From a virus (taxonomy: Duplodnaviria > Caudoviricetes): a DNA stretch of 64,000 nt. The notes below the pieces were generated by a model, which was given only the letters and a program-made list of their open reading frames with translations, searched no databases and had not been told where the DNA came from. The stretch covers positions 3,150 through 67,149 of IMG/VR virus record IMGVR_UViG_3300019288_000050; one strand, written 5' to 3'. A program made the translations under genes and the position numbers. Shown one piece after another: positions 1-64,000 of the stretch (within the stretch, counting starts at the first letter, position 1; each line of letters starts with the position of its first letter).

Positions 1-1203
1 GTTCAGGTAATACATATGACGCGTCTTGTTGGGTACGCACAAGCCTGTGACCTCCGATTTGACTACCTGTGTCATAGGCTCGTCTGTGAATACCTGTCTA
101 AGCAGTGTGCGTCCACCGTCGTAGAGGGCTACACGCGCTCCGGGTGTTTCCATATAGAAAGGCTTTCCACACTGAACGTCACCTATAATGCCGTCTGGCA
201 CATACACAAGCACATCGTCCTCAAACGAGGGGATTTCCTGAATTTCAATCTTTCGTGTGGTCGGATTGTATTTTTCATTAAACTCCTTGTTGTCGATTAC
301 TGTGATTGTCGCACCAATAGCGTCTTCGATGAATGCCTTGAGCGCGGTGTCTGAGATAGTTTTGCCGAAAGCGAGTCGCTGTGCAGCGTCTGATATATCA
401 GGTCGTGTCGAAATGACGTAGGCATTGCGAAAGTAGTCAAGCTTCGCAATGGTGCGCCAAGTCTTCTTAGAGCACTCCCAATGACCGGGGCCTGCGAAGT
501 CAACCTGTTCTGCGTTGTCTTTTACATCCTGCATGACCTCGATAGGGATTATGGTCTTGCCTACTGCGGTGTTCTGCGTCACAGTTCCGTCAGCCGCACG
601 TTTGTACCATTTGCTGTCCTTGATATTCTTTGTAGGAATACCGAAGTCAATCTCAAACGAGATTCCGAGCGGGTTGTTTTTCTTGTCGATGACAAGTTTA
701 CCCTTGTTGGAGACAATACGGTTACGCTGATTGCGGAAAGTGTTGTAGTTACCGCCAAGCAAATCGTCAACGCCGTTGAAAAGCAGCTGCATGACGATAT
801 TTTCCATTTCGGGAGTGGTTCGTCCAAGTTCTTTTGCGAGCAACGCCTTTTCGCGGATGATTTTGCGGTTGAGGACAATTTCGTGCTTGAAAATAGGCAG
901 GCCGCCAGTTTTCAGCGAGAATCCGTCAGTTGATTTGGTCGCACCGTCCGAATCCTCGTCGGTATAGGTCGCGATTGTGTACGGACGGATTGTAGCCTCC
1001 ACCTGCTCGAATGTCGGGTTGATAGGAATATTGGGGTTAAGCGCGAAGCCCATCTGTGCAAAAGTCGCTTCCGCATTGTATTTCTCCGCGAAAGAGTCCT
1101 CCACAAAGAGGTCGAAAGCGGAGCGGTCTCCACTATCCACATACCCCAACGAAGCAAGCCCTTTGGCTACAATGTCGTAGTATTCTTTACCTCGTGTGTA
1201 CAT
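1..1203 (-). CDS. Major capsid protein (partial; ORF runs off the left edge)
   Basis: Reading begins at ATG 1203 (MYTRGKEYYDIVAKGL...) and ends ...EVTGLCVPNKTRHMYYLN at position 1 with no stop seen. It is absent from the ORF track, which fits a stop outside the window. About 400 aa and downstream of scaffold and decoration genes. Confidence 0.72.
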   Translation of the reverse strand, partial: MYTRGKEYYDIVAKGLASLGYVDSGDRSAFDLFVEDSFAEKYNAEATFAQMGFALNPNIPINPTFEQVEATIRPYTIATYTDEDSDGATKSTDGFSLKTGGLPIFKHEIVLNRKIIREKALLAKELGRTTPEMENIVMQLLFNGVDDLLGGNYNTFRNQRNRIVSNKGKLVIDKKNNPLGISFEIDFGIPTKNIKDSKWYKRAADGTVTQNTAVGKTIIPIEVMQDVKDNAEQVDFAGPGHWECSKKTWRTIAKLDYFRNAYVISTRPDISDAAQRLAFGKTISDTALKAFIEDAIGATITVIDNKEFNEKYNPTTRKIEIQEIPSFEDDVLVYVPDGIIGDVQCGKPFYMETPGARVALYDGGRTLLRQVFTDEPMTQVVKSEVTGLCVPNKTRHMYYLN

Positions 1204-1227
1204 TGTTTGTCTGTTTTTAATTGTTGA

Positions 1228-1662
1228 TTATGCTCCTGTTCCGCCGGAAGCGGTGTATTCTCTGCCCTCGCGCATGAATGAAATCATGGGGAGGTTTGCT
1301 TCCACGGAGGGTGGGATGCCGTCGGCTCCGGCTCGGTCTGCGTAGATTTTGCCGGAGGTTACAATTGCGCCGGAAGCGAGAATAGGATTGGAGGGTATGC
1401 AGATGTCGTTGAAGATAAGTCCGTTTACCTTTGCGAGCTTGTCTGCCGCAGCGTCAGCCTTGACTATCTCGATGGTGTTTGCCTGCTGGTCGAAAATCGC
1501 CATAGAGCCTGCGGGAATCACATCGCCCGGTTGATACAGCGAAACATCGAGGTTCCCGCCGAAATGCTCAACGCGATAGGTGCGCACCCAAACGACAAGA
1601 TTTCCGCCGATTTCGGCAGAGTGGCCTCCGATGGTGTTGGATGTTCCGTTCTGATAAGCCAT
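1228..1662 (-). CDS. Head decoration protein
   Basis: 144 aa beta-rich protein between scaffold and capsid genes; call based on position and size. Confidence 0.5.
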   Translation of the reverse strand: MAYQNGTSNTIGGHSAEIGGNLVVWVRTYRVEHFGGNLDVSLYQPGDVIPAGSMAIFDQQANTIEIVKADAAADKLAKVNGLIFNDICIPSNPILASGAIVTSGKIYADRAGADGIPPSVEANLPMISFMREGREYTASGGTGA

Positions 1663-1682
1663 GTTTGTTTGGATTTTGATTG

Positions 1683-2318
1683 TTACTGTTTCTTAGGCAG
1701 TCGCCCGGCTCGTCGCTGTTGCTCTTTGAAAGCCTCGCGGCGGTCTGCCATCTCTTTTTCCGCCTCCTTGCTTGCGCCCTGCCTGCCGGAGCTTCCGTAA
1801 GGTGCTGCCCCATCGCCGTGATAGCGTTTGAGCAGCCTTTCATACTCCTTTTTGGCTTTGGCGGTAACATCTTCGGCGGTGTCGTTATCCCCGATTTGCA
1901 CAGCTTTCACAGCGTCCTCCCAAATCGCTTCATTCGCGACTTTCAGCGATTTGCCCTTTGCGGTCACTTCGGAGCGGAGGTTATTTGCGGTTGCGTTCTT
2001 CGCACTCTCTGCAAGCTTGCCTTCAAGCTGTTCAACACGCTTCAAAAGGTCGGGGTCTCCGCCCTTCGGCTGCGTTTCGGTTGTAGAGGGTTGAGGCTTA
2101 AAGGTTCTCTTGAAGTCCTCAATCCCGGCGGCTACATCTGTACGATACTGTCCTGTGAGCGATTTTAGGAACTTGGTGTGTTTCTCCCAATAAGCCTCGT
2201 CAGGCTCTGTTCCCTCCGCAGGGAGATTATCGCTGATGTAGCTGTCAAGTGTTCTCTGAGAAAGGGGTGTCTCCCCAAGTTTCTCTGTGAGAGTGGATAA
2301 AAGTGTCTCTTTTTCCAT
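1683..2318 (-). CDS. Capsid scaffolding protein
   Basis: 211 aa charged, helical/coiled-coil protein upstream of decoration and capsid genes. Confidence 0.6.
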   Translation of the reverse strand: MEKETLLSTLTEKLGETPLSQRTLDSYISDNLPAEGTEPDEAYWEKHTKFLKSLTGQYRTDVAAGIEDFKRTFKPQPSTTETQPKGGDPDLLKRVEQLEGKLAESAKNATANNLRSEVTAKGKSLKVANEAIWEDAVKAVQIGDNDTAEDVTAKAKKEYERLLKRYHGDGAAPYGSSGRQGASKEAEKEMADRREAFKEQQRRAGRLPKKQ

Positions 2319-2337
2319 TTGTCTATCAAATTGTTAA

Positions 2338-2395
2338 ATAAAAAAGAGCCTCAAATCGGAGCATTGCTGCTCGTCATTGAAGCTCTTTGGCTTTT
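2338..2395 (-). terminator. Conserved late-operon leader-terminator, copy 1
   Basis: Minus strand AAAAGCC AAAGAGCTTCAA..[GAGCA GCAA TGCTC]..TTGAGGCTCTTT TTTATTT; 12-bp stem plus T-tract about 20 nt before the scaffold ATG. Confidence 0.8.
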
Positions 2396-2419
2396 CTCCT
2401 TGCGGAGTTATGTAATTTG

Positions 2420-2493
2420 TGGATTGGGTAAGACTTGAACTTACGCCCCACGGATTAAAAATCCGTTGCTCTAACCTTCTGAGCTACCAATCC
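2420..2493 (-). tRNA. tRNA-Lys(UUU)
   Basis: Acceptor GGATTGG/CCAATCC, D arm AGCTCAGAAGGTTAGAGC, anticodon arm ACGGA-TTTTTAA-TCCGT, T arm GTAAG-TTCAAGT-CTTAC. Confidence 0.92.
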
Positions 2494-2498
2494 AATTG

Positions 2499-2571
2499 TG
2501 GCGCAGGGCGGACTCGAACCGCCGACCTCTTGGTTATGAGCCAAGTGAGCTACCAACTGCTCTACCGCGCT
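2499..2571 (-). tRNA. tRNA-Met(CAU), initiator-like
   Basis: Anticodon arm CTTGG-CTCATAA-CCAAG, T arm GGCGG-TTCGAGT-CCGCC, A1xC72 mismatch, A11-U24 pair. Confidence 0.9.
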
Positions 2572-2582
2572 ATTAACCTAAA

Positions 2583-2771
2583 TCAATCTTCCTTATCTAT
2601 GGCTGCTACCTTTATGTATTTCTTGCATCGGCGGCACTTGTGGCGGAATAAACCCTTTGTGTGCAGACTTTCTATTTCAAAAAGTTTCTGTCCGCAACAA
2701 GGGCATACCGCAAGCCTGTTGCGGTCGCTTCCGTCTGTCTGGTCAGTGTCTTTCTTTGCAATTATGTTCAT
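2583..2771 (-). CDS. Mu Com-like C4 zinc-finger protein
   Basis: 62 aa; CPCCGQKLFEI...RHKCRRCKKYIKV fits the Com-like pattern CxxCxKL...KCxRC. Confidence 0.6.
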   Translation of the reverse strand: MNIIAKKDTDQTDGSDRNRLAVCPCCGQKLFEIESLHTKGLFRHKCRRCKKYIKVAAIDKED

Positions 2772-2789
2772 ATCGGCGTATTATCACCG

Positions 2790-2797
2790 CAAAATTA
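2790..2797 (-). promoter_or_regulatory. Bacteroidetes -7 promoter (leftward head operon)
   Basis: TAATTTTG on the minus strand matches TAnnTTTG, upstream of the Com-like gene. Confidence 0.65.
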
Positions 2798-2862
2798 GGT
2801 TTATTTTCCTATAAAACAAAATAATTACACAAGAAAATAATGTTATTTTCCCGAAAATAGAC

Positions 2863-2870
2863 TAAATTTG
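2863..2870 (+). promoter_or_regulatory. Bacteroidetes -7 promoter (terminase operon)
   Basis: TAAATTTG followed by CA, about 75 nt before the TerL ATG. Confidence 0.65.
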
Positions 2871-2888
2871 CACTTAGATAACCACATT

Positions 2889-2944
2889 AGAGCTTTCATC
2901 AAGCCGGATTTTCGCTTCACAGCGGACTTCCGGCTTTTCTTTTT
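2889..2944 (+). terminator. Leader-terminator variant before TerL
   Basis: AGAGCTT, then AAGCCGGA..[CGCT TCAC AGCG]..TCCGGCTT TTCTTTTT directly abutting ATG 2945. Confidence 0.7.
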
Positions 2945-5686
2945 ATGAGAAAAGACACAGACATAATGACATTTCTTGACGGGCGCAAAGTTGTGTCCTA
3001 TGATGCCATTGTGTCTGTGAGGGAAGCGATAGACAGCAAGAAGTCTAATGACAAGGCTATACAGGCGGGAGGACAGGAAAATATACTCTCCTCTGATGCC
3101 GATATTGTGATTGGCGGCGGCTGTCGAGGCGGCGGCAAGGGAGAGCCGTACTCTGCTCCGATAGTCACTCCTTTCGGGTTGCGCAAGATGGGCGACCTAA
3201 AGCTCGGTAACATCATCACCTCTATTGACGGAGGTATGCAGAGAGTGATTAAAATCCATGAACTTGGGGTGACCGATGTTTTCCGGCTGAATTTTTCAGA
3301 TGGCACGCACGTGGACTGCACTGCTGACCATTTGTGGAAAATCAAGAAAACCAACGTCTCGCATAAACGCAGAAAATTGAACGGCACAGGGCAAGACGCG
3401 GATTGGGAGTTGTGGACTATGGAGATGATTATGTCCTACCTCGACCGCCAGAGCAACGGAGAGTTTAAGACAAAACAGCCGTCGCGACTCTTAGTGCCTC
3501 TTTGTGAACCTGTAAAATTCACTCGTTCTTTTGCGGGGTGGTATAAACCGCAATCCGACCCTTATATTATCGGGGCGATGCTCGGCGACGGCTGTATTAC
3601 AGATAAGGCCATGAAAGAGGCTTCAGATAGTGCCGGATTATTTTCCTCAACAGATGTCGAGTTGATTGAAAGTTTTATAAAGGCAGGCATATCATGCTCC
3701 AAAAGACGCAAATCAATGGATAATTGTTGCGACTATCAATTGAAAAGCGAAATACTGCGCAAGGATATATTTGGGTTGAAACTGAATGGTTGCGACTCCT
3801 ATACAAAGTTTATCCCAAATATCTATAAATACGCCCCGTTAGATACACGATGGGCGTTGGTTCAAGGCTTGATGGACACTGACGGTACTGTTGATAAGCG
3901 AGGTCACTGCTCATACTCAACCATAAGCCCGAATCTTGCTGAGGATATGGCGTTTGTGCTTCGTTCACTTGGTGCTTATGTCACCATTTCAAAGAACAAG
4001 GCTGGCTATAAGAAAAATGGCACATATATTGAGTGCGCTGATGTCTACGACCTATATATAAAAATAAAGGATAGTGACAGGCTTTTCCGCCTTAAACGCA
4101 AGAAAGAGCGCAGTAAGGATTATAATGGAGGTGTTTCCACTCCAACAAAACGCATAGTTAGTTACGAGTATGTCGGCAAAGATAAATGCAGATGTATCAG
4201 CGTGAGTCACCCATCTGCGTTGTATCTTACCAATGATTTCACCGTAACGCACAACTCATGGGTATTGCTTAATAGTGTACTCTATGACATTTACAACCCT
4301 AACTTCCGCTCTGTGATTCTCCGAGCCGGTACGGATGACCTTTCAGACCTTGTTGACGTGTCTTTCGATATTTTCCGTGATTTCGGAGAATACAACAAGT
4401 CGAAAGATGACATGACTTGGAATTACAAAAACGGCGGATGGCTCAAATTCTCATTCCATGCCGGAACGATGGAGAGCTTTCGCACACGCTTCCAAGGTAA
4501 GCAGTTTGCCTATATCGGTGTCGATGAGGTGACGCACATGGCATACGAGAAATTCAAGTATCTCATTACCTGTAACCGTAATGCCTTCGGAATCCGCAAC
4601 CGCTTCATAGGCACCTGTAACCCCGACCCGGATTCGTGGGTTGCCAAATTCATAGACTGGTGGATTGGTGAGGACGGACTGCCTATCCGTGAGCGAGATG
4701 GCAAAGTGCGCTATTGCTTCATGGACGGCGACACTCCTGACACTATCTATTGGGGCGATTCCCGCGAGGAAGTGTATGCGCAGTGTAAGGATATTATTGA
4801 CTCTTATTGGAAGCCGGAATATGAGCGTTACGGCACACCGCAGGAACTTTTCATCAAGTCTGTTGCGTTTGTGGAAGCCAAGCTCTCGGACAATGTAGCC
4901 CTTATGTCCTCTGACCCGACATACCTTGCAAACCTTGTCAATCAGTCCGACGAACAACGCGCCCGAGATCTTGACGGCAACTGGAAATTCAAGAGTGCCG
5001 GGGATGATATGATTAAGCTCGCCCACATGGATGCTTTTTACAGAAACACCATGCAGACAGGAGACAATCAGCTCCGGGCGACATGTGACGTTGCCGCAGA
5101 TGGTGGCGACAACCTTGTGCTTGTGAAATGGATTGGCAATCACATTGACGATATTTTCGTGTGCCGCATCGGAGTTGTCAATGCCGCCATGTCTGTGAAG
5201 GAGAAACTGCGATACTGGCAGGTGCGTGAGGAGAATTTCGCCTATGACCTACCGGGACTCGGACAGACATTCAAGGATATTTTCACCAAGGCGATTCCAT
5301 TTATCCCCAAACAGGCGGTTGACCCAAAACTGAAATTCATCTATGGCGACACCAAGAGCCAATGTGCATACGAGTTTGCCGATGGACTGATTAACGGCGC
5401 ATACTCCATAAATCCCAATTTGCTCCAGCGCAAGTATTCCGGCAATGGATATGAAAACGTGCCGCTGGAGCAGATTCTCAATTTAGAGCGCAAGGCGATA
5501 AGGCAGGACACAAGCCAATCAGACCGCTCATGGCAGATAATCAAGAAAAAAGACATGAAGCGATTCACACGACATTCGCCTGACTTTATCGAGGCAATAA
5601 TAATTCGCAGAATCTTCGACATAAAAGGCAAAAAGCATACAAAGCCGCGCTTAATGAAATATGTAAACCCGAACCGATATAGATAA
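2945..5686 (+). CDS. terL: Terminase large subunit, intein-containing
   Basis: Walker A GCRGGGK|S is restored after intein removal; Walker B YIGVDE, GTCNP motif and C-terminal nuclease CDVAADGGD are present. Confidence 0.93.
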   Translation: MRKDTDIMTFLDGRKVVSYDAIVSVREAIDSKKSNDKAIQAGGQENILSSDADIVIGGGCRGGGKGEPYSAPIVTPFGLRKMGDLKLGNIITSIDGGMQRVIKIHELGVTDVFRLNFSDGTHVDCTADHLWKIKKTNVSHKRRKLNGTGQDADWELWTMEMIMSYLDRQSNGEFKTKQPSRLLVPLCEPVKFTRSFAGWYKPQSDPYIIGAMLGDGCITDKAMKEASDSAGLFSSTDVELIESFIKAGISCSKRRKSMDNCCDYQLKSEILRKDIFGLKLNGCDSYTKFIPNIYKYAPLDTRWALVQGLMDTDGTVDKRGHCSYSTISPNLAEDMAFVLRSLGAYVTISKNKAGYKKNGTYIECADVYDLYIKIKDSDRLFRLKRKKERSKDYNGGVSTPTKRIVSYEYVGKDKCRCISVSHPSALYLTNDFTVTHNSWVLLNSVLYDIYNPNFRSVILRAGTDDLSDLVDVSFDIFRDFGEYNKSKDDMTWNYKNGGWLKFSFHAGTMESFRTRFQGKQFAYIGVDEVTHMAYEKFKYLITCNRNAFGIRNRFIGTCNPDPDSWVAKFIDWWIGEDGLPIRERDGKVRYCFMDGDTPDTIYWGDSREEVYAQCKDIIDSYWKPEYERYGTPQELFIKSVAFVEAKLSDNVALMSSDPTYLANLVNQSDEQRARDLDGNWKFKSAGDDMIKLAHMDAFYRNTMQTGDNQLRATCDVAADGGDNLVLVKWIGNHIDDIFVCRIGVVNAAMSVKEKLRYWQVREENFAYDLPGLGQTFKDIFTKAIPFIPKQAVDPKLKFIYGDTKSQCAYEFADGLINGAYSINPNLLQRKYSGNGYENVPLEQILNLERKAIRQDTSQSDRSWQIIKKKDMKRFTRHSPDFIEAIIIRRIFDIKGKKHTKPRLMKYVNPNRYR
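3140..4255 (+). mobile_element. Class-3 intein (372 aa) with LAGLIDADG homing endonuclease
   Basis: Starts GEPYSAPIVTPFG, block B CTADHLW, endonuclease motifs IIGAMLGDGC and LVQGLMDTDG, block F KCRCISV, ends THN|S. Confidence 0.92.
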
Positions 5687-7257
5687 TGAAAACGAGAGAC
5701 ATCAAGACACGCCGACCGTGGAGACTGATACGCCCGGAAGGTTACTACCGCCACGGAACTTTCAACTCGGAAAACGAGCCGCCGATGCCCGCCGACTCCA
5801 TAAAGTCAGACATAATGACACAGGCTGATATGCTTCGGCAGTATTATCCGTCGGGACATATCATAAATGACCCTACGGCATATCCTGACATATACCGCGA
5901 GCAGCAAGAGCCTGTTTACGACGAGCAGGGCAATGATACTGGCAAGACAATCCGCAGGGTGTATAAGGAGTGTGTGCCTCGCTTCGCTTTCGCTTTTCAA
6001 CAGATTATCGCCCTTAAACAGACGATACACCTTGTCGGCAATGATATTCAGTTTGAGATGAATACTGCCAATCCTACGGAGGCGCAACGTGGCACTTATG
6101 ACAAGTTCCGTGAGGGATGGCTTGAAAAGGATTCGGAGGTGTCTTTTTACGAGTGTGTGAAATCAGAGAAAATCACCGCCGACTGCGCTTGTGTGGGTTT
6201 CCTTGAAAATGGTGTTTTCGGGTGGCAGACCTATTCATATAAGACCGGCTCGACGCTCTATCCGCACTTTGACAACCGTGGACGGCTCAAACTGTTTGCC
6301 CGGTCATTCTACGACTATGACGAAAACGGAGAAATTGTTGTTGAGTGGTTGGAAATTTGGGATGACACATATCTTACACGCCTTAAAAAGACAGGCGAAA
6401 GGTATCAGAATGTGTATGAGAAGATATTAGGCTCTCTCGGCGCATCAAGCTATACAGTACAATCTCGCAAGCGGCATGGATTCCCGTTTGTCCCTGTGGC
6501 TTATAAACGGAATGAAGATGGCCCGTGCTGGCTCCCATCGCAGGATAGCTGCGACTCCTACGATATGTCGTTTTCGCAGATGGCGCAGAACAATCAAGCT
6601 TTTGGCGTGCCAACCATGATATTTCAGGGAGAGGGCGAGAACTTCGACTTTCAGCATGACCTCAACGGCACAATCCGCACCATCTCTATGGGTAAAGAGG
6701 ATAAGGTTTCCACCCTGCAAGCGGAATCGGCATCCGATAGCTATATGAAGCAGCTCGACACGCTCTATAAAATGATTTATGAGCAATCATTTGCCGTTAT
6801 TCCGCCTGAACTGCGAAGCGGTGATTTGCCGGGTGTGGCAATCAAACTCCTTTACTCTCCCGCAGTCGAAAAAGCGATGAGCGATGCACCCGAATGGCAG
6901 CCGTTTCTCAATGACATGGTTAAAATCTTCTCTTACGGCTATGGCATCGAAGTAGAGATGACTTCCGATTTCGCAACCTTGCCACTTAAATATTGGATTA
7001 AGCCTTATGTGCATATCAACGAAAGTGCGGTAATCAATGACCTCGCAACCGGTGTTAATGCTGGTTTTATATCTAAACAGACCGCCTCGGAACGTGCGCC
7101 GGAATACACGTCTGTCGGCGAATGGGAGAGAATTACAAAGGAAATGAAAGACCAGCAACAGTCTGATTTGCTTTTTCAGATAAAAAACAAACAAACCGCT
7201 ACAAACAATCAGTCCCAACAGAAAAATCAGAAAGTAACTAATGCGACAACCAAGTGA
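5686..7257 (+). CDS. Portal protein
   Basis: 523 aa, directly after TerL; size and position fit an SPP1-like portal. Confidence 0.8.
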   Translation: MKTRDIKTRRPWRLIRPEGYYRHGTFNSENEPPMPADSIKSDIMTQADMLRQYYPSGHIINDPTAYPDIYREQQEPVYDEQGNDTGKTIRRVYKECVPRFAFAFQQIIALKQTIHLVGNDIQFEMNTANPTEAQRGTYDKFREGWLEKDSEVSFYECVKSEKITADCACVGFLENGVFGWQTYSYKTGSTLYPHFDNRGRLKLFARSFYDYDENGEIVVEWLEIWDDTYLTRLKKTGERYQNVYEKILGSLGASSYTVQSRKRHGFPFVPVAYKRNEDGPCWLPSQDSCDSYDMSFSQMAQNNQAFGVPTMIFQGEGENFDFQHDLNGTIRTISMGKEDKVSTLQAESASDSYMKQLDTLYKMIYEQSFAVIPPELRSGDLPGVAIKLLYSPAVEKAMSDAPEWQPFLNDMVKIFSYGYGIEVEMTSDFATLPLKYWIKPYVHINESAVINDLATGVNAGFISKQTASERAPEYTSVGEWERITKEMKDQQQSDLLFQIKNKQTATNNQSQQKNQKVTNATTK

Positions 7258-8002
7258 AGCCGACATAGAAACGGCGAAAGCATATCTTCGGCAACGCCTC
7301 GATGCTGAAAGGTCAATGAGTTATAACCTTTCTATCGTTATGCGTGAGGCTGCGGAGCGCATTGTTGAAATTCTCTACTCGGCAAATATACACCCGACGG
7401 TTGCCTCCTATGGTGATTTGCCGTTGAGGGTGCAATGGGACATTGACGAGGTTGTGCAGTGGTTAAAAGAAACAATCGACGACTATTTCGTAACTCTTGC
7501 TATCGCCGACCATGAGGAAAATAGAAACACCATATTGCCTTTTATCCTCGGAGAGAATCATGGAGCAAATTTTGACGAGCGGTTGACCGATTATGTAGGA
7601 AAATACAAAAATGAGTTGTTGCTCCTTGTCGGTGCCGGTCTGTTGCTCGGAATTGGCAAATCGGCTCTTGCGAAGTCTATTGGCGACAATCTCAGACAGC
7701 CATACGCCAATCCGATGCTGAAAGATGGCATCGAAGCTCCCTTGACCTATGGGCGAGGGAAAAGTAACGCCATGTATAACGCAATAAGCAGTTTAACAAG
7801 AAACGGCATCGCTGGGGCATGGATGAAAAACTTCTACATTGAAACTCACAAGAATGGATGTATCGGTTGGCTCGTTCAACGTGGCAGTAGCTATCCGTGC
7901 GAGATTTGCCAAGCCTATGTGGGCTTACAGACCTCCGAGGAAAATCTTCCTCCTTTTCATTTGAATTGCGTATGCTATGCAGTACCAATATATCTGAAAT
8001 AA
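7241..8002 (+). CDS. Head morphogenesis (Mu F/SPP1 gp7-like) protein
   Basis: Follows portal; C-terminal CEIC...PPFHLNCVC motif. Confidence 0.75.
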   Translation: MRQPSEADIETAKAYLRQRLDAERSMSYNLSIVMREAAERIVEILYSANIHPTVASYGDLPLRVQWDIDEVVQWLKETIDDYFVTLAIADHEENRNTILPFILGENHGANFDERLTDYVGKYKNELLLLVGAGLLLGIGKSALAKSIGDNLRQPYANPMLKDGIEAPLTYGRGKSNAMYNAISSLTRNGIAGAWMKNFYIETHKNGCIGWLVQRGSSYPCEICQAYVGLQTSEENLPPFHLNCVCYAVPIYLK

Positions 8003-8105
8003 TATGCTCGGCTACTCCCTCATTCGCACAAAGAAACTTATGGCTATTTACGAGAAAATAGCTATATTTGCACTTGATAAGATAAGACATCAAAATAAAT
8101 TCAAT

Positions 8106-8459
8106 ATGACAATATCGGGAACTATCTCCGTTGTTCAACCCGAGCAATCAGGTACGAGCAAGAGTGGCAAGGTATGGCGCAAACGTGAATATGTATGTGT
8201 TTACGACAACTCCAACGCGAATTATCCAAAATCGGTTGTCTTTCAGGTTATGAATGACAACATCGACAAACTCAACATTCAGCAGGGTGTCGAATATGAC
8301 CTTGAACTCGATTTCGAGGCGAGAGAATGGAATGGCCGCTATTTCCTGCAAGCGTCTTGTTGGAAAGCGACTGCAAAGACTCAACCCGCACCTCAGCAGC
8401 CCGTCTATACGCAGCCGGCACCACCGACAGACGATTTGGGTAACGACTTGCCATTCTGA
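8106..8459 (+). CDS. DUF3127-like ssDNA-binding (OB-fold) protein
   Basis: SGTSKSGKVWRKREYV...AREWNGRYF with acidic tail DDLGNDLPF; own promoter TATATTTG at 8063-8070. Confidence 0.75.
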   Translation: MTISGTISVVQPEQSGTSKSGKVWRKREYVCVYDNSNANYPKSVVFQVMNDNIDKLNIQQGVEYDLELDFEAREWNGRYFLQASCWKATAKTQPAPQQPVYTQPAPPTDDLGNDLPF

Positions 8460-8492
8460 TATAAGCATCTTTCATCCGAAAGAAGGTAATCG

Positions 8493-8526
8493 AAGGGCGC
8501 AGGGGCTTGAATCCTTGCGCCCTTTG
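8493..8526. terminator. Hairpin terminator between convergent genes
   Basis: AAGGGCGCAGG / CCTTGCGCCCTT stem. Confidence 0.6.
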
Positions 8527-8533
8527 CTATGCG

Positions 8534-9457
8534 TCAGAATCCCGAAAAATACTCTTTTGCCTCTTGGGGTAGCTCTCGGATGCCGCAGCAGATGTATTTG
8601 GCTGTCATATCCGCGCTACTGTGACCCAAAAAGCGAGAGATTGTGTATAAATCCAAGCCTTTCAGGTATAGATTGGACGCACACGAGCGGCGGGCGGTAT
8701 GGCTCGACACATATTCCCATTTTTCACCCTCGCACTCCTTGCCCGCCTTGAACACCTTGACCTTATCCGTTATCCCGCATTTCTTGCAGATATTGCGTAT
8801 AATGCGGTTGTACGTTGTATCATCAATTGACACGTCCGTGCGGTTGAGTATATACTCCCGGACGATTGGTTTCAGCGGCACAATAGCCTGAATTTTCGTT
8901 TTTACAGACACATATTGCAGACTGTCGCCGTTGATGTTGCTTTCATTAAGTCTTACGGCGTCAGAGTGGCGCATGCCACAGAAAGCGCAGGTCACAAACA
9001 TATTGCGCACATAGCGCTCTCTTTCGTTTTTAGGAGTGTAGTCTATCAGTTTTTGCAGTTCCGACTCTGAAAGAAAAACAGCAGTAGATGTGACTTTCTT
9101 TGGCGTTAACACTTTTGCGTAGCCTCTTGGCAATAACACCTCATCGGCATACAGATTAAGCACCGATTTCAGCTTTGCGGCGTATTGGTTCACGCTGTTA
9201 GGCGACAGACGCTCGCCCATATAATCAATAAACTTTTGCAACCGCACCTTTGTCAGATTCTCCCATGTGGCATCACAAAGGTTTGCAGCCTCGAACATGT
9301 TAAGAATGTTCATATATGCCGGATATTTTTGGCTGAATGCCTCTTTTAGCGTGGTGGGCTGTGGGCTGGTCGGCTGTCCCTCCGTTGACCGAGATGCTTG
9401 TATGTGCGTAGGCTGTATTTGTCTGCCTCGGCTGAATAGCCGGTTAAAGATATTCAT
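8534..9457 (-). CDS. Tyrosine recombinase (phage integrase family)
   Basis: CGMRHSD (catalytic R), KTKI, SSHTARRS (HxxR), LGHSS...TAKY (H/Y). Confidence 0.9.
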   Translation of the reverse strand: MNIFNRLFSRGRQIQPTHIQASRSTEGQPTSPQPTTLKEAFSQKYPAYMNILNMFEAANLCDATWENLTKVRLQKFIDYMGERLSPNSVNQYAAKLKSVLNLYADEVLLPRGYAKVLTPKKVTSTAVFLSESELQKLIDYTPKNERERYVRNMFVTCAFCGMRHSDAVRLNESNINGDSLQYVSVKTKIQAIVPLKPIVREYILNRTDVSIDDTTYNRIIRNICKKCGITDKVKVFKAGKECEGEKWEYVSSHTARRSCASNLYLKGLDLYTISRFLGHSSADMTAKYICCGIRELPQEAKEYFSGF

Positions 9458-9463
9458 ATTTGT

Positions 9464-9616
9464 TTACTTTGAAAGTTTGTTTTGAATCCAGCTTACCAGA
9501 GCGAACACGGCGATACCGACAGGCAGAGCCACGCAGAAGAAGAATGTCAGGAAGCCGGGGCAGGCGCAAATGACGATGAAGATAATGAGGATTGCCCAAA
9601 GGATTATACCAATCAT
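9464..9616 (-). CDS. Small membrane protein (50 aa)
   Basis: MIGIILWAILIIFIVICACPGFLTFFFCVALPVGIAVFALVSW, two hydrophobic segments. Confidence 0.5.
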   Translation of the reverse strand: MIGIILWAILIIFIVICACPGFLTFFFCVALPVGIAVFALVSWIQNKLSK

Positions 9617-9696
9617 AATTTTGAAATGTTTAATTTTACTTTGTTCCCGGCGGCGGTGTCGCTCCGCTGTGGTTCTCCCTCGCCGGGATGGGTGGT

Positions 9697-9894
9697 TTAT
9701 AATGCGATTTCGATGATGTCTAATATGTTGTCCGTCCTCATGCTGTTTACTGAGAGTTGCGCGTATTTTACGCCGTTCTCTTTCATCCATCGTTTTGCAC
9801 GGTTGATGGCTGTTTGCTTGCTGCTGCCATCGGGTATTAACGCACCTAAATCGTCGTAACTCTCATTGAGGAGTTGAAAATAATATCGTTTCAT
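9697..9894 (-). CDS. Hypothetical protein
   Basis: 65 aa ORF in the leftward cluster. Confidence 0.6.
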   Translation of the reverse strand: MKRYYFQLLNESYDDLGALIPDGSSKQTAINRAKRWMKENGVKYAQLSVNSMRTDNILDIIEIAL

Positions 9895-9924
9895 CTTTCC
9901 TACTGTTTAAGCGTTGACAAATAA

Positions 9925-10044
9925 TTACATTGGTATTCCGGCATAATAGCACATCCACATAAATGCAATTACGATGTGCCAGAAGAGAAGCCCGGCGGCA
10001 AGCATGCCGATAATAGCCGCCGTGGCTTTTAGGGTGTGTTTCAT
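9925..10044 (-). CDS. Small membrane peptide (39 aa)
   Basis: MKHTLKATAAIIGMLAAGLLFWHIVIAFMWMCYYAGIPM; start overlaps the stop of the upstream gene. Confidence 0.5.
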   Translation of the reverse strand: MKHTLKATAAIIGMLAAGLLFWHIVIAFMWMCYYAGIPM

Positions 10045-10772
10045 TTGTAAGCCGCCATTTGGTTGTTATATTCGTCTTCCGCGTCAGAGATATACGACCA
10101 AGCCAAATAATTTGCAGCCTCTTTGCGTTCGGTGGCTTTCACTCTGGTGTTATCCTCCATCCATCCGGCGCAATACATTTCGGCGAGTGAGTTGGCAATT
10201 ATTGTACGCATTGCGGCGGATTGCGCAAGCCGTTTGCGGTCGGGCTTAATTCCGCGCTTAATCTTGTTGACAAGCGACAAGATAAGCGGCTGGACATGGC
10301 GGCGGTATATGTTGCCATCATTTTCGGCTGTCAGCACGATGTTAGTTGCAGTGTGTGACAGTTCCGAAAATTCGGGGGCGTTGATTTCGTTTGCGTTCAT
10401 GGTGGAAGGGGTGTTATCGGGGTTTGTGGGTTCGGGTTGTTCAGCCTCTTTGCGCTGTCTGCTGATGTATTCAGCGAGGAAAGCGGCGGCGCAAATCATG
10501 TCGATTTTACGGAGTTTGCGAGACACAAGAGCGGCGGCGCGTTCTGTCAGTTCGTTTGCGGCCTCTTCTGCTGTCATACCTTTGTTGATACCTCTAATAT
10601 AGGGATTTGAGAAATTGCCGGATTGCAGGGCGATAGCCTTTGCGCCCTCTGTCAGTGCTGCAAAGGTGTGGAGCATTGCGGGGTCGCTGTCTTCTGCCAT
10701 TGCAGACATTACGCGGTTATAGGTGTGCTTTGCCATGCCTTTGAGGTTTGAGGGGGTGTTATTTGCTTTCAT
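10041..10772 (-). CDS. Hypothetical protein (two helical domains)
   Basis: 243 aa with a Pro/Asn linker. Confidence 0.6.
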   Translation of the reverse strand: MKANNTPSNLKGMAKHTYNRVMSAMAEDSDPAMLHTFAALTEGAKAIALQSGNFSNPYIRGINKGMTAEEAANELTERAAALVSRKLRKIDMICAAAFLAEYISRQRKEAEQPEPTNPDNTPSTMNANEINAPEFSELSHTATNIVLTAENDGNIYRRHVQPLILSLVNKIKRGIKPDRKRLAQSAAMRTIIANSLAEMYCAGWMEDNTRVKATERKEAANYLAWSYISDAEDEYNNQMAAYK

Positions 10773-10846
10773 CGTGATGGGGTTTTGTGGGTGGGTGTTT
10801 GAGATTGTTTGCCCGGTCTGGTCGGATAGCGCAACCGTGGGAGGCG

Positions 10847-11083
10847 TTAAGCCTTTCCGATAAAGGCGTTAAATGTGCCTTCAAACTGAGTAAATCCAGC
10901 GTCTTTTATCTTCTTAAACTCGGAGTGAGTAACGTGGTAGGTGTAGAGTCCAAACATACCGGGCGTGTCTTTGCGTCCTTGGCTGGAGGTAACGAGATGT
11001 GCAAGCGATACGAATGCGTTCACCTCGATTTTGTTACGCCCTTTGTAGCTCTTTTCGGCGTAAATGATATTATACGTTTTCAT
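10847..11083 (-). CDS. Hypothetical protein
   Basis: First gene after the minus-strand promoter TACCTTTG at 11192-11199. Confidence 0.6.
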   Translation of the reverse strand: MKTYNIIYAEKSYKGRNKIEVNAFVSLAHLVTSSQGRKDTPGMFGLYTYHVTHSEFKKIKDAGFTQFEGTFNAFIGKA

Positions 11084-11435
11084 AATTGGGAATCTTAATT
11101 TATCTTTGTGGTACTTAATTTATCTTTGCCCCGGTCAAGTCTGTGAAGATGAACGGCCGGGGCTTTTCGTTTACCGTTCATTTCTGTATTACAAAGGTAC
11201 GGAAAATTTACGACATACCAAATATTTAAGCGGTTTATTTTCAATTACTTAAACCCAATAATTAACCTTTTCGACGCACCCAAATAAATCACACCGTATC
11301 ACTTAAATACAGCCCCGCCACACCACGCAAACACACCATTTGCCAAAATCCCCCGAAATGACTATCTTTGCAACAGAGAGCCTCAGAGCACCCGAAACAA
11401 GCATTACCAATAAAGTTAAAAAGAGTTAACATAAT

Positions 11436-12005
11436 ATGCAGTTTAGCAAGAGAGTTTCGGAGCTTTCCCGCCTGTATGGCATCGAGCCGAAAGACGTACT
11501 TTTCGCCATGCTCGCAACATGTCCCGGCGTGTCAACCGTGGAAGCCTTTGCAGTGATCTACAAACCAACCTCCACAACCAACAACGCAATATCAACCCGA
11601 GCAAGTCAATACATCGGACAACGCCCCGGACTTCGCAAGCTCATCGACGAGCTAAACGCACAGCAGTTCGACAACCCAGAGCAACCCACGCCGAGGAGAG
11701 GAAGACCACGCAAAGACCCACCGACAGACAGCCCTACTGAGCAGGATACGCCACGGCTGGACTATACCGATAAGGATGCAGTGTTACAGGAGCTGGCGAG
11801 GATTGCGGAACGCAGTGAAAAAGAATCCGATAAATTGGCGGCAATCCGTGAAATTAGCGCGCTCCAGAGAATGAAGCAGGAGGCAGCAGTGGAGGACGAA
11901 AAGCGGGTAACGTTTTGGATACCCTTAAACTACGAACGTGCCGAGGAACTAAGGCAATATTTAGCCCGATACTATGCCGAAAAAGACGGAAACACAGAGA
12001 GTTAG
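11436..12005 (+). CDS. Probable terminase small subunit
   Basis: N-terminal HTH-like region, then DKDAVLQELARIAE...DKLAAIREI helices typical of TerS; promoter TATCTTTG 11363-11370. Confidence 0.55.
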   Translation: MQFSKRVSELSRLYGIEPKDVLFAMLATCPGVSTVEAFAVIYKPTSTTNNAISTRASQYIGQRPGLRKLIDELNAQQFDNPEQPTPRRGRPRKDPPTDSPTEQDTPRLDYTDKDAVLQELARIAERSEKESDKLAAIREISALQRMKQEAAVEDEKRVTFWIPLNYERAEELRQYLARYYAEKDGNTES

Positions 12006-12306
12006 CCGCCTATTCTCCTGCCTTATTCGTATAATACGGCATTATCCACCGTTTAGCCGGTGCCAGGAGGGGAGGCGGGGCACCCCCTTTGAGGTCTGAA
12101 AATTTTGGCATGTCACCCCCTCTCGAAATTTTTATTTTAAAATTTTTCATTTTTCAGATTTGGCTGTCCTGTCATCGGGTCAGCCATTGATTTTATGTTA
12201 TACAACATATTTGTCAATCAGAGCCTTGCGGTTTCATTCGAAGCAGAGAAAACGGTTGTTGGAACTACTTGATTTGCAGACCAAACTTCTGATTTCCGAT
12301 AAAATG

Positions 12307-12561
12307 TGTAGGGTTTTAAGAGTAAATGTTGGAAAAAATTGAAGTTTGTGTAGATTTAACTACTTGATATATTGTTCATTGAATATTTTGTGGAACATAT
12401 GTAGGTATATTTTGTACACATAGAAGAAAATAGACATATATAAAGAGGCATATAAATAGAGAATATCGGCTGAAAACTTTTCGACCCCTTGATGCTCCAC
12501 ACCCTACACAGCATATGATTAACAACGAGTTAACTCTACATTTTATCCTTATTTAGCTACA
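12307..12561. repeat. Inverted array of TGTAG/CTACA motifs in AT-rich non-coding DNA (candidate origin)
   Basis: TGTAG at 12307, 12349, 12400; CTACA at 12504, 12536, 12557. Confidence 0.4.
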
Positions 12562-12826
12562 TAGACCATGCAGGGAGGCAGATAGGGGTAAAATAGGTTT
12601 CCACCACAACATCAGTATGTTGGGTGTGTTTTCGGGGGAAACGTGAGGGGTTGGTAAATATGTGTTTTTGAGTGTTTGGAGCATGGTTTTATATCCTATC
12701 GGGTTATTGCGGGCGCAGTTTCTCGCCATCCCTTATGCTGCCGGAGGTAGTAAAAACAAGTGCGATTTATGTTTATTTTCTCTAATTTATTTGCATTGTA
12801 TTAGAAAATAACTACCTTTGCGATGT

Positions 12827-12900
12827 GAAACGGACACACCGAGCCAGCTACTCGGTGGAAGGGCGAGCTGATGGCCTTTGTCCGTTTCTCTTTTCACTTT
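12827..12900 (+). ncRNA. Three-way-junction RNA with complementary loops (leader or sRNA)
   Basis: P1 12827-36/12879-88 (10 bp), P2 12837-43/12851-57 (7 bp), P3 12859-64/12873-78; loop CAGCT pairs with loop AGCTG; begins just after TACCTTTG (12813-12820) and ends in a T-rich tract. Confidence 0.6.
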
Positions 12901-12927
12901 TTCATCAGCGTAACTATAACATCAGCA

Positions 12928-13614
12928 ATGACAATAAAAACAAGCAATCAGATTCGGCTAATTCATGGTGACTGCATGGACTATATGCGGTCGTTGCCCG
13001 ACAATGCCTTTGATTTGGCTATTGTTGACCCGCCTTATGGAATTGGTGTCGATAAAGACATGAGGCGAAAAGCTAATACAAAAGCCGGGAAAAGTCTTGC
13101 AAAAAGAGCTGATTATCATTCCTCAGATTGGGACAAATGCGCCCCATCTGAAGTTTATTTTACAGAGTTAAGGCGTGTCAGTCTCAATCAAATTGTGTGG
13201 GGTGCGAACCACTTTATATCCCGACTTCCGTTTGATAGCTCTTGCTGGATTGTATGGGATAAAGACAACGGTGCCAATGATTTTGCGGACTGCGAATTGG
13301 CTTGGACCTCATTCAGAAAGGCTGTGCGCAAATTCAAGTGGCGTTGGCACGGAATGTTGCAGGAAGATATGAAGCACAAAGAAGTGCGCATACATCCCAC
13401 ACAGAAACCTGTTGCACTCTACAAATGGCTATTGGAGCGATATGCCAAAGAGGGTGATAAAATACTTGACACGCACCTCGGAAGCGGCAGTTCGGCAATA
13501 GCGGCTTACGACCTCGGATTCGAGTTTACGGGCATAGAGATTGACGACAAGTATTATGTCGATGCTCTCAGGCGTTTTGAATCTCATAAAATTCAACAAA
13601 AACTATACTTCTGA
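12928..13614 (+). CDS. DNA adenine methyltransferase (beta class)
   Basis: DPPY, HPTQKP, LDTHLGSGS; likely start MTIKT. Confidence 0.92.
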   Translation: MTIKTSNQIRLIHGDCMDYMRSLPDNAFDLAIVDPPYGIGVDKDMRRKANTKAGKSLAKRADYHSSDWDKCAPSEVYFTELRRVSLNQIVWGANHFISRLPFDSSCWIVWDKDNGANDFADCELAWTSFRKAVRKFKWRWHGMLQEDMKHKEVRIHPTQKPVALYKWLLERYAKEGDKILDTHLGSGSSAIAAYDLGFEFTGIEIDDKYYVDALRRFESHKIQQKLYF

Positions 13615-13616
13615 TT

Positions 13617-14096
13617 ATGTTTACACATCCTTGTTATATACAACGTAACACAAATCAACTTCGTTCGGAATTAGAACGGCTGAATTATCAGCTGTTTGCA
13701 AGTTATGATGCTGACGCAGACTGCATATATTGTTTTGACGGGTATTATTGGCCAAAGCATCTTTCTGACTGCATAAAGAGTGCAGTGTCCGTTAAAAGAG
13801 ACCTTGGAATTAATGTCGTGTTTTGCGGTGACAATAAAGATGCTTTCTTGTCTATTGCCGCGCTTTGCGATGACAGAGATATTTATCAAAAGTTTGTGAT
13901 AGAAGAAGACGGAGAGTATTATCCCGACTATGAACGCACCTCGGATTCTTACCCGGTATATTTCTCACAGGGGGATATGGTAGACTTTGATGACGCTGCC
14001 TTGGTACATTGCAGGCATCACAAGGCATCAGCTATGGAAATCATAGAATACTATGGTTTGGATAAAATTCAACCCACTGACCCCTCCAACCCTTAA
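13617..14096 (+). CDS. Hypothetical protein
   Basis: 159 aa in operon. Confidence 0.6.
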   Translation: MFTHPCYIQRNTNQLRSELERLNYQLFASYDADADCIYCFDGYYWPKHLSDCIKSAVSVKRDLGINVVFCGDNKDAFLSIAALCDDRDIYQKFVIEEDGEYYPDYERTSDSYPVYFSQGDMVDFDDAALVHCRHHKASAMEIIEYYGLDKIQPTDPSNP

Positions 14097-14107
14097 ACAT
14101 CAGCGAT

Positions 14108-14950
14108 ATGACAGAGGCATTACAGAAAAAGGTTGACTTCGCTATCAAGTTGCTCCGCTCGATACCGCAGGACAATGGGCCGATTGAGGTCTCATATTCC
14201 GGCGGTAAGGACTCTGACGTGATACTGGAGCTTGCGAAGATGGCAGGTATTCCGTATCGGGCTATCTACAAGAATACTACTTGCGATCCGCCAGGCACAA
14301 TAAAGCATTGCAAAGAAAATGGCGTTGAGGTGTTCGCTCCGACAATCAACTTCTTCGACTTGGTGAAGAAGGCCGGGATGCCAACTCGGTTTCGCCGTAT
14401 ATGCTGTTCTTATCTAAAAGAGTATAAAGTTCTCGACCGTGCAATTCAAGGCATACGCAGACACAAAAGCGTCAAAAGAAAAAAGCGATATAAAGAGCCG
14501 GAAGTGTGCCGTAGTTATCCGAAAGGGCAAAAGGCACGAATATATCTGCCTATACTTGAATGGACTGACGAAGATGTAGCACAGTTCATTGCTGAGCGCG
14601 GTATTAAATGCCATCCGCTCTACTATGACGAGCAAGGTAATTTCCACGTTGAGCGCAGATTGGGCTGCATAGGCTGTCCGCTTAGGAGCGATATTGGCAA
14701 ATCCGACTTTGTGAAATACCCGAAGTTTCTGAAAAGGCTAATTGCGTCTACTCAGATTTTCATTGACACGCACCCAGCTACCAAAACGGCAAAAGATTAT
14801 GGCAACGCATACAACCGAGTCTTTCGAGCCTTATTTTGCAACTCAACAGAACAATACAAATCGTTGACAACAGGCGGCATGTTCCCCGAAACCGCCATTG
14901 ACACCAAGAAATTTTTAGAGGATTACTTCAAAATAGACCTTACTATATGA
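14108..14950 (+). CDS. PAPS reductase family protein
   Basis: SYSGGKDS PP-loop, GIRRHKS, PILEWT, RLGCIGCP. Confidence 0.88.
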   Translation: MTEALQKKVDFAIKLLRSIPQDNGPIEVSYSGGKDSDVILELAKMAGIPYRAIYKNTTCDPPGTIKHCKENGVEVFAPTINFFDLVKKAGMPTRFRRICCSYLKEYKVLDRAIQGIRRHKSVKRKKRYKEPEVCRSYPKGQKARIYLPILEWTDEDVAQFIAERGIKCHPLYYDEQGNFHVERRLGCIGCPLRSDIGKSDFVKYPKFLKRLIASTQIFIDTHPATKTAKDYGNAYNRVFRALFCNSTEQYKSLTTGGMFPETAIDTKKFLEDYFKIDLTI

Positions 14951-15291
14951 CAACCGAAGAAAAAGCAAAGGCGTATGCCGAGAAAGCATATTATCCTGCA
15001 CCCGAATATGGGTGGTATGAGAGCGACCATGAAGCAATGACGGATGTGTTAGAGCAAGCCTACCTCACCGGAGCCACCGAAGCCCTCACCTCGCAGTGGA
15101 AAGACCCGGAGGTGGAGCTTCCGGAGGATGATAGACAGGTGCTTGTTGAGACCGATTGTGAGGATAAGGAGCTACGCCATGCAATCTCCTATTTCCTTGC
15201 AGGAGCATGGCATTTCCCGGATGATTGGTATTATGACTGCCGAGTGTTGAAATGGATGTCAATCCCGCCGCTGAAAGGAGGTGACGCATGA
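14947..15291 (+). CDS. DUF551-like protein
   Basis: WKDPEVELPEDDRQVLV...KWMSIP. Confidence 0.6.
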   Translation: MTTEEKAKAYAEKAYYPAPEYGWYESDHEAMTDVLEQAYLTGATEALTSQWKDPEVELPEDDRQVLVETDCEDKELRHAISYFLAGAWHFPDDWYYDCRVLKWMSIPPLKGGDA

Positions 15292-15641
15292 AAGCAATAC
15301 GAAAATCAGACGGCAAGGTGATTGAGGTAGAGCCTCAAAGATTTATGGAGCAGGACGGCTCGATGTATGCGCCCTCCGACCTTGACTTCAACGTGGAGGG
15401 AGCTGAGCAGACTGAGAGTGCCGTGACAAGCGGATGGGTGGCGAGAGACGAAGACGGCTTTATCAGTCTTTTCAACGACAAGCCGACAAGGGACTATTGC
15501 GACAAGAACGATATTCCTTACGGATTTTGGGATGAAGCCAACGGACATCATCTTGAACTTCCGATAACATCTTTCCCCTCCCTCACATGGCAATCCGACC
15601 CTCTGGAAGTAACCATCACCATTAAACCGAAGAAGCAATGA
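15288..15641 (+). CDS. Hypothetical protein
   Basis: Coupled ORF; WVARDEDG motif common in phage hypotheticals. Confidence 0.6.
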   Translation: MKAIRKSDGKVIEVEPQRFMEQDGSMYAPSDLDFNVEGAEQTESAVTSGWVARDEDGFISLFNDKPTRDYCDKNDIPYGFWDEANGHHLELPITSFPSLTWQSDPLEVTITIKPKKQ

Positions 15642-16000
15642 AAGCATATCGCAAATGGCTGGAATCATGTAAACAGGTAAATCTCCCTGCCATTACCACC
15701 GATACAGCGGCACGACTTATGGCTGTGCTGTATGAGTATGGCAACAACGAGGGGTTTACCTACAATCAGAAGTTTCTTGCCGACAAGGAGTATATCCAAG
15801 ACAAGTTCGGACTGCGTGAAATGAATACTCCTGAGCCTCATTTCCATGCGTTGCTGAAAGCATACATCAAAGAGTTGCAGGATTATCAAAAGGAACACAG
15901 AAACGACACGACAGACAAACAGCATCCACATAGGTCAATGGCTCCAGACTGGGCGCCGCAATTACTGAAAGAGCGTTATAACATGAAATTTATAGGATAA
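15638..16000 (+). CDS. Hypothetical protein
   Basis: Coupled ORF. Confidence 0.55.
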   Translation: MKAYRKWLESCKQVNLPAITTDTAARLMAVLYEYGNNEGFTYNQKFLADKEYIQDKFGLREMNTPEPHFHALLKAYIKELQDYQKEHRNDTTDKQHPHRSMAPDWAPQLLKERYNMKFIG

Positions 16001-16001
16001 C

Positions 16002-16868
16002 ATGATTTACGGATATTTAAGAGTCAGTTCAGACGAGCAGGATGTCAACTCCCAAAAGCAGGGTGTTGAACAGTTCGCTAAAGATAAGGGCTGGAGTATT
16101 GACAAATACATTACAGACGAGGGCGTGAGCGGCGGCAAAGACCCCGACAAACGTAACCTTGGACCGCTCCTAAAACTTGTCAATAAGGAAGATGTTATCA
16201 TCTGTTCCGAGATAAGCCGCCTTGGTCGCGACCTTTACATGGTGATGGATATACTTCATTTCTGCATGGAGCGAGGGTGTATCATTCACACGGTCAAAGA
16301 CCGCTTTACTCTTGGCGACGATATTCAGAGTAAGGTTCTTGCGTTTGCTTTTGGATTGTCAGCAGAGATAGAGCGTCAGATGATACGCCAACGCACGAAA
16401 GAGGGCTTACGGCTCAGAGTAAAGCAGGGTATATTATTGGGTAGACCTCCAATGACTCAACTCTCTGAGCCTATTACCGACCTATCCGAGAAGAAAAATC
16501 AGGTGATAGAGCAATTCAATTGGGGTGTACCAGAACGCAGACTCGCTCTGAATTTTGGAGTTGACCGCAATACAATAGCACGATGGCTACACCGATGGGG
16601 CGTTAAACACTCCAAATATATAGAGAAACTTGACAAAGGTCAGAATGAGAAGCCGACATCATATAAAGATGGAAATTTTGAGGTTGTAGAGAATATTGAC
16701 AAGGAGAAGCTCCGTCAACTGATAGAGTGTGATTTGACTATCCCTCAGATTGCCGAGCAGTTTGCCGAATACTCCTACGACCAGATATACGATACAATTT
16801 ACTGCGATAAAAAGCTTAATCCTTTGTATCGCAAGCATGGACAACTTAAAATCAAGAAGACAATATGA
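16002..16868 (+). CDS. Mpi-like serine recombinase/DNA invertase with extended C-terminal HTH region
   Basis: YGYLRVSS catalytic Ser, SEISRLGR, LGDDIQSKVLAFAFGLSAEIER. Confidence 0.88.
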   Translation: MIYGYLRVSSDEQDVNSQKQGVEQFAKDKGWSIDKYITDEGVSGGKDPDKRNLGPLLKLVNKEDVIICSEISRLGRDLYMVMDILHFCMERGCIIHTVKDRFTLGDDIQSKVLAFAFGLSAEIERQMIRQRTKEGLRLRVKQGILLGRPPMTQLSEPITDLSEKKNQVIEQFNWGVPERRLALNFGVDRNTIARWLHRWGVKHSKYIEKLDKGQNEKPTSYKDGNFEVVENIDKEKLRQLIECDLTIPQIAEQFAEYSYDQIYDTIYCDKKLNPLYRKHGQLKIKKTI

Positions 16869-17098
16869 AACACCTTACAACCATCCTCGCCGCCGTCCTC
16901 TGCGCCGTGTGCCTGAGCGGATGCGAGGGACAAAAGACACAAGAGCAGATTGATACTTATATGGAGTCGCATATAACCGAGTTCAATTATAAAGGGCATA
17001 AGTTTCTACTCTACAAACAAATGTATGCGAAAGGCGGCGTAGGCGGCATCACCCACGACCCCGACTGCCCCTGCCATAAGGAAGGAGGTGAGGAATGA
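16865..17098 (+). CDS. Small lipoprotein
   Basis: Signal peptide with lipobox LSGC. Confidence 0.6.
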   Translation: MKHLTTILAAVLCAVCLSGCEGQKTQEQIDTYMESHITEFNYKGHKFLLYKQMYAKGGVGGITHDPDCPCHKEGGEE

Positions 17099-17283
17099 GC
17101 AAGCCGTTGACAAAATATGACTGCCCCTTCTACATTTCAAGAGGCGGTCATTGTGAAAAGACTCGATTCAGCATCCAAGGCTACATGAGTCAAATTTATG
17201 GTTGCAACCACGCAAAGGATATATCCAAGTGCATGTGGGTGAAAAAACTAAGAGAAGAAAGTCCATTTTTTAATGACAAATGA
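17095..17283 (+). CDS. Cys-rich hypothetical protein
   Basis: Coupled 62 aa ORF. Confidence 0.45.
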   Translation: MSKPLTKYDCPFYISRGGHCEKTRFSIQGYMSQIYGCNHAKDISKCMWVKKLREESPFFNDK

Positions 17284-17284
17284 T

Positions 17285-17707
17285 ATGAACCGCACAATCA
17301 AATTCAGAGGCAAACGCCTTGACAACGGCGAGTGGGTGTATGGCGAACAATATACCCCAAGATTATTCGATAGTAAGAGAGGCTATTCCGGAGAATATGC
17401 GCCTTGTATTTTCTGTGACGAGGGAGGCGTTCCTGTTATCCCGGAAAGCATAGGCCAGTTCACCGGACTGCACGACAAGAACGGCAAGGAAATCTATGAG
17501 GGGGATATTCTCTTATTAAACACTACCGGATTGCGCGAACATTGCATTGTAGAGTGGAACAGTGAAAAAGCAGGATGGTGTATTTCTTTAAAAGTAGCTG
17601 GTAAGTGGGCTCTTGGTGTGCGTACTCTTGGGGCTTGGATGAATGAAGCCGATTTTTGTATTCAAGGCAACCGTTTTGACAACCCCGAACTGCTAAACGA
17701 GAAGTGA
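17285..17707 (+). CDS. YopX family protein
   Basis: IKFRGKRLDNGEWVYG, GQFTGLHDKNGKEIYEGDI, GNRFDNPELL. Confidence 0.9.
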   Translation: MNRTIKFRGKRLDNGEWVYGEQYTPRLFDSKRGYSGEYAPCIFCDEGGVPVIPESIGQFTGLHDKNGKEIYEGDILLLNTTGLREHCIVEWNSEKAGWCISLKVAGKWALGVRTLGAWMNEADFCIQGNRFDNPELLNEK

Positions 17708-17708
17708 G

Positions 17709-17966
17709 ATGAATAAAATAAAAACAGAATATAAAAAGGCAATAAAAGCACATGCCGATTTTACAACTCAACTTCAATTATTGGAAAAAGAGTTCGTTTT
17801 TACAGGCTTTGGCGGCTGCGAACCTCATGTAGATTACGTTCATAACGACATTTTTCTTGCTTGGGAAGATGATAAAGAGGGTATCATTCACGAACTCTCA
17901 ATAGAAGAAGCAATTGATGAAATGTCCAAAAACGGATGTATTACCCCTGATTGTTTTACGATATGA
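17709..17966 (+). CDS. Hypothetical protein
   Basis: Coupled ORF; resembles 21127-21393 in size and layout. Confidence 0.55.
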   Translation: MNKIKTEYKKAIKAHADFTTQLQLLEKEFVFTGFGGCEPHVDYVHNDIFLAWEDDKEGIIHELSIEEAIDEMSKNGCITPDCFTI

Positions 17967-18331
17967 AAACACAACTGACCGCCGAGGAATCGGCAAAGCT
18001 CATAGAGCTTGGAGTAAGCCCCGAAAGGGCGAGTGAAAGTAATTCATCCGTTGCTTATGGCAATGGAGCAAGAGGGATTATGAAAGTTCCCGAAACGCCT
18101 ATCTTCACTCTCGCCGACATTCTCGACATCCTGCCGAAAGAGATTAATGCATTCGGAATTCCCGCAAGATTACAGATGTATAATCATCCAGCAGAATATT
18201 GGATTGCATCGTATGTTACCTATGATGGTGGAACGCTAACTTATCAAAATCCATGTTCAGCAGAAAAAGAACTCATCGACGCTCTCTACTCGCTGCTTGT
18301 GTGGTGTCTGGAGAAAGGGTATGTGAAATAA
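17963..18331 (+). CDS. Hypothetical protein
   Basis: QLTAEESAKLIELGV...FTLADILDILP pattern typical of Bacteroidetes phage hypotheticals. Confidence 0.6.
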   Translation: MKTQLTAEESAKLIELGVSPERASESNSSVAYGNGARGIMKVPETPIFTLADILDILPKEINAFGIPARLQMYNHPAEYWIASYVTYDGGTLTYQNPCSAEKELIDALYSLLVWCLEKGYVK

Positions 18332-18828
18332 GGAGAAAAGGAAATGAAAAATCCATTCAGAACGAGATACAGAGCACGCAAGTATATGCTCGATGCTGTT
18401 CACCGTGTCGAATACAAGCGTTGGTGGCAACGCAAGTGGCGTACACATGGCATCTACGCTACCAAAGAAGAAGCTGTACTTGCTCTTAAAAGATTGAAAC
18501 AATGAAAAAGAAATACCGCAGAGCCGTGTGCAAGTGCCTTGTATGGCTCATAAAACCTTTTTGGTGGATATTCATGGTGATGGCTTCCCCTTTCGTGGTT
18601 ACATGGATGTGCCTGCAAGATTGGGAGTGTTGGCTATGTAAGAAATTCAGAACTTATGACTATGACCCCGACTGAACGGCCGCAGGAGTGCAAGTATCAT
18701 AAGAAATATGCAAGGAGGTTTTCCTATAATCTTTGCGCTAAATGTGGTTTGCCGATGAAATTATGTAGCTTCTATAACAATCCAACAAATTGCCCCGACT
18801 TCACCCCGAAAATAAAAGAGAAATAAAA

Positions 18829-18999
18829 ATGAAAGTAAAAGAACTAATCAAGGCTCTGATAGAGCTACCGCAGGACGCAGAAGTGTTCTTTCTGCCCGGC
18901 GACAGTGGCATGTATCAAATCAGCACTGTTAAAGCAACTACAGCCACAAATGACGAAGTTAAGGAAATCACCGGCAAAGAATTTATTGTGCTAACATAA
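18829..18999 (+). CDS. Hypothetical protein
   Basis: MKVKELIKALIELPQDAEV. Confidence 0.6.
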   Translation: MKVKELIKALIELPQDAEVFFLPGDSGMYQISTVKATTATNDEVKEITGKEFIVLT

Positions 19000-19044
19000 A
19001 AAAGGGAGCGGGTAGGACGCTCCCAAGGCGGAATATCTTACTGT

Positions 19045-19170
19045 TTACGCCGCCACCCAAAAGCAAAATACTTTGCCATGTTTGGGATAGATTGTTCTAC
19101 CATTCTTACGAATATAACGAGCGAAAACGAGTTTGAACTCCTTGCCATTTACCACTTTTGAAGTTTGCAT
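19045..19170 (-). CDS. Small basic protein (41 aa) in its own transcription unit
   Basis: MQTSKVVNGKEFKLVFARYIRKNGRTIYPKHGKVFCFWVAA; promoter TATCTTTG 19334-19341 (minus), terminator GGGAGCG/CGCTCCC 19004-19024. Confidence 0.55.
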   Translation of the reverse strand: MQTSKVVNGKEFKLVFARYIRKNGRTIYPKHGKVFCFWVAA

Positions 19171-19398
19171 GCACAACACCTCCTTTCTGACTGTAACCGG
19201 GTCACGGCTTGCCATTGTTGTAGGATGGGCAAGAAAAAACCCCGGCATCCTACCTCCGGGGTTAAGTCCTTTTTATGGACGGGCAAGGAGGGCATTGCGG
19301 AGATGTTGTGCAAGCTTTCCTCAAAGTGGTTTGCAAAGATAACAAAGGAAACCAAAAGAAAACAAAAATATTAACATTAAACAACACTTTTAACAAAT

Positions 19399-19818
19399 AT
19401 GACTACCGAAGACTACGTTTCCTACCCCCTCGCCCTCGCGCTGAAGAAGCATGGGTTTGATGAGCCGTGCCGAGATTTCTATTGGCCTTCTGACGGCACA
19501 TTCAAACATACTGATGCACCTGTGCATAAGAACAGTGAGCATTGTACGACAATGGTTGCGGCTCCGACTTTATGGCAAACTCAGAAGTGGTTGAGAGAGG
19601 AATGGGGAATACACGTAAACGTATGTATCTATTCCGACTATTCCACTGACGCAGATGGTAAAGTTTGTGACAGATGGGATTTTTGGGGATTTGATTTGTA
19701 TGCAGTTAGCGGAGGAGACATGATGGAGGAAGGCGATGGCGAGTATGACACCTACGAATCCGCCCTCTCAGCCGGAATCGCTGCTGCGTTGGAACTGATT
19801 GAAAAGAAAGGAGAGTGA
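19399..19818 (+). CDS. Hypothetical protein
   Basis: EDYVSYPLALALKKHGFDEPC...APTLWQTQKWLRE. Confidence 0.65.
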   Translation: MTTEDYVSYPLALALKKHGFDEPCRDFYWPSDGTFKHTDAPVHKNSEHCTTMVAAPTLWQTQKWLREEWGIHVNVCIYSDYSTDADGKVCDRWDFWGFDLYAVSGGDMMEEGDGEYDTYESALSAGIAAALELIEKKGE

Positions 19819-19819
19819 T

Positions 19820-20089
19820 ATGACACAAGAACAATTCAATACCGCTATCAAGCTCCACCATAGGCTTGAAGCACTGGCAAAAGTCAAGGAAGAAATCGCA
19901 AATACCAAGGAACATCGTCTTTGGTATGCGAAAAGATATGACCCCATGTGCGGCTCTACAAAATGGGACACAGTTAGTGAATGTGCAATGCGCGACATAT
20001 CAGACATCCTTGACCGTCACGACCAAATGATTCGTCAAGAAATAGACGAGGAAATAGCGAAAATTACAAAACAAATTGAAGAACTATGA
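19820..20089 (+). CDS. Hypothetical protein
   Basis: Coupled ORF. Confidence 0.55.
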   Translation: MTQEQFNTAIKLHHRLEALAKVKEEIANTKEHRLWYAKRYDPMCGSTKWDTVSECAMRDISDILDRHDQMIRQEIDEEIAKITKQIEEL

Positions 20090-20358
20090 CCAAGACGATA
20101 GAAGAAGCTGCGAGAAACTATGCGAAAGATAAAGTTGGAGATTACGACTATCTCGGAGTCGAATATGAGGCTTACCTTGATGGCAACGAAGATGCGGTAA
20201 AATGGGTAATGTCGCTCCCTCTCGCCTCGCGTCTGACCGCCGCCGAGAAAGAGAGGGTGAGAAAAATGTATTGGCAAGCCGCAATGGATTGGGTAGGGGT
20301 ATATGATGTGCTTGAAGAAATCTTCGGCAATGAGTTTTTCAGGGAGGGCGAGGTATGA
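20086..20358 (+). CDS. Hypothetical protein
   Basis: Coupled ORF. Confidence 0.55.
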   Translation: MTKTIEEAARNYAKDKVGDYDYLGVEYEAYLDGNEDAVKWVMSLPLASRLTAAEKERVRKMYWQAAMDWVGVYDVLEEIFGNEFFREGEV

Positions 20359-21125
20359 TAGTGCAACGTCAAGTGTGGCACGACTACACCAAGTATCTGA
20401 TTGCCGACAACTACGGCTCCGTGCAGTTGGAACTATATGATAAAGAACAGAACTTCGGTGGCACTGCGTTCATTTATGGACTATATGTCTGCCCCTCTTA
20501 TAGAGGTAACCATCTCGGAGATGCGCTACTTGACCAAGCGGAGTTTTGTGCAAAACACGCAGGACATAAAGCGGTATTCCTTGAATGGGAGGAAAAGGAT
20601 TCCCCAAAATGGGTACTTGAATGGTATCTGCGCTTAGGCTACAAAGAAGTCAAATCTGACAAGCAGGGGTGCTTGCTTAAAAAGGAATTGAAACAACAAG
20701 CAAAAAGACGTACAACTACCTCGGCGGATGGTTTGCCGAGGGGATATACGAAAACATTAAAAAGAAGTGATATGGCAATAGACATTTTATCTCTCCGCAT
20801 AGGCTCGCATATCCTTGTCAATGGCAAGCGTGAGCGAGTGCGAGGCTTAGACGAGGACAACGGACTGATAATCCGCTTTCCTGCGGAATATGTGCTTGCA
20901 AGCGAGGTAGAGCCAATCGCAATCACGCCCGAACTGCTGAAAGAGTTGGGGTTTGAGAATGGGCGTGTAGGAATCTGGTGGCATTGGTGGAAAGATGGAT
21001 TCCACCTACAGCACAGAGATGAAAGTGAGTATTGGCATTTCCATGGCGATATTGGATTTAGATACTTCCACGAGCTTGAAAGCCTCTACTATATGATTTA
21101 CGAAACCGAACTAATCCCCGACTGA
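20355..21125 (+). CDS. GNAT acetyltransferase fused to a second phage domain
   Basis: GLYVCPSYRGNHLGDALL (motif A) and WYLRLGY; unrelated C-terminal half from MAIDILS. Confidence 0.7.
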   Translation: MIVQRQVWHDYTKYLIADNYGSVQLELYDKEQNFGGTAFIYGLYVCPSYRGNHLGDALLDQAEFCAKHAGHKAVFLEWEEKDSPKWVLEWYLRLGYKEVKSDKQGCLLKKELKQQAKRRTTTSADGLPRGYTKTLKRSDMAIDILSLRIGSHILVNGKRERVRGLDEDNGLIIRFPAEYVLASEVEPIAITPELLKELGFENGRVGIWWHWWKDGFHLQHRDESEYWHFHGDIGFRYFHELESLYYMIYETELIPD

Positions 21126-21126
21126 T

Positions 21127-21393
21127 ATGGTAACACCTCGCAAAATTCCCTCATACGAGGAACTTAAAGCTGCTTTTACCGAAATAAAAGCACTACAAAG
21201 TCATATCCACGATTGCGCATCAGTAATTGAAAGAAACCTTGTATTCTGTGGCTTCCCTATGTATGACGAGCCAAAGGTTATCAGTGATGGCTATGCCGTG
21301 AAGCTCCGCTACAAGGATGTAGTGATTGATGACCGTGCCATTTTGACCGCAATAGCAAACAGAGGTTTCATAACCCCTTATGATTTCAGTTGA
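21127..21393 (+). CDS. Hypothetical protein
   Basis: Coupled ORF. Confidence 0.5.
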   Translation: MVTPRKIPSYEELKAAFTEIKALQSHIHDCASVIERNLVFCGFPMYDEPKVISDGYAVKLRYKDVVIDDRAILTAIANRGFITPYDFS

Positions 21394-21599
21394 CATGGAG
21401 AGCAAGGAGCGCGAAGCATATCGAAAAAGGTGTAAGCACTATGGTGTGGATGGAGTGTGTTGGAAGCTATCTCATAGCCTCGGACAATGGCACGGCATAG
21501 CATTTGTGCCTCATTGCGGACATATTACAAGTCGTTGCACTTCCGTCTGCAACTGCGCGAGAATGAAAAGGTATGATAAAATGGATAAACAAGATTGAT

Positions 21600-22121
21600 A
21601 TGAGCAAAATATACTTAGGCATAGACCCCGGCTCTGACGGGTATCTCGCCGTGATTGATAACGGTGAGTATCGCTTTTTGCCGATTGAGGACACTCCGAT
21701 GCTGGAGATTGGCAAGTTTGTGGGCGAGTTCAGAGATACGCAATGCGTGGCAGTTTTAGAGGATGTTCACTCTGTCTTTGGTTCGTCTGCGCAGGGAACT
21801 TTTAACTTCGGTCTTTCCAAAGGATTTCTCCTTGGGTTGCTGATTGCGCACAGAATCCCCTATGTGCTTGTCGCTCCCAAAGATTGGCAGAGCGGAGTGT
21901 GGATAAATGCCGATAAGGAATATACCACGCAGAAACAGAAACTCAAAAACGGTGGCGAGAAAACTGTGCGCAAGGTTGACACCAAACAGACTTCATACAA
22001 TGCGGCTCTGCGTCTTTTCCCCGATGTGGACTTTCGCAAGAGCGCACGTTGCACCAAACCGCATGACGGCAAGGTTGACGCTTTGTTGATGGCTGAATAC
22101 GGAAGGAGGATGAATTTATGA
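21600..22121 (+). CDS. RuvC-like Holliday junction resolvase
   Basis: IYLGIDPG, LEDV, C-terminal DGKVDALL. Confidence 0.85.
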   Translation: MSKIYLGIDPGSDGYLAVIDNGEYRFLPIEDTPMLEIGKFVGEFRDTQCVAVLEDVHSVFGSSAQGTFNFGLSKGFLLGLLIAHRIPYVLVAPKDWQSGVWINADKEYTTQKQKLKNGGEKTVRKVDTKQTSYNAALRLFPDVDFRKSARCTKPHDGKVDALLMAEYGRRMNL

Positions 22122-22477
22122 GCGAACAAAAGAAATTTAACATAGGCGACAGAGTGCGCAGTAAATTTTATGGGATTGTCGGCACAGTGATTGATGTAGA
22201 TACTGACGGCTACATAATAAATCCCGACCATGTAGAGGAAATGTGGATAGGCGAAGATGATGCCGAGGCATACGACCGCAGGACCGACTTCCTTACTCGC
22301 CTATCCGAACTTATGAGGGAGTTTGATGCGGAAATAGAATATCATATCGGGAGTGATGAAAAATCAGATTATAGCGAATACTATGCTATTACGATTGGGC
22401 GTGAACGATTGACTTACGATAATTGCGAGGGTGCTTCGCTCACCGCCGACAACTTAATGGACTACGACAAGGAATGA
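22118..22477 (+). CDS. Hypothetical protein
   Basis: KFNIGDRVR start; coupled ORF. Confidence 0.55.
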   Translation: MSEQKKFNIGDRVRSKFYGIVGTVIDVDTDGYIINPDHVEEMWIGEDDAEAYDRRTDFLTRLSELMREFDAEIEYHIGSDEKSDYSEYYAITIGRERLTYDNCEGASLTADNLMDYDKE

Positions 22478-22479
22478 GT

Positions 22480-22707
22480 ATGGCAAAGAAGATAATCAAA
22501 AAAGGAAACATACCCACTGTGACAAAAACTTGCGAGGTTTGTGGCTGTGAGTTTAGTTTTGAGTGTGGAGATGTTGAGTATAATTCTATTTGCAGTTGTG
22601 AGGGTTTTGTGGGTAGAAAATATTATACTTATTGCCCTTGCTGCAAAAAGAGAATAATAGTCACAGAAGATGATTCCATAAAACTGAAATTGTATCATTT
22701 TGACTAA
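22480..22707 (+). CDS. Zinc-ribbon protein
   Basis: CEVC...CPCC. Confidence 0.55.
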   Translation: MAKKIIKKGNIPTVTKTCEVCGCEFSFECGDVEYNSICSCEGFVGRKYYTYCPCCKKRIIVTEDDSIKLKLYHFD

Positions 22708-24503
22708 TGGCAAAAGATTACATAGACAGAATCGCAGGGAGCATCTACAATCTCATGAAAGGTGCGGAACTGGAGAAAGGTTTGGAGGAGAAGCGTCCGG
22801 CTGACCGCATAGGCGTGTTTCAGGAACTTCTGATAAAGGCTATCAAGAAGTCAACACTATGTTGCTTCAATGGCAGACCGTTCTATTTCAACGGTCGTAT
22901 CTACGTTCAGCTCGGCAAGGATTCGTGGGACGCTTTCAACTCGCTTGTACTTAGAGTTGCCGACAAGTGTATGCTTCCTCCGGGCGACAAGACCCGGCTG
23001 GAGGGTGTCAAGAAGGTGTGCCGGGGCGAAGTGTCGCTCAAAACCCTCGAACCCGACAGCTCGATAATCGTGCTTAATAACGGAGTGCTTGACTTGGAGA
23101 GCAACACTTTCCACAAGTTCAACAAGAAATTCAAGCAGGTCACGCAGATGGATTTCGACTACGACCCGAATGCCGTGCCTAACGTGTGGACTGACTACTT
23201 CCTTGATGCCGTACTCGACCAATCGGCTCAGAAAGTGTTGCAGGAGTTTATGGGTGCGATATTCATTGACCGCCGGAAAGTGAAGATTGAGAAGATGCTT
23301 ATACTCTACGGTGCCGGAAGCAACGGCAAGAGTGTTATCCAATCCACCCTAATAGGGCTGTTGGGCGAGGATAATGTAAAGACACTCGCAATCTCCGACC
23401 TCATAAGCGGCTCGGAGCGTAAGCAGAACATCGCATCTATCAACGGCAAGCGACTCAACTATTGCTCCGAGATTCAGACGAGGGAGTTCGGGCAGAACGC
23501 AGACGCACTGAAAGCCTTGATAAGCGGAGAGCCGTTTGAGGTGCGATTGGTCTACATCAACAACTTCACCGCACGTAATATCCCCCTGCTGATGGCAAAC
23601 GCCAACCGCATACCCTACATAAAGGATTTCAGCCACGGACTGTCACGCCGTCTGATAATACTCCCTTTTGAGCGGGTGATTGAGGAAAAGAATCAGAACA
23701 AACGCCTTGCGAAAGAGTTGCAGAAAGAATACTCCGGCATACTCAACTGGATATTGGCGGGACGGCAGAGGCTTATCGCCAACGGCTATCAGTTCTCCGT
23801 GCCTCAACGCTTGCAGGACTTGGTGGAGGAATACCAAGCCGAAAGCTCCACGGTGTTGCAGTTCATGAAAGCCAAGGATTACAACCGCTCCATACTCGAC
23901 ATGGAGCATGAGATACGTTGGCTCAAAGCACAGCAACTTTTCTTTGCCTACAACAAGTGGTGTGCCGAGAACGAGATTCGACCCGAAACCGAAAAGCGTT
24001 TCTACATGACGCTGAAAGAAGCCGGATATAGCAACAAGCGGACGCAGACAGGCAATCTCTACGGGGTCTATCAGCTCAACACCCGACCTATAAAGGAGGA
24101 GTACAAGAAACGTAACGAGAACAACCTTATTGACGGCATGGACAACCTCGCCCATTGGACGGGTGTCAGCCGTCAGACAATAGAGAAGATGGTGCGGTGC
24201 AATCTCTTGGAGGGTTGCTACACCAAAGAGGGGCGCAGATATTGGTTCATGCTCGACAAGTGCCGTGCGGCTATCAAGAAGTTCATGCGCAAGGACAAGC
24301 GCAAGAGTGACGGACGTGTGCCGATGGAGCTGAAAGCCGACCGCAGAGCCTTTAACAAGGACATGAAAGAGCGTGGATTGCCATACCGCAAGGCTGAGGC
24401 TCCCGACCCCCATGCCATCGGCATAATCTATGTGGCGGACGAGTTCAACTATCAACTCGATAAAGACAACTATAAGGACTTTATAAAATTCAAAGAGAAA
24501 TAA
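22707..24503 (+). CDS. P4/D5-type SF3 helicase (primase-associated) with C-terminal HTH
   Basis: GAGSNGKS Walker A, NYCSE Walker B, LLMANAN, RRLIILPF. Confidence 0.88.
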   Translation: MAKDYIDRIAGSIYNLMKGAELEKGLEEKRPADRIGVFQELLIKAIKKSTLCCFNGRPFYFNGRIYVQLGKDSWDAFNSLVLRVADKCMLPPGDKTRLEGVKKVCRGEVSLKTLEPDSSIIVLNNGVLDLESNTFHKFNKKFKQVTQMDFDYDPNAVPNVWTDYFLDAVLDQSAQKVLQEFMGAIFIDRRKVKIEKMLILYGAGSNGKSVIQSTLIGLLGEDNVKTLAISDLISGSERKQNIASINGKRLNYCSEIQTREFGQNADALKALISGEPFEVRLVYINNFTARNIPLLMANANRIPYIKDFSHGLSRRLIILPFERVIEEKNQNKRLAKELQKEYSGILNWILAGRQRLIANGYQFSVPQRLQDLVEEYQAESSTVLQFMKAKDYNRSILDMEHEIRWLKAQQLFFAYNKWCAENEIRPETEKRFYMTLKEAGYSNKRTQTGNLYGVYQLNTRPIKEEYKKRNENNLIDGMDNLAHWTGVSRQTIEKMVRCNLLEGCYTKEGRRYWFMLDKCRAAIKKFMRKDKRKSDGRVPMELKADRRAFNKDMKERGLPYRKAEAPDPHAIGIIYVADEFNYQLDKDNYKDFIKFKEK

Positions 24504-24901
24504 TGAGCAAGAAAAAGAACGTGATTGCCCGTGTAGGCAATTTTGAAATCACCAAGGATAGCGGTGCGGAACACGACTATATCCGCATCAAGGCTATCAG
24601 CGGAAGCTGGGGCATAACGCACCGTGACGATTCGCCTATGTATGGCGCATGGCTGATGATGTGCAAAGACCCGGAGTATCGCAAGGGCATGGAGGTGATA
24701 ATCACCATGTCGTACCACCTCACCAACTCTATTCTCGACAAGGAGTTTGTGGAGGACTTCTTCAACGCGCTCGATGCTATGGGTAAGCGCAGGGTTGCCA
24801 ACGCTCCCGTTCCGACCGAGCAGGAGGAAGCTGACGCTATAGCCGAGGTTCAGATGATGGAGGAGGTGAAGAAAACGCTGACAGATGAAAAACGAGATTG
24901 A
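24503..24901 (+). CDS. Hypothetical protein
   Basis: Coupled ORF. Confidence 0.6.
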   Translation: MSKKKNVIARVGNFEITKDSGAEHDYIRIKAISGSWGITHRDDSPMYGAWLMMCKDPEYRKGMEVIITMSYHLTNSILDKEFVEDFFNALDAMGKRRVANAPVPTEQEEADAIAEVQMMEEVKKTLTDEKRD

Positions 24902-25064
24902 GGTTTGGCTGAAAATCCCCGAAGGCTATTCGCTGAAAGGGTGCAGAACTGACGGTGATACAGCAATCGCTATCTTCGCCCCAAGAATCAATCATACCGT
25001 TATCGGCTTTGTCGCTCCACCTCCGGGCGAAATAGACGATGAAGAAGAAAGTGAGGAAGAATAA
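24885..25064 (+). CDS. Hypothetical protein (59 aa)
   Basis: MKNEIEVWLKIPEGY... with acidic tail; read by hand. Confidence 0.45.
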   Translation: MKNEIEVWLKIPEGYSLKGCRTDGDTAIAIFAPRINHTVIGFVAPPPGEIDDEEESEEE

Positions 25065-25111
25065 TTGCACTTACTATTGTTTCTTTCCTATAAAATAACT
25101 ATCTTTGCATC

Positions 25112-25256
25112 GTCGGAAACAATAGCGAGAGGTTCGGTTACTTCGTTTGGGACGACATGATATATAATCGTCTGGGTTCGAGTCCCGGTCAACGTCGAAA
25201 GACGTTTGATGGCGGAATTGGTAGTCGCGTGTAAAATACCGACCTCATTTTCTTTG
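25112..25256 (+). ncRNA. YrlA-type Y RNA 1 (permuted tRNA mimic)
   Basis: Bulged stem GAGGT(T)CGGT/ACCGACCTC, GGTTACTTC motif, T arm CTGGG-TTCGAGT-CCCGG, closed acceptor-like stem TCAACGTC-GAAA-GACGTTTGA, then D-arm-like TGGCGGAATTGGTAGTCGC; promoter TATCTTTG 25100-25107. Confidence 0.82.
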
Positions 25257-25278
25257 GTTCCCCTTTTTAAGAAATCAT

Positions 25279-25410
25279 CCGTAGCGATTGGCAGGGTTAC
25301 TTCTTTGCTAAAGACGGTGTCCTCGGTTCGAGTCCGAGTCCGCTCAATCTTCGGGTTGACGGATAGCTCAGTTGGTAGAGCACGAAAAACACCTTGCCTC
25401 ATTTTCTCGG
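25279..25410 (+). ncRNA. YrlA-type Y RNA 2 (permuted tRNA mimic)
   Basis: Stem GGCAGGGT/ACCTTGCC, GGTTACTTC, T arm CTCGG-TTCGAGT-CCGAG, acceptor-like stem closed by TTCG, D arm TAGCTCAGTTGGTAGAGC. Confidence 0.85.
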
Positions 25411-25420
25411 AAATCCTAAG

Positions 25421-25452
25421 AGGGTTAGCCATTGCGGTTGACCCTTTTTTTG
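25421..25452 (+). terminator. Intrinsic terminator between Y RNAs and TROVE gene
   Basis: AGGGTTAGCC-ATTGC-GGTTGACCCT followed by a T-tract. Confidence 0.75.
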
Positions 25453-25469
25453 TTTTAATACACACAGAT

Positions 25470-26882
25470 ATGCCTCATTTTAACGAAAAGAAACAGACTG
25501 GCACGACCAACCTTGCAGGTGGCGTAGCCTACAAAGAGTCAAAGGAGTTGCAGTTGGTGTCGCGTCTGCTGACCTCATTTGGCGATAACAAGTATTATCA
25601 GAGCGCAACCGACATTTTCAACCAACTTGATAGCCTCATATCGGCTTGCGACAAGCATTTCTGCGCAAAGGCGATAGTGTTTGCCCGAAAGCAGTTCGGT
25701 ATGCGCACTATCACGCATTATGCAGCCTCGGTGCTTGCCAAATATATCGGGGGCGAAGCGTGGGCGAAAGATTTTTACAACGCTGTTATCAACCGCCCCG
25801 ACGATATGACGGAGATTATCGCCTGTCACCTCAGTCGCAAGCAGAAAATCACCAATGCGATGCGCAAGGGCTTCGGCGAGGCTTTCGGACGCTTTGACGG
25901 CTATGCACTTGCCAAATACAAGGGCGAGGGCAACGTGGTTAAACTTGTCGATATAGCCAATATTTGCCACCCGAAAGAAACGGAGAAGAACGCCGGAGCG
26001 ATTACAAAACTTATCAACGGCGAGTTGAAATCGTTTGACACGTGGGAGAGCGAATTGTCGGCTGTCGGTTCAGATGTAAATGCTAAGAAAGAAGTATGGC
26101 GCAGATTGCTTGCTGAAAACAAACTCGGCTACTTCGCCCTGCTTCGCAACCTCCGCAACATTATCAACCTCGGTGACGCGGAGTTGAAAAAAACTGCATT
26201 GTCGGCATTGCTCAACGAGAATGCCATTCGTAAGTCGCTTGTGCTTCCTTTTCGTTTCTCCACTGCGTATAAGGAGTTGTCAGCAATCGATACAGACGCT
26301 ATGCGGAATATAAGCCGAGCTTGCGAAATCGCTTGCTCTAACGTACCAAAATTGCCGGGCAAGACTCTTGTGGCACTTGACGTGTCGGGGTCGATGGCAG
26401 AAGTCGCGGACATTGCCGCTCTGTTCTCTGCCGTGCTTGTCAAGTCAAACGACTGCGACATAATTACGTTTGCAGAAAGAGCGCAGTATAAGTTTATCAA
26501 TCCCGATGATAGCCTAATGACAATCAAGGACAATCTGCGATTCGCGGGAGGCGGCACGAACTTCATTGATATTTTCAATGTCGCCAACAAGAAGTATGAC
26601 CGTATCGTGCTTTTGTCGGATATGCAGGCGTGGAAGCCGCAGATGGGTTGGTGGGGGTTGACGCACGAATCGCCCTCGGCTGCATACAACGCCTACAAAC
26701 GCAGATATAACCCCGACTGTAAGATATACTCGCTTGACCTCGCAGGGTATGGCACTCTGCAAGTTCCCGAAAAGGATGTTTATTGCCTTGCCGGATTCAG
26801 CGAGAAAATCTTTGACCTTATGAAATTCTTTGAAGAAGATAAGGATGCACTCATAAACGCTATCAAGGCGGTTGAGCTGTAA
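25470..26882 (+). CDS. Ro60/TROVE ribonucleoprotein (TROVE + vWA)
   Basis: TTNLAGGVAY, YFALLRNLRNI, VLPFRF, vWA MIDAS LDVSGSM, GGGTN, LSDMQ; likely start MPHFNEKK (470 aa). Confidence 0.93.
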   Translation: MPHFNEKKQTGTTNLAGGVAYKESKELQLVSRLLTSFGDNKYYQSATDIFNQLDSLISACDKHFCAKAIVFARKQFGMRTITHYAASVLAKYIGGEAWAKDFYNAVINRPDDMTEIIACHLSRKQKITNAMRKGFGEAFGRFDGYALAKYKGEGNVVKLVDIANICHPKETEKNAGAITKLINGELKSFDTWESELSAVGSDVNAKKEVWRRLLAENKLGYFALLRNLRNIINLGDAELKKTALSALLNENAIRKSLVLPFRFSTAYKELSAIDTDAMRNISRACEIACSNVPKLPGKTLVALDVSGSMAEVADIAALFSAVLVKSNDCDIITFAERAQYKFINPDDSLMTIKDNLRFAGGGTNFIDIFNVANKKYDRIVLLSDMQAWKPQMGWWGLTHESPSAAYNAYKRRYNPDCKIYSLDLAGYGTLQVPEKDVYCLAGFSEKIFDLMKFFEEDKDALINAIKAVEL

Positions 26883-26920
26883 TACATACTCGCCGATGTG
26901 CAACCACATTCGGTTTCGAG

Positions 26921-26960
26921 GTGCGGATTACCACGGAGTAGTTCGCGCCTTGTGTTTTTT
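26921..26960 (+). terminator. Terminator after TROVE
   Basis: GGTGCGGA..TTCGCGCC stem followed by TTGTGTTTTTT. Confidence 0.55.
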
Positions 26961-27023
26961 ATCACTCCACTATTGCTATTTTATGTAAAATGAACTAACT
27001 TTGCAATAACATAATATTTTGGC

Positions 27024-27077
27024 AAAGCCACAAGAGCTTCATGACCCCGACAAGGGTTGTGAGGCTCTTTTTGTTTT
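27024..27077 (+). terminator. Conserved late-operon leader-terminator, copy 2
   Basis: AAAGCC AC AAGAGCTTCAT GACCCC GACAA GGGTT GTGAGGCTCTT TTTGTTTT; promoter TAACTTTG 26996-27003. Confidence 0.8.
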
Positions 27078-27088
27078 ACCCGACCGAT

Positions 27089-27565
27089 ATGGCAGTAGAA
27101 TACACCTTTTTGATGCAGAAAACCACGGACGGCAGTGCGGTGAAATCCTCGCTGTCGGATTTTGGGTTTGCCGTGCGTGATATTCCGTGGCCGGATGAGG
27201 AAACGGAAGATGTGGCTACAAGGACGTGGCCGGGGAAGCATGGCGAGGACGCATACATACCTCCAAGCGGTCTGAAACTGCAAGCCTATGATGTTGAGGT
27301 GGAGTTCTGTTACAAAGGCGATGTGGGTACAGCCGTAGACGCTTACGAGGCTTTGCGAGATTATCTGATTGGCGCAAACGGTGACGGGGCGGAGTTGCGT
27401 GTCTATGACCCTTATTGGAGGCGTGGGCGACAAGGATTGCATGTCAAGAAGATTGGCGACTTCGACCCTCACCGCTCGAATGTGGACGAGGTGCTGCCTC
27501 TTAAAGTGACATTTCGAGTAACTGACCCAAAAACTAAAATAACACTTGTGTATGTGGGAGATTAA
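27089..27565 (+). CDS. Tail protein (distal-tail-like)
   Basis: Start MAVEYTFLMQK after the leader; precedes the large tail protein; VTFRVTDP C-terminus. Confidence 0.6.
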   Translation: MAVEYTFLMQKTTDGSAVKSSLSDFGFAVRDIPWPDEETEDVATRTWPGKHGEDAYIPPSGLKLQAYDVEVEFCYKGDVGTAVDAYEALRDYLIGANGDGAELRVYDPYWRRGRQGLHVKKIGDFDPHRSNVDEVLPLKVTFRVTDPKTKITLVYVGD

Positions 27566-30500
27566 GGGGAAAGACAATCAATTAAAGGCTACCATCAATT
27601 CGCTTGAATACAACGGCGAGTGGATGGGCGAAAGCTATGTGACCGTCACTGTCGAGTCGCCCGCGCCTGTCAACTTCGAGATAGGCGATTACATCATCTA
27701 CCGTGACGAGCGGTTTGAGATAAACTACAACCCCGGCAAAATCAAGTCGGCTCCCCGATATGAAAAGGGGGATGCGTTCAAGTACGAGAACATCAAGTTC
27801 AACTCGCTTGCAGACGAGCTGACACGGTGCGACTTTCTTGACATAGTGCTTAACGACAATCAGCTTCACTTCACGGGATTGCCGAAGTTCAGCTTCTATG
27901 GGGGCGTGAAAGACCTTGCCAACCGTATGCAAGCCAACCTTGACCGCACCTATGGAAAAGGCTCATGGAGCGTTGTGGTGTCGCCCGAATTTCAAAGCAC
28001 CAAGGAGCTGAATGTGCAGGTTGACAATATTAAGGTTCAAGGAGCATTAGAGATACTTGTCAACCAATTTGAGACCTACTACACCATATCGGGGCGCACA
28101 ATCACAATCGGTGCGGCGGGCATTCCGGCAGGGCATCTGTTCAAGTATGGCAAGGGCAACGGACTCTACGAGATTGAGCAGAATGCCGAAGCAGACCAAG
28201 CCATTGTAACGAGAGTACGTGCCTACGGCTCTACCCGGAACCTGCCACACCGATACTATAACTCCCTTTCGGGCGCAGACGGTCAGAAACTCATACCCGA
28301 CAACATGGCGGTGCAGAACCTCATGTTGCCGGAGTTTCCATATACAACCCAAGACCCCTATATCGACAGCCCGAACATCGCCAAGCTCGGAATCCGAGAG
28401 GGGACGGTATTCTTTGACGGCAGTGGCGAGCTTGAAGAAATCTATCCCTCAATCGAGGGCATGACTGCGGAGCAACTGAAAGCCGCAGGAGTACCTTGTA
28501 ATTCTACGGGCGCACTTGACGAGATTGTGAGTGCGGAGCAGATGACCGACAACGGCGTTGGTGAAATCAACGAGGGTGAGACACAAACCACTGCCAAGCC
28601 TCCGACATTCAAGGTCACACTCAAAGACCTCGGCTTTGATATAAACGACCACAAAACGACTGAAACGGCTACAATATCATTCAAGACGGGTATGCTTGGC
28701 GGTCGTGACTTCGAGATTGTCGGCTGCAAGAAGATAGAATCGGGCGGCAAGGTCACGGGCTACGAGCTTGAACTGAATCGTGTGTATGACGATGGCATAA
28801 AGCTGTGGTTCCCATACTCGGCATACAACGCCAAAGCCGGCGACAAATTTGTGCTTCTCTACATCAAAATGCCGGAGGTGTATATCAAGGCTGCGGCTCA
28901 GAGGCTCAAAGAGGCTGCAACGGAATGGCTGTCGAAGAATGACTATTCCCGCTCTATTTATGCTCCGAAAGTCGATGAGATTTTTATGGCACGTCAGCAT
29001 GACCTCGCAATGGCTTCGGGCGGCAAAATCAAGAGTCTGCACGACACTCTCAAAGAGGGTATGCTTCTGCTGTTCGAGGACGAGGATTTGAACATTGACG
29101 CTTCCATCTTCATTGACCGCCTTACAATTAAGGAGGAGGGGACAGTGCCGACATACGAGGTCGTACTGAAAGAGGAAAAGACCGTAGGCCGTCTCGACAA
29201 GATGCAGAATCAGATTGATTCGCTTGCGGCAGGGAAAGGGCAGGGTGGCGGAGGCTACACCGCAGCGCAGATACGCTCGATGATTGAGGCGTATGGTGAT
29301 ACGCGGTTTCTGTCTAAACTCAAAGACGATAGAAGCCAAGGGCAGATAGCGTCGGACAAGGCATTCGAGGTGGGCGATTTTCTTGCGGGGGTGTCGGGCG
29401 CGAAAATCGGTAAGGATGCCGAGACCGGGCAGACGTTTGGCGAGATGGATAGGCTGTTTGTCCGCGTCAAGGCTTATTTTGATACTCTCACGATTATAAA
29501 CGCGGAATCTCTCGCCGGAGAACAGCGCATCGCTCCCGGCGGAGGTGTGAAGTGCACATCTGTCGAGGAACTTGACGATGCTTACCGATGCTACTTCCTC
29601 TCCGAACAGGACGGCGAGAAAACCGAAACGAAAATCATAGCGGGTGACCAAGCGATAGCGCAGATGTTCAACGCCAAGACCGGGACTTCCAACAAGGTAA
29701 GCAACCACCGCTACTGGAGACTCGTCACTGCGGTGAGCAATGACGCATATGCAGACAACTCCGGCAACCGTTACGGCTATATCGACCTCTCAAAGACCGA
29801 CTGCGAGAAAGGCAGCGACATACCTCAGGCAGGTGACACCATCGTACAGTTTGGCAACCGCACAGACCGCACGCGTCAGTCGGCGATGGTGTTCAGCACC
29901 GTGGATGCAGATGCGCCGTCCATCAAACTGTTTGCCGGCATAGACTCCTACACCATTGCGGACAAGGATATAATCTCATACGGCTACGACCCTGTAAAAG
30001 GCAACGCATATTTCAACTGTTATGGCGACACTTACATCGGGGACCGCGACGGGACTACTTTTATAAAATATGACCGTGCCACGAAGACGCTCGATGTTAA
30101 AGCGAGGATCTCCGTCACGTCCACAATCGGCGGTACCAACATAAACGATTTTGTAAACAACGCTGCTCAGTCGGCCGCCGACAAGGCAAAGGCGGAGCTG
30201 CAAGCGAATATCGACATCCTTCAGAATCAGGTTGACGGTGTTATCGAGAGCTTCAACGGGTTCGGGGCGCCCACGCTGACGAACTACCCTGCGAACGAAT
30301 GGACCGCCGACGCAGAGCGCAGTCGGCACGACCGCGACATATACACGGACATCACGCCTTACGTGGACGACGCGACGACGCCTACGAGCGGCCAGTCGTG
30401 GAAGTGGTACTACAACTCGCCAACCGACTACGGCTGGGTGAAGATAGCGGACTCGGACGCAGTGAAAGCGCTGCAGCTTGCCACGATGAGCGTGCGCGAC

Positions 30501-33500
30501 ACCGACGTGCTGTACATATCGCACGCTTCGCCGCTGCAGCAGGACGCGCCGGCGCTGCCGGCTGTCAGTCCGGACGGCGTCATCACCGACTCCAAAGGGT
30601 GGCAGACAAAGGCGCCGGAGTGGCAGGACGGCCGCTATATCTGGCAGACCACCTATGTGCGCCGTGGCGACGGCTCGGCGTCGTTCTCGGACCCCACGTG
30701 CATACAGGGCGCCGACGGGCGTCCCGCCCGTCGTATATACCTGCGTGGGACGCAGATGAACCATACGGGCGCACCCCAGCTCAAGGTCGACGGGGCGTAT
30801 ATATACAACTCGGCATCGGGCCGCGGTGTGAGGCTTGTCACCCTCGACCGTCAGACGCTGGCAAAGGTAGATGATACCACCTACGACACCTACAACTCCC
30901 CGGCCAACCGCGCCAGCCTCGCAGCCAGGCTCGAATCGCTTGACGATTCGGTGTTCGTGACGCTGACGTCGTGGGACGCGATAGGTATGGACGCGGCCCT
31001 CAACGCGGCCCTCAACAGGTTCGGCGGTATGTTCAGCGACGTGTTCGGGGGCGACCGTCGCGCCCTCGCCTTCATCGGCTACAAGGGGCTCGGCCAGGGC
31101 TACGCGCAGTGTGTAATGGACAAGTCCGCCGGAACGGCGGCATCGGCCTATGCCGAGGTGTCGGTCTACGTGGCCGACGGCATGTTCACTACGTCGAAGA
31201 CCGCCGTGGGCATCGACCGCATCACCGAGCAGTACTACCTGTCGACATCGCGCACGCAGCTCCAGGGCGGTTCGTGGAGCGACACGCGGCAGCCGTGGGT
31301 TGCGGGGCGCTTCTACTGGACGCGCACGAAAATCACCTACACCGACGGCTCCGTGGCCTACAAGGGGGAGATATGCGCCACCGGCGAGGCGGGCGCGGAC
31401 GCGCCGAACCTGCTGCAGCGCTTCTCGGCGACGGGCGGTGCTTACGCGTCGGAATGGCATCCGTCGTACCTCGACGGCGACGTGTGGATGCAGACGTCCG
31501 CGGACGGCGGGGCCACATGGAGCGCGCGCATGCCCGTGGGACGCGGCGGCTACAGCGCCAACCTGCTCGAAGGCACGTCGGACGAGTGGCATGAGTTCGC
31601 ACTGGGCATGTACGCTTTCATATACGCGCACATCCCGCTTTCCGACCTCGGGCTGGAAGCCGGCGACATGTTCACCTTTTCGGTGGATTACCGTACGGGT
31701 CCTTCCGGCAAAGGCCTGCGCGTGGGCGTCGAGGCCTACAACAGCGAGGCCGACAGGGTTCTGGTGGCCCGCGGCAACACCGTGCGCGACGGCGAGGGGC
31801 GCGCTTGGTGCTCGGGTACGGTCCCGTCCGGGTATGCCGAGCTGCGTCTGCGCCTTGAAAACGCCGACGCGGCCATCAACACCATGAGCACCGAGGAATA
31901 CCGCGGGCTGAAGCTGGAGAAGGGCAACAACCCGAACCCCGTGTGGACTCCCGCCGCCGGGGAGATGGTCGGCAGGGACGGGCAGTGGCAGAAGTTCCAG
32001 TGGGCCAAGGGCACCGACGCCACAAAAGAGCCGACCGGCGGATGGAGCGACACCCCCGTGTCCGCGCTCCCTGGCGAGTACGTGTGGATGCGCAGCGGCA
32101 CCGTGGTGCCCCCGGCCGCCGAACCCGCGAAGTGGGAGCGTGCGGTGAGACTGACGGGCGACACCGGAGCCGCCGGCGGCGACGTGTACCGCCTCGACCT
32201 GGACAACGAGCGCGCCGCCGTGGCGTGCGACGCCGCAGGCAACGTGACGGGCCCTTACCCGTCGGCCGTGGCTTCCGTCTACAAGGGTTCCGTGAAGCTC
32301 GCCGACGGGGTGGCGTTCAGCGTGGCGGGGCAGACGGGCATATCCGCGTCCGTGTCCGCGTCGGGAGTCCTGTCGCTGTCGGCCATGACGTCCGACACGG
32401 CCGAGGTGGTGTTGCAGGCCGTGGCGGACGGCGTCACGCTCCAGAGCCGCATGAACCTTTACAAGGTGAGGCCCGGCAGCAGCTACACCGAGAACCTCGT
32501 CCTCAAATCCGGCGAGGAGGTGTCGTCCGCGGACTACGGGTTCAGGGTGTACGAAGTCAGCGGGGAGCTCGTGGAGGGCGAGACCTACACGTGGACGATA
32601 TGGGGGACTCCCGGCGCCGGCCGTTGTTTCCGCATATACCCCACGGACTGGAACGGGCGCATAGGCGACCCGGCGCAGCTGTCCGAGGGCGTGTACTCGA
32701 TGACGGCCAAGTGGAAGCGCAACGCCGCAGCCCGCAAGGACGCCTTCATGGTGCTGGCCGCGCCGCACGACGCCACCACGGTGTCCACGATACACAGGAT
32801 AAAGGTCGAACGTGGCGCCAACACGTCGCCCGTGTGGAGCCCCGCGCCGTCGGAGATGACGGGCGAGGACGCCGTGACCTACGACCTCCAGCCGAGCGCG
32901 GGCGTGATAAAGCGCGGCATGACGGGCGAGCCGGACGTGCGGGAGGTCTCGTGCGGCGTCTACAAGAGCGTAGGTGCCTCCCGCAGCCTCACCGGCGAGA
33001 AGACCCTGCGCGTATGGCGCATAGGCGAGGACGCTGCCGAGTCTACCATAGCGCACACGGGCGGGCAGTGCGCCCCGGTGGCCGTGACGGCCAGGACCGG
33101 GCAGGTGGTGTTCTCGCTCTACGACAGCGACACGCTGTTCGACGAAAGCACCCTGCTTGACCGCGAGCGCGTGCCTGTGGTGTCCGACGCCTCCGACCTC
33201 GAAGTCGGCGGCACGAACATGCTGCCCGGGACGAAAGGGTGGGCAGGGTGGATAAAGCACGGCTACGCGCTGGCCGGAGGGACGTACAACGGCCTCGGGG
33301 TGGCGCACCTCGCATACCCCGCAGGCGCCGCCGCAGGCACCGCCTACGACCTTAAGATGACGGGCCTCGTCCTCGAGCCGGACACCGTGTACACGCTTTC
33401 CGTGTGGGCGTACGGCACGGGCAAGTTCATATCCTATGTGTGGCCGGACGTCGGCGGGCGGACGTATTCCGTCAACGGCGTGCCGTCTGAGGCCACAGGC

Positions 33501-35195
33501 GGCACCATAGAGGGGGTGAACACGCTGACGGCGAAGTGGCGCCGCTACTGGGTGGTGTTCCGCACGCGCGGCGGGTCCCTGACCGACAAGAGCGCCTTTT
33601 TCCGCCTGGAGCGTCACGGCTCGGATGTGTGGCTCGCCGGCGCGAAACTCGAGAAGGGCAACGTGCCCACGGACTGGAGCCCCGCGCCCGGGGACGTCGA
33701 GGCCGAAATCTCGAGTTTCGACTACCTGAAAGACGCCATAAGCAACGGGGCGACGCAGTTCCAGGGCGGACTCGGGCTGATGCAGATGCTGCGCCTCGGC
33801 TCGTGGAACACGGCGGACCCCGACAATCCCGTGATGGTGAACGTGATGGCGGGCATGAACGGCAAGTATGTCAACGGGCGCACGCCTGCCATATGGTGGG
33901 GCGGCGACATGGTGGACCGTTTCAACGACGACGACACCCTGAAAAACCCCGTGCCGTCCAATGCGGCGTCGGGCCTCGTGCGCATGGACGGCTCGGGCTA
34001 CATGTCGAACGGGCTGATATGGTGGCGCGCCAACGGCAGCGGGGGCGTGGCGGGCTCCAACATCACGTGGAACACGCTCGGGAGCGTGAGCCTGGGCGCG
34101 GGCATTACCATAGACGCAACAAGCGAGGCCGGCATACAGAACACGCTCGGCGACATACTCCAGTTCATAAACGGCATCACCAAGTTCCTCGTGCCTGCCA
34201 AGGCGGACGGGACGGAGCTTGCGTGGAAGGACTACAAGGAGGGCGTCCAGCTGAAGGCGCGCATGAGCCTCTTTTCCGCCGACGGCGTGGCCGCCCTCGG
34301 CATGGGTCCGGAGATTTCCGGCGGGGCAGTCGGCCAGTCCGTGGAGCTGCTGACCGACTGGAGGCACGACCCCGCCGGCAAGGCCCTGGGCGCCGTCCTC
34401 GGCGTCGAACTCCGCGACATCGCCGACCATGCCGACAGCACGGCCGCGTCGGCGGAACTGAAAGCTTCCAACGCCGGCGTACGCGTCACCGGCCTCGAGG
34501 GCAGGCTGTCGCGCCTGTCGCGCCGCACCGTCGACAGGCACGTGCGCCGCGGCATCATGCCGCTGAACGCGGAACCGGGCATAATCTACAGGAATCAAGG
34601 CATCGCCAAGATGCGCATTTCCAAACATCCGGGCAGGTACACAGTCGACCTCGGCGAATACCTGCCCCCGTCGGTGGCGGGCGCGGCCGAAGTGCATCTG
34701 CGGGCGGGCGCCGCCGCCGTCGACGCGCCCCCGTCGGTGGCGGTGTTTTCACGGAGCGGCAACAAGGTGACGGTCGACATCCTCAGCCAGTATGCCGTCG
34801 CGGGCTATCCGGCCTGCATCATGCTTCACGTGTCGTTCCGCATGGACTGCAGATACCTGACGCGCTCCGGGCGTACCGGATACATAGCGTCCGCGGACGG
34901 CAGCGGCGTGCTCGAGGAACCCCTGCCGCCAAAGCCCACGGCCGCCGAGATACAGGAGATTCTGACGGGGCAGGGCCCCATGCCGGCCGGCTTCGAGGTG
35001 CAGCGCAGGCGCAGGTTCCTCGGCGGCCGCAAGCCCGGCAACCACGGGGCGTACGTCTACAAATGGTGCCTGCCAATGAAAGGAGGATACGGCATAGGCC
35101 TGTGGCGCGTGAGGCGGCGCACGCACAACCACGGCTACGCGAGCGGATGGGTGTATGCTATGTGCGGTCGCGGGGAAATGAAGATACTGTGGTGA
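27552..35195 (+). CDS. Large tail hub/fibre protein (about 2550 aa)
   Basis: N-terminal hub region (IVTRVRAYGSTRNLP), collagen-like GxDG linkers, an ILEI/GG-like domain and three CBM-like repeats ending KxEKGN..W(S/T)PA. Confidence 0.85.
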   Translation: MWEIKGKDNQLKATINSLEYNGEWMGESYVTVTVESPAPVNFEIGDYIIYRDERFEINYNPGKIKSAPRYEKGDAFKYENIKFNSLADELTRCDFLDIVLNDNQLHFTGLPKFSFYGGVKDLANRMQANLDRTYGKGSWSVVVSPEFQSTKELNVQVDNIKVQGALEILVNQFETYYTISGRTITIGAAGIPAGHLFKYGKGNGLYEIEQNAEADQAIVTRVRAYGSTRNLPHRYYNSLSGADGQKLIPDNMAVQNLMLPEFPYTTQDPYIDSPNIAKLGIREGTVFFDGSGELEEIYPSIEGMTAEQLKAAGVPCNSTGALDEIVSAEQMTDNGVGEINEGETQTTAKPPTFKVTLKDLGFDINDHKTTETATISFKTGMLGGRDFEIVGCKKIESGGKVTGYELELNRVYDDGIKLWFPYSAYNAKAGDKFVLLYIKMPEVYIKAAAQRLKEAATEWLSKNDYSRSIYAPKVDEIFMARQHDLAMASGGKIKSLHDTLKEGMLLLFEDEDLNIDASIFIDRLTIKEEGTVPTYEVVLKEEKTVGRLDKMQNQIDSLAAGKGQGGGGYTAAQIRSMIEAYGDTRFLSKLKDDRSQGQIASDKAFEVGDFLAGVSGAKIGKDAETGQTFGEMDRLFVRVKAYFDTLTIINAESLAGEQRIAPGGGVKCTSVEELDDAYRCYFLSEQDGEKTETKIIAGDQAIAQMFNAKTGTSNKVSNHRYWRLVTAVSNDAYADNSGNRYGYIDLSKTDCEKGSDIPQAGDTIVQFGNRTDRTRQSAMVFSTVDADAPSIKLFAGIDSYTIADKDIISYGYDPVKGNAYFNCYGDTYIGDRDGTTFIKYDRATKTLDVKARISVTSTIGGTNINDFVNNAAQSAADKAKAELQANIDILQNQVDGVIESFNGFGAPTLTNYPANEWTADAERSRHDRDIYTDITPYVDDATTPTSGQSWKWYYNSPTDYGWVKIADSDAVKALQLATMSVRDTDVLYISHASPLQQDAPALPAVSPDGVITDSKGWQTKAPEWQDGRYIWQTTYVRRGDGSASFSDPTCIQGADGRPARRIYLRGTQMNHTGAPQLKVDGAYIYNSASGRGVRLVTLDRQTLAKVDDTTYDTYNSPANRASLAARLESLDDSVFVTLTSWDAIGMDAALNAALNRFGGMFSDVFGGDRRALAFIGYKGLGQGYAQCVMDKSAGTAASAYAEVSVYVADGMFTTSKTAVGIDRITEQYYLSTSRTQLQGGSWSDTRQPWVAGRFYWTRTKITYTDGSVAYKGEICATGEAGADAPNLLQRFSATGGAYASEWHPSYLDGDVWMQTSADGGATWSARMPVGRGGYSANLLEGTSDEWHEFALGMYAFIYAHIPLSDLGLEAGDMFTFSVDYRTGPSGKGLRVGVEAYNSEADRVLVARGNTVRDGEGRAWCSGTVPSGYAELRLRLENADAAINTMSTEEYRGLKLEKGNNPNPVWTPAAGEMVGRDGQWQKFQWAKGTDATKEPTGGWSDTPVSALPGEYVWMRSGTVVPPAAEPAKWERAVRLTGDTGAAGGDVYRLDLDNERAAVACDAAGNVTGPYPSAVASVYKGSVKLADGVAFSVAGQTGISASVSASGVLSLSAMTSDTAEVVLQAVADGVTLQSRMNLYKVRPGSSYTENLVLKSGEEVSSADYGFRVYEVSGELVEGETYTWTIWGTPGAGRCFRIYPTDWNGRIGDPAQLSEGVYSMTAKWKRNAAARKDAFMVLAAPHDATTVSTIHRIKVERGANTSPVWSPAPSEMTGEDAVTYDLQPSAGVIKRGMTGEPDVREVSCGVYKSVGASRSLTGEKTLRVWRIGEDAAESTIAHTGGQCAPVAVTARTGQVVFSLYDSDTLFDESTLLDRERVPVVSDASDLEVGGTNMLPGTKGWAGWIKHGYALAGGTYNGLGVAHLAYPAGAAAGTAYDLKMTGLVLEPDTVYTLSVWAYGTGKFISYVWPDVGGRTYSVNGVPSEATGGTIEGVNTLTAKWRRYWVVFRTRGGSLTDKSAFFRLERHGSDVWLAGAKLEKGNVPTDWSPAPGDVEAEISSFDYLKDAISNGATQFQGGLGLMQMLRLGSWNTADPDNPVMVNVMAGMNGKYVNGRTPAIWWGGDMVDRFNDDDTLKNPVPSNAASGLVRMDGSGYMSNGLIWWRANGSGGVAGSNITWNTLGSVSLGAGITIDATSEAGIQNTLGDILQFINGITKFLVPAKADGTELAWKDYKEGVQLKARMSLFSADGVAALGMGPEISGGAVGQSVELLTDWRHDPAGKALGAVLGVELRDIADHADSTAASAELKASNAGVRVTGLEGRLSRLSRRTVDRHVRRGIMPLNAEPGIIYRNQGIAKMRISKHPGRYTVDLGEYLPPSVAGAAEVHLRAGAAAVDAPPSVAVFSRSGNKVTVDILSQYAVAGYPACIMLHVSFRMDCRYLTRSGRTGYIASADGSGVLEEPLPPKPTAAEIQEILTGQGPMPAGFEVQRRRRFLGGRKPGNHGAYVYKWCLPMKGGYGIGLWRVRRRTHNHGYASGWVYAMCGRGEMKILW

Positions 35196-35303
35196 CGGCA
35201 CAAAAAAAGCGACCCTCAGAACGGGGATACTGCCTGTAGACACACAACCCGTCCGGATGTCGCAGTGCAAAGATAGCAATAAAAAACGTAACGGCAAAAC
35301 ATT

Positions 35304-36617
35304 ATGGCGCAGATGACAGACAAAGAATACGTGAGCGTGGCCGGCGTGGCGTCGGCGCTCGGGGTGGCGGCCGACACGCGTGCCCGCCAGGTGGGCTACC
35401 TGTGCGGCAACGCCCACGGACTCATAAACATGTGGGCGCGGGGCAAGCCCGTGCGCTACCCGTCCACCATGCCGCTTTCAGACGGGCAGAGAAGCAAGGC
35501 CGACCAGGGCCTCGTGCCGCCCGACGGCGGACAGGCAGGCACGCCCGTGTCCGGGGAGTGGATGGAAAAGGTGTGGCGGTACGCCCCTCCGCGCGGCGGC
35601 GCCGACGAGCCTTACAGGCTTTCGGACTTCCTGCATTACGACCCGGACGCGCGCCCTCCGGTGTCCACTCCCGGCACGCAGTACATAAGCCCGCTCGACA
35701 GCGGCTCCGCGCTTCGCTTCAGCTTCGGCGCCTCCCTGTCGTCTATTGCCGGCACCGGCGACCTGACGCTGGGAGACTTCGATTACCTCAAAAACTATTA
35801 CCCGTGCGTGGCGCTCAACTTCGGCGACGGCTTCGTGCGCTGCATCACTGGCACGCGCAGGTTCGGCGAGGCCGGGCCGTCCCTTGTCAACCTGCCCGTC
35901 AGCGCCCTGCTCGGGTTCGCCGCCGGGGAGTTCGAATACTTCATGTGCGGCTGCTCCGTGTGCCAGACGGCTCTCGGCGTCCCGCCGTCGGCCGCCTATG
36001 TGGTGCTGCCCTCGGAACGTCCGCTCAGAGACCGCATCGTCGTGTCTTCCGGACGTGTGCTGGACGTGTATTTCGAGCGCGTGACGCCCGGCATCCTCGG
36101 CAGCGCCCTTATGTTCCGCGGGGAGCCCGTCTCCGACTACAACCCCGCAGGAGGCATCGTGCCCGACCCCGGCACGGGCCCCGGCGGCCCCATGCCCGCT
36201 TACCGCTACCTGAACGTCGGCGGCACGTACGGCCGCTCCACGGCGTCGTTCAGCATGCGCGTCACCAACCCGAACATGAAGGCTGTCAGCATCCCCGCGT
36301 CGGCGCTGAAAGCGTCCGTGTCCGGCAACCTCGCCGGCAAGACCACCATCCCGGCCCCCGTGCCCGCCCTGAAGCGTTTCAAGGGCGAAGGCAGCGTGAT
36401 GGAGTCCGCCGGAAGCATATCCCTGGGTCCGGGCGAGTCCGCCCGTTACGCAGTGTCGTGGCCCGAGAACTGCTGCATCATGGACGAGCGCAACCACACC
36501 GTGCAGCTCGGCGACACCAGGAGATTCAACGCCGGCTTCAGCCTCCTTTACAACAGCGGCTCCACCACCGTGCGGCTCGGCAGCGTGGGCATCAACATAA
36601 GCAACTACGACGTATGA
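35304..36617 (+). CDS. Tail fibre-associated protein
   Basis: 437 aa; VSVAGVASALG...INMWARGKPVRY N-terminus typical of Bacteroidales phage fibre-associated proteins. Confidence 0.6.
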   Translation: MAQMTDKEYVSVAGVASALGVAADTRARQVGYLCGNAHGLINMWARGKPVRYPSTMPLSDGQRSKADQGLVPPDGGQAGTPVSGEWMEKVWRYAPPRGGADEPYRLSDFLHYDPDARPPVSTPGTQYISPLDSGSALRFSFGASLSSIAGTGDLTLGDFDYLKNYYPCVALNFGDGFVRCITGTRRFGEAGPSLVNLPVSALLGFAAGEFEYFMCGCSVCQTALGVPPSAAYVVLPSERPLRDRIVVSSGRVLDVYFERVTPGILGSALMFRGEPVSDYNPAGGIVPDPGTGPGGPMPAYRYLNVGGTYGRSTASFSMRVTNPNMKAVSIPASALKASVSGNLAGKTTIPAPVPALKRFKGEGSVMESAGSISLGPGESARYAVSWPENCCIMDERNHTVQLGDTRRFNAGFSLLYNSGSTTVRLGSVGINISNYDV

Positions 36618-36637
36618 CCATCAAAAAAACAACCATT

Positions 36638-36973
36638 ATGACAAACGTATCATTCAAAGACATCCTTAACGCCACCGTCCATGCCGACAACTCGTCGGAC
36701 ACCGGGCGCACGGCGGACGTTTCCGCCGACGTGCAGTTCTCCGGTCGCGAGGCCACGGGCTTCATCAACGGCATCGCGCAGCCCACCGGCAGCCCCGGCC
36801 CCGTGTGCCAGTTCTCGGAAAGCCGCGGACACAACCTGTCCCTGACATTCATCGGCTACCCCGACGCCGTCAGCCGTCTCGACACCCTGCGCGCCGTCGA
36901 CGCGTTCATCGCCGGGGTGCGCGAATCCGCGCCGTCCATACTCGGAATGGGGAGCGGCGAAGACAATAATTAA
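36638..36973 (+). CDS. Hypothetical protein (possible fibre chaperone)
   Basis: 111 aa between fibre and endolysin genes. Confidence 0.5.
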   Translation: MTNVSFKDILNATVHADNSSDTGRTADVSADVQFSGREATGFINGIAQPTGSPGPVCQFSESRGHNLSLTFIGYPDAVSRLDTLRAVDAFIAGVRESAPSILGMGSGEDNN

Positions 36974-36997
36974 ATAAAAAAACAGACTTGTAGAGAC

Positions 36998-37432
36998 ATG
37001 AGATATTTTACATTCACCGAGTTCGAGCGCTCGGAAACCGCGACAAAATATGCCATAGACAATTCTATCCCGGACAAACTGAAATACAATGTGGCCGCGC
37101 TTGTAGACAAGGTGCTCGACCCTCTGCGCGAGGCGTGGGGAAAGCCGATAACGGTTACAAGCGGCTACCGCTGCAGCGAGCTTAACGCTAAGACTCCGGG
37201 GGCATCACGCACATCACAGCACATGACTGGCGAAGCCGCCGACATCTCTGTAGGAAATCAGTTAGATAACCGCCGTCTCGCCCAAAAACTGCTTGACCTC
37301 AAACTGCCCTTTGACCAGCTCATCAACGAGCATGACTGGCAATGGGTACATGTGAGTTATCGCGACGGTCATAACCGTCACGAAATGCTCAAGACGGTGC
37401 CTGGAGGTTATGTTAAAATCAGCGCGTTATGA
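36998..37432 (+). CDS. Endolysin, peptidase M15A
   Basis: LDPLRE, TSGYRC..LN, SQHMTGEAAD, WVHVS. Confidence 0.9.
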   Translation: MRYFTFTEFERSETATKYAIDNSIPDKLKYNVAALVDKVLDPLREAWGKPITVTSGYRCSELNAKTPGASRTSQHMTGEAADISVGNQLDNRRLAQKLLDLKLPFDQLINEHDWQWVHVSYRDGHNRHEMLKTVPGGYVKISAL

Positions 37433-37980
37433 CTCCCCGCGACAAAACCAATCAGCCGGGAGTGTGTACAGCCCTGCTTGTAGCTATCCTCATGCTTCTT
37501 GCAGTGGCGGTCATGGTGTCGGGATGCTCGCCTACGAAGTATGTACCGGTGGAAACGGTGCGGACGGAATACGTCCATGCCGACACCACGGGGCTGTATG
37601 AGCGCCTGCGCAGCTACTTCGAGTCGATATACCGCAGGGAGACATCGACCGATTCAGTGATTGACCGCACAAAGGAAACTGTGGTGCTCAAAGAGAACGG
37701 CGACACCGCACGTCATGACAAGGAACGCATAGTGTATGTCGCATCCCACCGAGAAAAGGAGCTTGAACACAAGGTGCAGCAACAGGACAGCACAATCAAG
37801 TCCCTACGCCTGCAACTTGAATCGGTGAAGTCAGACTCCATCCCGGTGCCCTATCCGGTGGAGCGCGAACTGACGAAGTGGGAGCAGACCAAGATGGACT
37901 TCGGAGGCTTCGCACTCGGCGGACTCGTAATCGGGCTAAGTATCGTCGTATTATGGTTAATCAAGAAATTCAGAAAGTAA
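37429..37980 (+). CDS. Unimolecular spanin-like lipoprotein
   Basis: Lipobox VSGC and C-terminal TM GGFALGGLVIGLSIVVLWLIKK, located between endolysin and holin. Confidence 0.7.
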   Translation: MTPRDKTNQPGVCTALLVAILMLLAVAVMVSGCSPTKYVPVETVRTEYVHADTTGLYERLRSYFESIYRRETSTDSVIDRTKETVVLKENGDTARHDKERIVYVASHREKELEHKVQQQDSTIKSLRLQLESVKSDSIPVPYPVERELTKWEQTKMDFGGFALGGLVIGLSIVVLWLIKKFRK

Positions 37981-37989
37981 TATATTGTA

Positions 37990-38481
37990 ATGGAAACTTA
38001 TATCGAAATAATCAAACTCGGCATGGGCGACTACTCGCTTCATCATCTTGTATGGCATCTGACAATAGTGGCGTTCTGCATATTCGTTACAGGGCTGTTT
38101 TCTATCGCTGACACCGCAAGCGGTATTTACACAGCGAAAAAAACTGGAGAGAAGCTACGCTCGCACCGTCTGCGCAAGACCTTTGAGAAAATGGCGGTCT
38201 ACTGGTTCTTTCAGATACTCGTGGGTGTGGTGGGGGTTGTTTTCTCGCTGTTTCCGTGGTACAATCTGCCCTATATGTCAATCATATTCGCGGCGATGAT
38301 ATGTATCGCCGAGGGACGTTCCATGTGGGAGCATAGCCGACGGCGCAAGGACAATGTGGCGAAAGTCCCCGAAGCCGTGCAGGAGCTGATTGACCTTGTG
38401 GGCGGCGAGGAGGAACTAAAGCGCACGCTTATAACCCTCGTTCAGAAACGTCTCGGAGTGGAGGGCGGGACTCAGACGTAA
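37990..38481 (+). CDS. Holin
   Basis: Three hydrophobic segments; IADTASGIYTAKKTGEKLRSHRLRKT pattern. Confidence 0.75.
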   Translation: METYIEIIKLGMGDYSLHHLVWHLTIVAFCIFVTGLFSIADTASGIYTAKKTGEKLRSHRLRKTFEKMAVYWFFQILVGVVGVVFSLFPWYNLPYMSIIFAAMICIAEGRSMWEHSRRRKDNVAKVPEAVQELIDLVGGEEELKRTLITLVQKRLGVEGGTQT

Positions 38482-38542
38482 AAAATAGCCCTCATAAGCA
38501 CTTAGAACCGAAGCCTTGGCGGGATTTTTCGGTTGAGCATGA

Positions 38543-38606
38543 CGCTCTGCGTTACAAGGACTATATGGTGGATAATTCCTATCGTATAAACCTATAACGC
38601 AGAGCG
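38543..38606. repeat. 12-bp inverted repeat / long hairpin
   Basis: CGCTCTGCGTTA (38543-54) and TAACGCAGAGCG (38595-606), 40-nt spacer. Confidence 0.7.
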
Positions 38607-38646
38607 ACGCGCTCTGTTCATTTCCAACCGTTAAACTTCCCGAATA

Positions 38647-38961
38647 ATGCCACGAATCTTAGAATACGCATCATCCGTGATTGACCTTGTTGCCGACGAG
38701 CTTGAAGTCTCCCGTGAACTTATCCTTTCCAAATCCCGCACAGCCGAGGCGGTCGATGCTCGGCATCTCGCCATAAAGCTGCTCCACTCAAAAGACATAT
38801 ATCCGTCACGGATAGCTGCGATATTCAGAATGTCGCCAAGAAGCGTCAGACATGTAATAACAGCCTTTGACGCTCGTGTTCAGGCAAATAAATCATTGGG
38901 ATATAACTTGGCAAAAATCAGGAAACAGCTCGGAGAAAGTTCGGACATAACGCGGAAATAA
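38647..38961 (+). CDS. DnaA/TrpR-like HTH protein
   Basis: VADELEVSRELILSKSRTAEAVDARHLAI...SRIAAIFRMSPRSV resembles the DnaA C-terminal HTH. Confidence 0.65.
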   Translation: MPRILEYASSVIDLVADELEVSRELILSKSRTAEAVDARHLAIKLLHSKDIYPSRIAAIFRMSPRSVRHVITAFDARVQANKSLGYNLAKIRKQLGESSDITRK

Positions 38962-39040
38962 TTCCTTTTGAACCAATACGTTGAGAGGTAATTTTGCATC
39001 ACGGAGCAATGTTTCTCCGCAATGTAAAACTAATCTCAAT

Positions 39041-40000
39041 ATGGGAGAGAATAAGACTTCTATTTTCACTTTTCCTGACGCGGGCGCGGCTGCCACGAAC
39101 AACAGCCTTGCCGCGATGCTTCCCGCCCTGTTGCAGAACCGAGGCATAGACAGCGCCGCCCTCATGGGCATGATGGCCAACGGCAACAACGGCTTCTTCG
39201 GCAACAACGGAGGCTTTCAGGACATCATCGCCCTTATCGTGATTGCCGCAATCTTCGGCAACGGTAATTTCGGCTTCGGCGGCAACGGCAATGGTCGCGG
39301 CGACACCGAGCGCCAGATGCTCATGGACGCTATCCAGCGCAACGGCATCGACATCAGTCAGCTCGCAAGCTCCGTAGGATGCTCAAAAGACCAGATTCTC
39401 GCGGGCATCAACGGTGTGTCAAGCGCAATATGCGGTCTCGGCAATCAGATGGGTCAGAACACCAACCAAATCATCACCACGCTCATGCAGGGCAACAACG
39501 CGCTCGCAAGCCAACTCGCTCAGTGCTGCTGCGAGAACCGCCTTGCAATCTGCCAGCAGACCAACACCCTCACCAACTCCATCAACGGAATCAACACAGG
39601 CGTTGAGCGCGGTTTCTCCGCACTCGGTTATGCGCTCGCCGAACAGAGCTGTCAGAGCCGTCAGAACGCGGACGCCAACACCCGCGCCGTCCTTGCAAAG
39701 CTCGACGCGATGGAAGACAGCCGCAAAGACCGAGAAATCGCGACCCTCACCGCACAGCTCACCGCAGCCAACAGCCGCGCGGAGCGCCAGGCAGAACTTG
39801 CGCCCATCTATCAGCAGTTGAGCGAAATCGCATGTAACCAGCCCCCGGTGAAGAAAATCTGCTGCCCCGAACAGTACGTGCCGGTGAACACAGGCATCAA
39901 CGCCATGTACGGGCTTATCCCAACCGGTTGCGGCAACGTGTTCGCGGGCGCTTTCAATCCGTTCGTAGGTTTCGGCAACGGCACAGGGTCATTCTTTTAA
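39041..40000 (+). CDS. Gly/Asn/Gln-rich coiled-coil protein (spore-coat-like hypothetical)
   Basis: 319 aa; NGNNGFFGNNGG low complexity, hydrophobic IIALIVIAAIF, QCCCENRLA; promoter TAATTTTG 38989-96. Confidence 0.7.
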   Translation: MGENKTSIFTFPDAGAAATNNSLAAMLPALLQNRGIDSAALMGMMANGNNGFFGNNGGFQDIIALIVIAAIFGNGNFGFGGNGNGRGDTERQMLMDAIQRNGIDISQLASSVGCSKDQILAGINGVSSAICGLGNQMGQNTNQIITTLMQGNNALASQLAQCCCENRLAICQQTNTLTNSINGINTGVERGFSALGYALAEQSCQSRQNADANTRAVLAKLDAMEDSRKDREIATLTAQLTAANSRAERQAELAPIYQQLSEIACNQPPVKKICCPEQYVPVNTGINAMYGLIPTGCGNVFAGAFNPFVGFGNGTGSFF

Positions 40001-40018
40001 TTTAGGGAGGGCTGTGAT

Positions 40019-40345
40019 ATGGTAAACATAAATGGCATCCCATGCATCAACTCTACCGGCGTGGCTGTGTCAACGGCCAACGTGACGTACTCGTTCGACA
40101 ATTCGCGCGAGATTCCGTTTGCCGGGCTTGTCCTTGTGAGGTTGCAACAGGCAGTCCCGACGGGGACAACCGCCACCCTCCCGGTATTGTTCGGCAACGC
40201 GCCTCTGACCGGCTTTAACGGAGAGCCTGTGACTGCCGCCAACCTCAGCGGCACGGGCATATACGTGGTCTATTACAACAGCCGCTCGAAATTGCTCCAG
40301 CTGCTGACGGGCATCACGCCCACGGCCACAGCCCCGACAACTTAA
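40019..40345 (+). CDS. Small beta-rich protein
   Basis: 108 aa with alternating hydrophobic strands. Confidence 0.65.
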   Translation: MVNINGIPCINSTGVAVSTANVTYSFDNSREIPFAGLVLVRLQQAVPTGTTATLPVLFGNAPLTGFNGEPVTAANLSGTGIYVVYYNSRSKLLQLLTGITPTATAPTT

Positions 40346-40366
40346 CAATAATCAAAAGTAACAACA

Positions 40367-40915
40367 ATGAGTTTTTCCAACCTTAGGGGTTCTTCCCTTT
40401 TGTACATCCTCAACAAGGAGGGCGTGCCGAGCGTCAATGTCGGCACGGTGATCAACGTGACCGCGCCCTATGGCAAATACGGCAATATGGCCATGGCTTT
40501 CGGGCAGCAACCGGAGCAGGTCGTTGACCTCACAGTGAAAGTCGATGACAAGCAGGGTCAGTTCTTCAAAGTTCCCGCCAATGCAGACGTTTGGGAATAC
40601 GAGAACAACGGCATCAAGACGCAGTATGTTCTCGCCACAAGCAAGGACGCAATAAACGCGGCTGTCAACAACCTGCGCCAACAGGCCGTGGACATCATCA
40701 ATTCGGTCGACCACAACAGACAGGTGGTGGCCGCGTGCGACGAGATGCTGAAACAGCTCAACCCCGAATTTGCCGAGAAACAGCGGCAGGAGCAGGAGAT
40801 AAGCGAGCTGAAACAGCAGCTTGCCACCCAGCAATCGCAGATGGCGGAGCTTATCGCCCTGCTAAAAGGTGGTAAGGAGTCCCCTAAGGAGGAAAGACCC
40901 GCTAAAAACAAGTAA
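40367..40915 (+). CDS. Hypothetical protein with C-terminal coiled coil
   Basis: 182 aa. Confidence 0.65.
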   Translation: MSFSNLRGSSLLYILNKEGVPSVNVGTVINVTAPYGKYGNMAMAFGQQPEQVVDLTVKVDDKQGQFFKVPANADVWEYENNGIKTQYVLATSKDAINAAVNNLRQQAVDIINSVDHNRQVVAACDEMLKQLNPEFAEKQRQEQEISELKQQLATQQSQMAELIALLKGGKESPKEERPAKNK

Positions 40916-40918
40916 ACT

Positions 40919-41251
40919 ATGGGTTACATGATACAGATAGAAGAAGATTCCGCCATGGAGCTGAAAGAGCACGCCAAGAAAGCGTTGAAGCACATGGGCA
41001 AGCTCATGGAGTGCGTCGAAGAACTCTGTGAGGAATCCCAGATGGGCGAGCGCGGCGGCTACGGCAATCGCGGTGGTGGCGGCAGCGGTTACGGAAGCCG
41101 CTACGGCAACCGTGGTGGCTACTCCGGCGGTTCGGACGGTGGCTACGGCAACCGCATGGGTTACCGCGACGAGGAATGGGATGATGAGGATGACGACTTC
41201 GGCGAGCGCAGAGGTCGTAGTTCTCGTACCGGGCGTTACGTGCGCCGATAA
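40919..41251 (+). CDS. Gly/Arg/Tyr-rich low-complexity protein
   Basis: RGGYGNRGGGGSGYGSRYGNRGGYSGG...RRGRSSRTGRYVRR. Confidence 0.7.
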   Translation: MGYMIQIEEDSAMELKEHAKKALKHMGKLMECVEELCEESQMGERGGYGNRGGGGSGYGSRYGNRGGYSGGSDGGYGNRMGYRDEEWDDEDDDFGERRGRSSRTGRYVRR

Positions 41252-41316
41252 TTAACCGTGGGGCAACTTGTCGAAAATATCGATAGGTTGCCCCTTTATT
41301 CCTAAACTGAAAGAAT

Positions 41317-41742
41317 ATGAAAAGAACCCCACTTGATATGTTTGAGATAAACCTGCCCGACGGCATGAGGTCTTACCTGCGCAATTATGGGTACTCATTC
41401 GGGAAAAAGGCTTGCATGGAAGCGGTCAAAAAACTCAAGCGTCTTAATCCTGCTACTGGCAAGATGGAAACTCTTGAAGCTCTAAATAAAGAGCAGGTCG
41501 AAGAAATGCTGACGAAACATGGCATTAAGTTGGAGCATAACGTCGGCTACGATTTCGTCTATGCCGCCAACTACGGAAAGGCTGTGCATTATAAGTCAAG
41601 CATCACTGACGAGAAGCAGCTTGCCCTCTATGTGAAAGACCGTATTGACAACCCTCTAATGCCGGGTGGCAATGAGTTTCGCGAGTGGCTTGTAAGGTGT
41701 GATGCTCTTGGCATTCCTGTTGACTGGGACGAAATCTTATGA
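41317..41742 (+). CDS. Hypothetical protein
   Basis: 141 aa helical. Confidence 0.65.
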   Translation: MKRTPLDMFEINLPDGMRSYLRNYGYSFGKKACMEAVKKLKRLNPATGKMETLEALNKEQVEEMLTKHGIKLEHNVGYDFVYAANYGKAVHYKSSITDEKQLALYVKDRIDNPLMPGGNEFREWLVRCDALGIPVDWDEIL

Positions 41743-42149
41743 TACGCCAAAACATCTACCTTGAACGTGCGCACGGCTGGCGGGTGACTTGTTACTTCGC
41801 CGTGACGCATTATGAGGTGGAGGAAATCATGCAGCGGCTTATCGAGGCTGGCTGTGAGGGCGATAACCTGCAAACCGCCTACGACAACCTTTGCTCGGAC
41901 AGTCTCAATACGGGGCTGTGCTATTCGGGTAACGGCGAAAGCGTGTTGGTGGTGAGTTGCGCCACGTCGCCCTCTCAGCTACTCAATAGTATTTTCCACG
42001 AAAGCCATCATCTTAGCTCTATGATAGCCAAAGCGCTTGGCTGGGACTTGATGGGCGAGGAAGTGTGCTATCTGTCGGGCGAGATAGGACAACAGATGCA
42101 CCCCGTCGTGAGCCACTATCTGTGTGGGCATTGCCGAAGCAACGTGTAA
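41739..42149 (+). CDS. HExxH zincin-like metalloprotein
   Basis: IFHESHHL followed by GEEVCYL. Confidence 0.6.
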   Translation: MIRQNIYLERAHGWRVTCYFAVTHYEVEEIMQRLIEAGCEGDNLQTAYDNLCSDSLNTGLCYSGNGESVLVVSCATSPSQLLNSIFHESHHLSSMIAKALGWDLMGEEVCYLSGEIGQQMHPVVSHYLCGHCRSNV

Positions 42150-42202
42150 AGAAAACTGCAAATTCTTTACACATAAATCAAACATATAAAAATTCTTTAC
42201 AT

Positions 42203-42448
42203 ATGAACTCAAAAATCGAAGCAAGGATAGAGGCGGTGAAGCTCGCCCTTAACGTGGAGGGTGTCACCTCTGAAAACATCATTGAAGTCAGCGAGAAAAT
42301 CGCCTCATTCATTATCGGTAATGCGGAGTTGCCCGACAAAGACCCCTCCGATGACATGCAGAAACGCATGATGGATATGGTGACTGGGGCTTACAACAAT
42401 CTCTCCGCATCAAAAGTATCAACCGAAACACCCTCAGAGAATGGATAA
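42203..42448 (+). CDS. Hypothetical protein
   Basis: Start MNSKIEAR; preceded by TTCTTTACA repeats. Confidence 0.55.
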   Translation: MNSKIEARIEAVKLALNVEGVTSENIIEVSEKIASFIIGNAELPDKDPSDDMQKRMMDMVTGAYNNLSASKVSTETPSENG

Positions 42449-42555
42449 GACTCAAAGAATCGCGACACGTCGCGCCCTGCTTTTCGACATTCCCAAGCAG
42501 AAACCGTTGTTAGACTTTACACCTCTTATGGCACTCGTAACTCTTTTCAAATCTT

Positions 42556-42759
42556 ATGGCATCCGCAAATAGACGCAATCGCCGGGCCAATGGCATGAAA
42601 GGTTCGACCGTCCGTAAGGCTCTGGAGAGCGGAACATCGCTCAACTCGCTCTATGCCCTTATACCTGAAAACCGCCACAAGGCTCTCGACCTATTCCTGC
42701 GGATGTTTGGAAAAAGTCCCGCAGATTTGCATGAGGCGTTGGAGAGGGAACGGTCATAA
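42556..42759 (+). CDS. Hypothetical protein
   Basis: 67 aa. Confidence 0.45.
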   Translation: MASANRRNRRANGMKGSTVRKALESGTSLNSLYALIPENRHKALDLFLRMFGKSPADLHEALERERS

Positions 42760-42831
42760 ACGACAAACGCGCCTGCCCTTTTGGGACAGACGCGCATATC
42801 TGTGTGAGCCGCGAGGAAACTTGCGGCTCTT

Positions 42832-43716
42832 TTATTCAACATTCTCTTTGAGCCATTGCTGAAAATACCACAACTGGCCACAGCCGCCTCCAATGTCATC
42901 CTGCCCTGCGGGGTTGAACACTCGCAGTGAGAAACCTTTGTCAAGCATGAGCCTTTGAAAACCACTTATCAGGTCAAGTTGCCTTTCGATAGAGCTTTTC
43001 ACACTCTCTGACTTCTGACATATTACGGAAAGAGTCACTTCCCACACATCGGGGTTGAATATCTTTGCAAGCCGTTCCGCATCCTCGGGCGTTGAGTTGT
43101 TCGCATGGACGCAGTAGTTGAAGAATGGTCTACGCCCCGTGAATGCCGCCCACATTTCGCCGAGGGATGCGATTTGGCGCAGTGTGCAGGTGTCGGTGGG
43201 TATCAGTTTTGCCCTTGCTTCATTGGTAGATTCATGCACGGAGAATTGGATGCCTACTTGGGGCAATCTCTGACTTAGGGCTATGAAGTCGCTCCAATGC
43301 TGTTCCGTACCAAATGGAGCTGATGTTGACACAAGAAGCTGTGCGTTTGAATATTCATTAGCTAATAAGGCTATAGCTATACGCAGTTCGTCATAGTTAT
43401 CCATTGGCTCTCCCATTGACATGAACATTATCTGGAATTTCTCGATTTCAGATGTGTCACAGTCAATGGTTGATAGAACTGTCCTGACCTGTCTTTGTAT
43501 CTCAAACCATTTCAGATTTCGCACAAAGAACTTGCCCGTTCCGCAGAACTTACAGCCGACCTTGCAGCCGGACTGAACGGAGCAGCATATCACCGTGCGC
43601 TTACGGTATTCGCCATAGCGGTAAAGGACGGTCTCGGCTATCGCCTTAGGCTCGTCGAATTCGAACACGAATTTCTTCACATTGGTGTCCGAACTTTCAA
43701 AAACTTGGTATTTCAT
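42832..43716 (-). CDS. RlmN/Cfr-like radical SAM methyltransferase
   Basis: ICCSVQSGCKVGCKFC (CxxxCxxC), MGEP, FSVH, DIGGGCGQL. Confidence 0.85.
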   Translation of the reverse strand: MKYQVFESSDTNVKKFVFEFDEPKAIAETVLYRYGEYRKRTVICCSVQSGCKVGCKFCGTGKFFVRNLKWFEIQRQVRTVLSTIDCDTSEIEKFQIMFMSMGEPMDNYDELRIAIALLANEYSNAQLLVSTSAPFGTEQHWSDFIALSQRLPQVGIQFSVHESTNEARAKLIPTDTCTLRQIASLGEMWAAFTGRRPFFNYCVHANNSTPEDAERLAKIFNPDVWEVTLSVICQKSESVKSSIERQLDLISGFQRLMLDKGFSLRVFNPAGQDDIGGGCGQLWYFQQWLKENVE

Positions 43717-44060
43717 TTTGTTTTCGGGATTATTTCATCAATAGGCATCATATCCGAGAACGTGTAGAACCTCTCCAAGCCGTATCTTACAGCTATGTCA
43801 TGTTCTGTGCTACACCCTTTGCTTTTAGTCCATTCAGGATGGAAATATGCGGCATCGCACATCAACAGACGCTTTATGTCCTCGCCCATGTAGTAGGCAT
43901 ACGACTCTTTATACGACATTTCGAGTGGGGCAAGAGGTGTGTCAAAAGGGTTGACGGGTTCGTGGCCAAGAGCCTTGATTTTCTCGGCTATTTCTAATGC
44001 CTTGCCTGTCTGTGTCATTAAGTCTTTGCCACTTATTGGGATGCTAATATATATTTTCAT
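43713..44060 (-). CDS. DUF4406 / nucleoside deoxyribosyltransferase-like protein
   Basis: KIYISIPISG, LLMCDAAYFHPEWTKSKGCSTE. Confidence 0.75.
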   Translation of the reverse strand: MKIYISIPISGKDLMTQTGKALEIAEKIKALGHEPVNPFDTPLAPLEMSYKESYAYYMGEDIKRLLMCDAAYFHPEWTKSKGCSTEHDIAVRYGLERFYTFSDMMPIDEIIPKTK

Positions 44061-44235
44061 TACTTGTTTTGTTTGATTCGTTTACTCCATACATTGTAGC
44101 AGAAATGGTTTATGGAGCAGGTCACTACACAGAATATCGTGTAACCATAATCCTTGTTAAGGAAGCTCCCCAATGCCGCCCCTATTGAAGCGGACATCCA
44201 TGCGAGGCTCCAGTATTTCATGAATAGGTAGAATT

Positions 44236-44472
44236 TCATTCCTCAATTGCTTCGAGTGTTATACGGACTTTCTCCACAAGGCAATAGCGTTGGAGCAGGA
44301 AGCGTAGGAATCCCTCAAAGTCTTTTGTTTGCTCAGCCGTGACTTCGCTTAGAGCGTTCCGCATTAAGTCTGCTATCATTTTTCGCTTCGGGATAGTCTT
44401 TAAGCTGATCGCAGGGTTTATTTCCTCCGCATACTCGCGGGCTGTGTCGGTGATTTGTTCTTCGGTCAGCAT
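44236..44472 (-). CDS. Hypothetical protein
   Basis: 78 aa in the leftward operon. Confidence 0.5.
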   Translation of the reverse strand: MLTEEQITDTAREYAEEINPAISLKTIPKRKMIADLMRNALSEVTAEQTKDFEGFLRFLLQRYCLVEKVRITLEAIEE

Positions 44473-44629
44473 GGCTCGTCGGTTATGCTCCCGTCGGAAA
44501 TATCTATGACTTCTTCCGGCGGTATGTCTATTATTTCTCTCGGTTCTTCAGGCGCCGCGTAGACGCTGTCGATAAAATCCCAAAAATCTTCAATTTGCAT
44601 TTTTTTGTTTGAAATTCCGGTGTTTTACG

Positions 44630-45208
44630 TTATTTCGGGGATGGGATTTCCATCCAGTATTCTATTTCAGACTTTTCCGCGATTCCGTCACTGTAGACCC
44701 TGTGCCACACACCGCATACGTCGTTCCATACGGCCGGTTCCATCTGAGGGTATGCGAGGACCACCTGTCCGTTTTTCGGTACGGCAATGGCTGTCTCATG
44801 CCAAAATTCCGCCATGGAGCGGACGGCCACGGACGGAGCCGAATCAAGCCCTTGTTCTTTGGCGTACATTTTCATGATTTTGGACGCCATGCCTAAGCGC
44901 TCCATGATGCCGCACAGCATGCCGTAGCAGTCGGATATGAATTTGGCTCTGCCGGGATGGCTCTCACGCAGTGTTTTGCTACCCCATGCCCATACAGGAT
45001 AATATGGTACGGCATCTTTTCCGGCATACTTGATATGTGTGTCGATTCCATAGGTGCCGCCGAAACATTTTGCGGTGTTGTGCATGTCGAATTTGCCCGC
45101 CGCGAAATTCGCGCAGTCCTCCAGGCAGTGTGCGGTGTATACGAGCTGTTCTTCTGTGAGTTCGACGACCCATTTGGCCTGTCTCTGTGGTTTGTTAATA
45201 TCTTGCAT
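44630..45208 (-). CDS. Hypothetical protein with DUF551-like C-terminus
   Basis: WHETAIAVPKNGQVVLA...YWMEIP. Confidence 0.5.
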   Translation of the reverse strand: MQDINKPQRQAKWVVELTEEQLVYTAHCLEDCANFAAGKFDMHNTAKCFGGTYGIDTHIKYAGKDAVPYYPVWAWGSKTLRESHPGRAKFISDCYGMLCGIMERLGMASKIMKMYAKEQGLDSAPSVAVRSMAEFWHETAIAVPKNGQVVLAYPQMEPAVWNDVCGVWHRVYSDGIAEKSEIEYWMEIPSPK

Positions 45209-45379
45209 ATCCTGAATAATGTGACGGGTCCACTAAAATTGTCTGCCGGCCTTTGCCGTAGTTTTGCATGAATCTCACCGATAGCCTCATGGCATTGGCC
45301 ATCATGCGTTCCTCGCGGCCGGTGAAGCTCCATCCGAGCGGCCCGCGCCGTGGTTTTTCCTGTGATGAATTTTGGGTTG

Positions 45380-46102
45380 TCATTGCTGTTTTCTGTAGGT
45401 GTCTCCTTTGAATGCTATTTTGTGGAACATTTCATTGAACCGGTCGGCGGTGCGGTCCTTGTATTTGTTGCGTATGTCTTTGCCGACAAGGTTGGTGGTT
45501 ATGAAAGTGAAAAGCTGGTGGTTGTATCGGTAGTCGATAAGGTCCACGACGGGCGTGTTGATGTTAAGGTAGTCGTGCACTTCCGCCGGCTCCGTGCCGA
45601 GGTCGTCTATGGCAAGCATGGGGCGTGACTTTATCTCGTTGAACCTTTTGAGGTCTTTGGAGTACATCGCCAGTTCTTTCGCCCTGAAAATCTCCATGGA
45701 GGCTTTGAACGGCCTGTTTTCTCCGTTGAGGAAAGAAAAATGCTTTCGGTCTTCCAGATAGTTGACGACGCGTTGGAACGCATAAAGCAGGGTCGTTTTG
45801 CCGTTGCCGCAGCTTCCCGAACATATTATTCCGAACATGGGAGTGGCCTGCGTGATATATACGGCGAGGCTGACAAGGCAGCTTTCGGTGTTGGCGTCAA
45901 GTATGAACCGGCGTTGGCGCCGCTCGACCTCGAATCTATATGCTGCCGCGAGCATGTCGAGCGCATCCTGCACCGGCATGTCGAACCTAAAACGCCCCTT
46001 CGTAGTCGTCCGGGGTGTGATTTCCGACATCAGTTCCCCGACGCGCCGAGTATTTATCTTCAGTCTGTGTTTGGGTGTTTCTGTTGTCATAATTGCCTTC
46101 AA
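45380..46102 (-). CDS. DnaC/IstB-like AAA+ helicase loader
   Basis: GSCGNGKTT, LAIDDLG, ITTNL, DRFNEM. Confidence 0.85.
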   Translation of the reverse strand: MKAIMTTETPKHRLKINTRRVGELMSEITPRTTTKGRFRFDMPVQDALDMLAAAYRFEVERRQRRFILDANTESCLVSLAVYITQATPMFGIICSGSCGNGKTTLLYAFQRVVNYLEDRKHFSFLNGENRPFKASMEIFRAKELAMYSKDLKRFNEIKSRPMLAIDDLGTEPAEVHDYLNINTPVVDLIDYRYNHQLFTFITTNLVGKDIRNKYKDRTADRFNEMFHKIAFKGDTYRKQQ

Positions 46103-46697
46103 GTATTTTTATGAAGTTGGCTTTCTTGAATATCCAGTCGAAACCGACCTTGACCCATTCCCTTGCGAGAAAGTCGGATGCAACCACTTTATGTACTACG
46201 GTCTCCACGGTCTCTCTGTCATATTCTTTGAAGATAGAGCGTAAAGCGTTTTTGCGTGCGTCGGTCAACTTTATCAGTCGCGGAATCCCGGTGCTGCTGA
46301 TTACATCGTTGAACCATTCACGGAAACGTTCAAATCCGTCTTGCGGCTGCGTTGTTCTTTTTGTAGCTTTTGTTGGTTGGCTTTTGGTTGGCTTTTGGTT
46401 GCTTATTGGTTGGTGAGTATTATTAACACGCTGAAAATCAAATGTGATATTGGTTGACTTTTGGTTGCTTGCTGGTTGGATGCTGGTTGCCAGCCCGTTT
46501 TTTTGCATTTTGCCGAGCATAGTGCGCAACCTTTGCCGGGAGATACCGAAACGCATCTCTATATCGGCGGCGGTGAATGTCGCGACTCCGCGATGGTCGG
46601 TTCTTGAAAGTAAAAACCATAACAGGCAACCATACTCTTTGTTTCGCCACAACTCGTCGCCGAGCGCCGAGCGCGGAAGCCGGATGAAGTCGCTCAT
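45987..46697 (-). CDS. Replication initiator (lambda O-like organisation)
   Basis: N-terminal winged HTH, central QP repeats, C-terminal FDWIFKKANFIKILEGNY; adjacent to the loader gene. Confidence 0.8.
   Translation of the reverse strand: MSDFIRLPRSALGDELWRNKEYGCLLWFLLSRTDHRGVATFTAADIEMRFGISRQRLRTMLGKMQKNGLATSIQPASNQKSTNITFDFQRVNNTHQPISNQKPTKSQPTKATKRTTQPQDGFERFREWFNDVISSTGIPRLIKLTDARKNALRSIFKEYDRETVETVVHKVVASDFLAREWVKVGFDWIFKKANFIKILEGNYDNRNTQTQTEDKYSARRGTDVGNHTPDDYEGAF
46373..46491. repeat. Iteron-like TGGTTG repeats within the initiator gene (candidate origin)
   Basis: About 8 copies at 11-12 nt spacing in two groups separated by an AT-rich gap. Confidence 0.65.
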
Positions 46698-47188
46698 GGC
46701 TTCTCGTTGAGCATGTCGGCGCGTTCCTGCGCCCATATCAGTTTGTATTCTCGGTCGTCGGGGTCGGACGGGGCGTAGGCGACGCGGAGGATGTCTATCC
46801 TGCGGGATATGCCTTTGCGGAACACGGCGAAGTGGGGGACGGGGTCGTCGCGGTGCTCGACATACGCCTTGGACTGTGCGCTGGCTGCAAAATCGGTTTC
46901 AAATGACAGGGCTTCGCCAAGCGCTTTCTGCATGCGCTCCAGCTTCCGACGTGTCCTGCGGATAACGGCCGCTTCCGCCACGGCCACCGCCGTGATGATG
47001 GATAATAATGTGATTGTCATTTTTGATGGTGTTGCGGCGCGCCGCGTCATGGCGCGCCCTGTTCGTCGTATAGTTCGTGCTTTATTTTTTCTGCGAGTTT
47101 CCTCATCAGTTTGGCGCGCCATTTGTGTTTGGGCTTCGGCATCGCTTCGTAAGTTTTGGCCGCGTCGTTGAGATAGGCCACGGCTTTT

Positions 47189-47377
47189 CTAAGGTCGGTC
47201 TTCGTCGGCATGGTCGGATATTGCTTCGTCAAGGCAGTGCAGGCGCCGCGCCATGTCCAGAAGTTCTTTCTTCGCTTCTGCCGTGTCGGCCTGTTCTGCG
47301 AGTTTCATCGGTATGTCCCAGTCATAGTTGCGCGCCAGCCCGGCCTGCCGTATCAGTTCTTTGTCTCTGTCTGTCAT
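47189..47377 (-). CDS. Hypothetical protein
   Basis: 62 aa. Confidence 0.5.
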   Translation of the reverse strand: MTDRDKELIRQAGLARNYDWDIPMKLAEQADTAEAKKELLDMARRLHCLDEAISDHADEDRP

Positions 47378-47548
47378 CCGGTATCTTTAAAAAACCGCCC
47401 GTATCCTCACGGACGGGGCGGCATGGTGCAAATAAAATTAGAGTTACACTGGTATGTTCTCATAGGGGTAGGGGCATCCCGTGCCCCAGCGTCCCTGCGA
47501 CAGAGGATGCGCAGGGTGTTTCGCGCACTCTTGCGCAGGGATTGCAAC

Positions 47549-48043
47549 CTAAATTCCGGTACTGCCATATCCACCTGAGCCTCGGTCTGTTTCAGACAAT
47601 TCGTCGGTCTCAACAAAGGACACTTGTGGTATAGGCATTATAACGAGCTGTGCGACTCTTTCGCCCACGTTATAGGAGTCTGGAATGCTATCTGTCGTTG
47701 ATTTGAATTTGGCAGTGACCTCGCCTCTGTAATGGGCATCGATTACTCCTACGCAGTTTGTAAGAAACAAATCCTTGCGGTAGATTGAAGAACGGGGGAA
47801 TATCAGCCCTACATACCCTTCGGGTATTTCAAAGGACAGTCCGAAGCCATACTCAAATACCTTGTGGGTGTTGCTCCATCCGCTCCATACTGCCGTAAGG
47901 TCAAATCCGGCATCTGTCGGATAAGCCTTGGTCGGTATCACTGCATCAGGACGCAGCTTCTTGACTTTGATTCTTATACTTGTCTTGGGAGCTTCGACAA
48001 TATATGTCGGCTCGTCACCGTATATTGAAACTTCTTCACTCAT
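47549..48043 (-). CDS. dut: dUTPase
   Basis: DAGFDL, PRSS, GVIDAHYRGE, RVAQLV, RGSGGYGSTG. Confidence 0.95.
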   Translation of the reverse strand: MSEEVSIYGDEPTYIVEAPKTSIRIKVKKLRPDAVIPTKAYPTDAGFDLTAVWSGWSNTHKVFEYGFGLSFEIPEGYVGLIFPRSSIYRKDLFLTNCVGVIDAHYRGEVTAKFKSTTDSIPDSYNVGERVAQLVIMPIPQVSFVETDELSETDRGSGGYGSTGI

Positions 48044-48047
48044 ATTG

Positions 48048-48563
48048 TTATCCGGGATTATGTAAAGCCATAAATAGACCTACGCTGCTCACCTCTGCGT
48101 CCATGCTGTCAAAGATGATGGGATTGCCAACTCCTTTGAATGTTGCGATACAACTGTCACTCTGATAAAGAGCCTTGTTGAGTCGTTGTATAAGCTTCAT
48201 GTCGAAGCTAAACTGCGGAAGTGGCACAGTCTGCTTGTTTAAGGCGTCTTGCAGGACTTTTTCTGCATTGGGATATTTCTCAAATGTCGAGAAGTAGAAG
48301 AACGCCTTGTCGTTGCCTTTGCTGCACTCTATGCCGTCTTCCGCAATCATGATGCTGTCGTATTTCAACATATCCTTGTAGAAGTCGGCGTGCAGGAATT
48401 TGCCGTTCAGTGCCCCTATCTCACTCTCGTTTAGCCCGGATATTTCTGAGATACGGTTTCTCACGAGCATGTGGGTGTCAGTTGCGTAGGCATACCCATT
48501 GTTGAAAAAGATGCACTCTGTTTCCCTGCGGAACTCGTTATCCTTTGAGCAAGCCAAGTGCAT
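48048..48563 (-). CDS. DNA polymerase III beta-clamp-like protein
   Basis: CSKD..R, YAYATDTHML, KYPNAEKV. Confidence 0.55.
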   Translation of the reverse strand: MHLACSKDNEFRRETECIFFNNGYAYATDTHMLVRNRISEISGLNESEIGALNGKFLHADFYKDMLKYDSIMIAEDGIECSKGNDKAFFYFSTFEKYPNAEKVLQDALNKQTVPLPQFSFDMKLIQRLNKALYQSDSCIATFKGVGNPIIFDSMDAEVSSVGLFMALHNPG

Positions 48564-48607
48564 CTGGACTTTTTGTCAAAGTTGTTTTTAGTTTCGTTTG
48601 CCATATC

Positions 48608-49588
48608 TTACTCCTTTATTTCCTCATATTCAACTTCGTCCTCGTCAAAGCGGTTGGAACTTGCAGAGGGTTGCTTCTGTTCGGCAATCCAGTTCTGCTC
48701 TGCTTTATCCTCGTAATCGAAAAGCGATTCAAGAACCCGTAACTTGTCCTCGCTGATACCGTCTTTGGGTATCGCCTTGAAAGCACGGTGAACGAGTGTC
48801 TTTCTTGCCATTTCCGTGTAGTCAGAAACCCACGGCGACTGCTTGGGCTTACCGTCCTTGCCTATACCTGTTGACGGAGAACGTTCTTTGACCGCATCTA
48901 TCTCAGCTTTATTCATGAAGTCAAACATCTCAGTGCCGTCCGTAAGTATGGCGAAGTAATATGCTCCGAGCAATGTGCTTTCAGAACGTTCCGCCCAACA
49001 GTCGGGTGTATGCACAAGCTCTTCCTTTGAGCCGTGGGAAATTTTGAAATCATCGCCCTTGTACACGCAATGCGCCTCAATCTTCTTTACAAGCCCTGTA
49101 TTGACAAGCATACTGATTTCTCCCATATAGGATTGGAAAAGCACGACTGTCGGCACTTTCTTAATAGTGAAAGGCACAAGATACGCCTGTTTCAGTATTG
49201 GATTGAGAGTAGTTCCGGCGAGCGCGATATTCTTTATCGCATTGACAAGCGAGAGAGGATTTTGTGTCGCTACCGTGATAAGGTAGGGGTTCGCCATCAT
49301 CGCCTGTGCCGCGAAGTCAATCTCTTTTGCCATGATGCGGTCTGCCTCGTTTGGGTCTTTGAATGCCTTGCGGAACGATTCAAAGGGTTTGGCGAAAGCG
49401 TTGGCGATTCCATGGAGCGGTGCAAGTGCGGGGTCGCTCTTTATTTTGCTGATTGTAGCCGAGCAAAGTTGTGGTGTGAAAGCCTCCTTGACTTTCGCTA
49501 CCGCCGTGGTCTGTGCCTCGGCTTTCGGCTGTTCCGTCTGCGGAGCGGTCTGCTCCAGCGGGAGCTGATTGGTCTGTTCTGTTGACAT
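48608..49588 (-). CDS. RecT-like recombinase
   Basis: TLNPILKQAYLVPF, SYMGEI, PWVSDYTEMARKT. Confidence 0.88.
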   Translation of the reverse strand: MSTEQTNQLPLEQTAPQTEQPKAEAQTTAVAKVKEAFTPQLCSATISKIKSDPALAPLHGIANAFAKPFESFRKAFKDPNEADRIMAKEIDFAAQAMMANPYLITVATQNPLSLVNAIKNIALAGTTLNPILKQAYLVPFTIKKVPTVVLFQSYMGEISMLVNTGLVKKIEAHCVYKGDDFKISHGSKEELVHTPDCWAERSESTLLGAYYFAILTDGTEMFDFMNKAEIDAVKERSPSTGIGKDGKPKQSPWVSDYTEMARKTLVHRAFKAIPKDGISEDKLRVLESLFDYEDKAEQNWIAEQKQPSASSNRFDEDEVEYEEIKE

Positions 49589-49607
49589 CGTTATATAAGT
49601 TTATTCG

Positions 49608-50039
49608 TTAATCGTCTTCGTTTTTGGAAATCTCAACCTTGACATCGGCTCTCCAGCTCTTTTCAAAGCAACCTGTAACGCAATCTATAACTGCGTCCGC
49701 AAATCTATCGCCTTTACTGCGCATCAATGACCGCTTGACGGCATCTCTGATTTGGTCTTTGTTTTCAGTTAAAGCCTCCTTTATGGCTGCTTGCACCGAG
49801 TCTGTCAAGAGTTTATTGAAATAGTAGTTGAAAAGAGAGGTCGTATTATAATCGGTCCTACTTGTTGAGACCTTACCGTTGTCCTTATCCACTTTTGCGG
49901 CAAGGAAACCCTCTACTGCGTTGTTTACAAGCTCCTGTGTACCGCCGAGAGCTTCCACTATAAGAGCCTTGATGTGGGTATCAACTATCGGCTTGATTAA
50001 CTCAGGCGAAATACCAAGGTTGATTAAGTCTTGTGCCAT
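49608..50039 (-). CDS. Hypothetical protein
   Basis: 143 aa. Confidence 0.55.
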   Translation of the reverse strand: MAQDLINLGISPELIKPIVDTHIKALIVEALGGTQELVNNAVEGFLAAKVDKDNGKVSTSRTDYNTTSLFNYYFNKLLTDSVQAAIKEALTENKDQIRDAVKRSLMRSKGDRFADAVIDCVTGCFEKSWRADVKVEISKNEDD

Positions 50040-50040
50040 A

Positions 50041-51003
50041 TTATTCTAATTCTAAAAATTTGTTGCTATAATATCTCGGCGGTTGGATTTCAAGCATCCT
50101 CACGCCGTTGTTGTCGGGGATGAATGTTTCTGCGCCGGGCCAATGGTTTTCTTTCGAGCATTTGATGTGCAGGTCAAGAAGCCGTTTGAACTCCATCGCT
50201 CCGGGACCGGATATCACCATATCCACATCGGGCAGGTATCGGTAGCCGTAGTTCGACATATCCACCATCACGCAGTCATACGGAGCAACCTTGCTGACAA
50301 GTACAAGAATGAACTGCTTCCATATTCCCGTGCGCTCATGCTCGAAGAATTGGTAGAACGCAGCCGATATGTGGTAGCCGTATTTGAGAATGATGCGGTT
50401 GATGCTTTCCTCGCTCAAATCGTCAGTGGCAACCGTTTTCCAATCCACAATCTTGCGTTTGGTTTCAAGGTCGGGACGGTATTTGAACTTGCATCCCTCG
50501 TACTCAACAAAGTGGCTTACTTCGGGCTTGCCCCATCTGAGCAGCTTGCGGACTTGCTCGGAAGTCGAGCCGCTGTTGAGTATCAAGGAACGCCCCATTG
50601 CTATAAGGGTGTCATATTCCGCTTGGTTAACAATAGAATAAAGACAATATTTTTCTTCAAATTCCTTGTAAGCCTCCTTATAGGGGTTTGATGTTACTCC
50701 GTATGCTTTGCCCGTAGATTTATTTATCGGTGGCTCAAATACGGCAAGATTGCAATGCGCCCAGCTTCTAATTTGTTCCTCCTTGTCTCCATCGACTCTT
50801 GAACACCATTCCATCAAGTCATGGAACAGCGAGCCAAATTGCAGGGCATCGGACTTGGTTTCTTCGGGATTGTCGAGCGAGAACTTGAATGCCTTGGGAG
50901 AAATCAAGTATTTCTTCAACTGTGAGCTTGACAGATATTGTCGGTAAGGCTCTGAGTTGTGGTAGTCCTCGTTCGACAATCCGTGGATGGTGTGGTCAGT
51001 CAT
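50041..51003 (-). CDS. PD-(D/E)XK exonuclease (RecE/DUF3799-like)
   Basis: NEDYH, LSSSQLK, FGSLFH, KYRPD, IVDWKT, YHISAAFY. Confidence 0.88.
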   Translation of the reverse strand: MTDHTIHGLSNEDYHNSEPYRQYLSSSQLKKYLISPKAFKFSLDNPEETKSDALQFGSLFHDLMEWCSRVDGDKEEQIRSWAHCNLAVFEPPINKSTGKAYGVTSNPYKEAYKEFEEKYCLYSIVNQAEYDTLIAMGRSLILNSGSTSEQVRKLLRWGKPEVSHFVEYEGCKFKYRPDLETKRKIVDWKTVATDDLSEESINRIILKYGYHISAAFYQFFEHERTGIWKQFILVLVSKVAPYDCVMVDMSNYGYRYLPDVDMVISGPGAMEFKRLLDLHIKCSKENHWPGAETFIPDNNGVRMLEIQPPRYYSNKFLELE

Positions 51004-51316
51004 TCAAATTTAAGTTTTCTGATTTTCGTTTCGTGATATTCGCCGGAGAGCTGTATGACATAGCCCCGGCTTTCGAGCCACTTCTTTGCGCGACCCATCA
51101 TGCGCATGACCTCGCCGGGTTCCTTGCCGTCGAAGTCCGGGTCGTAAAAGGGAGTCTGTTTACCCCCCCCCCCTCAGTTTTACGTTGGAAGGCGGCTTCT
51201 TTCAGTGCCTCTGAGATGCACTCCTTGCAGGTGCTGCCATACCCTCCGCCTTTTACCTTGCGGAAGCTCGTCTCAGGCAGTTCGCGCCCGCAGACTTTGC
51301 ATGTTTTCGTTTCCAT
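51000..51316 (-). pseudogene. Zinc-finger protein frameshifted at a G11 tract
   Basis: METKTCKVC...CKEC; with G9 or G12 the frame continues GKQTPFYDPDFDGKEPGEVMRMMGRAKKWLESRGYVIQLSGEY...KFE* and its stop overlaps the exonuclease ATG. Confidence 0.7.
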
Positions 51317-51317
51317 G

Positions 51318-51557
51318 TTATTCCTTTTCTTGATTAGTAAGCTCGGGTATCTTTCCCTCGCGCTCCCACTTCTTGGTGAGTTTTCCGAGTACATAGAAGC
51401 ACGGCACGGCGACGCAGAGGGATAGGAACGTCTGCCACAGCCATTCTACATGGCTCATGGGTTTAACAGGGTCGCCGAAAATACGTGCGACTGCGAGCGC
51501 CCCTACGCAAAAAAGGAGGAACTGCACATAGTGGCGCCAGTTTAGAAATGTTTTCAT
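51318..51557 (-). CDS. Small membrane protein
   Basis: Two TM segments. Confidence 0.55.
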   Translation of the reverse strand: MKTFLNWRHYVQFLLFCVGALAVARIFGDPVKPMSHVEWLWQTFLSLCVAVPCFYVLGKLTKKWEREGKIPELTNQEKE

Positions 51558-51580
51558 GTCGTTGATGTTTGATTGATTTG

Positions 51581-51651
51581 TTGCCACACAAGGGTTTGAA
51601 CCTTGGATTTCAGAATCAAAGTCTGACGTGTTTCCACTACACCATGTGGCA
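51581..51651 (-). tRNA. tRNA-Gln(UUG)
   Basis: Acceptor TGCCACA/TGTGGCA, anticodon arm TCAGA-CTTTGAT-TCTGA, T arm CAAGG-TTCAAAC-CCTTG. Confidence 0.9.
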
Positions 51652-51749
51652 GAATAGCCGGGGCTGGGCGGCCTAACTTTAAATAATCACGAAATATGAG
51701 TAAAGGGTGTCACCGCCGCTCTGTGGTGACCTTGCGCCCCGGCTTGCAA

Positions 51750-52070
51750 TTAATCTTCTTCTACCGAAATTTCGGCATTGAGGTCAGCCTTGATTTCAGC
51801 AATAGCCTCAATGGTGGCCTTGGCTGAAATGATGGTCTGCTTGTGCTCAATCATCTGCGAGATGATGCGCTGATAGTCGGCATCGTCCTCGGCCATACGT
51901 GAGAACAGTTGCTCGTAGGCGATTGCGGCCTCCTCTTTCTGCTTCTCGGCGTTGTCGGCAGCGGCTTCGAGAGCGCGACGAATCTGTTTCTTTTTGAGGC
52001 CGAAAAGAGCCTCGGTAAACTTGCGGCCTTTGATGATGGCCTCGATGCGTTTCATTTTCTTTTCTTTCAT
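51750..52070 (-). CDS. Coiled-coil hypothetical protein
   Basis: 106 aa helical. Confidence 0.55.
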   Translation of the reverse strand: MKEKKMKRIEAIIKGRKFTEALFGLKKKQIRRALEAAADNAEKQKEEAAIAYEQLFSRMAEDDADYQRIISQMIEHKQTIISAKATIEAIAEIKADLNAEISVEED

Positions 52071-52071
52071 T

Positions 52072-52602
52072 TTAATCTAATTTTATGGTGGTTAATAACT
52101 TGGTTTTGCTGATTAATGGGAGTTTTGCGACTGACTCTTTGGACTTGCTGACACCGAAAAAGTCTTTTATCGCATCAATGTGGGGAGTTGATATTCGCAT
52201 CGGTTCAACACAGCTTGGAGTCACATGCTCAACATCGTCTTTTCTATACCACCAACCTCCAGCACGGTAAGGAAGGTACGGGTCATTTGAATCAACTTTT
52301 TCGATAATAAGAGCGGTCCCCATCGGATGATAGTCTCTATTCCTTAGTACTTTTATACAGTCACCGACTTTGAGCAAGGGAGTATCTTCTGTTGGGACGG
52401 GTGTTAGCCAAGATGGCTTGTAGTTGTAATAAGAACCATCCTCAAATATAACCCCGACACGGGCTTTGCCTATGGATAAAACTATTCCCTCTTTCCCAGC
52501 AGATTTATCCATTGAGTCAGTCCAGATGGGGGACTCGACCCAATCGGCAGGTCGCGAGCCGATGACTCTGACTCTATCGCCAATCTTAAATTGATGTTCC
52601 AT
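52072..52602 (-). CDS. Hypothetical protein with SH3/KOW-like repeats
   Basis: FKIGDRVRV and LKVGDCIKV. Confidence 0.55.
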   Translation of the reverse strand: MEHQFKIGDRVRVIGSRPADWVESPIWTDSMDKSAGKEGIVLSIGKARVGVIFEDGSYYNYKPSWLTPVPTEDTPLLKVGDCIKVLRNRDYHPMGTALIIEKVDSNDPYLPYRAGGWWYRKDDVEHVTPSCVEPMRISTPHIDAIKDFFGVSKSKESVAKLPLISKTKLLTTIKLD

Positions 52603-52623
52603 GTTTTTTTTGAATTTGATTAG

Positions 52624-52737
52624 TTGCGGCAGGAGGGCTTGAACCTCCATGGACTTACGAGGGCTTTATCATCCGGAATCTCAACCCTCTGCCACCTTGT
52701 TTTGACAAGGCGCGTCTACCAATTCCGCCATGCCGCT
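52624..52737 (-). ncRNA. tRNA-Leu-like RNA with 6-nt anticodon loop and 46-nt extra arm
   Basis: D arm TGGCGGAATTGGTAGACGC, CCTTG-TCAAAA-CAAGG, T arm GGAGG-TTCAAGC-CCTCC, acceptor (A)GCGGCA/TGCCGC(A). Confidence 0.7.
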
Positions 52738-52799
52738 TCCGTTTGGCTTATCGCCGATTTTCACTAACTTTGTGGTTGCAATACTATAGATAGTGAATA

Positions 52800-53258
52800 A
52801 TGGATTTAAATTTCTTGGTTCAAATAACCAAAGACGAGGAAAGGACATTGATGAAAGCATTCGCGATACTCGCACCGCTCTTATATTCATCCTTTTGGCT
52901 TTACGTACCGCTGTTCAAAACGGCAGACATCATTTTGCGCTGCGCATTGCTTGCAAGCGCAATAATTGCAATCCTGTATTTTGAGCGTGGTTTCATGGGC
53001 TTGATTTCCATGAGCAAAGGCCTGGAATTAAAGATTCCACTTTCTGTTTATGTCGGATTCCCTATTGCGGCGACTGTTATTCTTTTGCTTACACCGTGGG
53101 ATTTTGGCTCTGGGATAAAACTGCCTCTCGTCTACTATTCGGCGGCGATCGTTCTCAATGCGCTGTTTTTTCGCAAGGCTGTTCGTCTTGCAAGCGTTGT
53201 TCTTACTGACGAACCAAAGACAGAAAGGGTAAAACCCAAAACAAAACACGGTAAGTAA
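52800..53258 (+). CDS. Multi-pass membrane protein (moron)
   Basis: About 4 hydrophobic segments; opposite strand to its neighbours; promoter-like TAACTTTG upstream. Confidence 0.6.
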   Translation: MDLNFLVQITKDEERTLMKAFAILAPLLYSSFWLYVPLFKTADIILRCALLASAIIAILYFERGFMGLISMSKGLELKIPLSVYVGFPIAATVILLLTPWDFGSGIKLPLVYYSAAIVLNALFFRKAVRLASVVLTDEPKTERVKPKTKHGK

Positions 53259-53306
53259 TATCTGCCATAATGTTTTGTACAACATACAGTGTTAAATTTG
53301 ATTAGC

Positions 53307-53377
53307 AGCACACACCCGGACTCGAACCGGGGACGCGCCTGTTTCGCAGGCCGCTCTACCAACTGAGCTATGTGGCT
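53307..53377 (-). ncRNA. tRNA-like RNA with 5-nt anticodon loop
   Basis: TAGCTCAGTTGGTAGAGC D arm, GCCTG-CGAAA-CAGGC, CCCGG-TTCGAGT-CCGGG, bulged acceptor stem. Confidence 0.7.
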
Positions 53378-53568
53378 TCCCATTGCAAAATTTATATTCG
53401 ACACCCCGAGGCAATGACAGGGGTGATTTCGTTCCTCCCCGCGTCCGCGTTGCACGGCTGCGCAGGGGTGGTTAATCGTTATTCACTTTAAATGTATGGA
53501 CTTTCCATACAAGTCCGCGATGTCAATGTGCGATTTTGAAGTTTCAGACTCTCAGCGTCTGCGGGCTG

Positions 53569-53820
53569 TTAGAGTTTCATGTTCCGTATCACGTCACCCC
53601 CGTTGCAGTACCATTTCCCGTTCTGTTTGCCGGAGGCTTTCTTCTCGACCCTTACCAATCCTCGCTCTATCAGCTTTCCGAGTTTTCCGCGCCCTCCTAC
53701 GAGTTTTGCGGCAGTGGTCTTGCTGAACACAACATTGTGCCTGTTGAACATTAGCGGTATCGCTTCAAGTCGGTATTCGGGGGATTGGGGGTCTATGCCA
53801 TTGGAGAGAGCTGTATTCAT
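53569..53820 (-). CDS. Excisionase-like winged-helix protein
   Basis: FSKTTAAKLVGGRGKLGKLIERGLV...GKWY. Confidence 0.6.
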   Translation of the reverse strand: MNTALSNGIDPQSPEYRLEAIPLMFNRHNVVFSKTTAAKLVGGRGKLGKLIERGLVRVEKKASGKQNGKWYCNGGDVIRNMKL

Positions 53821-53984
53821 TGTCGTTTCTCCCTTTTGAGGTAGACCACAATCTTATCTTCGTGAGGCACTGCCGCAAACGCTTCCCAACCAGCTTTGCC
53901 AAGTTTGTCAAGATGTTCGTTGGTGGTGTCGCCGTGAATTCCGAAGAACGAGTAGTATTCAAACTTTTTCATTGTTGCAAAATC

Positions 53985-54206
53985 TTAGTTGTTGCTTGGC
54001 ACTACGCTCACGGTGACGGTCATTGTCTTCGCAGAGCGTTGGACTTTATAGGTATATCCGTCCTCTCTCGGATGCTTGCGGCGTACATGGAGGGCATTGT
54101 GATAGGCATTGTCAAGCTCTGCGGCGGTTGCGCATTGTATTGGCAAAACCGCACCTATCGGCAGCCGTGTCATTGTTTCCTTCGTCAATCGTGGTTTATT
54201 TTCCAT
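53985..54206 (-). CDS. Cro-like/early DNA-binding protein
   Basis: 73 aa, first gene divergent from the repressor. Confidence 0.5.
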   Translation of the reverse strand: MENKPRLTKETMTRLPIGAVLPIQCATAAELDNAYHNALHVRRKHPREDGYTYKVQRSAKTMTVTVSVVPSNN

Positions 54207-54247
54207 AAATTCTCACTTAAAAATTTTGAAAACAAAGGAGAACATTG

Positions 54248-54343
54248 TATCTTTGCGGTTGAGAAATATGTAGATAGCGCAGAAACGCTGTCCTCCTTTG
54301 TTATTGCTCTAAGTGTTCGTTTCACTTAGATGATGCAAAGGTA
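54248..54343. promoter_or_regulatory. Face-to-face promoters of the genetic switch
   Basis: TATCTTTG (+) 54248-55 and TACCTTTG (-) 54336-43. Confidence 0.6.
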
Positions 54344-54409
54344 ATACGAGATTTTGAATAAACTGCGATATATCGTTGTTTTTAACATTGTTTTAACACT
54401 TTGCATTAT

Positions 54410-54931
54410 ATGGTAGATATTGCTCTGCAAATACAAAACATTATAGATAAGCGGTTTAATCACAATAAAGCCGCTTTTGCGAGAGCCGTAGAAATTTCGC
54501 CTACGACACTTGCAAGCTATCTTAACCCCAAAAAGGCGTCTAAGCCTACGTCCGACTTTCTATGTGATGTCGTTGAGAAATTAGGCATAAATGCTGTGTG
54601 GCTGTTGACAGGGCAAGGTGAAATGGAGGAAAAACAAAAGCCTCAAGGCGATGATGTCGACACTCATGGTGCAAATTCATCCGGCAAAATTGTTGGCAAC
54701 GTCAAATACGACCAAAGACAACAAACCAAGGAGTTGGTTGAGGAAGAAACAACAAAAGAAGTGGTTGAAATACATTGCCCCGAAGATTTGCATAAGATTG
54801 ATGTGCTAACCGTAAAATTAGACAGCCTTACTACTGAAAACAGAAAGCAAGAAGAAACCATTGCTGATTTGCGAGATAGGATTAAAGACCTTAAGGAGCA
54901 GGTTAAAGAGCTTAAAGCGAAATTGAAATGA
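54410..54931 (+). CDS. CI-like HTH repressor
   Basis: NKAAFARAVEISPTTLASYL...INAVWLLTGQGEM. Confidence 0.85.
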   Translation: MVDIALQIQNIIDKRFNHNKAAFARAVEISPTTLASYLNPKKASKPTSDFLCDVVEKLGINAVWLLTGQGEMEEKQKPQGDDVDTHGANSSGKIVGNVKYDQRQQTKELVEEETTKEVVEIHCPEDLHKIDVLTVKLDSLTTENRKQEETIADLRDRIKDLKEQVKELKAKLK

Positions 54932-55698
54932 ACGAGGTATATTTAGGTATATTGATTGTGCTTAATCTTGCATTGGCGATTTGCGTATTATTTGTTTTGT
55001 GCAGGCATCATAAGTTTGTGAAGCAACAATCTGGGCTAAAAGAAAACCTCAAAACAGAGATAAGAGGTATTGGCTTTTATGTGCGAATCATTGCTTATAT
55101 AGCGATATTCTTTTGTGTATGCGTTGCGATACATTACTTGGCATATATGTTGCCACGACAACTTGACGCACAAGCGCAGAATACCCACATCCAAAATCTT
55201 GGCGTGGATTATCTCGGGCTAATAGTAGCGATATTTGCTATTATAGTGACATTGCTTGTGGGGTGGCAGATATATAATACCATAAAAGTCAAAGATGAAT
55301 TTGATGATTTGAAGAAGTTAAAAAACGAAACGAAGCAAGAGGTTGATAAAGCCGTAAATCGCATATCAAGAGAGCTATGGCATTTATCTCCTGTGTTTTT
55401 ATCTGCACATAATGATTTTCTTCATAGATTTGAGGTAAATTTAAATATATTTAGCGCTACGGATAATGATAGCATATTGGCAAAATCACTATCCAGGGAA
55501 TTTTTGCTACAAAGTATGATGGAGATTGTCAAACTGTCACAATTGGAGCAAAAAGGGCTGATTAAATCCATAAAAGAAAAGTGCGATAAAAAGTCCATTG
55601 AAAGTCTATATTTGGAATTTCATACTTATTCCGATAAAGAGCGAAATGACACGTATAAAGGACTCAACAACCTCTTTTTAGAATTACTAAAAGACTAA
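54928..55698 (+). CDS. Membrane protein (immunity region)
   Basis: Three TM segments; AT-rich. Confidence 0.65.
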   Translation: MNEVYLGILIVLNLALAICVLFVLCRHHKFVKQQSGLKENLKTEIRGIGFYVRIIAYIAIFFCVCVAIHYLAYMLPRQLDAQAQNTHIQNLGVDYLGLIVAIFAIIVTLLVGWQIYNTIKVKDEFDDLKKLKNETKQEVDKAVNRISRELWHLSPVFLSAHNDFLHRFEVNLNIFSATDNDSILAKSLSREFLLQSMMEIVKLSQLEQKGLIKSIKEKCDKKSIESLYLEFHTYSDKERNDTYKGLNNLFLELLKD

Positions 55699-55703
55699 CC
55701 CCA

Positions 55704-56057
55704 ATGGAACTGAAAGAAAATAACACCACCCCCATCCAACGCCTCCGGGAGTTTGTCAAATGGGCGCAGGGTCAGGGACTCTGCAAGAGTGAGTACGACT
55801 TCGAGCGGATATGCAGCCTCTCGCCAAAGTACATATCCAACAATATGCACACCGGCAAGGGCAATATCGGCACTGAAATGCTCGGACGCATCATCAAGGC
55901 GTTCCCGCAGCTCAACCTTGCGTGGATATGCACCGGTGAGGGAGCGATGACTATGCAGGGAGGCGGCGACCTCAACGCTGACTACAAGTTGGCATACGAG
56001 GGAGCAATGATGCAGGTGGAGGCACTTAATAGGATAATCAAACAACTTAATCAATAA
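55704..56057 (+). CDS. Second XRE-like HTH protein
   Basis: FPQLNLAWICTGEGAM. Confidence 0.75.
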   Translation: MELKENNTTPIQRLREFVKWAQGQGLCKSEYDFERICSLSPKYISNNMHTGKGNIGTEMLGRIIKAFPQLNLAWICTGEGAMTMQGGGDLNADYKLAYEGAMMQVEALNRIIKQLNQ

Positions 56058-56061
56058 CAAC

Positions 56062-56595
56062 ATGAAAAAGTTTTTACTCATGCTGACACTGATTGTGCCG
56101 ATGCTCTTGCAAGCGGAAATAACAAGAGAAAACATAGCTATTTCGGATTATGATTTGACGCTTTCAGGCGTTGAAAAGGTTGATAGTCTAACTGCCAAAG
56201 ATTTGTATAATGCTGCTTTGGTTTGGATTGCCAAAGAGTATGCACAACCGCAGGATTATATAAAGGAAAACTCCTTTGACAAAATCATCCTCAACGGAAG
56301 ACTCGGAGCACAAATTAATGGAGATAAGTGCATCAACTGCACGTTGATTTTGCAATTCAAAGATGGTAGATACAAATGGAACATTCAAGATTGCTTCTAC
56401 CTTGAAGATGAATTAGGTTTAATTATGGGGCATAGCGACCGACCTCTAATGGCCTTGCCTCGCTATAACAGACCGAGTAGGTTCAGTGATATAATTAATG
56501 ATTTTTCTTCAATGGTTGATTCATTTAGGAAATCAATTTCAGAATATCAACCTGGCATTACGCCAATTCCTGAAAATTTATCCGCAGATTGGTAA
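56062..56595 (+). CDS. Secreted DUF4468-like protein
   Basis: Signal peptide; LYNAALVWIA, ILQFKDGRYK. Confidence 0.7.
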   Translation: MKKFLLMLTLIVPMLLQAEITRENIAISDYDLTLSGVEKVDSLTAKDLYNAALVWIAKEYAQPQDYIKENSFDKIILNGRLGAQINGDKCINCTLILQFKDGRYKWNIQDCFYLEDELGLIMGHSDRPLMALPRYNRPSRFSDIINDFSSMVDSFRKSISEYQPGITPIPENLSADW

Positions 56596-56666
56596 TCTAA
56601 AGATTTCCCATTTCCCACAAAATAACTACCTTTGCAGTAGTTTATAAACCATAGGGCATATCGCCT

Positions 56667-56720
56667 AAAGCCAAAAGAGCTTATTTCAGACTTCGGTCTG
56701 CGATAGGCTCTTTTAATTTT
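56667..56720 (+). terminator. Conserved late-operon leader-terminator, copy 3
   Basis: AAAGCC AAAAGAGCTTAT..[CAGAC TTCG GTCTG]..ATAGGCTCTTTT AATTTT; promoter TACCTTTG 56627-34. Confidence 0.82.
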
Positions 56721-56727
56721 TAGGAAT

Positions 56728-59700
56728 ATGCCGGAACTTGGCTCGCTGTGGTATTCGGTCGGTCTGAAAGACCTCACCGATGCCGACATCAAGAAGATAA
56801 ACGAAAAGCTGAAAAGCTTAGGCTCGGACTTGTTTCTCAATCCGAAGCTCGCAAAGTCTGTCACAGAGATACTGCCGAAAGGGATTAAGCTGGAACTTGA
56901 ACCCCAACTAAAAGCAGTGTCAAACGAAGCCCTCGCAAAAGCCGTCGAGGGCAAGGTGATGAGAGTGGAGATTGCTCCACTGCTCACCAATCTGCGCAAG
57001 GCCCTTAAAGCCGCAACAAAGGACAATCCGCCGGAGGTTGAGGTTGGGGTGCAGGCTGCCAAGCTGCGCACAATAATTCAGAATGTCCTGAACAAACAGG
57101 GCTTCATGCTCAACATTTCCACCGTCAACGACAACTATTCAAAGGTAGTCCAGCAGAAGCTCAACGGCACCCGATATACAGTCAAAATCCATGCCGACGC
57201 AAAGGAGATAACCCGGAGCGTGCAAGCCTCGCTAATGCAGGTGCAGAGCCGGGCGTTCGGCTTGCAGATAAGCCGCGATATTCTCTACCGCTCGATTGAC
57301 GATGCGTTGGGACATAAGCGGTTTATCATTAACGTTGCAGTGCAGCACGACCAAGCGAGAAAAGCCGTGCAGGACGCACTGCTGAGGGCGCAGGTGATTG
57401 GCAAAGACCAGGCACTTGCCTATCAGCGTTTGCAGACAGGCGAACTGAAAGCGGCGCAGGCGGAACTTGCAAGGCTCAAAGCAGCCCACATGGGAGCCGC
57501 AGATGCGGCAAAAGCACACGCTACTGCCTCAATCAACCTCGGCGGCGCACTCGGAAGCAACATCAAGATTGCCGGTGAACTAAGCTCGGCAATGGCTTCG
57601 CTGTATTCAGTCCATGCTGCCAAGGAATTTCTCTCGCAGGTGATTGAGATTGGCGGTGAACTGGAGCATCAGAAAATCGCTATGGACACTATCTTTGGCG
57701 ACAAGGGCAAGACCTCGGAACTGTTCGGACAAATCAAAGGGCTGGCGCGTCAATCGCCTTTCGGTGTGATGGAGCTTACCAAGTCAGTCAAAGCTCTGTC
57801 AGCATACGGCGTACAATACAACGAGATTTACGACACCGCCAAGCGGCTTGCCGACATATCGGCTGCGACCTCGGTTGACATCAATCGTCTTATCCTCGCT
57901 TTCGGTAAAACCAAATCACGCGGATTCCTCGACGGTTTGGAGGCGAAGCAGTTTGCCTATGCCAACATTCCTATCTATGAAATGGTGCGCCGGAAGCTGG
58001 AGGAATTGGAGGGACAGGCTGTCACCACGGCGCAGGTGATGGAGCGCATGAAGAAGCGTGAAATCGGCTTCGACATCGTGAAAGACGTGCTGTGGGATAT
58101 GACCGATGAGGGCGGCAAGTTCTACAACATGCAGGAAGCCCTCGCTGGTTCGGTCAAGACCTCATGGAAACTCGTGCGTGACAACATCGAGCTTATGTTC
58201 GGCGAGATTGCGGAGTCAAGTGTGGGTGGTGCGTTAAAAGACGTTGCTGAAACTTTGCAGGTACTCACCCGTAACTGGAGAGCAATGGGAACAATGATTG
58301 GTGCTTCGGCGGCTGCATTTGGGGTGTATAAGGTTGCTGTGGCTGCATCAAATGCCATGATGGGGCAAGCCAACGTCCTTGCATTGCAGAAAGCCACAGC
58401 CTCAAACAAGGTTGCTGCGGCTAATGCGATGGAGGCGGCTTCTTATCGTGTATTGACACAAGCGGAAGACTATGCGATACTTGCGAAAAGCGGATTAGCG
58501 AAGCTCAATCGGTCGCTATTATTATCTCATAGAGCTTTGACCGAGGCTGAGTGGGATGCGGTATTAGCGAGCAAGGCGGTTAGCAATGATTACATACTGC
58601 GTCGGATAGCGTTAGGCAGACTTACTCAGGCTGAAATTGACTACCTTATTTCCATTGAGGCTGTAAGCGCAGCAGAGGTTCAAACAGCTATGAGAGCGCA
58701 AGGATTGAAAGTTTCCCTCGCCTCACTATACGCCACAATGAAAGCCGGAGCAGCTTCCGCATGGGCTTCCACATTGAACTTCTTTACTCGCATTAAGGCT
58801 GGGATAGTCGGAGTGGGTGTTAGTGTGCAAAAGCTAAATTTCGCATCTTTCACAGCGTCCATCCGCAACGCTTTTGCAAATGCTTTGACGTGGATAAGAA
58901 CACTTCCAACACGCATTGCACATGCGGAGGTCAGTGTGACCCGCCTTAAACTCGCATTTAGCGGACTTGGGCGGGCGATGTCAAGCATCGGCGCATTCCT
59001 GCTTAATCCTGTGACAATCGCAATGGCTGCAATCGGCGGTCTTATGTACGCATGGCAGAAAAACAACGAGCAAATGGAGAAAGCCAAGGAGATTGGGGAT
59101 AACATATTCACCAAAGCCTCCGAGGGAGCGAACAATCTCAAACAGACGCTAAAAGAGATAAAACCCTCTGCCGGACTTTCAGATCACGAACTTTCACAGG
59201 GCATTGAGCAACTGGAACAAGCCATCAAGGACTATTCGCCAAGGCCTTTGCAGGATATTAACGACACCCTTATTGCGCAGGACGGTCATGTGCTGACCCT
59301 TGCCGAAAGATACGAAGCCCTTAAAAAGAAAGTCGAGGAGGTCAAGGCCGCATACGACTTGATGGGCGATTTGGAGAATGGTGACGTTGGCACTATGGTA
59401 TCGGATGCCATCAAATCAACCGGCGGACTTCTTAACGACGTTGTGACGGTTAACGCAAAAGACTACACCGAAGCAATAAAGCGTCGTAGCGATGCTATCC
59501 GTGAAGCCACGGTAGAGGATGCACGCTGGGTGAAAAAAGCCGTTGATGCAGCCATAAAGGCTGACGGAGAGTTCGCAAAAGTCGCTGCCGGAATGAAAAA
59601 CACCGCAGCAATGTTTAATGAACTTGCGTCAAATCCCGAAAAATACGGCATGGAGTATGCCCTGCCGGAAGTCAGTGTTATCTTGACAACATCCGATATT

Positions 59701-62700
59701 CTTGGTATTAATCGTAGCATTGATGAAGATAGGGCAAAGTTTGAGTCTGATGTGCAGGATTTCATAAAAGACCTTACCGCAAACATCCGCATTACATGGG
59801 ACAAGGAGATAAAAGACCTTGACAATAGCCAAAAAGATGCCCTTGCCATCTCTCTGAAAAATATGCTCGACCAAGCCGAGGGAGTGAGTGAGGAAGTCAA
59901 AATGCAGTGGGCTAAAATCCTTGAAAAAGCATTTGGCTTAGATTTAGGCTTTAAGGTTGATGCAACATCCCTTATTGGCGATGATTTTGCTGCCAATATG
60001 GAGAAAAGTCTTGGTAAAGAACTTGCCGACAAGGTGCGCCGAGGTGTCACGCTGACACCCGAAGAAAAAGCAAAGGTTCGCAAGGCTATATATGAGTCCT
60101 ATAAATCGGTTTTTGAGCGCTCCGATGAAGATGTGCGTCGTGCGCTTAACGACGTGATGCGTGGCAAAGATGCGCAGTTAAAAACCTCTGGACTTATTAT
60201 CAACAAGCTCAACAGAAACGTCAATGCTACTGATTGGCAACAGCAGATACTTGATGCTCTTGGTGATACCGACCTAACGGGAATTGAGATAAAAATTACA
60301 GGACACTCCGACATCAACTCATTTATCGATGAGGCTCGAAAAGGCTACAAGGCGGCTAATGAGGCTATAAAAGAGTTAAAGCCGATACTCATTAAGGCTG
60401 GGATTGATTTTACAGACGGCGAGGAAATCACCGCAGTGCCATTATCGCTCAAAGGTAATGATATTGCCCTGCAAGCCATTGATGAATACAATAAGAAGAT
60501 ACAAGCCACAAAAGCGATTAAGGAAGCCTTGAAAGCACAAGGCATAGACCTTGACGTCGACCCAAACAAAAATCAGCGCGCCTCGCAGAAAGACCCCCTC
60601 GCCGAATCCCTCAAACAACGCTTCAAGGACATCAAGGACGCATGGAGCGAGTTCCAGAAGTGGAGCAAGACCGAGGGTAGGGAGGCAGCGGCAACTCGCA
60701 TCGGCGAGAGCGGGCTGTTCTCCACGTTGTCGGCTGACAAGATTCCGCAGACGGTTGAGGAGTACCGCGCATTGGTCGTGGAGCTTGAAAACGAGCTACG
60801 CCAAGCCGGAGTGAAAGGCACGGCAAGGGAAAGTCTGCTCAACGACCTGCTGAAACAGTTGCTCGACATTGACAAGACGGTGGTTGACGAACAGCTCAAA
60901 CTCGCCCTCGACAAGGTGAGCAAGGAGGCGGAGCGTCAGCTTGCCGACTGGAATCTCTTTGACAAAATCCGCAAGGCGACCGGCAACCAAGGCCTCGCCA
61001 TGAGCATCGCCTTCGGAATGAACACCACAGCCGAGACGGACTATCCGGCGATGATTAAGCAGCAGCTTCAAAAAACGGTTGAGGCTGCGGAGTCCGCGCT
61101 GTCGAAAGCGATACCCAAAGAGGGCGAATCGCCATACAAGGTTCAAGGCTACACCTACGACAAACTGAAAGAACTATATGATGCCCGCGACACCGACAAA
61201 GGTATGCAGGAATGGGTGGCAGTCCCCGAAGACATCCGCAAGGCGTGGGAGAAAGCCAACGGCGACATCCTTAAATATTTCGACCAGCAGAGGGAGTCGG
61301 TAGCTAATATCCTCAACGAATATCAGACGTTACAGGACAAGATAAGTGCAATTAATGCCAAGCGCAACCTCGCCCTCGAAACCATAAACGCAAAGAATGA
61401 GCGAGGAGAATACATCCTTTCGGATGAGGAGCGTGCCAAAAGGGCAAGCGTTGTCAACACGCAAGCTGATTATGATATTTTCACGCAGTCCAACGACTAC
61501 CTGCGTTTCTTTAATGATATATATGGTCTGACTATGGATGAGGCAAACCGAATCGGCGACCTTATCCAGCTCAACCTTAACCGAAAGCTGCAAGATGGGC
61601 TTATAACCATCTATGATTATGAGCAGCAGATGGAGAAAGTGCGCAAACAGTTGGAGGCTCTGCGCAACGTCAAGTCTGATGCCATGACTTTCCTTACAGG
61701 AGGTCTGAAAGGTCTTAATCAGAAAAAGCTGCAAAAAGCTGAGGGAGAACTCGCAAACAACGCTGACTACCAAAAGGCACTCAAAAAACAGATTGCCGCC
61801 CAAAATGCTCTTAATAAGGCGCAGGAAGATGGTGATGAAGAAGCTATTAAGGCTGCGGAAGCACAGCTTGCCCTTGCCAATCAATCTGTCAAGGTGTTTA
61901 CCAAAATTCGGGATGCGATTATTGCTGACCAAGAGAAAATGCAGAATATTCTCGATGTCACCAATATTGCCGCCAACATTGCCGGAGGCATGTCGGACGC
62001 ATTCAACACCCTGCGCGACATGGCAGACTCTTTCGGATTCGACACGGAAAGCAACGCATGGGAGACTGCGGCGGCTGTAATGGATACGCTTACCACTGTC
62101 ACAAGCGGGGTGTCTAAGGTCGTACAATCTGCAATGAATGGCGACATAGGTGGAGTAATATCCGGCACATTCGACACGTTGCTGACTCCCTTTACCATCT
62201 GGAATAAACTCCATGACAAGAAATTGCAGAAGATGATCGAACGCTCCAAGGAGGCAGCTCAGATTATGCAGAACCAATACGACATATTGGAGAAGCAGAT
62301 GGCTAACTTCCTGGGCAACGCAGCCAATATGAAAGTCGAGGGCTATTCCGGCGAGGGCGGTGCATACGGCAAGCAACTCGAACTTATGAAAGGTCAGCTT
62401 GCTGAGCTGGAGAAGCAGCGGCAACTGGAAATAGACAAGAAGAAAACTGATGACTCCGTTGTCGAGGACTACAACAAGCAGATTGAGGAAATGAAAATTG
62501 CCATACAGGACTTCGCCATTGAAGCGGCAAATGCCCTTTATGGTATCGACCTCAACGGCTGGGCGCAGCAGATAGGCGATGCGCTTGTGGATGCTTTTGC
62601 CAAAGGAGAGGATGCAGCCGAGGCGTTTGACAAGACGGTTGCAGACATCATGCGCTCCGTTGTTAAGAGCATTATTGCCACGGAAGTTATAGCTCCGGCT

Positions 62701-63228
62701 ATGGAGAGATTGAGAGATTATCTCTTTGGCGACAATGGCGTGTTTGCTAATTACAAGACTGGTGGTGACTTCAAACTATCGGCACAGGACGCTGTTGGTC
62801 TTGCGAATGAATTGAACGGAGTTAAAGACGAAATCGCTGCCGCAAAAGATATTTGGGATTATATCAATGACAGTTTGGGCGGGATGCTTGATGATACAGA
62901 AAGTACAAAGAGCGGACTATCTGCCGGAATACAATCCCTCACCGAAGACACGGGTAGTCTTGTAGCCTCCTACTGCAACGGCATACGTGGGGATGTATCG
63001 GTGCAGACCCATGACTATTGGCCCCGCTTGCTTGACGATGCTCTCCCGCAGATGAACATCATAGCGCAGTCACAGCTCGACACTCAGCGTCAGATAGCGG
63101 AGAATACCCTGCGCAATGCCGTGGCGGCTGAGGCAATACAAGCGTCAACCGCCAAGCTGGTAGAGCTTAATGACCAGATGGGACGCTCATGGCGCAGAAT
63201 AGCAGAAAGGAATTGGGGATATTCATAA
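56728..63228 (+). CDS. Tape measure protein (2166 aa)
   Basis: Ala-rich helical protein with tape-measure domain (SPFGVMELT...AYG, DINRLILAFGK, GGKFYNM). Confidence 0.92.
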   Translation: MPELGSLWYSVGLKDLTDADIKKINEKLKSLGSDLFLNPKLAKSVTEILPKGIKLELEPQLKAVSNEALAKAVEGKVMRVEIAPLLTNLRKALKAATKDNPPEVEVGVQAAKLRTIIQNVLNKQGFMLNISTVNDNYSKVVQQKLNGTRYTVKIHADAKEITRSVQASLMQVQSRAFGLQISRDILYRSIDDALGHKRFIINVAVQHDQARKAVQDALLRAQVIGKDQALAYQRLQTGELKAAQAELARLKAAHMGAADAAKAHATASINLGGALGSNIKIAGELSSAMASLYSVHAAKEFLSQVIEIGGELEHQKIAMDTIFGDKGKTSELFGQIKGLARQSPFGVMELTKSVKALSAYGVQYNEIYDTAKRLADISAATSVDINRLILAFGKTKSRGFLDGLEAKQFAYANIPIYEMVRRKLEELEGQAVTTAQVMERMKKREIGFDIVKDVLWDMTDEGGKFYNMQEALAGSVKTSWKLVRDNIELMFGEIAESSVGGALKDVAETLQVLTRNWRAMGTMIGASAAAFGVYKVAVAASNAMMGQANVLALQKATASNKVAAANAMEAASYRVLTQAEDYAILAKSGLAKLNRSLLLSHRALTEAEWDAVLASKAVSNDYILRRIALGRLTQAEIDYLISIEAVSAAEVQTAMRAQGLKVSLASLYATMKAGAASAWASTLNFFTRIKAGIVGVGVSVQKLNFASFTASIRNAFANALTWIRTLPTRIAHAEVSVTRLKLAFSGLGRAMSSIGAFLLNPVTIAMAAIGGLMYAWQKNNEQMEKAKEIGDNIFTKASEGANNLKQTLKEIKPSAGLSDHELSQGIEQLEQAIKDYSPRPLQDINDTLIAQDGHVLTLAERYEALKKKVEEVKAAYDLMGDLENGDVGTMVSDAIKSTGGLLNDVVTVNAKDYTEAIKRRSDAIREATVEDARWVKKAVDAAIKADGEFAKVAAGMKNTAAMFNELASNPEKYGMEYALPEVSVILTTSDILGINRSIDEDRAKFESDVQDFIKDLTANIRITWDKEIKDLDNSQKDALAISLKNMLDQAEGVSEEVKMQWAKILEKAFGLDLGFKVDATSLIGDDFAANMEKSLGKELADKVRRGVTLTPEEKAKVRKAIYESYKSVFERSDEDVRRALNDVMRGKDAQLKTSGLIINKLNRNVNATDWQQQILDALGDTDLTGIEIKITGHSDINSFIDEARKGYKAANEAIKELKPILIKAGIDFTDGEEITAVPLSLKGNDIALQAIDEYNKKIQATKAIKEALKAQGIDLDVDPNKNQRASQKDPLAESLKQRFKDIKDAWSEFQKWSKTEGREAAATRIGESGLFSTLSADKIPQTVEEYRALVVELENELRQAGVKGTARESLLNDLLKQLLDIDKTVVDEQLKLALDKVSKEAERQLADWNLFDKIRKATGNQGLAMSIAFGMNTTAETDYPAMIKQQLQKTVEAAESALSKAIPKEGESPYKVQGYTYDKLKELYDARDTDKGMQEWVAVPEDIRKAWEKANGDILKYFDQQRESVANILNEYQTLQDKISAINAKRNLALETINAKNERGEYILSDEERAKRASVVNTQADYDIFTQSNDYLRFFNDIYGLTMDEANRIGDLIQLNLNRKLQDGLITIYDYEQQMEKVRKQLEALRNVKSDAMTFLTGGLKGLNQKKLQKAEGELANNADYQKALKKQIAAQNALNKAQEDGDEEAIKAAEAQLALANQSVKVFTKIRDAIIADQEKMQNILDVTNIAANIAGGMSDAFNTLRDMADSFGFDTESNAWETAAAVMDTLTTVTSGVSKVVQSAMNGDIGGVISGTFDTLLTPFTIWNKLHDKKLQKMIERSKEAAQIMQNQYDILEKQMANFLGNAANMKVEGYSGEGGAYGKQLELMKGQLAELEKQRQLEIDKKKTDDSVVEDYNKQIEEMKIAIQDFAIEAANALYGIDLNGWAQQIGDALVDAFAKGEDAAEAFDKTVADIMRSVVKSIIATEVIAPAMERLRDYLFGDNGVFANYKTGGDFKLSAQDAVGLANELNGVKDEIAAAKDIWDYINDSLGGMLDDTESTKSGLSAGIQSLTEDTGSLVASYCNGIRGDVSVQTHDYWPRLLDDALPQMNIIAQSQLDTQRQIAENTLRNAVAAEAIQASTAKLVELNDQMGRSWRRIAERNWGYS

Positions 63229-63265
63229 ATAACAGAGGGAGGCGATTTGTGCCTCCCTCAAACCG

Positions 63266-63505
63266 TTACCCAACTCTTACAAGTTTCAAAACAAGAGTTA
63301 GCTGTTCTTTTCTGTCGCTGTCTCTATCCCAAGCCACATACTCAGAAGCAACTTCATCAACGCCGAGAACGATGCGCCCTCGCACCTCATACGAATTGCC
63401 TTTGTGCATAACTATCGTGCCGGGAACGGACAAGGCTCTCTCAGTGGAGAATCCAGCAGGGATTTCAAGCTGCTCACCCTCAAAGTCTAAAATTAGTTTA
63501 TCCAT
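63266..63505 (-). CDS. Hypothetical protein (moron)
   Basis: Start MDKLILDF; own minus-strand TAATTTTG promoter; hairpin GAGGGAGGC/GCCTCCCTC downstream. Confidence 0.5.
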   Translation of the reverse strand: MDKLILDFEGEQLEIPAGFSTERALSVPGTIVMHKGNSYEVRGRIVLGVDEVASEYVAWDRDSDRKEQLTLVLKLVRVG

Positions 63506-63550
63506 ATAGTTCTGAATTGGTTTTTCAAAATTACAAATAAAACTCGAAAT

Positions 63551-64000
63551 ATGAACAATCTTAGCGAAACACTCAAACAGCAAGCCGTGGATTTGGGGCT
63601 GTGCCGTCCTTGGACGGAGGCATGGGGCGACTGCGACCAGCAGGAGTTGATTGACAAGTATAAAAAAGGCATCGACTTCTGCATTGACAAGCAGTACCCC
63701 TCAAACGAGTTTATCAAGGCAAACTTCGACCGGGCACTGCTCAACGCCAACCTTATCTTCGTCGACGAGCATATACGGCTTGACGATGCTCCGAGCGGAA
63801 TCTATATCCTCAACGGCGAATGCTCCGGCTCTATTCGCTTCGCTCCGTGGACTGCGGCGACCGTCTATGTCCGGCATACCTCCAACGTCAGAATCATCGC
63901 CGGAGACTTTGCCAAGGTGTTCGTGCGGCTCTATGATGAGGCTGAGGTCAAGACCGAGGCTGAGGAGAGTGCGGTTGTGAGGGTGTACGATAGGAGATAA
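63551..64000 (+). CDS. Tail-associated protein following tape measure
   Basis: 149 aa, LKQQAVDLGLCRPWTEAW. Confidence 0.6.
   Translation: MNNLSETLKQQAVDLGLCRPWTEAWGDCDQQELIDKYKKGIDFCIDKQYPSNEFIKANFDRALLNANLIFVDEHIRLDDAPSGIYILNGECSGSIRFAPWTAATVYVRHTSNVRIIAGDFAKVFVRLYDEAEVKTEAEESAVVRVYDRR

Follow-up and report, generated by a model that had tools for sequence, protein, structure and literature searches.

Two enzymes stand closest to the gene described here. RlmN (E. coli YfgB; TIGR00048; PDB 3RFA, 5HR7 and 6FZ6) is the methyl synthase that produces m2A at position 2503 of 23S rRNA and at position 37 of tRNA, and Cfr (S. aureus; NF000424/TIGR04432; PDB 9P0P) is the resistance methyl synthase that produces m8A2503. 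To our knowledge, no other class A radical SAM methylase has been characterised, and RlmN and Cfr share one RNA architecture as their target. The domain layout of Cfr and its contacts with the target nucleotide have been described, with a cryo-EM complex (bioRxiv 10.64898/2026.02.27.707579), and its residue Q329 was reported to be important for C8-specific methylation (bioRxiv 10.1101/2025.09.18.677109). The other described systems of relevance are the NAD+ reconstitution (NARP) operons of phages. About 1.1% of phage genomes carry NARP2 (bioRxiv 10.1101/2024.02.11.579819), and NARP operons take in further enzymes, one of them an ADPR-1''-phosphate phosphatase countering the aRES defence (bioRxiv 10.1101/2024.02.11.579819; 10.64898/2026.01.28.702374). 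A radical SAM partner is not mentioned in the NARP1/2 or NARP3 papers, and no paper was found that joins NadV, phage and radical SAM.

The locus studied here lies in a window of 64,000 nucleotides (the whole stretch of DNA that was analysed) from a temperate gut phage, the gene being carried on a prophage. Judged from its sequence, the open reading frame at 42832–43716 is intact and encodes a class A radical SAM methyl synthase, of predicted activity, that is neither RlmN nor Cfr. The features of the locus are as follows.

42767..42795, minus strand: terminator-like hairpin of 12 pairs (8 G-C) with a T-rich tail, directly past the stop codon of the radical SAM gene (consensus scan, pattern match only)
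42832..43716, minus strand: short RlmN-like gene for a predicted class A radical SAM methyl synthase of 294 aa (open reading frame, profile scores, AF2, Foldseek)
42835..42870, minus strand: family-specific C-terminal helix, residues 283–294 (AF2 helix H283–292; W/Q/W pattern conserved in the family alignment)
42871..42885, minus strand: GCGQL with C279, counterpart of the methyl-carrier cysteine (RlmN C355, Cfr C338; translation; Cys in 53/53 viral members)
43405..43416, minus strand: MGEP, residues 101–104, common to RlmN and Cfr (translation; G102 invariant, M101 and P104 nearly so)
43543..43566, minus strand: CxxxCxxC [4Fe-4S] motif with C51, C55 and C58 (translation; invariant in the family alignment)
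43585..43587, minus strand: codon of C44, counterpart of the resolving cysteine (E. coli RlmN C118, Cfr C105; translation; Cys in 52/52 aligned viral members)
43597..43716, minus strand: beta-sheet extension, residues 1–40, ahead of the radical SAM core, the HhH2 domain of RlmN and Cfr being absent (alignment starts at TIGR00048 position 75/355; AF2 strands)
43713..44060, minus strand: upstream gene, DUF4406 / nucleoside 2-deoxyribosyltransferase-like, 115 aa (PF14359 2.2e-10, phrog_355 5.2e-22)
51580-51651, minus strand: tRNA-Gln(UUG) with A37, anticodon loop C-U-UUG-A-U

An earlier note on this DNA had described a phage-borne RlmN/Cfr-like radical SAM enzyme of 294 aa lacking most of the N-terminal domain, and both parts of that description held. 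Translation gave the two cysteine contexts ICCSVQ (residues 43–48) and GCGQL (278–282), the CxxxCxxC motif (CKVGCKFC, 51–58) and MGEP (101–104). C44 stands exactly 7 residues ahead of the first cluster cysteine, with the same spacing as C118 in E. coli RlmN, and C279 sits inside the family signature NPAGQDxIGGGCGQLW; in the alignment, the RlmN/Cfr sequence beyond CGQL is unlike the C-terminal helix of the viral family. The TIGR00048 match begins at model position 75. The N-terminus is genuinely short and does not reflect a misplaced start codon, because the open reading frame cannot be extended upstream, its start ATG shares letters with the stop codon of the preceding gene (ATGA) and the close homologues have their N-terminus in the identical place in the alignment. 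Among 84 viral loci of the family, the longest open reading frame was mostly 291–333 aa, and no separate N-domain was found in the 67-kb record, where a six-frame profile search with TIGR00048 gave no second match.

The similarity to RlmN was evaluated by profile and by fold. The TIGR00048 match had an E value of 5.4e-30 and a score of 104.5 bits over model positions 75–342 of 355 (103.6 bits in the six-frame search), and the curated cut-off of 290 bits was not reached; likewise, the Cfr models NF000424, TIGR04432 and NF011024 gave 69–77 bits against curated cut-offs of 468–550, which were not reached. The sequence matches in the PDB were RlmN 6fz6 (1.8e-17) and Cfr 9p0p (1.5e-13), and by these comparisons the homology to RlmN/Cfr is far above chance level. 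The AF2 model (pLDDT 92.3; strands E2–7, E13–21 and E24–33) found its closest PDB folds in RlmN and Cfr, with TM values of 0.64–0.74 and Foldseek E values of 1e-19 to 7e-13, whereas other radical SAM enzymes followed at 3.6e-6 or weaker. As modelled, the viral protein keeps the RlmN/Cfr-type fold of beta-extension, partial TIM barrel and C-terminal tail. Net charge and pI showed no informative difference between the viral core and the RlmN/Cfr cores, and the PADLOC defence models gave no match for the radical SAM gene or its neighbours.

A phylogeny with RlmN and Cfr, which the earlier note had proposed, placed the window protein outside RlmN+Cfr. The tree set comprised 53 viral and 25 short metagenomic proteins, 22 canonical RlmN-like proteins and Cfr, and was analysed by a quick IQ-TREE search with no bootstrap. 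The viral and the short metagenomic proteins were all split from the canonical RlmN-like proteins and Cfr with 99% SH-aLRT and a branch of about 1.15; the window protein fell inside a 52-row clade of the short viral family, and Cfr and Cfr(D) nested on the canonical RlmN-like side, far from it. On this alignment-based tree, the short viral RlmN-like proteins form a clade of their own, almost exclusively viral, outside RlmN+Cfr. The gene was present on at least 295 viral contigs, whereas among one genome each for about 185,000 species only 3 matches exceeded 45% identity, all on contigs of 2.7–13 kb, the others being at or below 33%. The homologues of the window protein were 47–91% identical to it, and the family hallmarks, all found in the window protein, are a length of about 290–300 aa, the missing N-domain, NPAGQDxIGGGCGQLW and the invariant residues Y32, Y34, R40, Q95, M97, L128, Q157 and F267. 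No description of such a family was found in the literature on phage RlmN/Cfr-like proteins, on NadV with radical SAM or on adenine2503 with phage. Fusions within the family join the protein to a NUDIX domain (P0131), a histidine phosphatase (P0273) or a probable class I methyltransferase-like domain (P0274), each known from one to a few clusters of genes called in metagenomes. The NUDIX domain of P0131 was considered as an ADP-ribose pyrophosphatase, which was unsupported, its likeness to the Nudix half of the NMNAT-Nudix neighbour being limited to the Nudix box and its NCBIfam matches being generic (MutT/NudI-like). An HD/dGTPase-like fusion (P0200) was dropped as family evidence, as it lies on the canonical side of the tree.

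The residues by which Cfr contacts its target were mapped to the viral family by alignment to the published contacts and cross-checked with HMMER alignments. The counterpart of Cfr R327, which contacts the ribose 4'-O and is Arg in 22/22 RlmN-like proteins, was F267 in 53/53 viral members. S/T187 and S/T103, the phosphate and ribose hydroxyl contacts, were replaced by L128 and V42, and R184/R185, the contacts to helix H90 or the anticodon stem, by A125/Q126. N288 corresponded to T228, a counterpart that differed between two alignments, and Q329 to P269. The replacement residues at these target-binding positions were nearly all invariant within the viral family, and E28 and R195 were retained as in RlmN/Cfr. 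Among the Cfr-specific residues, Y97 alone was matched (by Y34); W101, S103, S151, S328, Q329 and F330 were found as R40, V42, Q95, N268, P269 and A270. On this mapping, the pocket for the target nucleotide and the adjoining helix is rebuilt in the viral family with conserved residues of its own.

The genomic context of the family was surveyed for recurrent partners. NadV, NMNAT-Nudix or Prs was found within 5 kb of the family gene in 11 of the 53 dereplicated loci, with NadV no more than two genes away in 9/53, and on the family tree the NAD-gene adjacency amounted to 10 changes. A second sample gave NAD genes in 9/27 further clusters, usually in the order NMNAT-Nudix, radical SAM gene, NadV, so that overall about 25% of the dereplicated family loci adjoin NAD-reconstitution genes, against the roughly 1% of phages in which NARP2 occurs. 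As a negative control, neither NadV nor NatV was found near RlmN homologues at any of 80 bacterial-genome loci (nearly all of these homologues at most 33% identical). Isochorismatase (twice), NADAR and PARP were further neighbours of the family gene, and no conserved partner gene was found, the neighbours varying between loci. The NAD link is not obligate, because the family gene was present at no more than 6 of the 80 phage NadV loci, and it could reflect shared residence in accessory-gene regions.

Since the viral family is shortened, its pocket rebuilt and its genes often found in NAD-rebuilding operons, the target is probably other than the ribosome or tRNA site implied by the RlmN name. 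From the gene neighbourhoods and fusion partners of the family, a NAD-related nucleotide was taken as the likeliest substrate class, and the best reading, offered tentatively, is that the short viral enzyme C-methylates a free nucleotide of NAD+/ADP-ribose metabolism. As the retained residues suggest, a methyl group would be built on an sp2 ring carbon via a methyl-cysteine intermediate, with two SAM consumed per turnover and host flavodoxin or ferredoxin as the presumed reductant. The attack would fall on the adenine ring, or possibly on the electron-poor pyridine ring, of the nucleotide, and the substrate would be neither 23S A2503 nor tRNA A37 bound as RlmN and Cfr bind them. The methylated product may serve host takeover or counter-defence, for example as a nucleotide unusable by, or inhibiting, defence NADases or signal receptors. 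It is possible, although on the unlikely side, that the family is the first class A radical SAM methyl synthase to act on a small molecule (NAD+, NMN, ADP-ribose or an adenine nucleotide) and so an unrecognised accessory step of NAD+ reconstitution or counter-defence. Against the NAD-nucleotide reading, about 75% of the family loci, the window included, have no NAD gene nearby: NadV, NMNAT-Nudix and Prs-like genes are absent from the window and the whole record, and NAPRTase-family and NUDIX genes from this phage altogether, where the enzyme would have to act alone on a host-supplied substrate. Radical SAM methyl synthases are also slow and costly, and better suited to rare macromolecular sites than to millimolar metabolite pools, and every characterised class A enzyme that we know of works on RNA.

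Methylation of adenine C2 (or C8) in host RNA, at A37 of an anticodon loop, at 23S A2503 or in another hairpin recognised without HhH2, which would tune translation or guard tRNAs from host anticodon nucleases, is a strong rival to the NAD-nucleotide reading, even if somewhat unlikely when taken by itself. Every characterised relative is a methyl synthase that acts on RNA, and the viral protein retains the core fold and beta-extension as well as both cysteines, E28 and R195; moreover, Y34 corresponds to Cfr Y97, the 5'-O contact of the target ribose, and R40 to the RlmN Arg at the position of Cfr W101. At some loci the family gene is part of a tRNA array (L001, L133, L137 and L155, where in L155 three tRNA-Gln and two tRNA-Arg come next), RtcB stands beside the family gene at 4 loci, and Rnl1/PNK adjoin it at some; these loci also speak against the NAD-nucleotide reading. 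However, a tRNA was found within 5 kb of the family gene in 7/52 dereplicated loci, which would not be clearly above chance for large phages with one tRNA cluster, and for that reason tRNA adjacency was not counted as support. On the tree, the RtcB link comes down to 1 change, within a single lineage, and RtcB and metallophosphoesterase were rejected as general partners of the family. Further against host RNA, the N-domain anchoring the L-shaped RNA is absent, the Arg and hydroxyl contacts to ribose, 3' phosphate and helix have given way to hydrophobic residues, invariantly at the ribose and phosphate contacts, and hosts already hold a canonical RlmN (annotated in Parabacteroides, and in Bacteroides rings in the control search).

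That the gene encodes no methylating enzyme at all, being a decaying passenger or a catalyst of other radical chemistry, is improbable. One of the two cysteines is indeed lost in the distant short-family branches P0158, P0170, P0153 and P0177, but both cysteines and the cluster motif are present in the clade of the window protein and in all 53 viral members, together with dozens of other invariant positions; the reading frame is intact, its length is conserved and in some phages the gene has been invaded by inteins.

Quite improbable, too, is C-methylation of adenine for restriction evasion, whether in the DNA of the phage or in a precursor deoxynucleotide, and no finding points that way. The gene is the last of a leftward early operon for replication and recombination (RecT, dUTPase, initiator, DnaC-like loader), its translation is coupled to that of the nucleoside 2-deoxyribosyltransferase-like gene, and the subgroup fused to the probable class I methyltransferase-like domain provides a lead only. 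Yet the DUF4406 pairing does not recur at other family loci, except that a single contig has a homologue at a distance of 3 kb. Moreover, no conserved DNA-modification partner was found in 80 dereplicated loci, and C-methylating a whole genome with a radical enzyme that spends two SAM each time would be very costly. We know of no case of C-methyladenine in DNA.

The earlier note had suggested a new substrate for the short phage enzyme, such as phage tRNAs, Y RNAs or DNA. A substrate differing from that of RlmN/Cfr is likely, but phage tRNAs and Y RNAs did not survive as the general target. The phage does encode a tRNA-Gln(UUG) with A37, as the note had stated, and a TROVE/Ro60 gene, and tRNA-Gln was reportedly identified by Benitez-Paez and co-workers in 2012 as an m2A37 tRNA in E. 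coli. Nevertheless, the records of three relatives, 96%, 92% and 100% complete, carry the family gene with no tRNA gene and no Ro60/TROVE gene, so that neither the phage tRNA-Gln nor Y RNAs can be the general substrate of the family; in the window phage itself, the tRNA-Gln lies 8 kb off, elsewhere in the operon, and host RlmN could serve it. Methylation of these phage RNAs is thus very improbable. As for the multidrug resistance that the note had raised, a Cfr-type determinant making m8A2503 is extremely improbable: beyond the weak Cfr-model similarity and the Tyr at the Y97 position, it fails on score, on clade, on the missing N-domain for H91/H92 binding and on 6/7 of the Cfr-specific residues.

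The significance of these results lies in a third, large and almost purely viral clade that is predicted to keep class A chemistry without the RNA-docking parts, which would mean either a novel substrate chemistry of radical SAM enzymes or a novel phage rewriting of host RNA. For annotation, family genes labelled 'RlmN' or '23S rRNA methyltransferase' could be taken for phage-borne Cfr-like resistance genes, a role for which none of the present comparisons gave support. Cultured phages of Salmonella, Stenotrophomonas, Vibrio and Aeromonas carry the gene, which opens the substrate question to direct testing.

Compared with known systems, about a quarter of the family loci lie in or adjoin NARP1/NARP2 operons, but the window has no NAD genes and most NadV loci have no family gene. 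The cultured-phage relatives, namely Salmonella phage Arash gp133, Stenotrophomonas phages ANB28 and BUCTxx99, Xanthomonas phage JGB6, Aeromonas phage Ahp1 and Vibrio phages such as 496E54-1, encode proteins of equal length with the same motifs, 47–51% identical over the full length and in the same clade (L001, L002 and L003). Their carriers are large lytic phages of 106–218 kb, unlike the temperate window phage; in ANB28 the family gene sits in a tRNA array, and in the Vibrio phage beside Prs-like and NAPRT-family genes. The record labels of these relatives are hypothetical (including Arash gp133), 'RlmN', 'radical SAM, partial' and even 'prohibitin'. With Cfr, the viral protein shares the mechanism class, the core fold and the Tyr at the Y97 position, and it differs by the missing N-domain, by its place outside the Cfr clade and by six of seven Cfr-specific active-site residues, including Q329. 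RlmN is the best match in both sequence and fold, having in common the radical SAM core, the beta-extension, CxxxCxxC, MGEP, the spacing of the resolving cysteine and the CGQL cysteine. In contrast to RlmN, the viral protein lacks about 70 N-terminal residues (the HhH2 domain), belongs to a separate clade, scores 104 against 290 bits and has F, L, V, T and A where RlmN has the invariant R (Cfr R327 position), T187, T103, N288 and R184; its family has a C-terminal helix and the NPAGQDxIGGGCGQLW signature of its own, and the gene is a viral one as opposed to a housekeeping gene.

The radical SAM gene of the window was found to carry every motif claimed for it in the earlier note (CxxxCxxC, ICCSVQ, GCGQL and MGEP), as follows:

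42832–43716, minus strand: short RlmN-like radical SAM ORF of 294 aa (ORF call)
residues 43–48 of its product: ICCSVQ (this and the next three by sub-range translation)
residues 51–58: CKVGCKFC cluster motif
residues 101–104: MGEP
residues 278–282: GCGQL

C44 precedes the first cluster Cys by seven residues, as does the resolving Cys C118 of E. coli RlmN, and C279 is the counterpart of the methyl-carrier Cys. Pfam gave Radical_SAM only (30.6 bits), whereas the NCBIfam RlmN model TIGR00048 matched with E = 5.4e-30 and 104.5 bits, below its cut-off of 290, over positions 75–342 of 355; the Cfr models gave 69–77 bits against cut-offs of 468–550. The PDB sequence matches were RlmN 6fz6 (1.8e-17), Cfr 9p0p (1.5e-13) and E. 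coli RlmN (1.6e-9). An AlphaFold2 model from a 29-sequence alignment (pLDDT 92.3) resembled RlmN/Cfr structures (TM 0.64–0.74, E 1e-19 to 7e-13), with other radical SAM enzymes trailing far behind. The lack of an N-terminal domain, also pointed out earlier, proved genuine, because the start ATG overlaps the upstream stop (ATGA), homologues start at the same place and no second RlmN-like match was found elsewhere in the whole 67-kb record. The translated gene thus appears to encode an intact methyl synthase of class A, the RlmN/Cfr mechanism class, without the RNA-docking domain. Class A chemistry would be kept, a Cys-bound methylene adding by a radical route to an electron-poor ring carbon, although the target carbon (C2, C8 or another) cannot be called from sequence.

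The relationship to RlmN and Cfr was evaluated with a 109-row maximum-likelihood tree (quick IQ-TREE search, LG+C20+F+G4, SH-aLRT only, no bootstrap, root not inferred), which returned warnings on several long branches. A branch of ~1.15 with 99% support separated all 53 dereplicated viral and 25 short metagenomic proteins from a canonical side of 22 RlmN-like proteins, Cfr, Cfr(D) and a few long-branched short forms, with Cfr placed among the canonical RlmN-like proteins. The window protein groups with viral sequences in a starred clade of 12 rows. The proposed RlmN/Cfr-type enzyme class stood, but not the idea of a truncated RlmN or Cfr, since this branch makes the short viral family a third clade of class A enzymes.

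The family is large, and its members are much alike in length. The best 120 matches in a 90%-clustered protein collection were 288–317 aa long and 69–91% identical to the window protein, and 67 clusters of 50%-identity representatives fell below E 1e-30, short proteins running down to ~30% identity before canonical RlmN proteins of 340–380 aa turn up. Copies 47–51% identical occur in the cultured phages Salmonella phage Arash, Xanthomonas JGB6, Stenotrophomonas ANB28 and BUCTxx99 and Aeromonas Ahp1, as well as in a set of ~137-kb Vibrio phages and a 462-kb uncultured phage, and IMG/VR adds at least 295 contigs, 4 kb to 424 kb long, with a gene for a relative. The family is essentially viral, since ~185,000 bacterial and archaeal genomes, one per species, gave just three matches above 45% identity, all on MAG contigs of 2.7–13 kb; the remainder lay at or below 33%, mostly in the 25–33% range usual for canonical RlmN. 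Database labels vary from hypothetical to 'RlmN', and searches on RlmN/Cfr-like, NadV and NARP (phage NAD+ reconstitution pathway) literature found no paper describing the family. Three homologues (P0271, P0272 and P0278, 642–648 aa) are interrupted after about residue 60–90, just past the cluster motif, by an intein that includes a LAGLIDADG endonuclease.

The record is a 67,149-bp IMG/VR provirus, estimated as 96% complete, of which the window covers 64 kb. The radical SAM gene is the final gene of a leftward operon, from which early expression may be inferred, that also holds small ORFs and the following:

48608–49588: RecT
47549–48043: dUTPase
45987–46736: replication initiator
45380–46102: DnaC-like loader
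43713–44060: DUF4406/nucleoside 2-deoxyribosyltransferase-like gene
42795–42767: terminator-like hairpin downstream of the radical SAM gene (pattern)

The phage has no NAPRTase-family or NUDIX gene, and PADLOC defence models matched neither the radical SAM gene nor its neighbours. The nearest cellular matches of the protein (a Prevotellaceae MAG and a rumen Kiritimatiellae MAG) and lemur-gut virus DNA nearby fit a gut or rumen phage: two segments of window ~39437–42285 are 75% DNA-identical to Dulem virus 40 (PP511379), the sole megablast match of window 38000–50000 in the phage collection. Within the structural region, window 27546–35195 (plus strand) is a compositional island, with a 2549-aa ORF at G+C 0.64–0.68 against 0.41–0.53 across most of the window and a 1573-aa ORF on the opposite strand.

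The substrate contacts of Cfr were mapped onto the viral family by alignment, with the STS- and VNL-strand segments cross-checked in HMMER alignments. A cryo-EM preprint on Cfr crosslinked to an 87-nt rRNA reports that the HhH2 N-domain anchors the H90–H92 junction; that S182, R184 and R185 grip one H90 strand, the counterpart of the anticodon stem; that S103, S151, S153 and S187 grip the phosphate 3' of the target; and that N288 contacts the target's phosphate, R327 the ribose 4'-O and Y97 the 5'-O; in the RlmN–tRNA complex, the tRNA's acceptor stem and D-arm superpose on H91 and H92 (bioRxiv 10.64898/2026.02.27.707579). E28, C44, the cluster Cys, C279, R195 and Y34 are retained in 52–53 of 53 viral members, and the following positions are replaced:

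Cfr positions and their counterparts in the short viral family
R327 (Arg in 22/22 RlmN-like proteins and Cfr): F267, 53/53
S/T187: L128, 53/53
S/T103: V42, 52/52
R184 (R/K in 21/22 RlmN-like): A125, 44/53
R185: A/Q
N288: T228 (one MAFFT run and HMMER; S230 in the other run)
N/S151: Q95
V/S153: M97
A/T210: Q157, 53/53
Q329 (S/T in RlmN): P269, 53/53

The new residues are themselves conserved, and the basic tail RKTRG of RlmN reads FNPAGQ in the window protein. By alignment, the family has lost the polar and basic groups that grip the ribose, 3' phosphate and adjoining helix, and keeps Y34 on the 5' side. Such a pattern fits a conserved enzyme whose substrate is likewise conserved yet probably differs from that of RlmN or Cfr, and would be compatible with a target lacking a 3' polynucleotide continuation.

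Fusion to nucleotide phosphohydrolase-type domains was found within the family: P0131 (468 aa) adds a C-terminal NUDIX domain and P0273 (547 aa) an N-terminal histidine-phosphatase domain. P0274–P0277 and P0279 carry a C-terminal extension of ~250 aa with a weak PRK04148 match, placed among class I SAM methyltransferases by language-model features, as a lead only. An HD/dGTPase-like fusion, P0200, was set aside, as it falls on the canonical side of the tree.

Dereplication of 84 loci with called ORFs at 85% identity of the radical SAM protein left 53, across which no neighbour was constant. Among the commonest were NadV/Nampt (NAPRTase + NAMPT_N; 9 loci, always within two genes), NMNAT-Nudix (7) and Prs-like genes (6), and 11/53 loci had at least one of the three within 5 kb. 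On the tree the NAD-gene label takes 10 changes to explain, which means that the link is not synteny inherited within one lineage. An independent second sample of 58 viral loci contained 19 with NadV and NatV (Prs in place of NatV in one), equal to 9/27 new 85% clusters, usually in the order NMNAT-Nudix, radical SAM gene, NadV, these members being 46–51% identical to the window protein; the sets together give ~20/80 NAD-linked clusters (25%). NadV or NatV was found near RlmN homologues at none of 80 bacterial-genome loci. NARP2 has been reported in ~1.1% of phage genomes (bioRxiv 10.1101/2024.02.11.579819), and NARP1 in ~4.3%. The NAD link is real but not obligate, because just 6/80 phage NadV loci have the radical SAM gene. 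Other neighbours included metallophosphoesterases (8 loci), RtcB (4 loci, one lineage), Rnl1, PNK3P and RNR. Single members of A3, the alignment of immediate neighbours, were a phage protein with WGR, PARP_reg and PARP catalytic domains, two nicotinamidase-like isochorismatase proteins and one NADAR protein. NAPRT-family genes are paired with a Prs-like gene without NMNAT-Nudix at loci L003, L117 and L147, resembling NARP1, and with NMNAT-Nudix at L148, L153, L158 and L162, resembling NARP2; the radical SAM gene may accompany both pathway types.

A free NAD-related nucleotide is tentatively ranked first as substrate, since three independent lines of evidence (pocket, neighbours and fusions) favour nucleotides over structured RNA, and NARP operons are already known to recruit accessory enzymes. 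Methylation of host RNA is a serious, if somewhat less likely, alternative: all relatives characterised so far have RNA as substrate, an enzyme that is slow and spends two SAM is better suited to rare sites, and three quarters of the loci, this one included, are without NAD genes. Loss of function is improbable for a protein with the catalytic set described, and DNA modification, also raised earlier, marginally more so.

The suggested methylation of phage tRNAs or Y RNAs is very unlikely. The phage does encode tRNA-Lys(UUU), tRNA-Met(CAU) and the claimed tRNA-Gln(UUG) with A37, and its Ro60-like gene was confirmed (558-aa ORF, 25206–26882, plus strand; TROVE match at ~25587–26294 in two segments jointly above cut-off). 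However, neither tRNA nor TROVE genes were found in the records of five relatives searched whole, three of them 96%, 92% and 100% complete (55, 54 and 68 kb; the 68-kb record has terminal repeats). As these relatives carry the gene, the family's function is independent of phage-encoded RNAs; a local role for tRNA-Gln is unnecessary, though possible. A tRNA lies within 5 kb at 7/52 loci. At L155 (4968–7061), the radical SAM gene is followed within 0.5–1.1 kb by tRNA-Gln(UUG), tRNA-Gln(CUG), tRNA-Gln(UUG), tRNA-Arg(GCG), tRNA-Cys and tRNA-Arg(UCG); in E. coli, the tRNAs with m2A37 include some for Gln and Arg. An Rfam tRNA match at 53307–53376 (minus strand; 34.4 bits, gathering score 29), not called by ARAGORN, may be a degenerate or atypical tRNA-like gene.

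The multidrug-resistance role attached to Cfr is highly unlikely, as score, clade, architecture and contact residues all speak against it: at the Cfr-specific active-site residues of Fruci et al., the alignment matches the family to Cfr at Y34 only and to RlmN at R40 only, with its own residues elsewhere.

Were the NAD-related nucleotide reading true, the enzyme would be categorically new. RlmN and Cfr are its nearest known enzymes and share its type of mechanism, but the window protein falls outside both by score, domain architecture, clade and substrate-contact residues.
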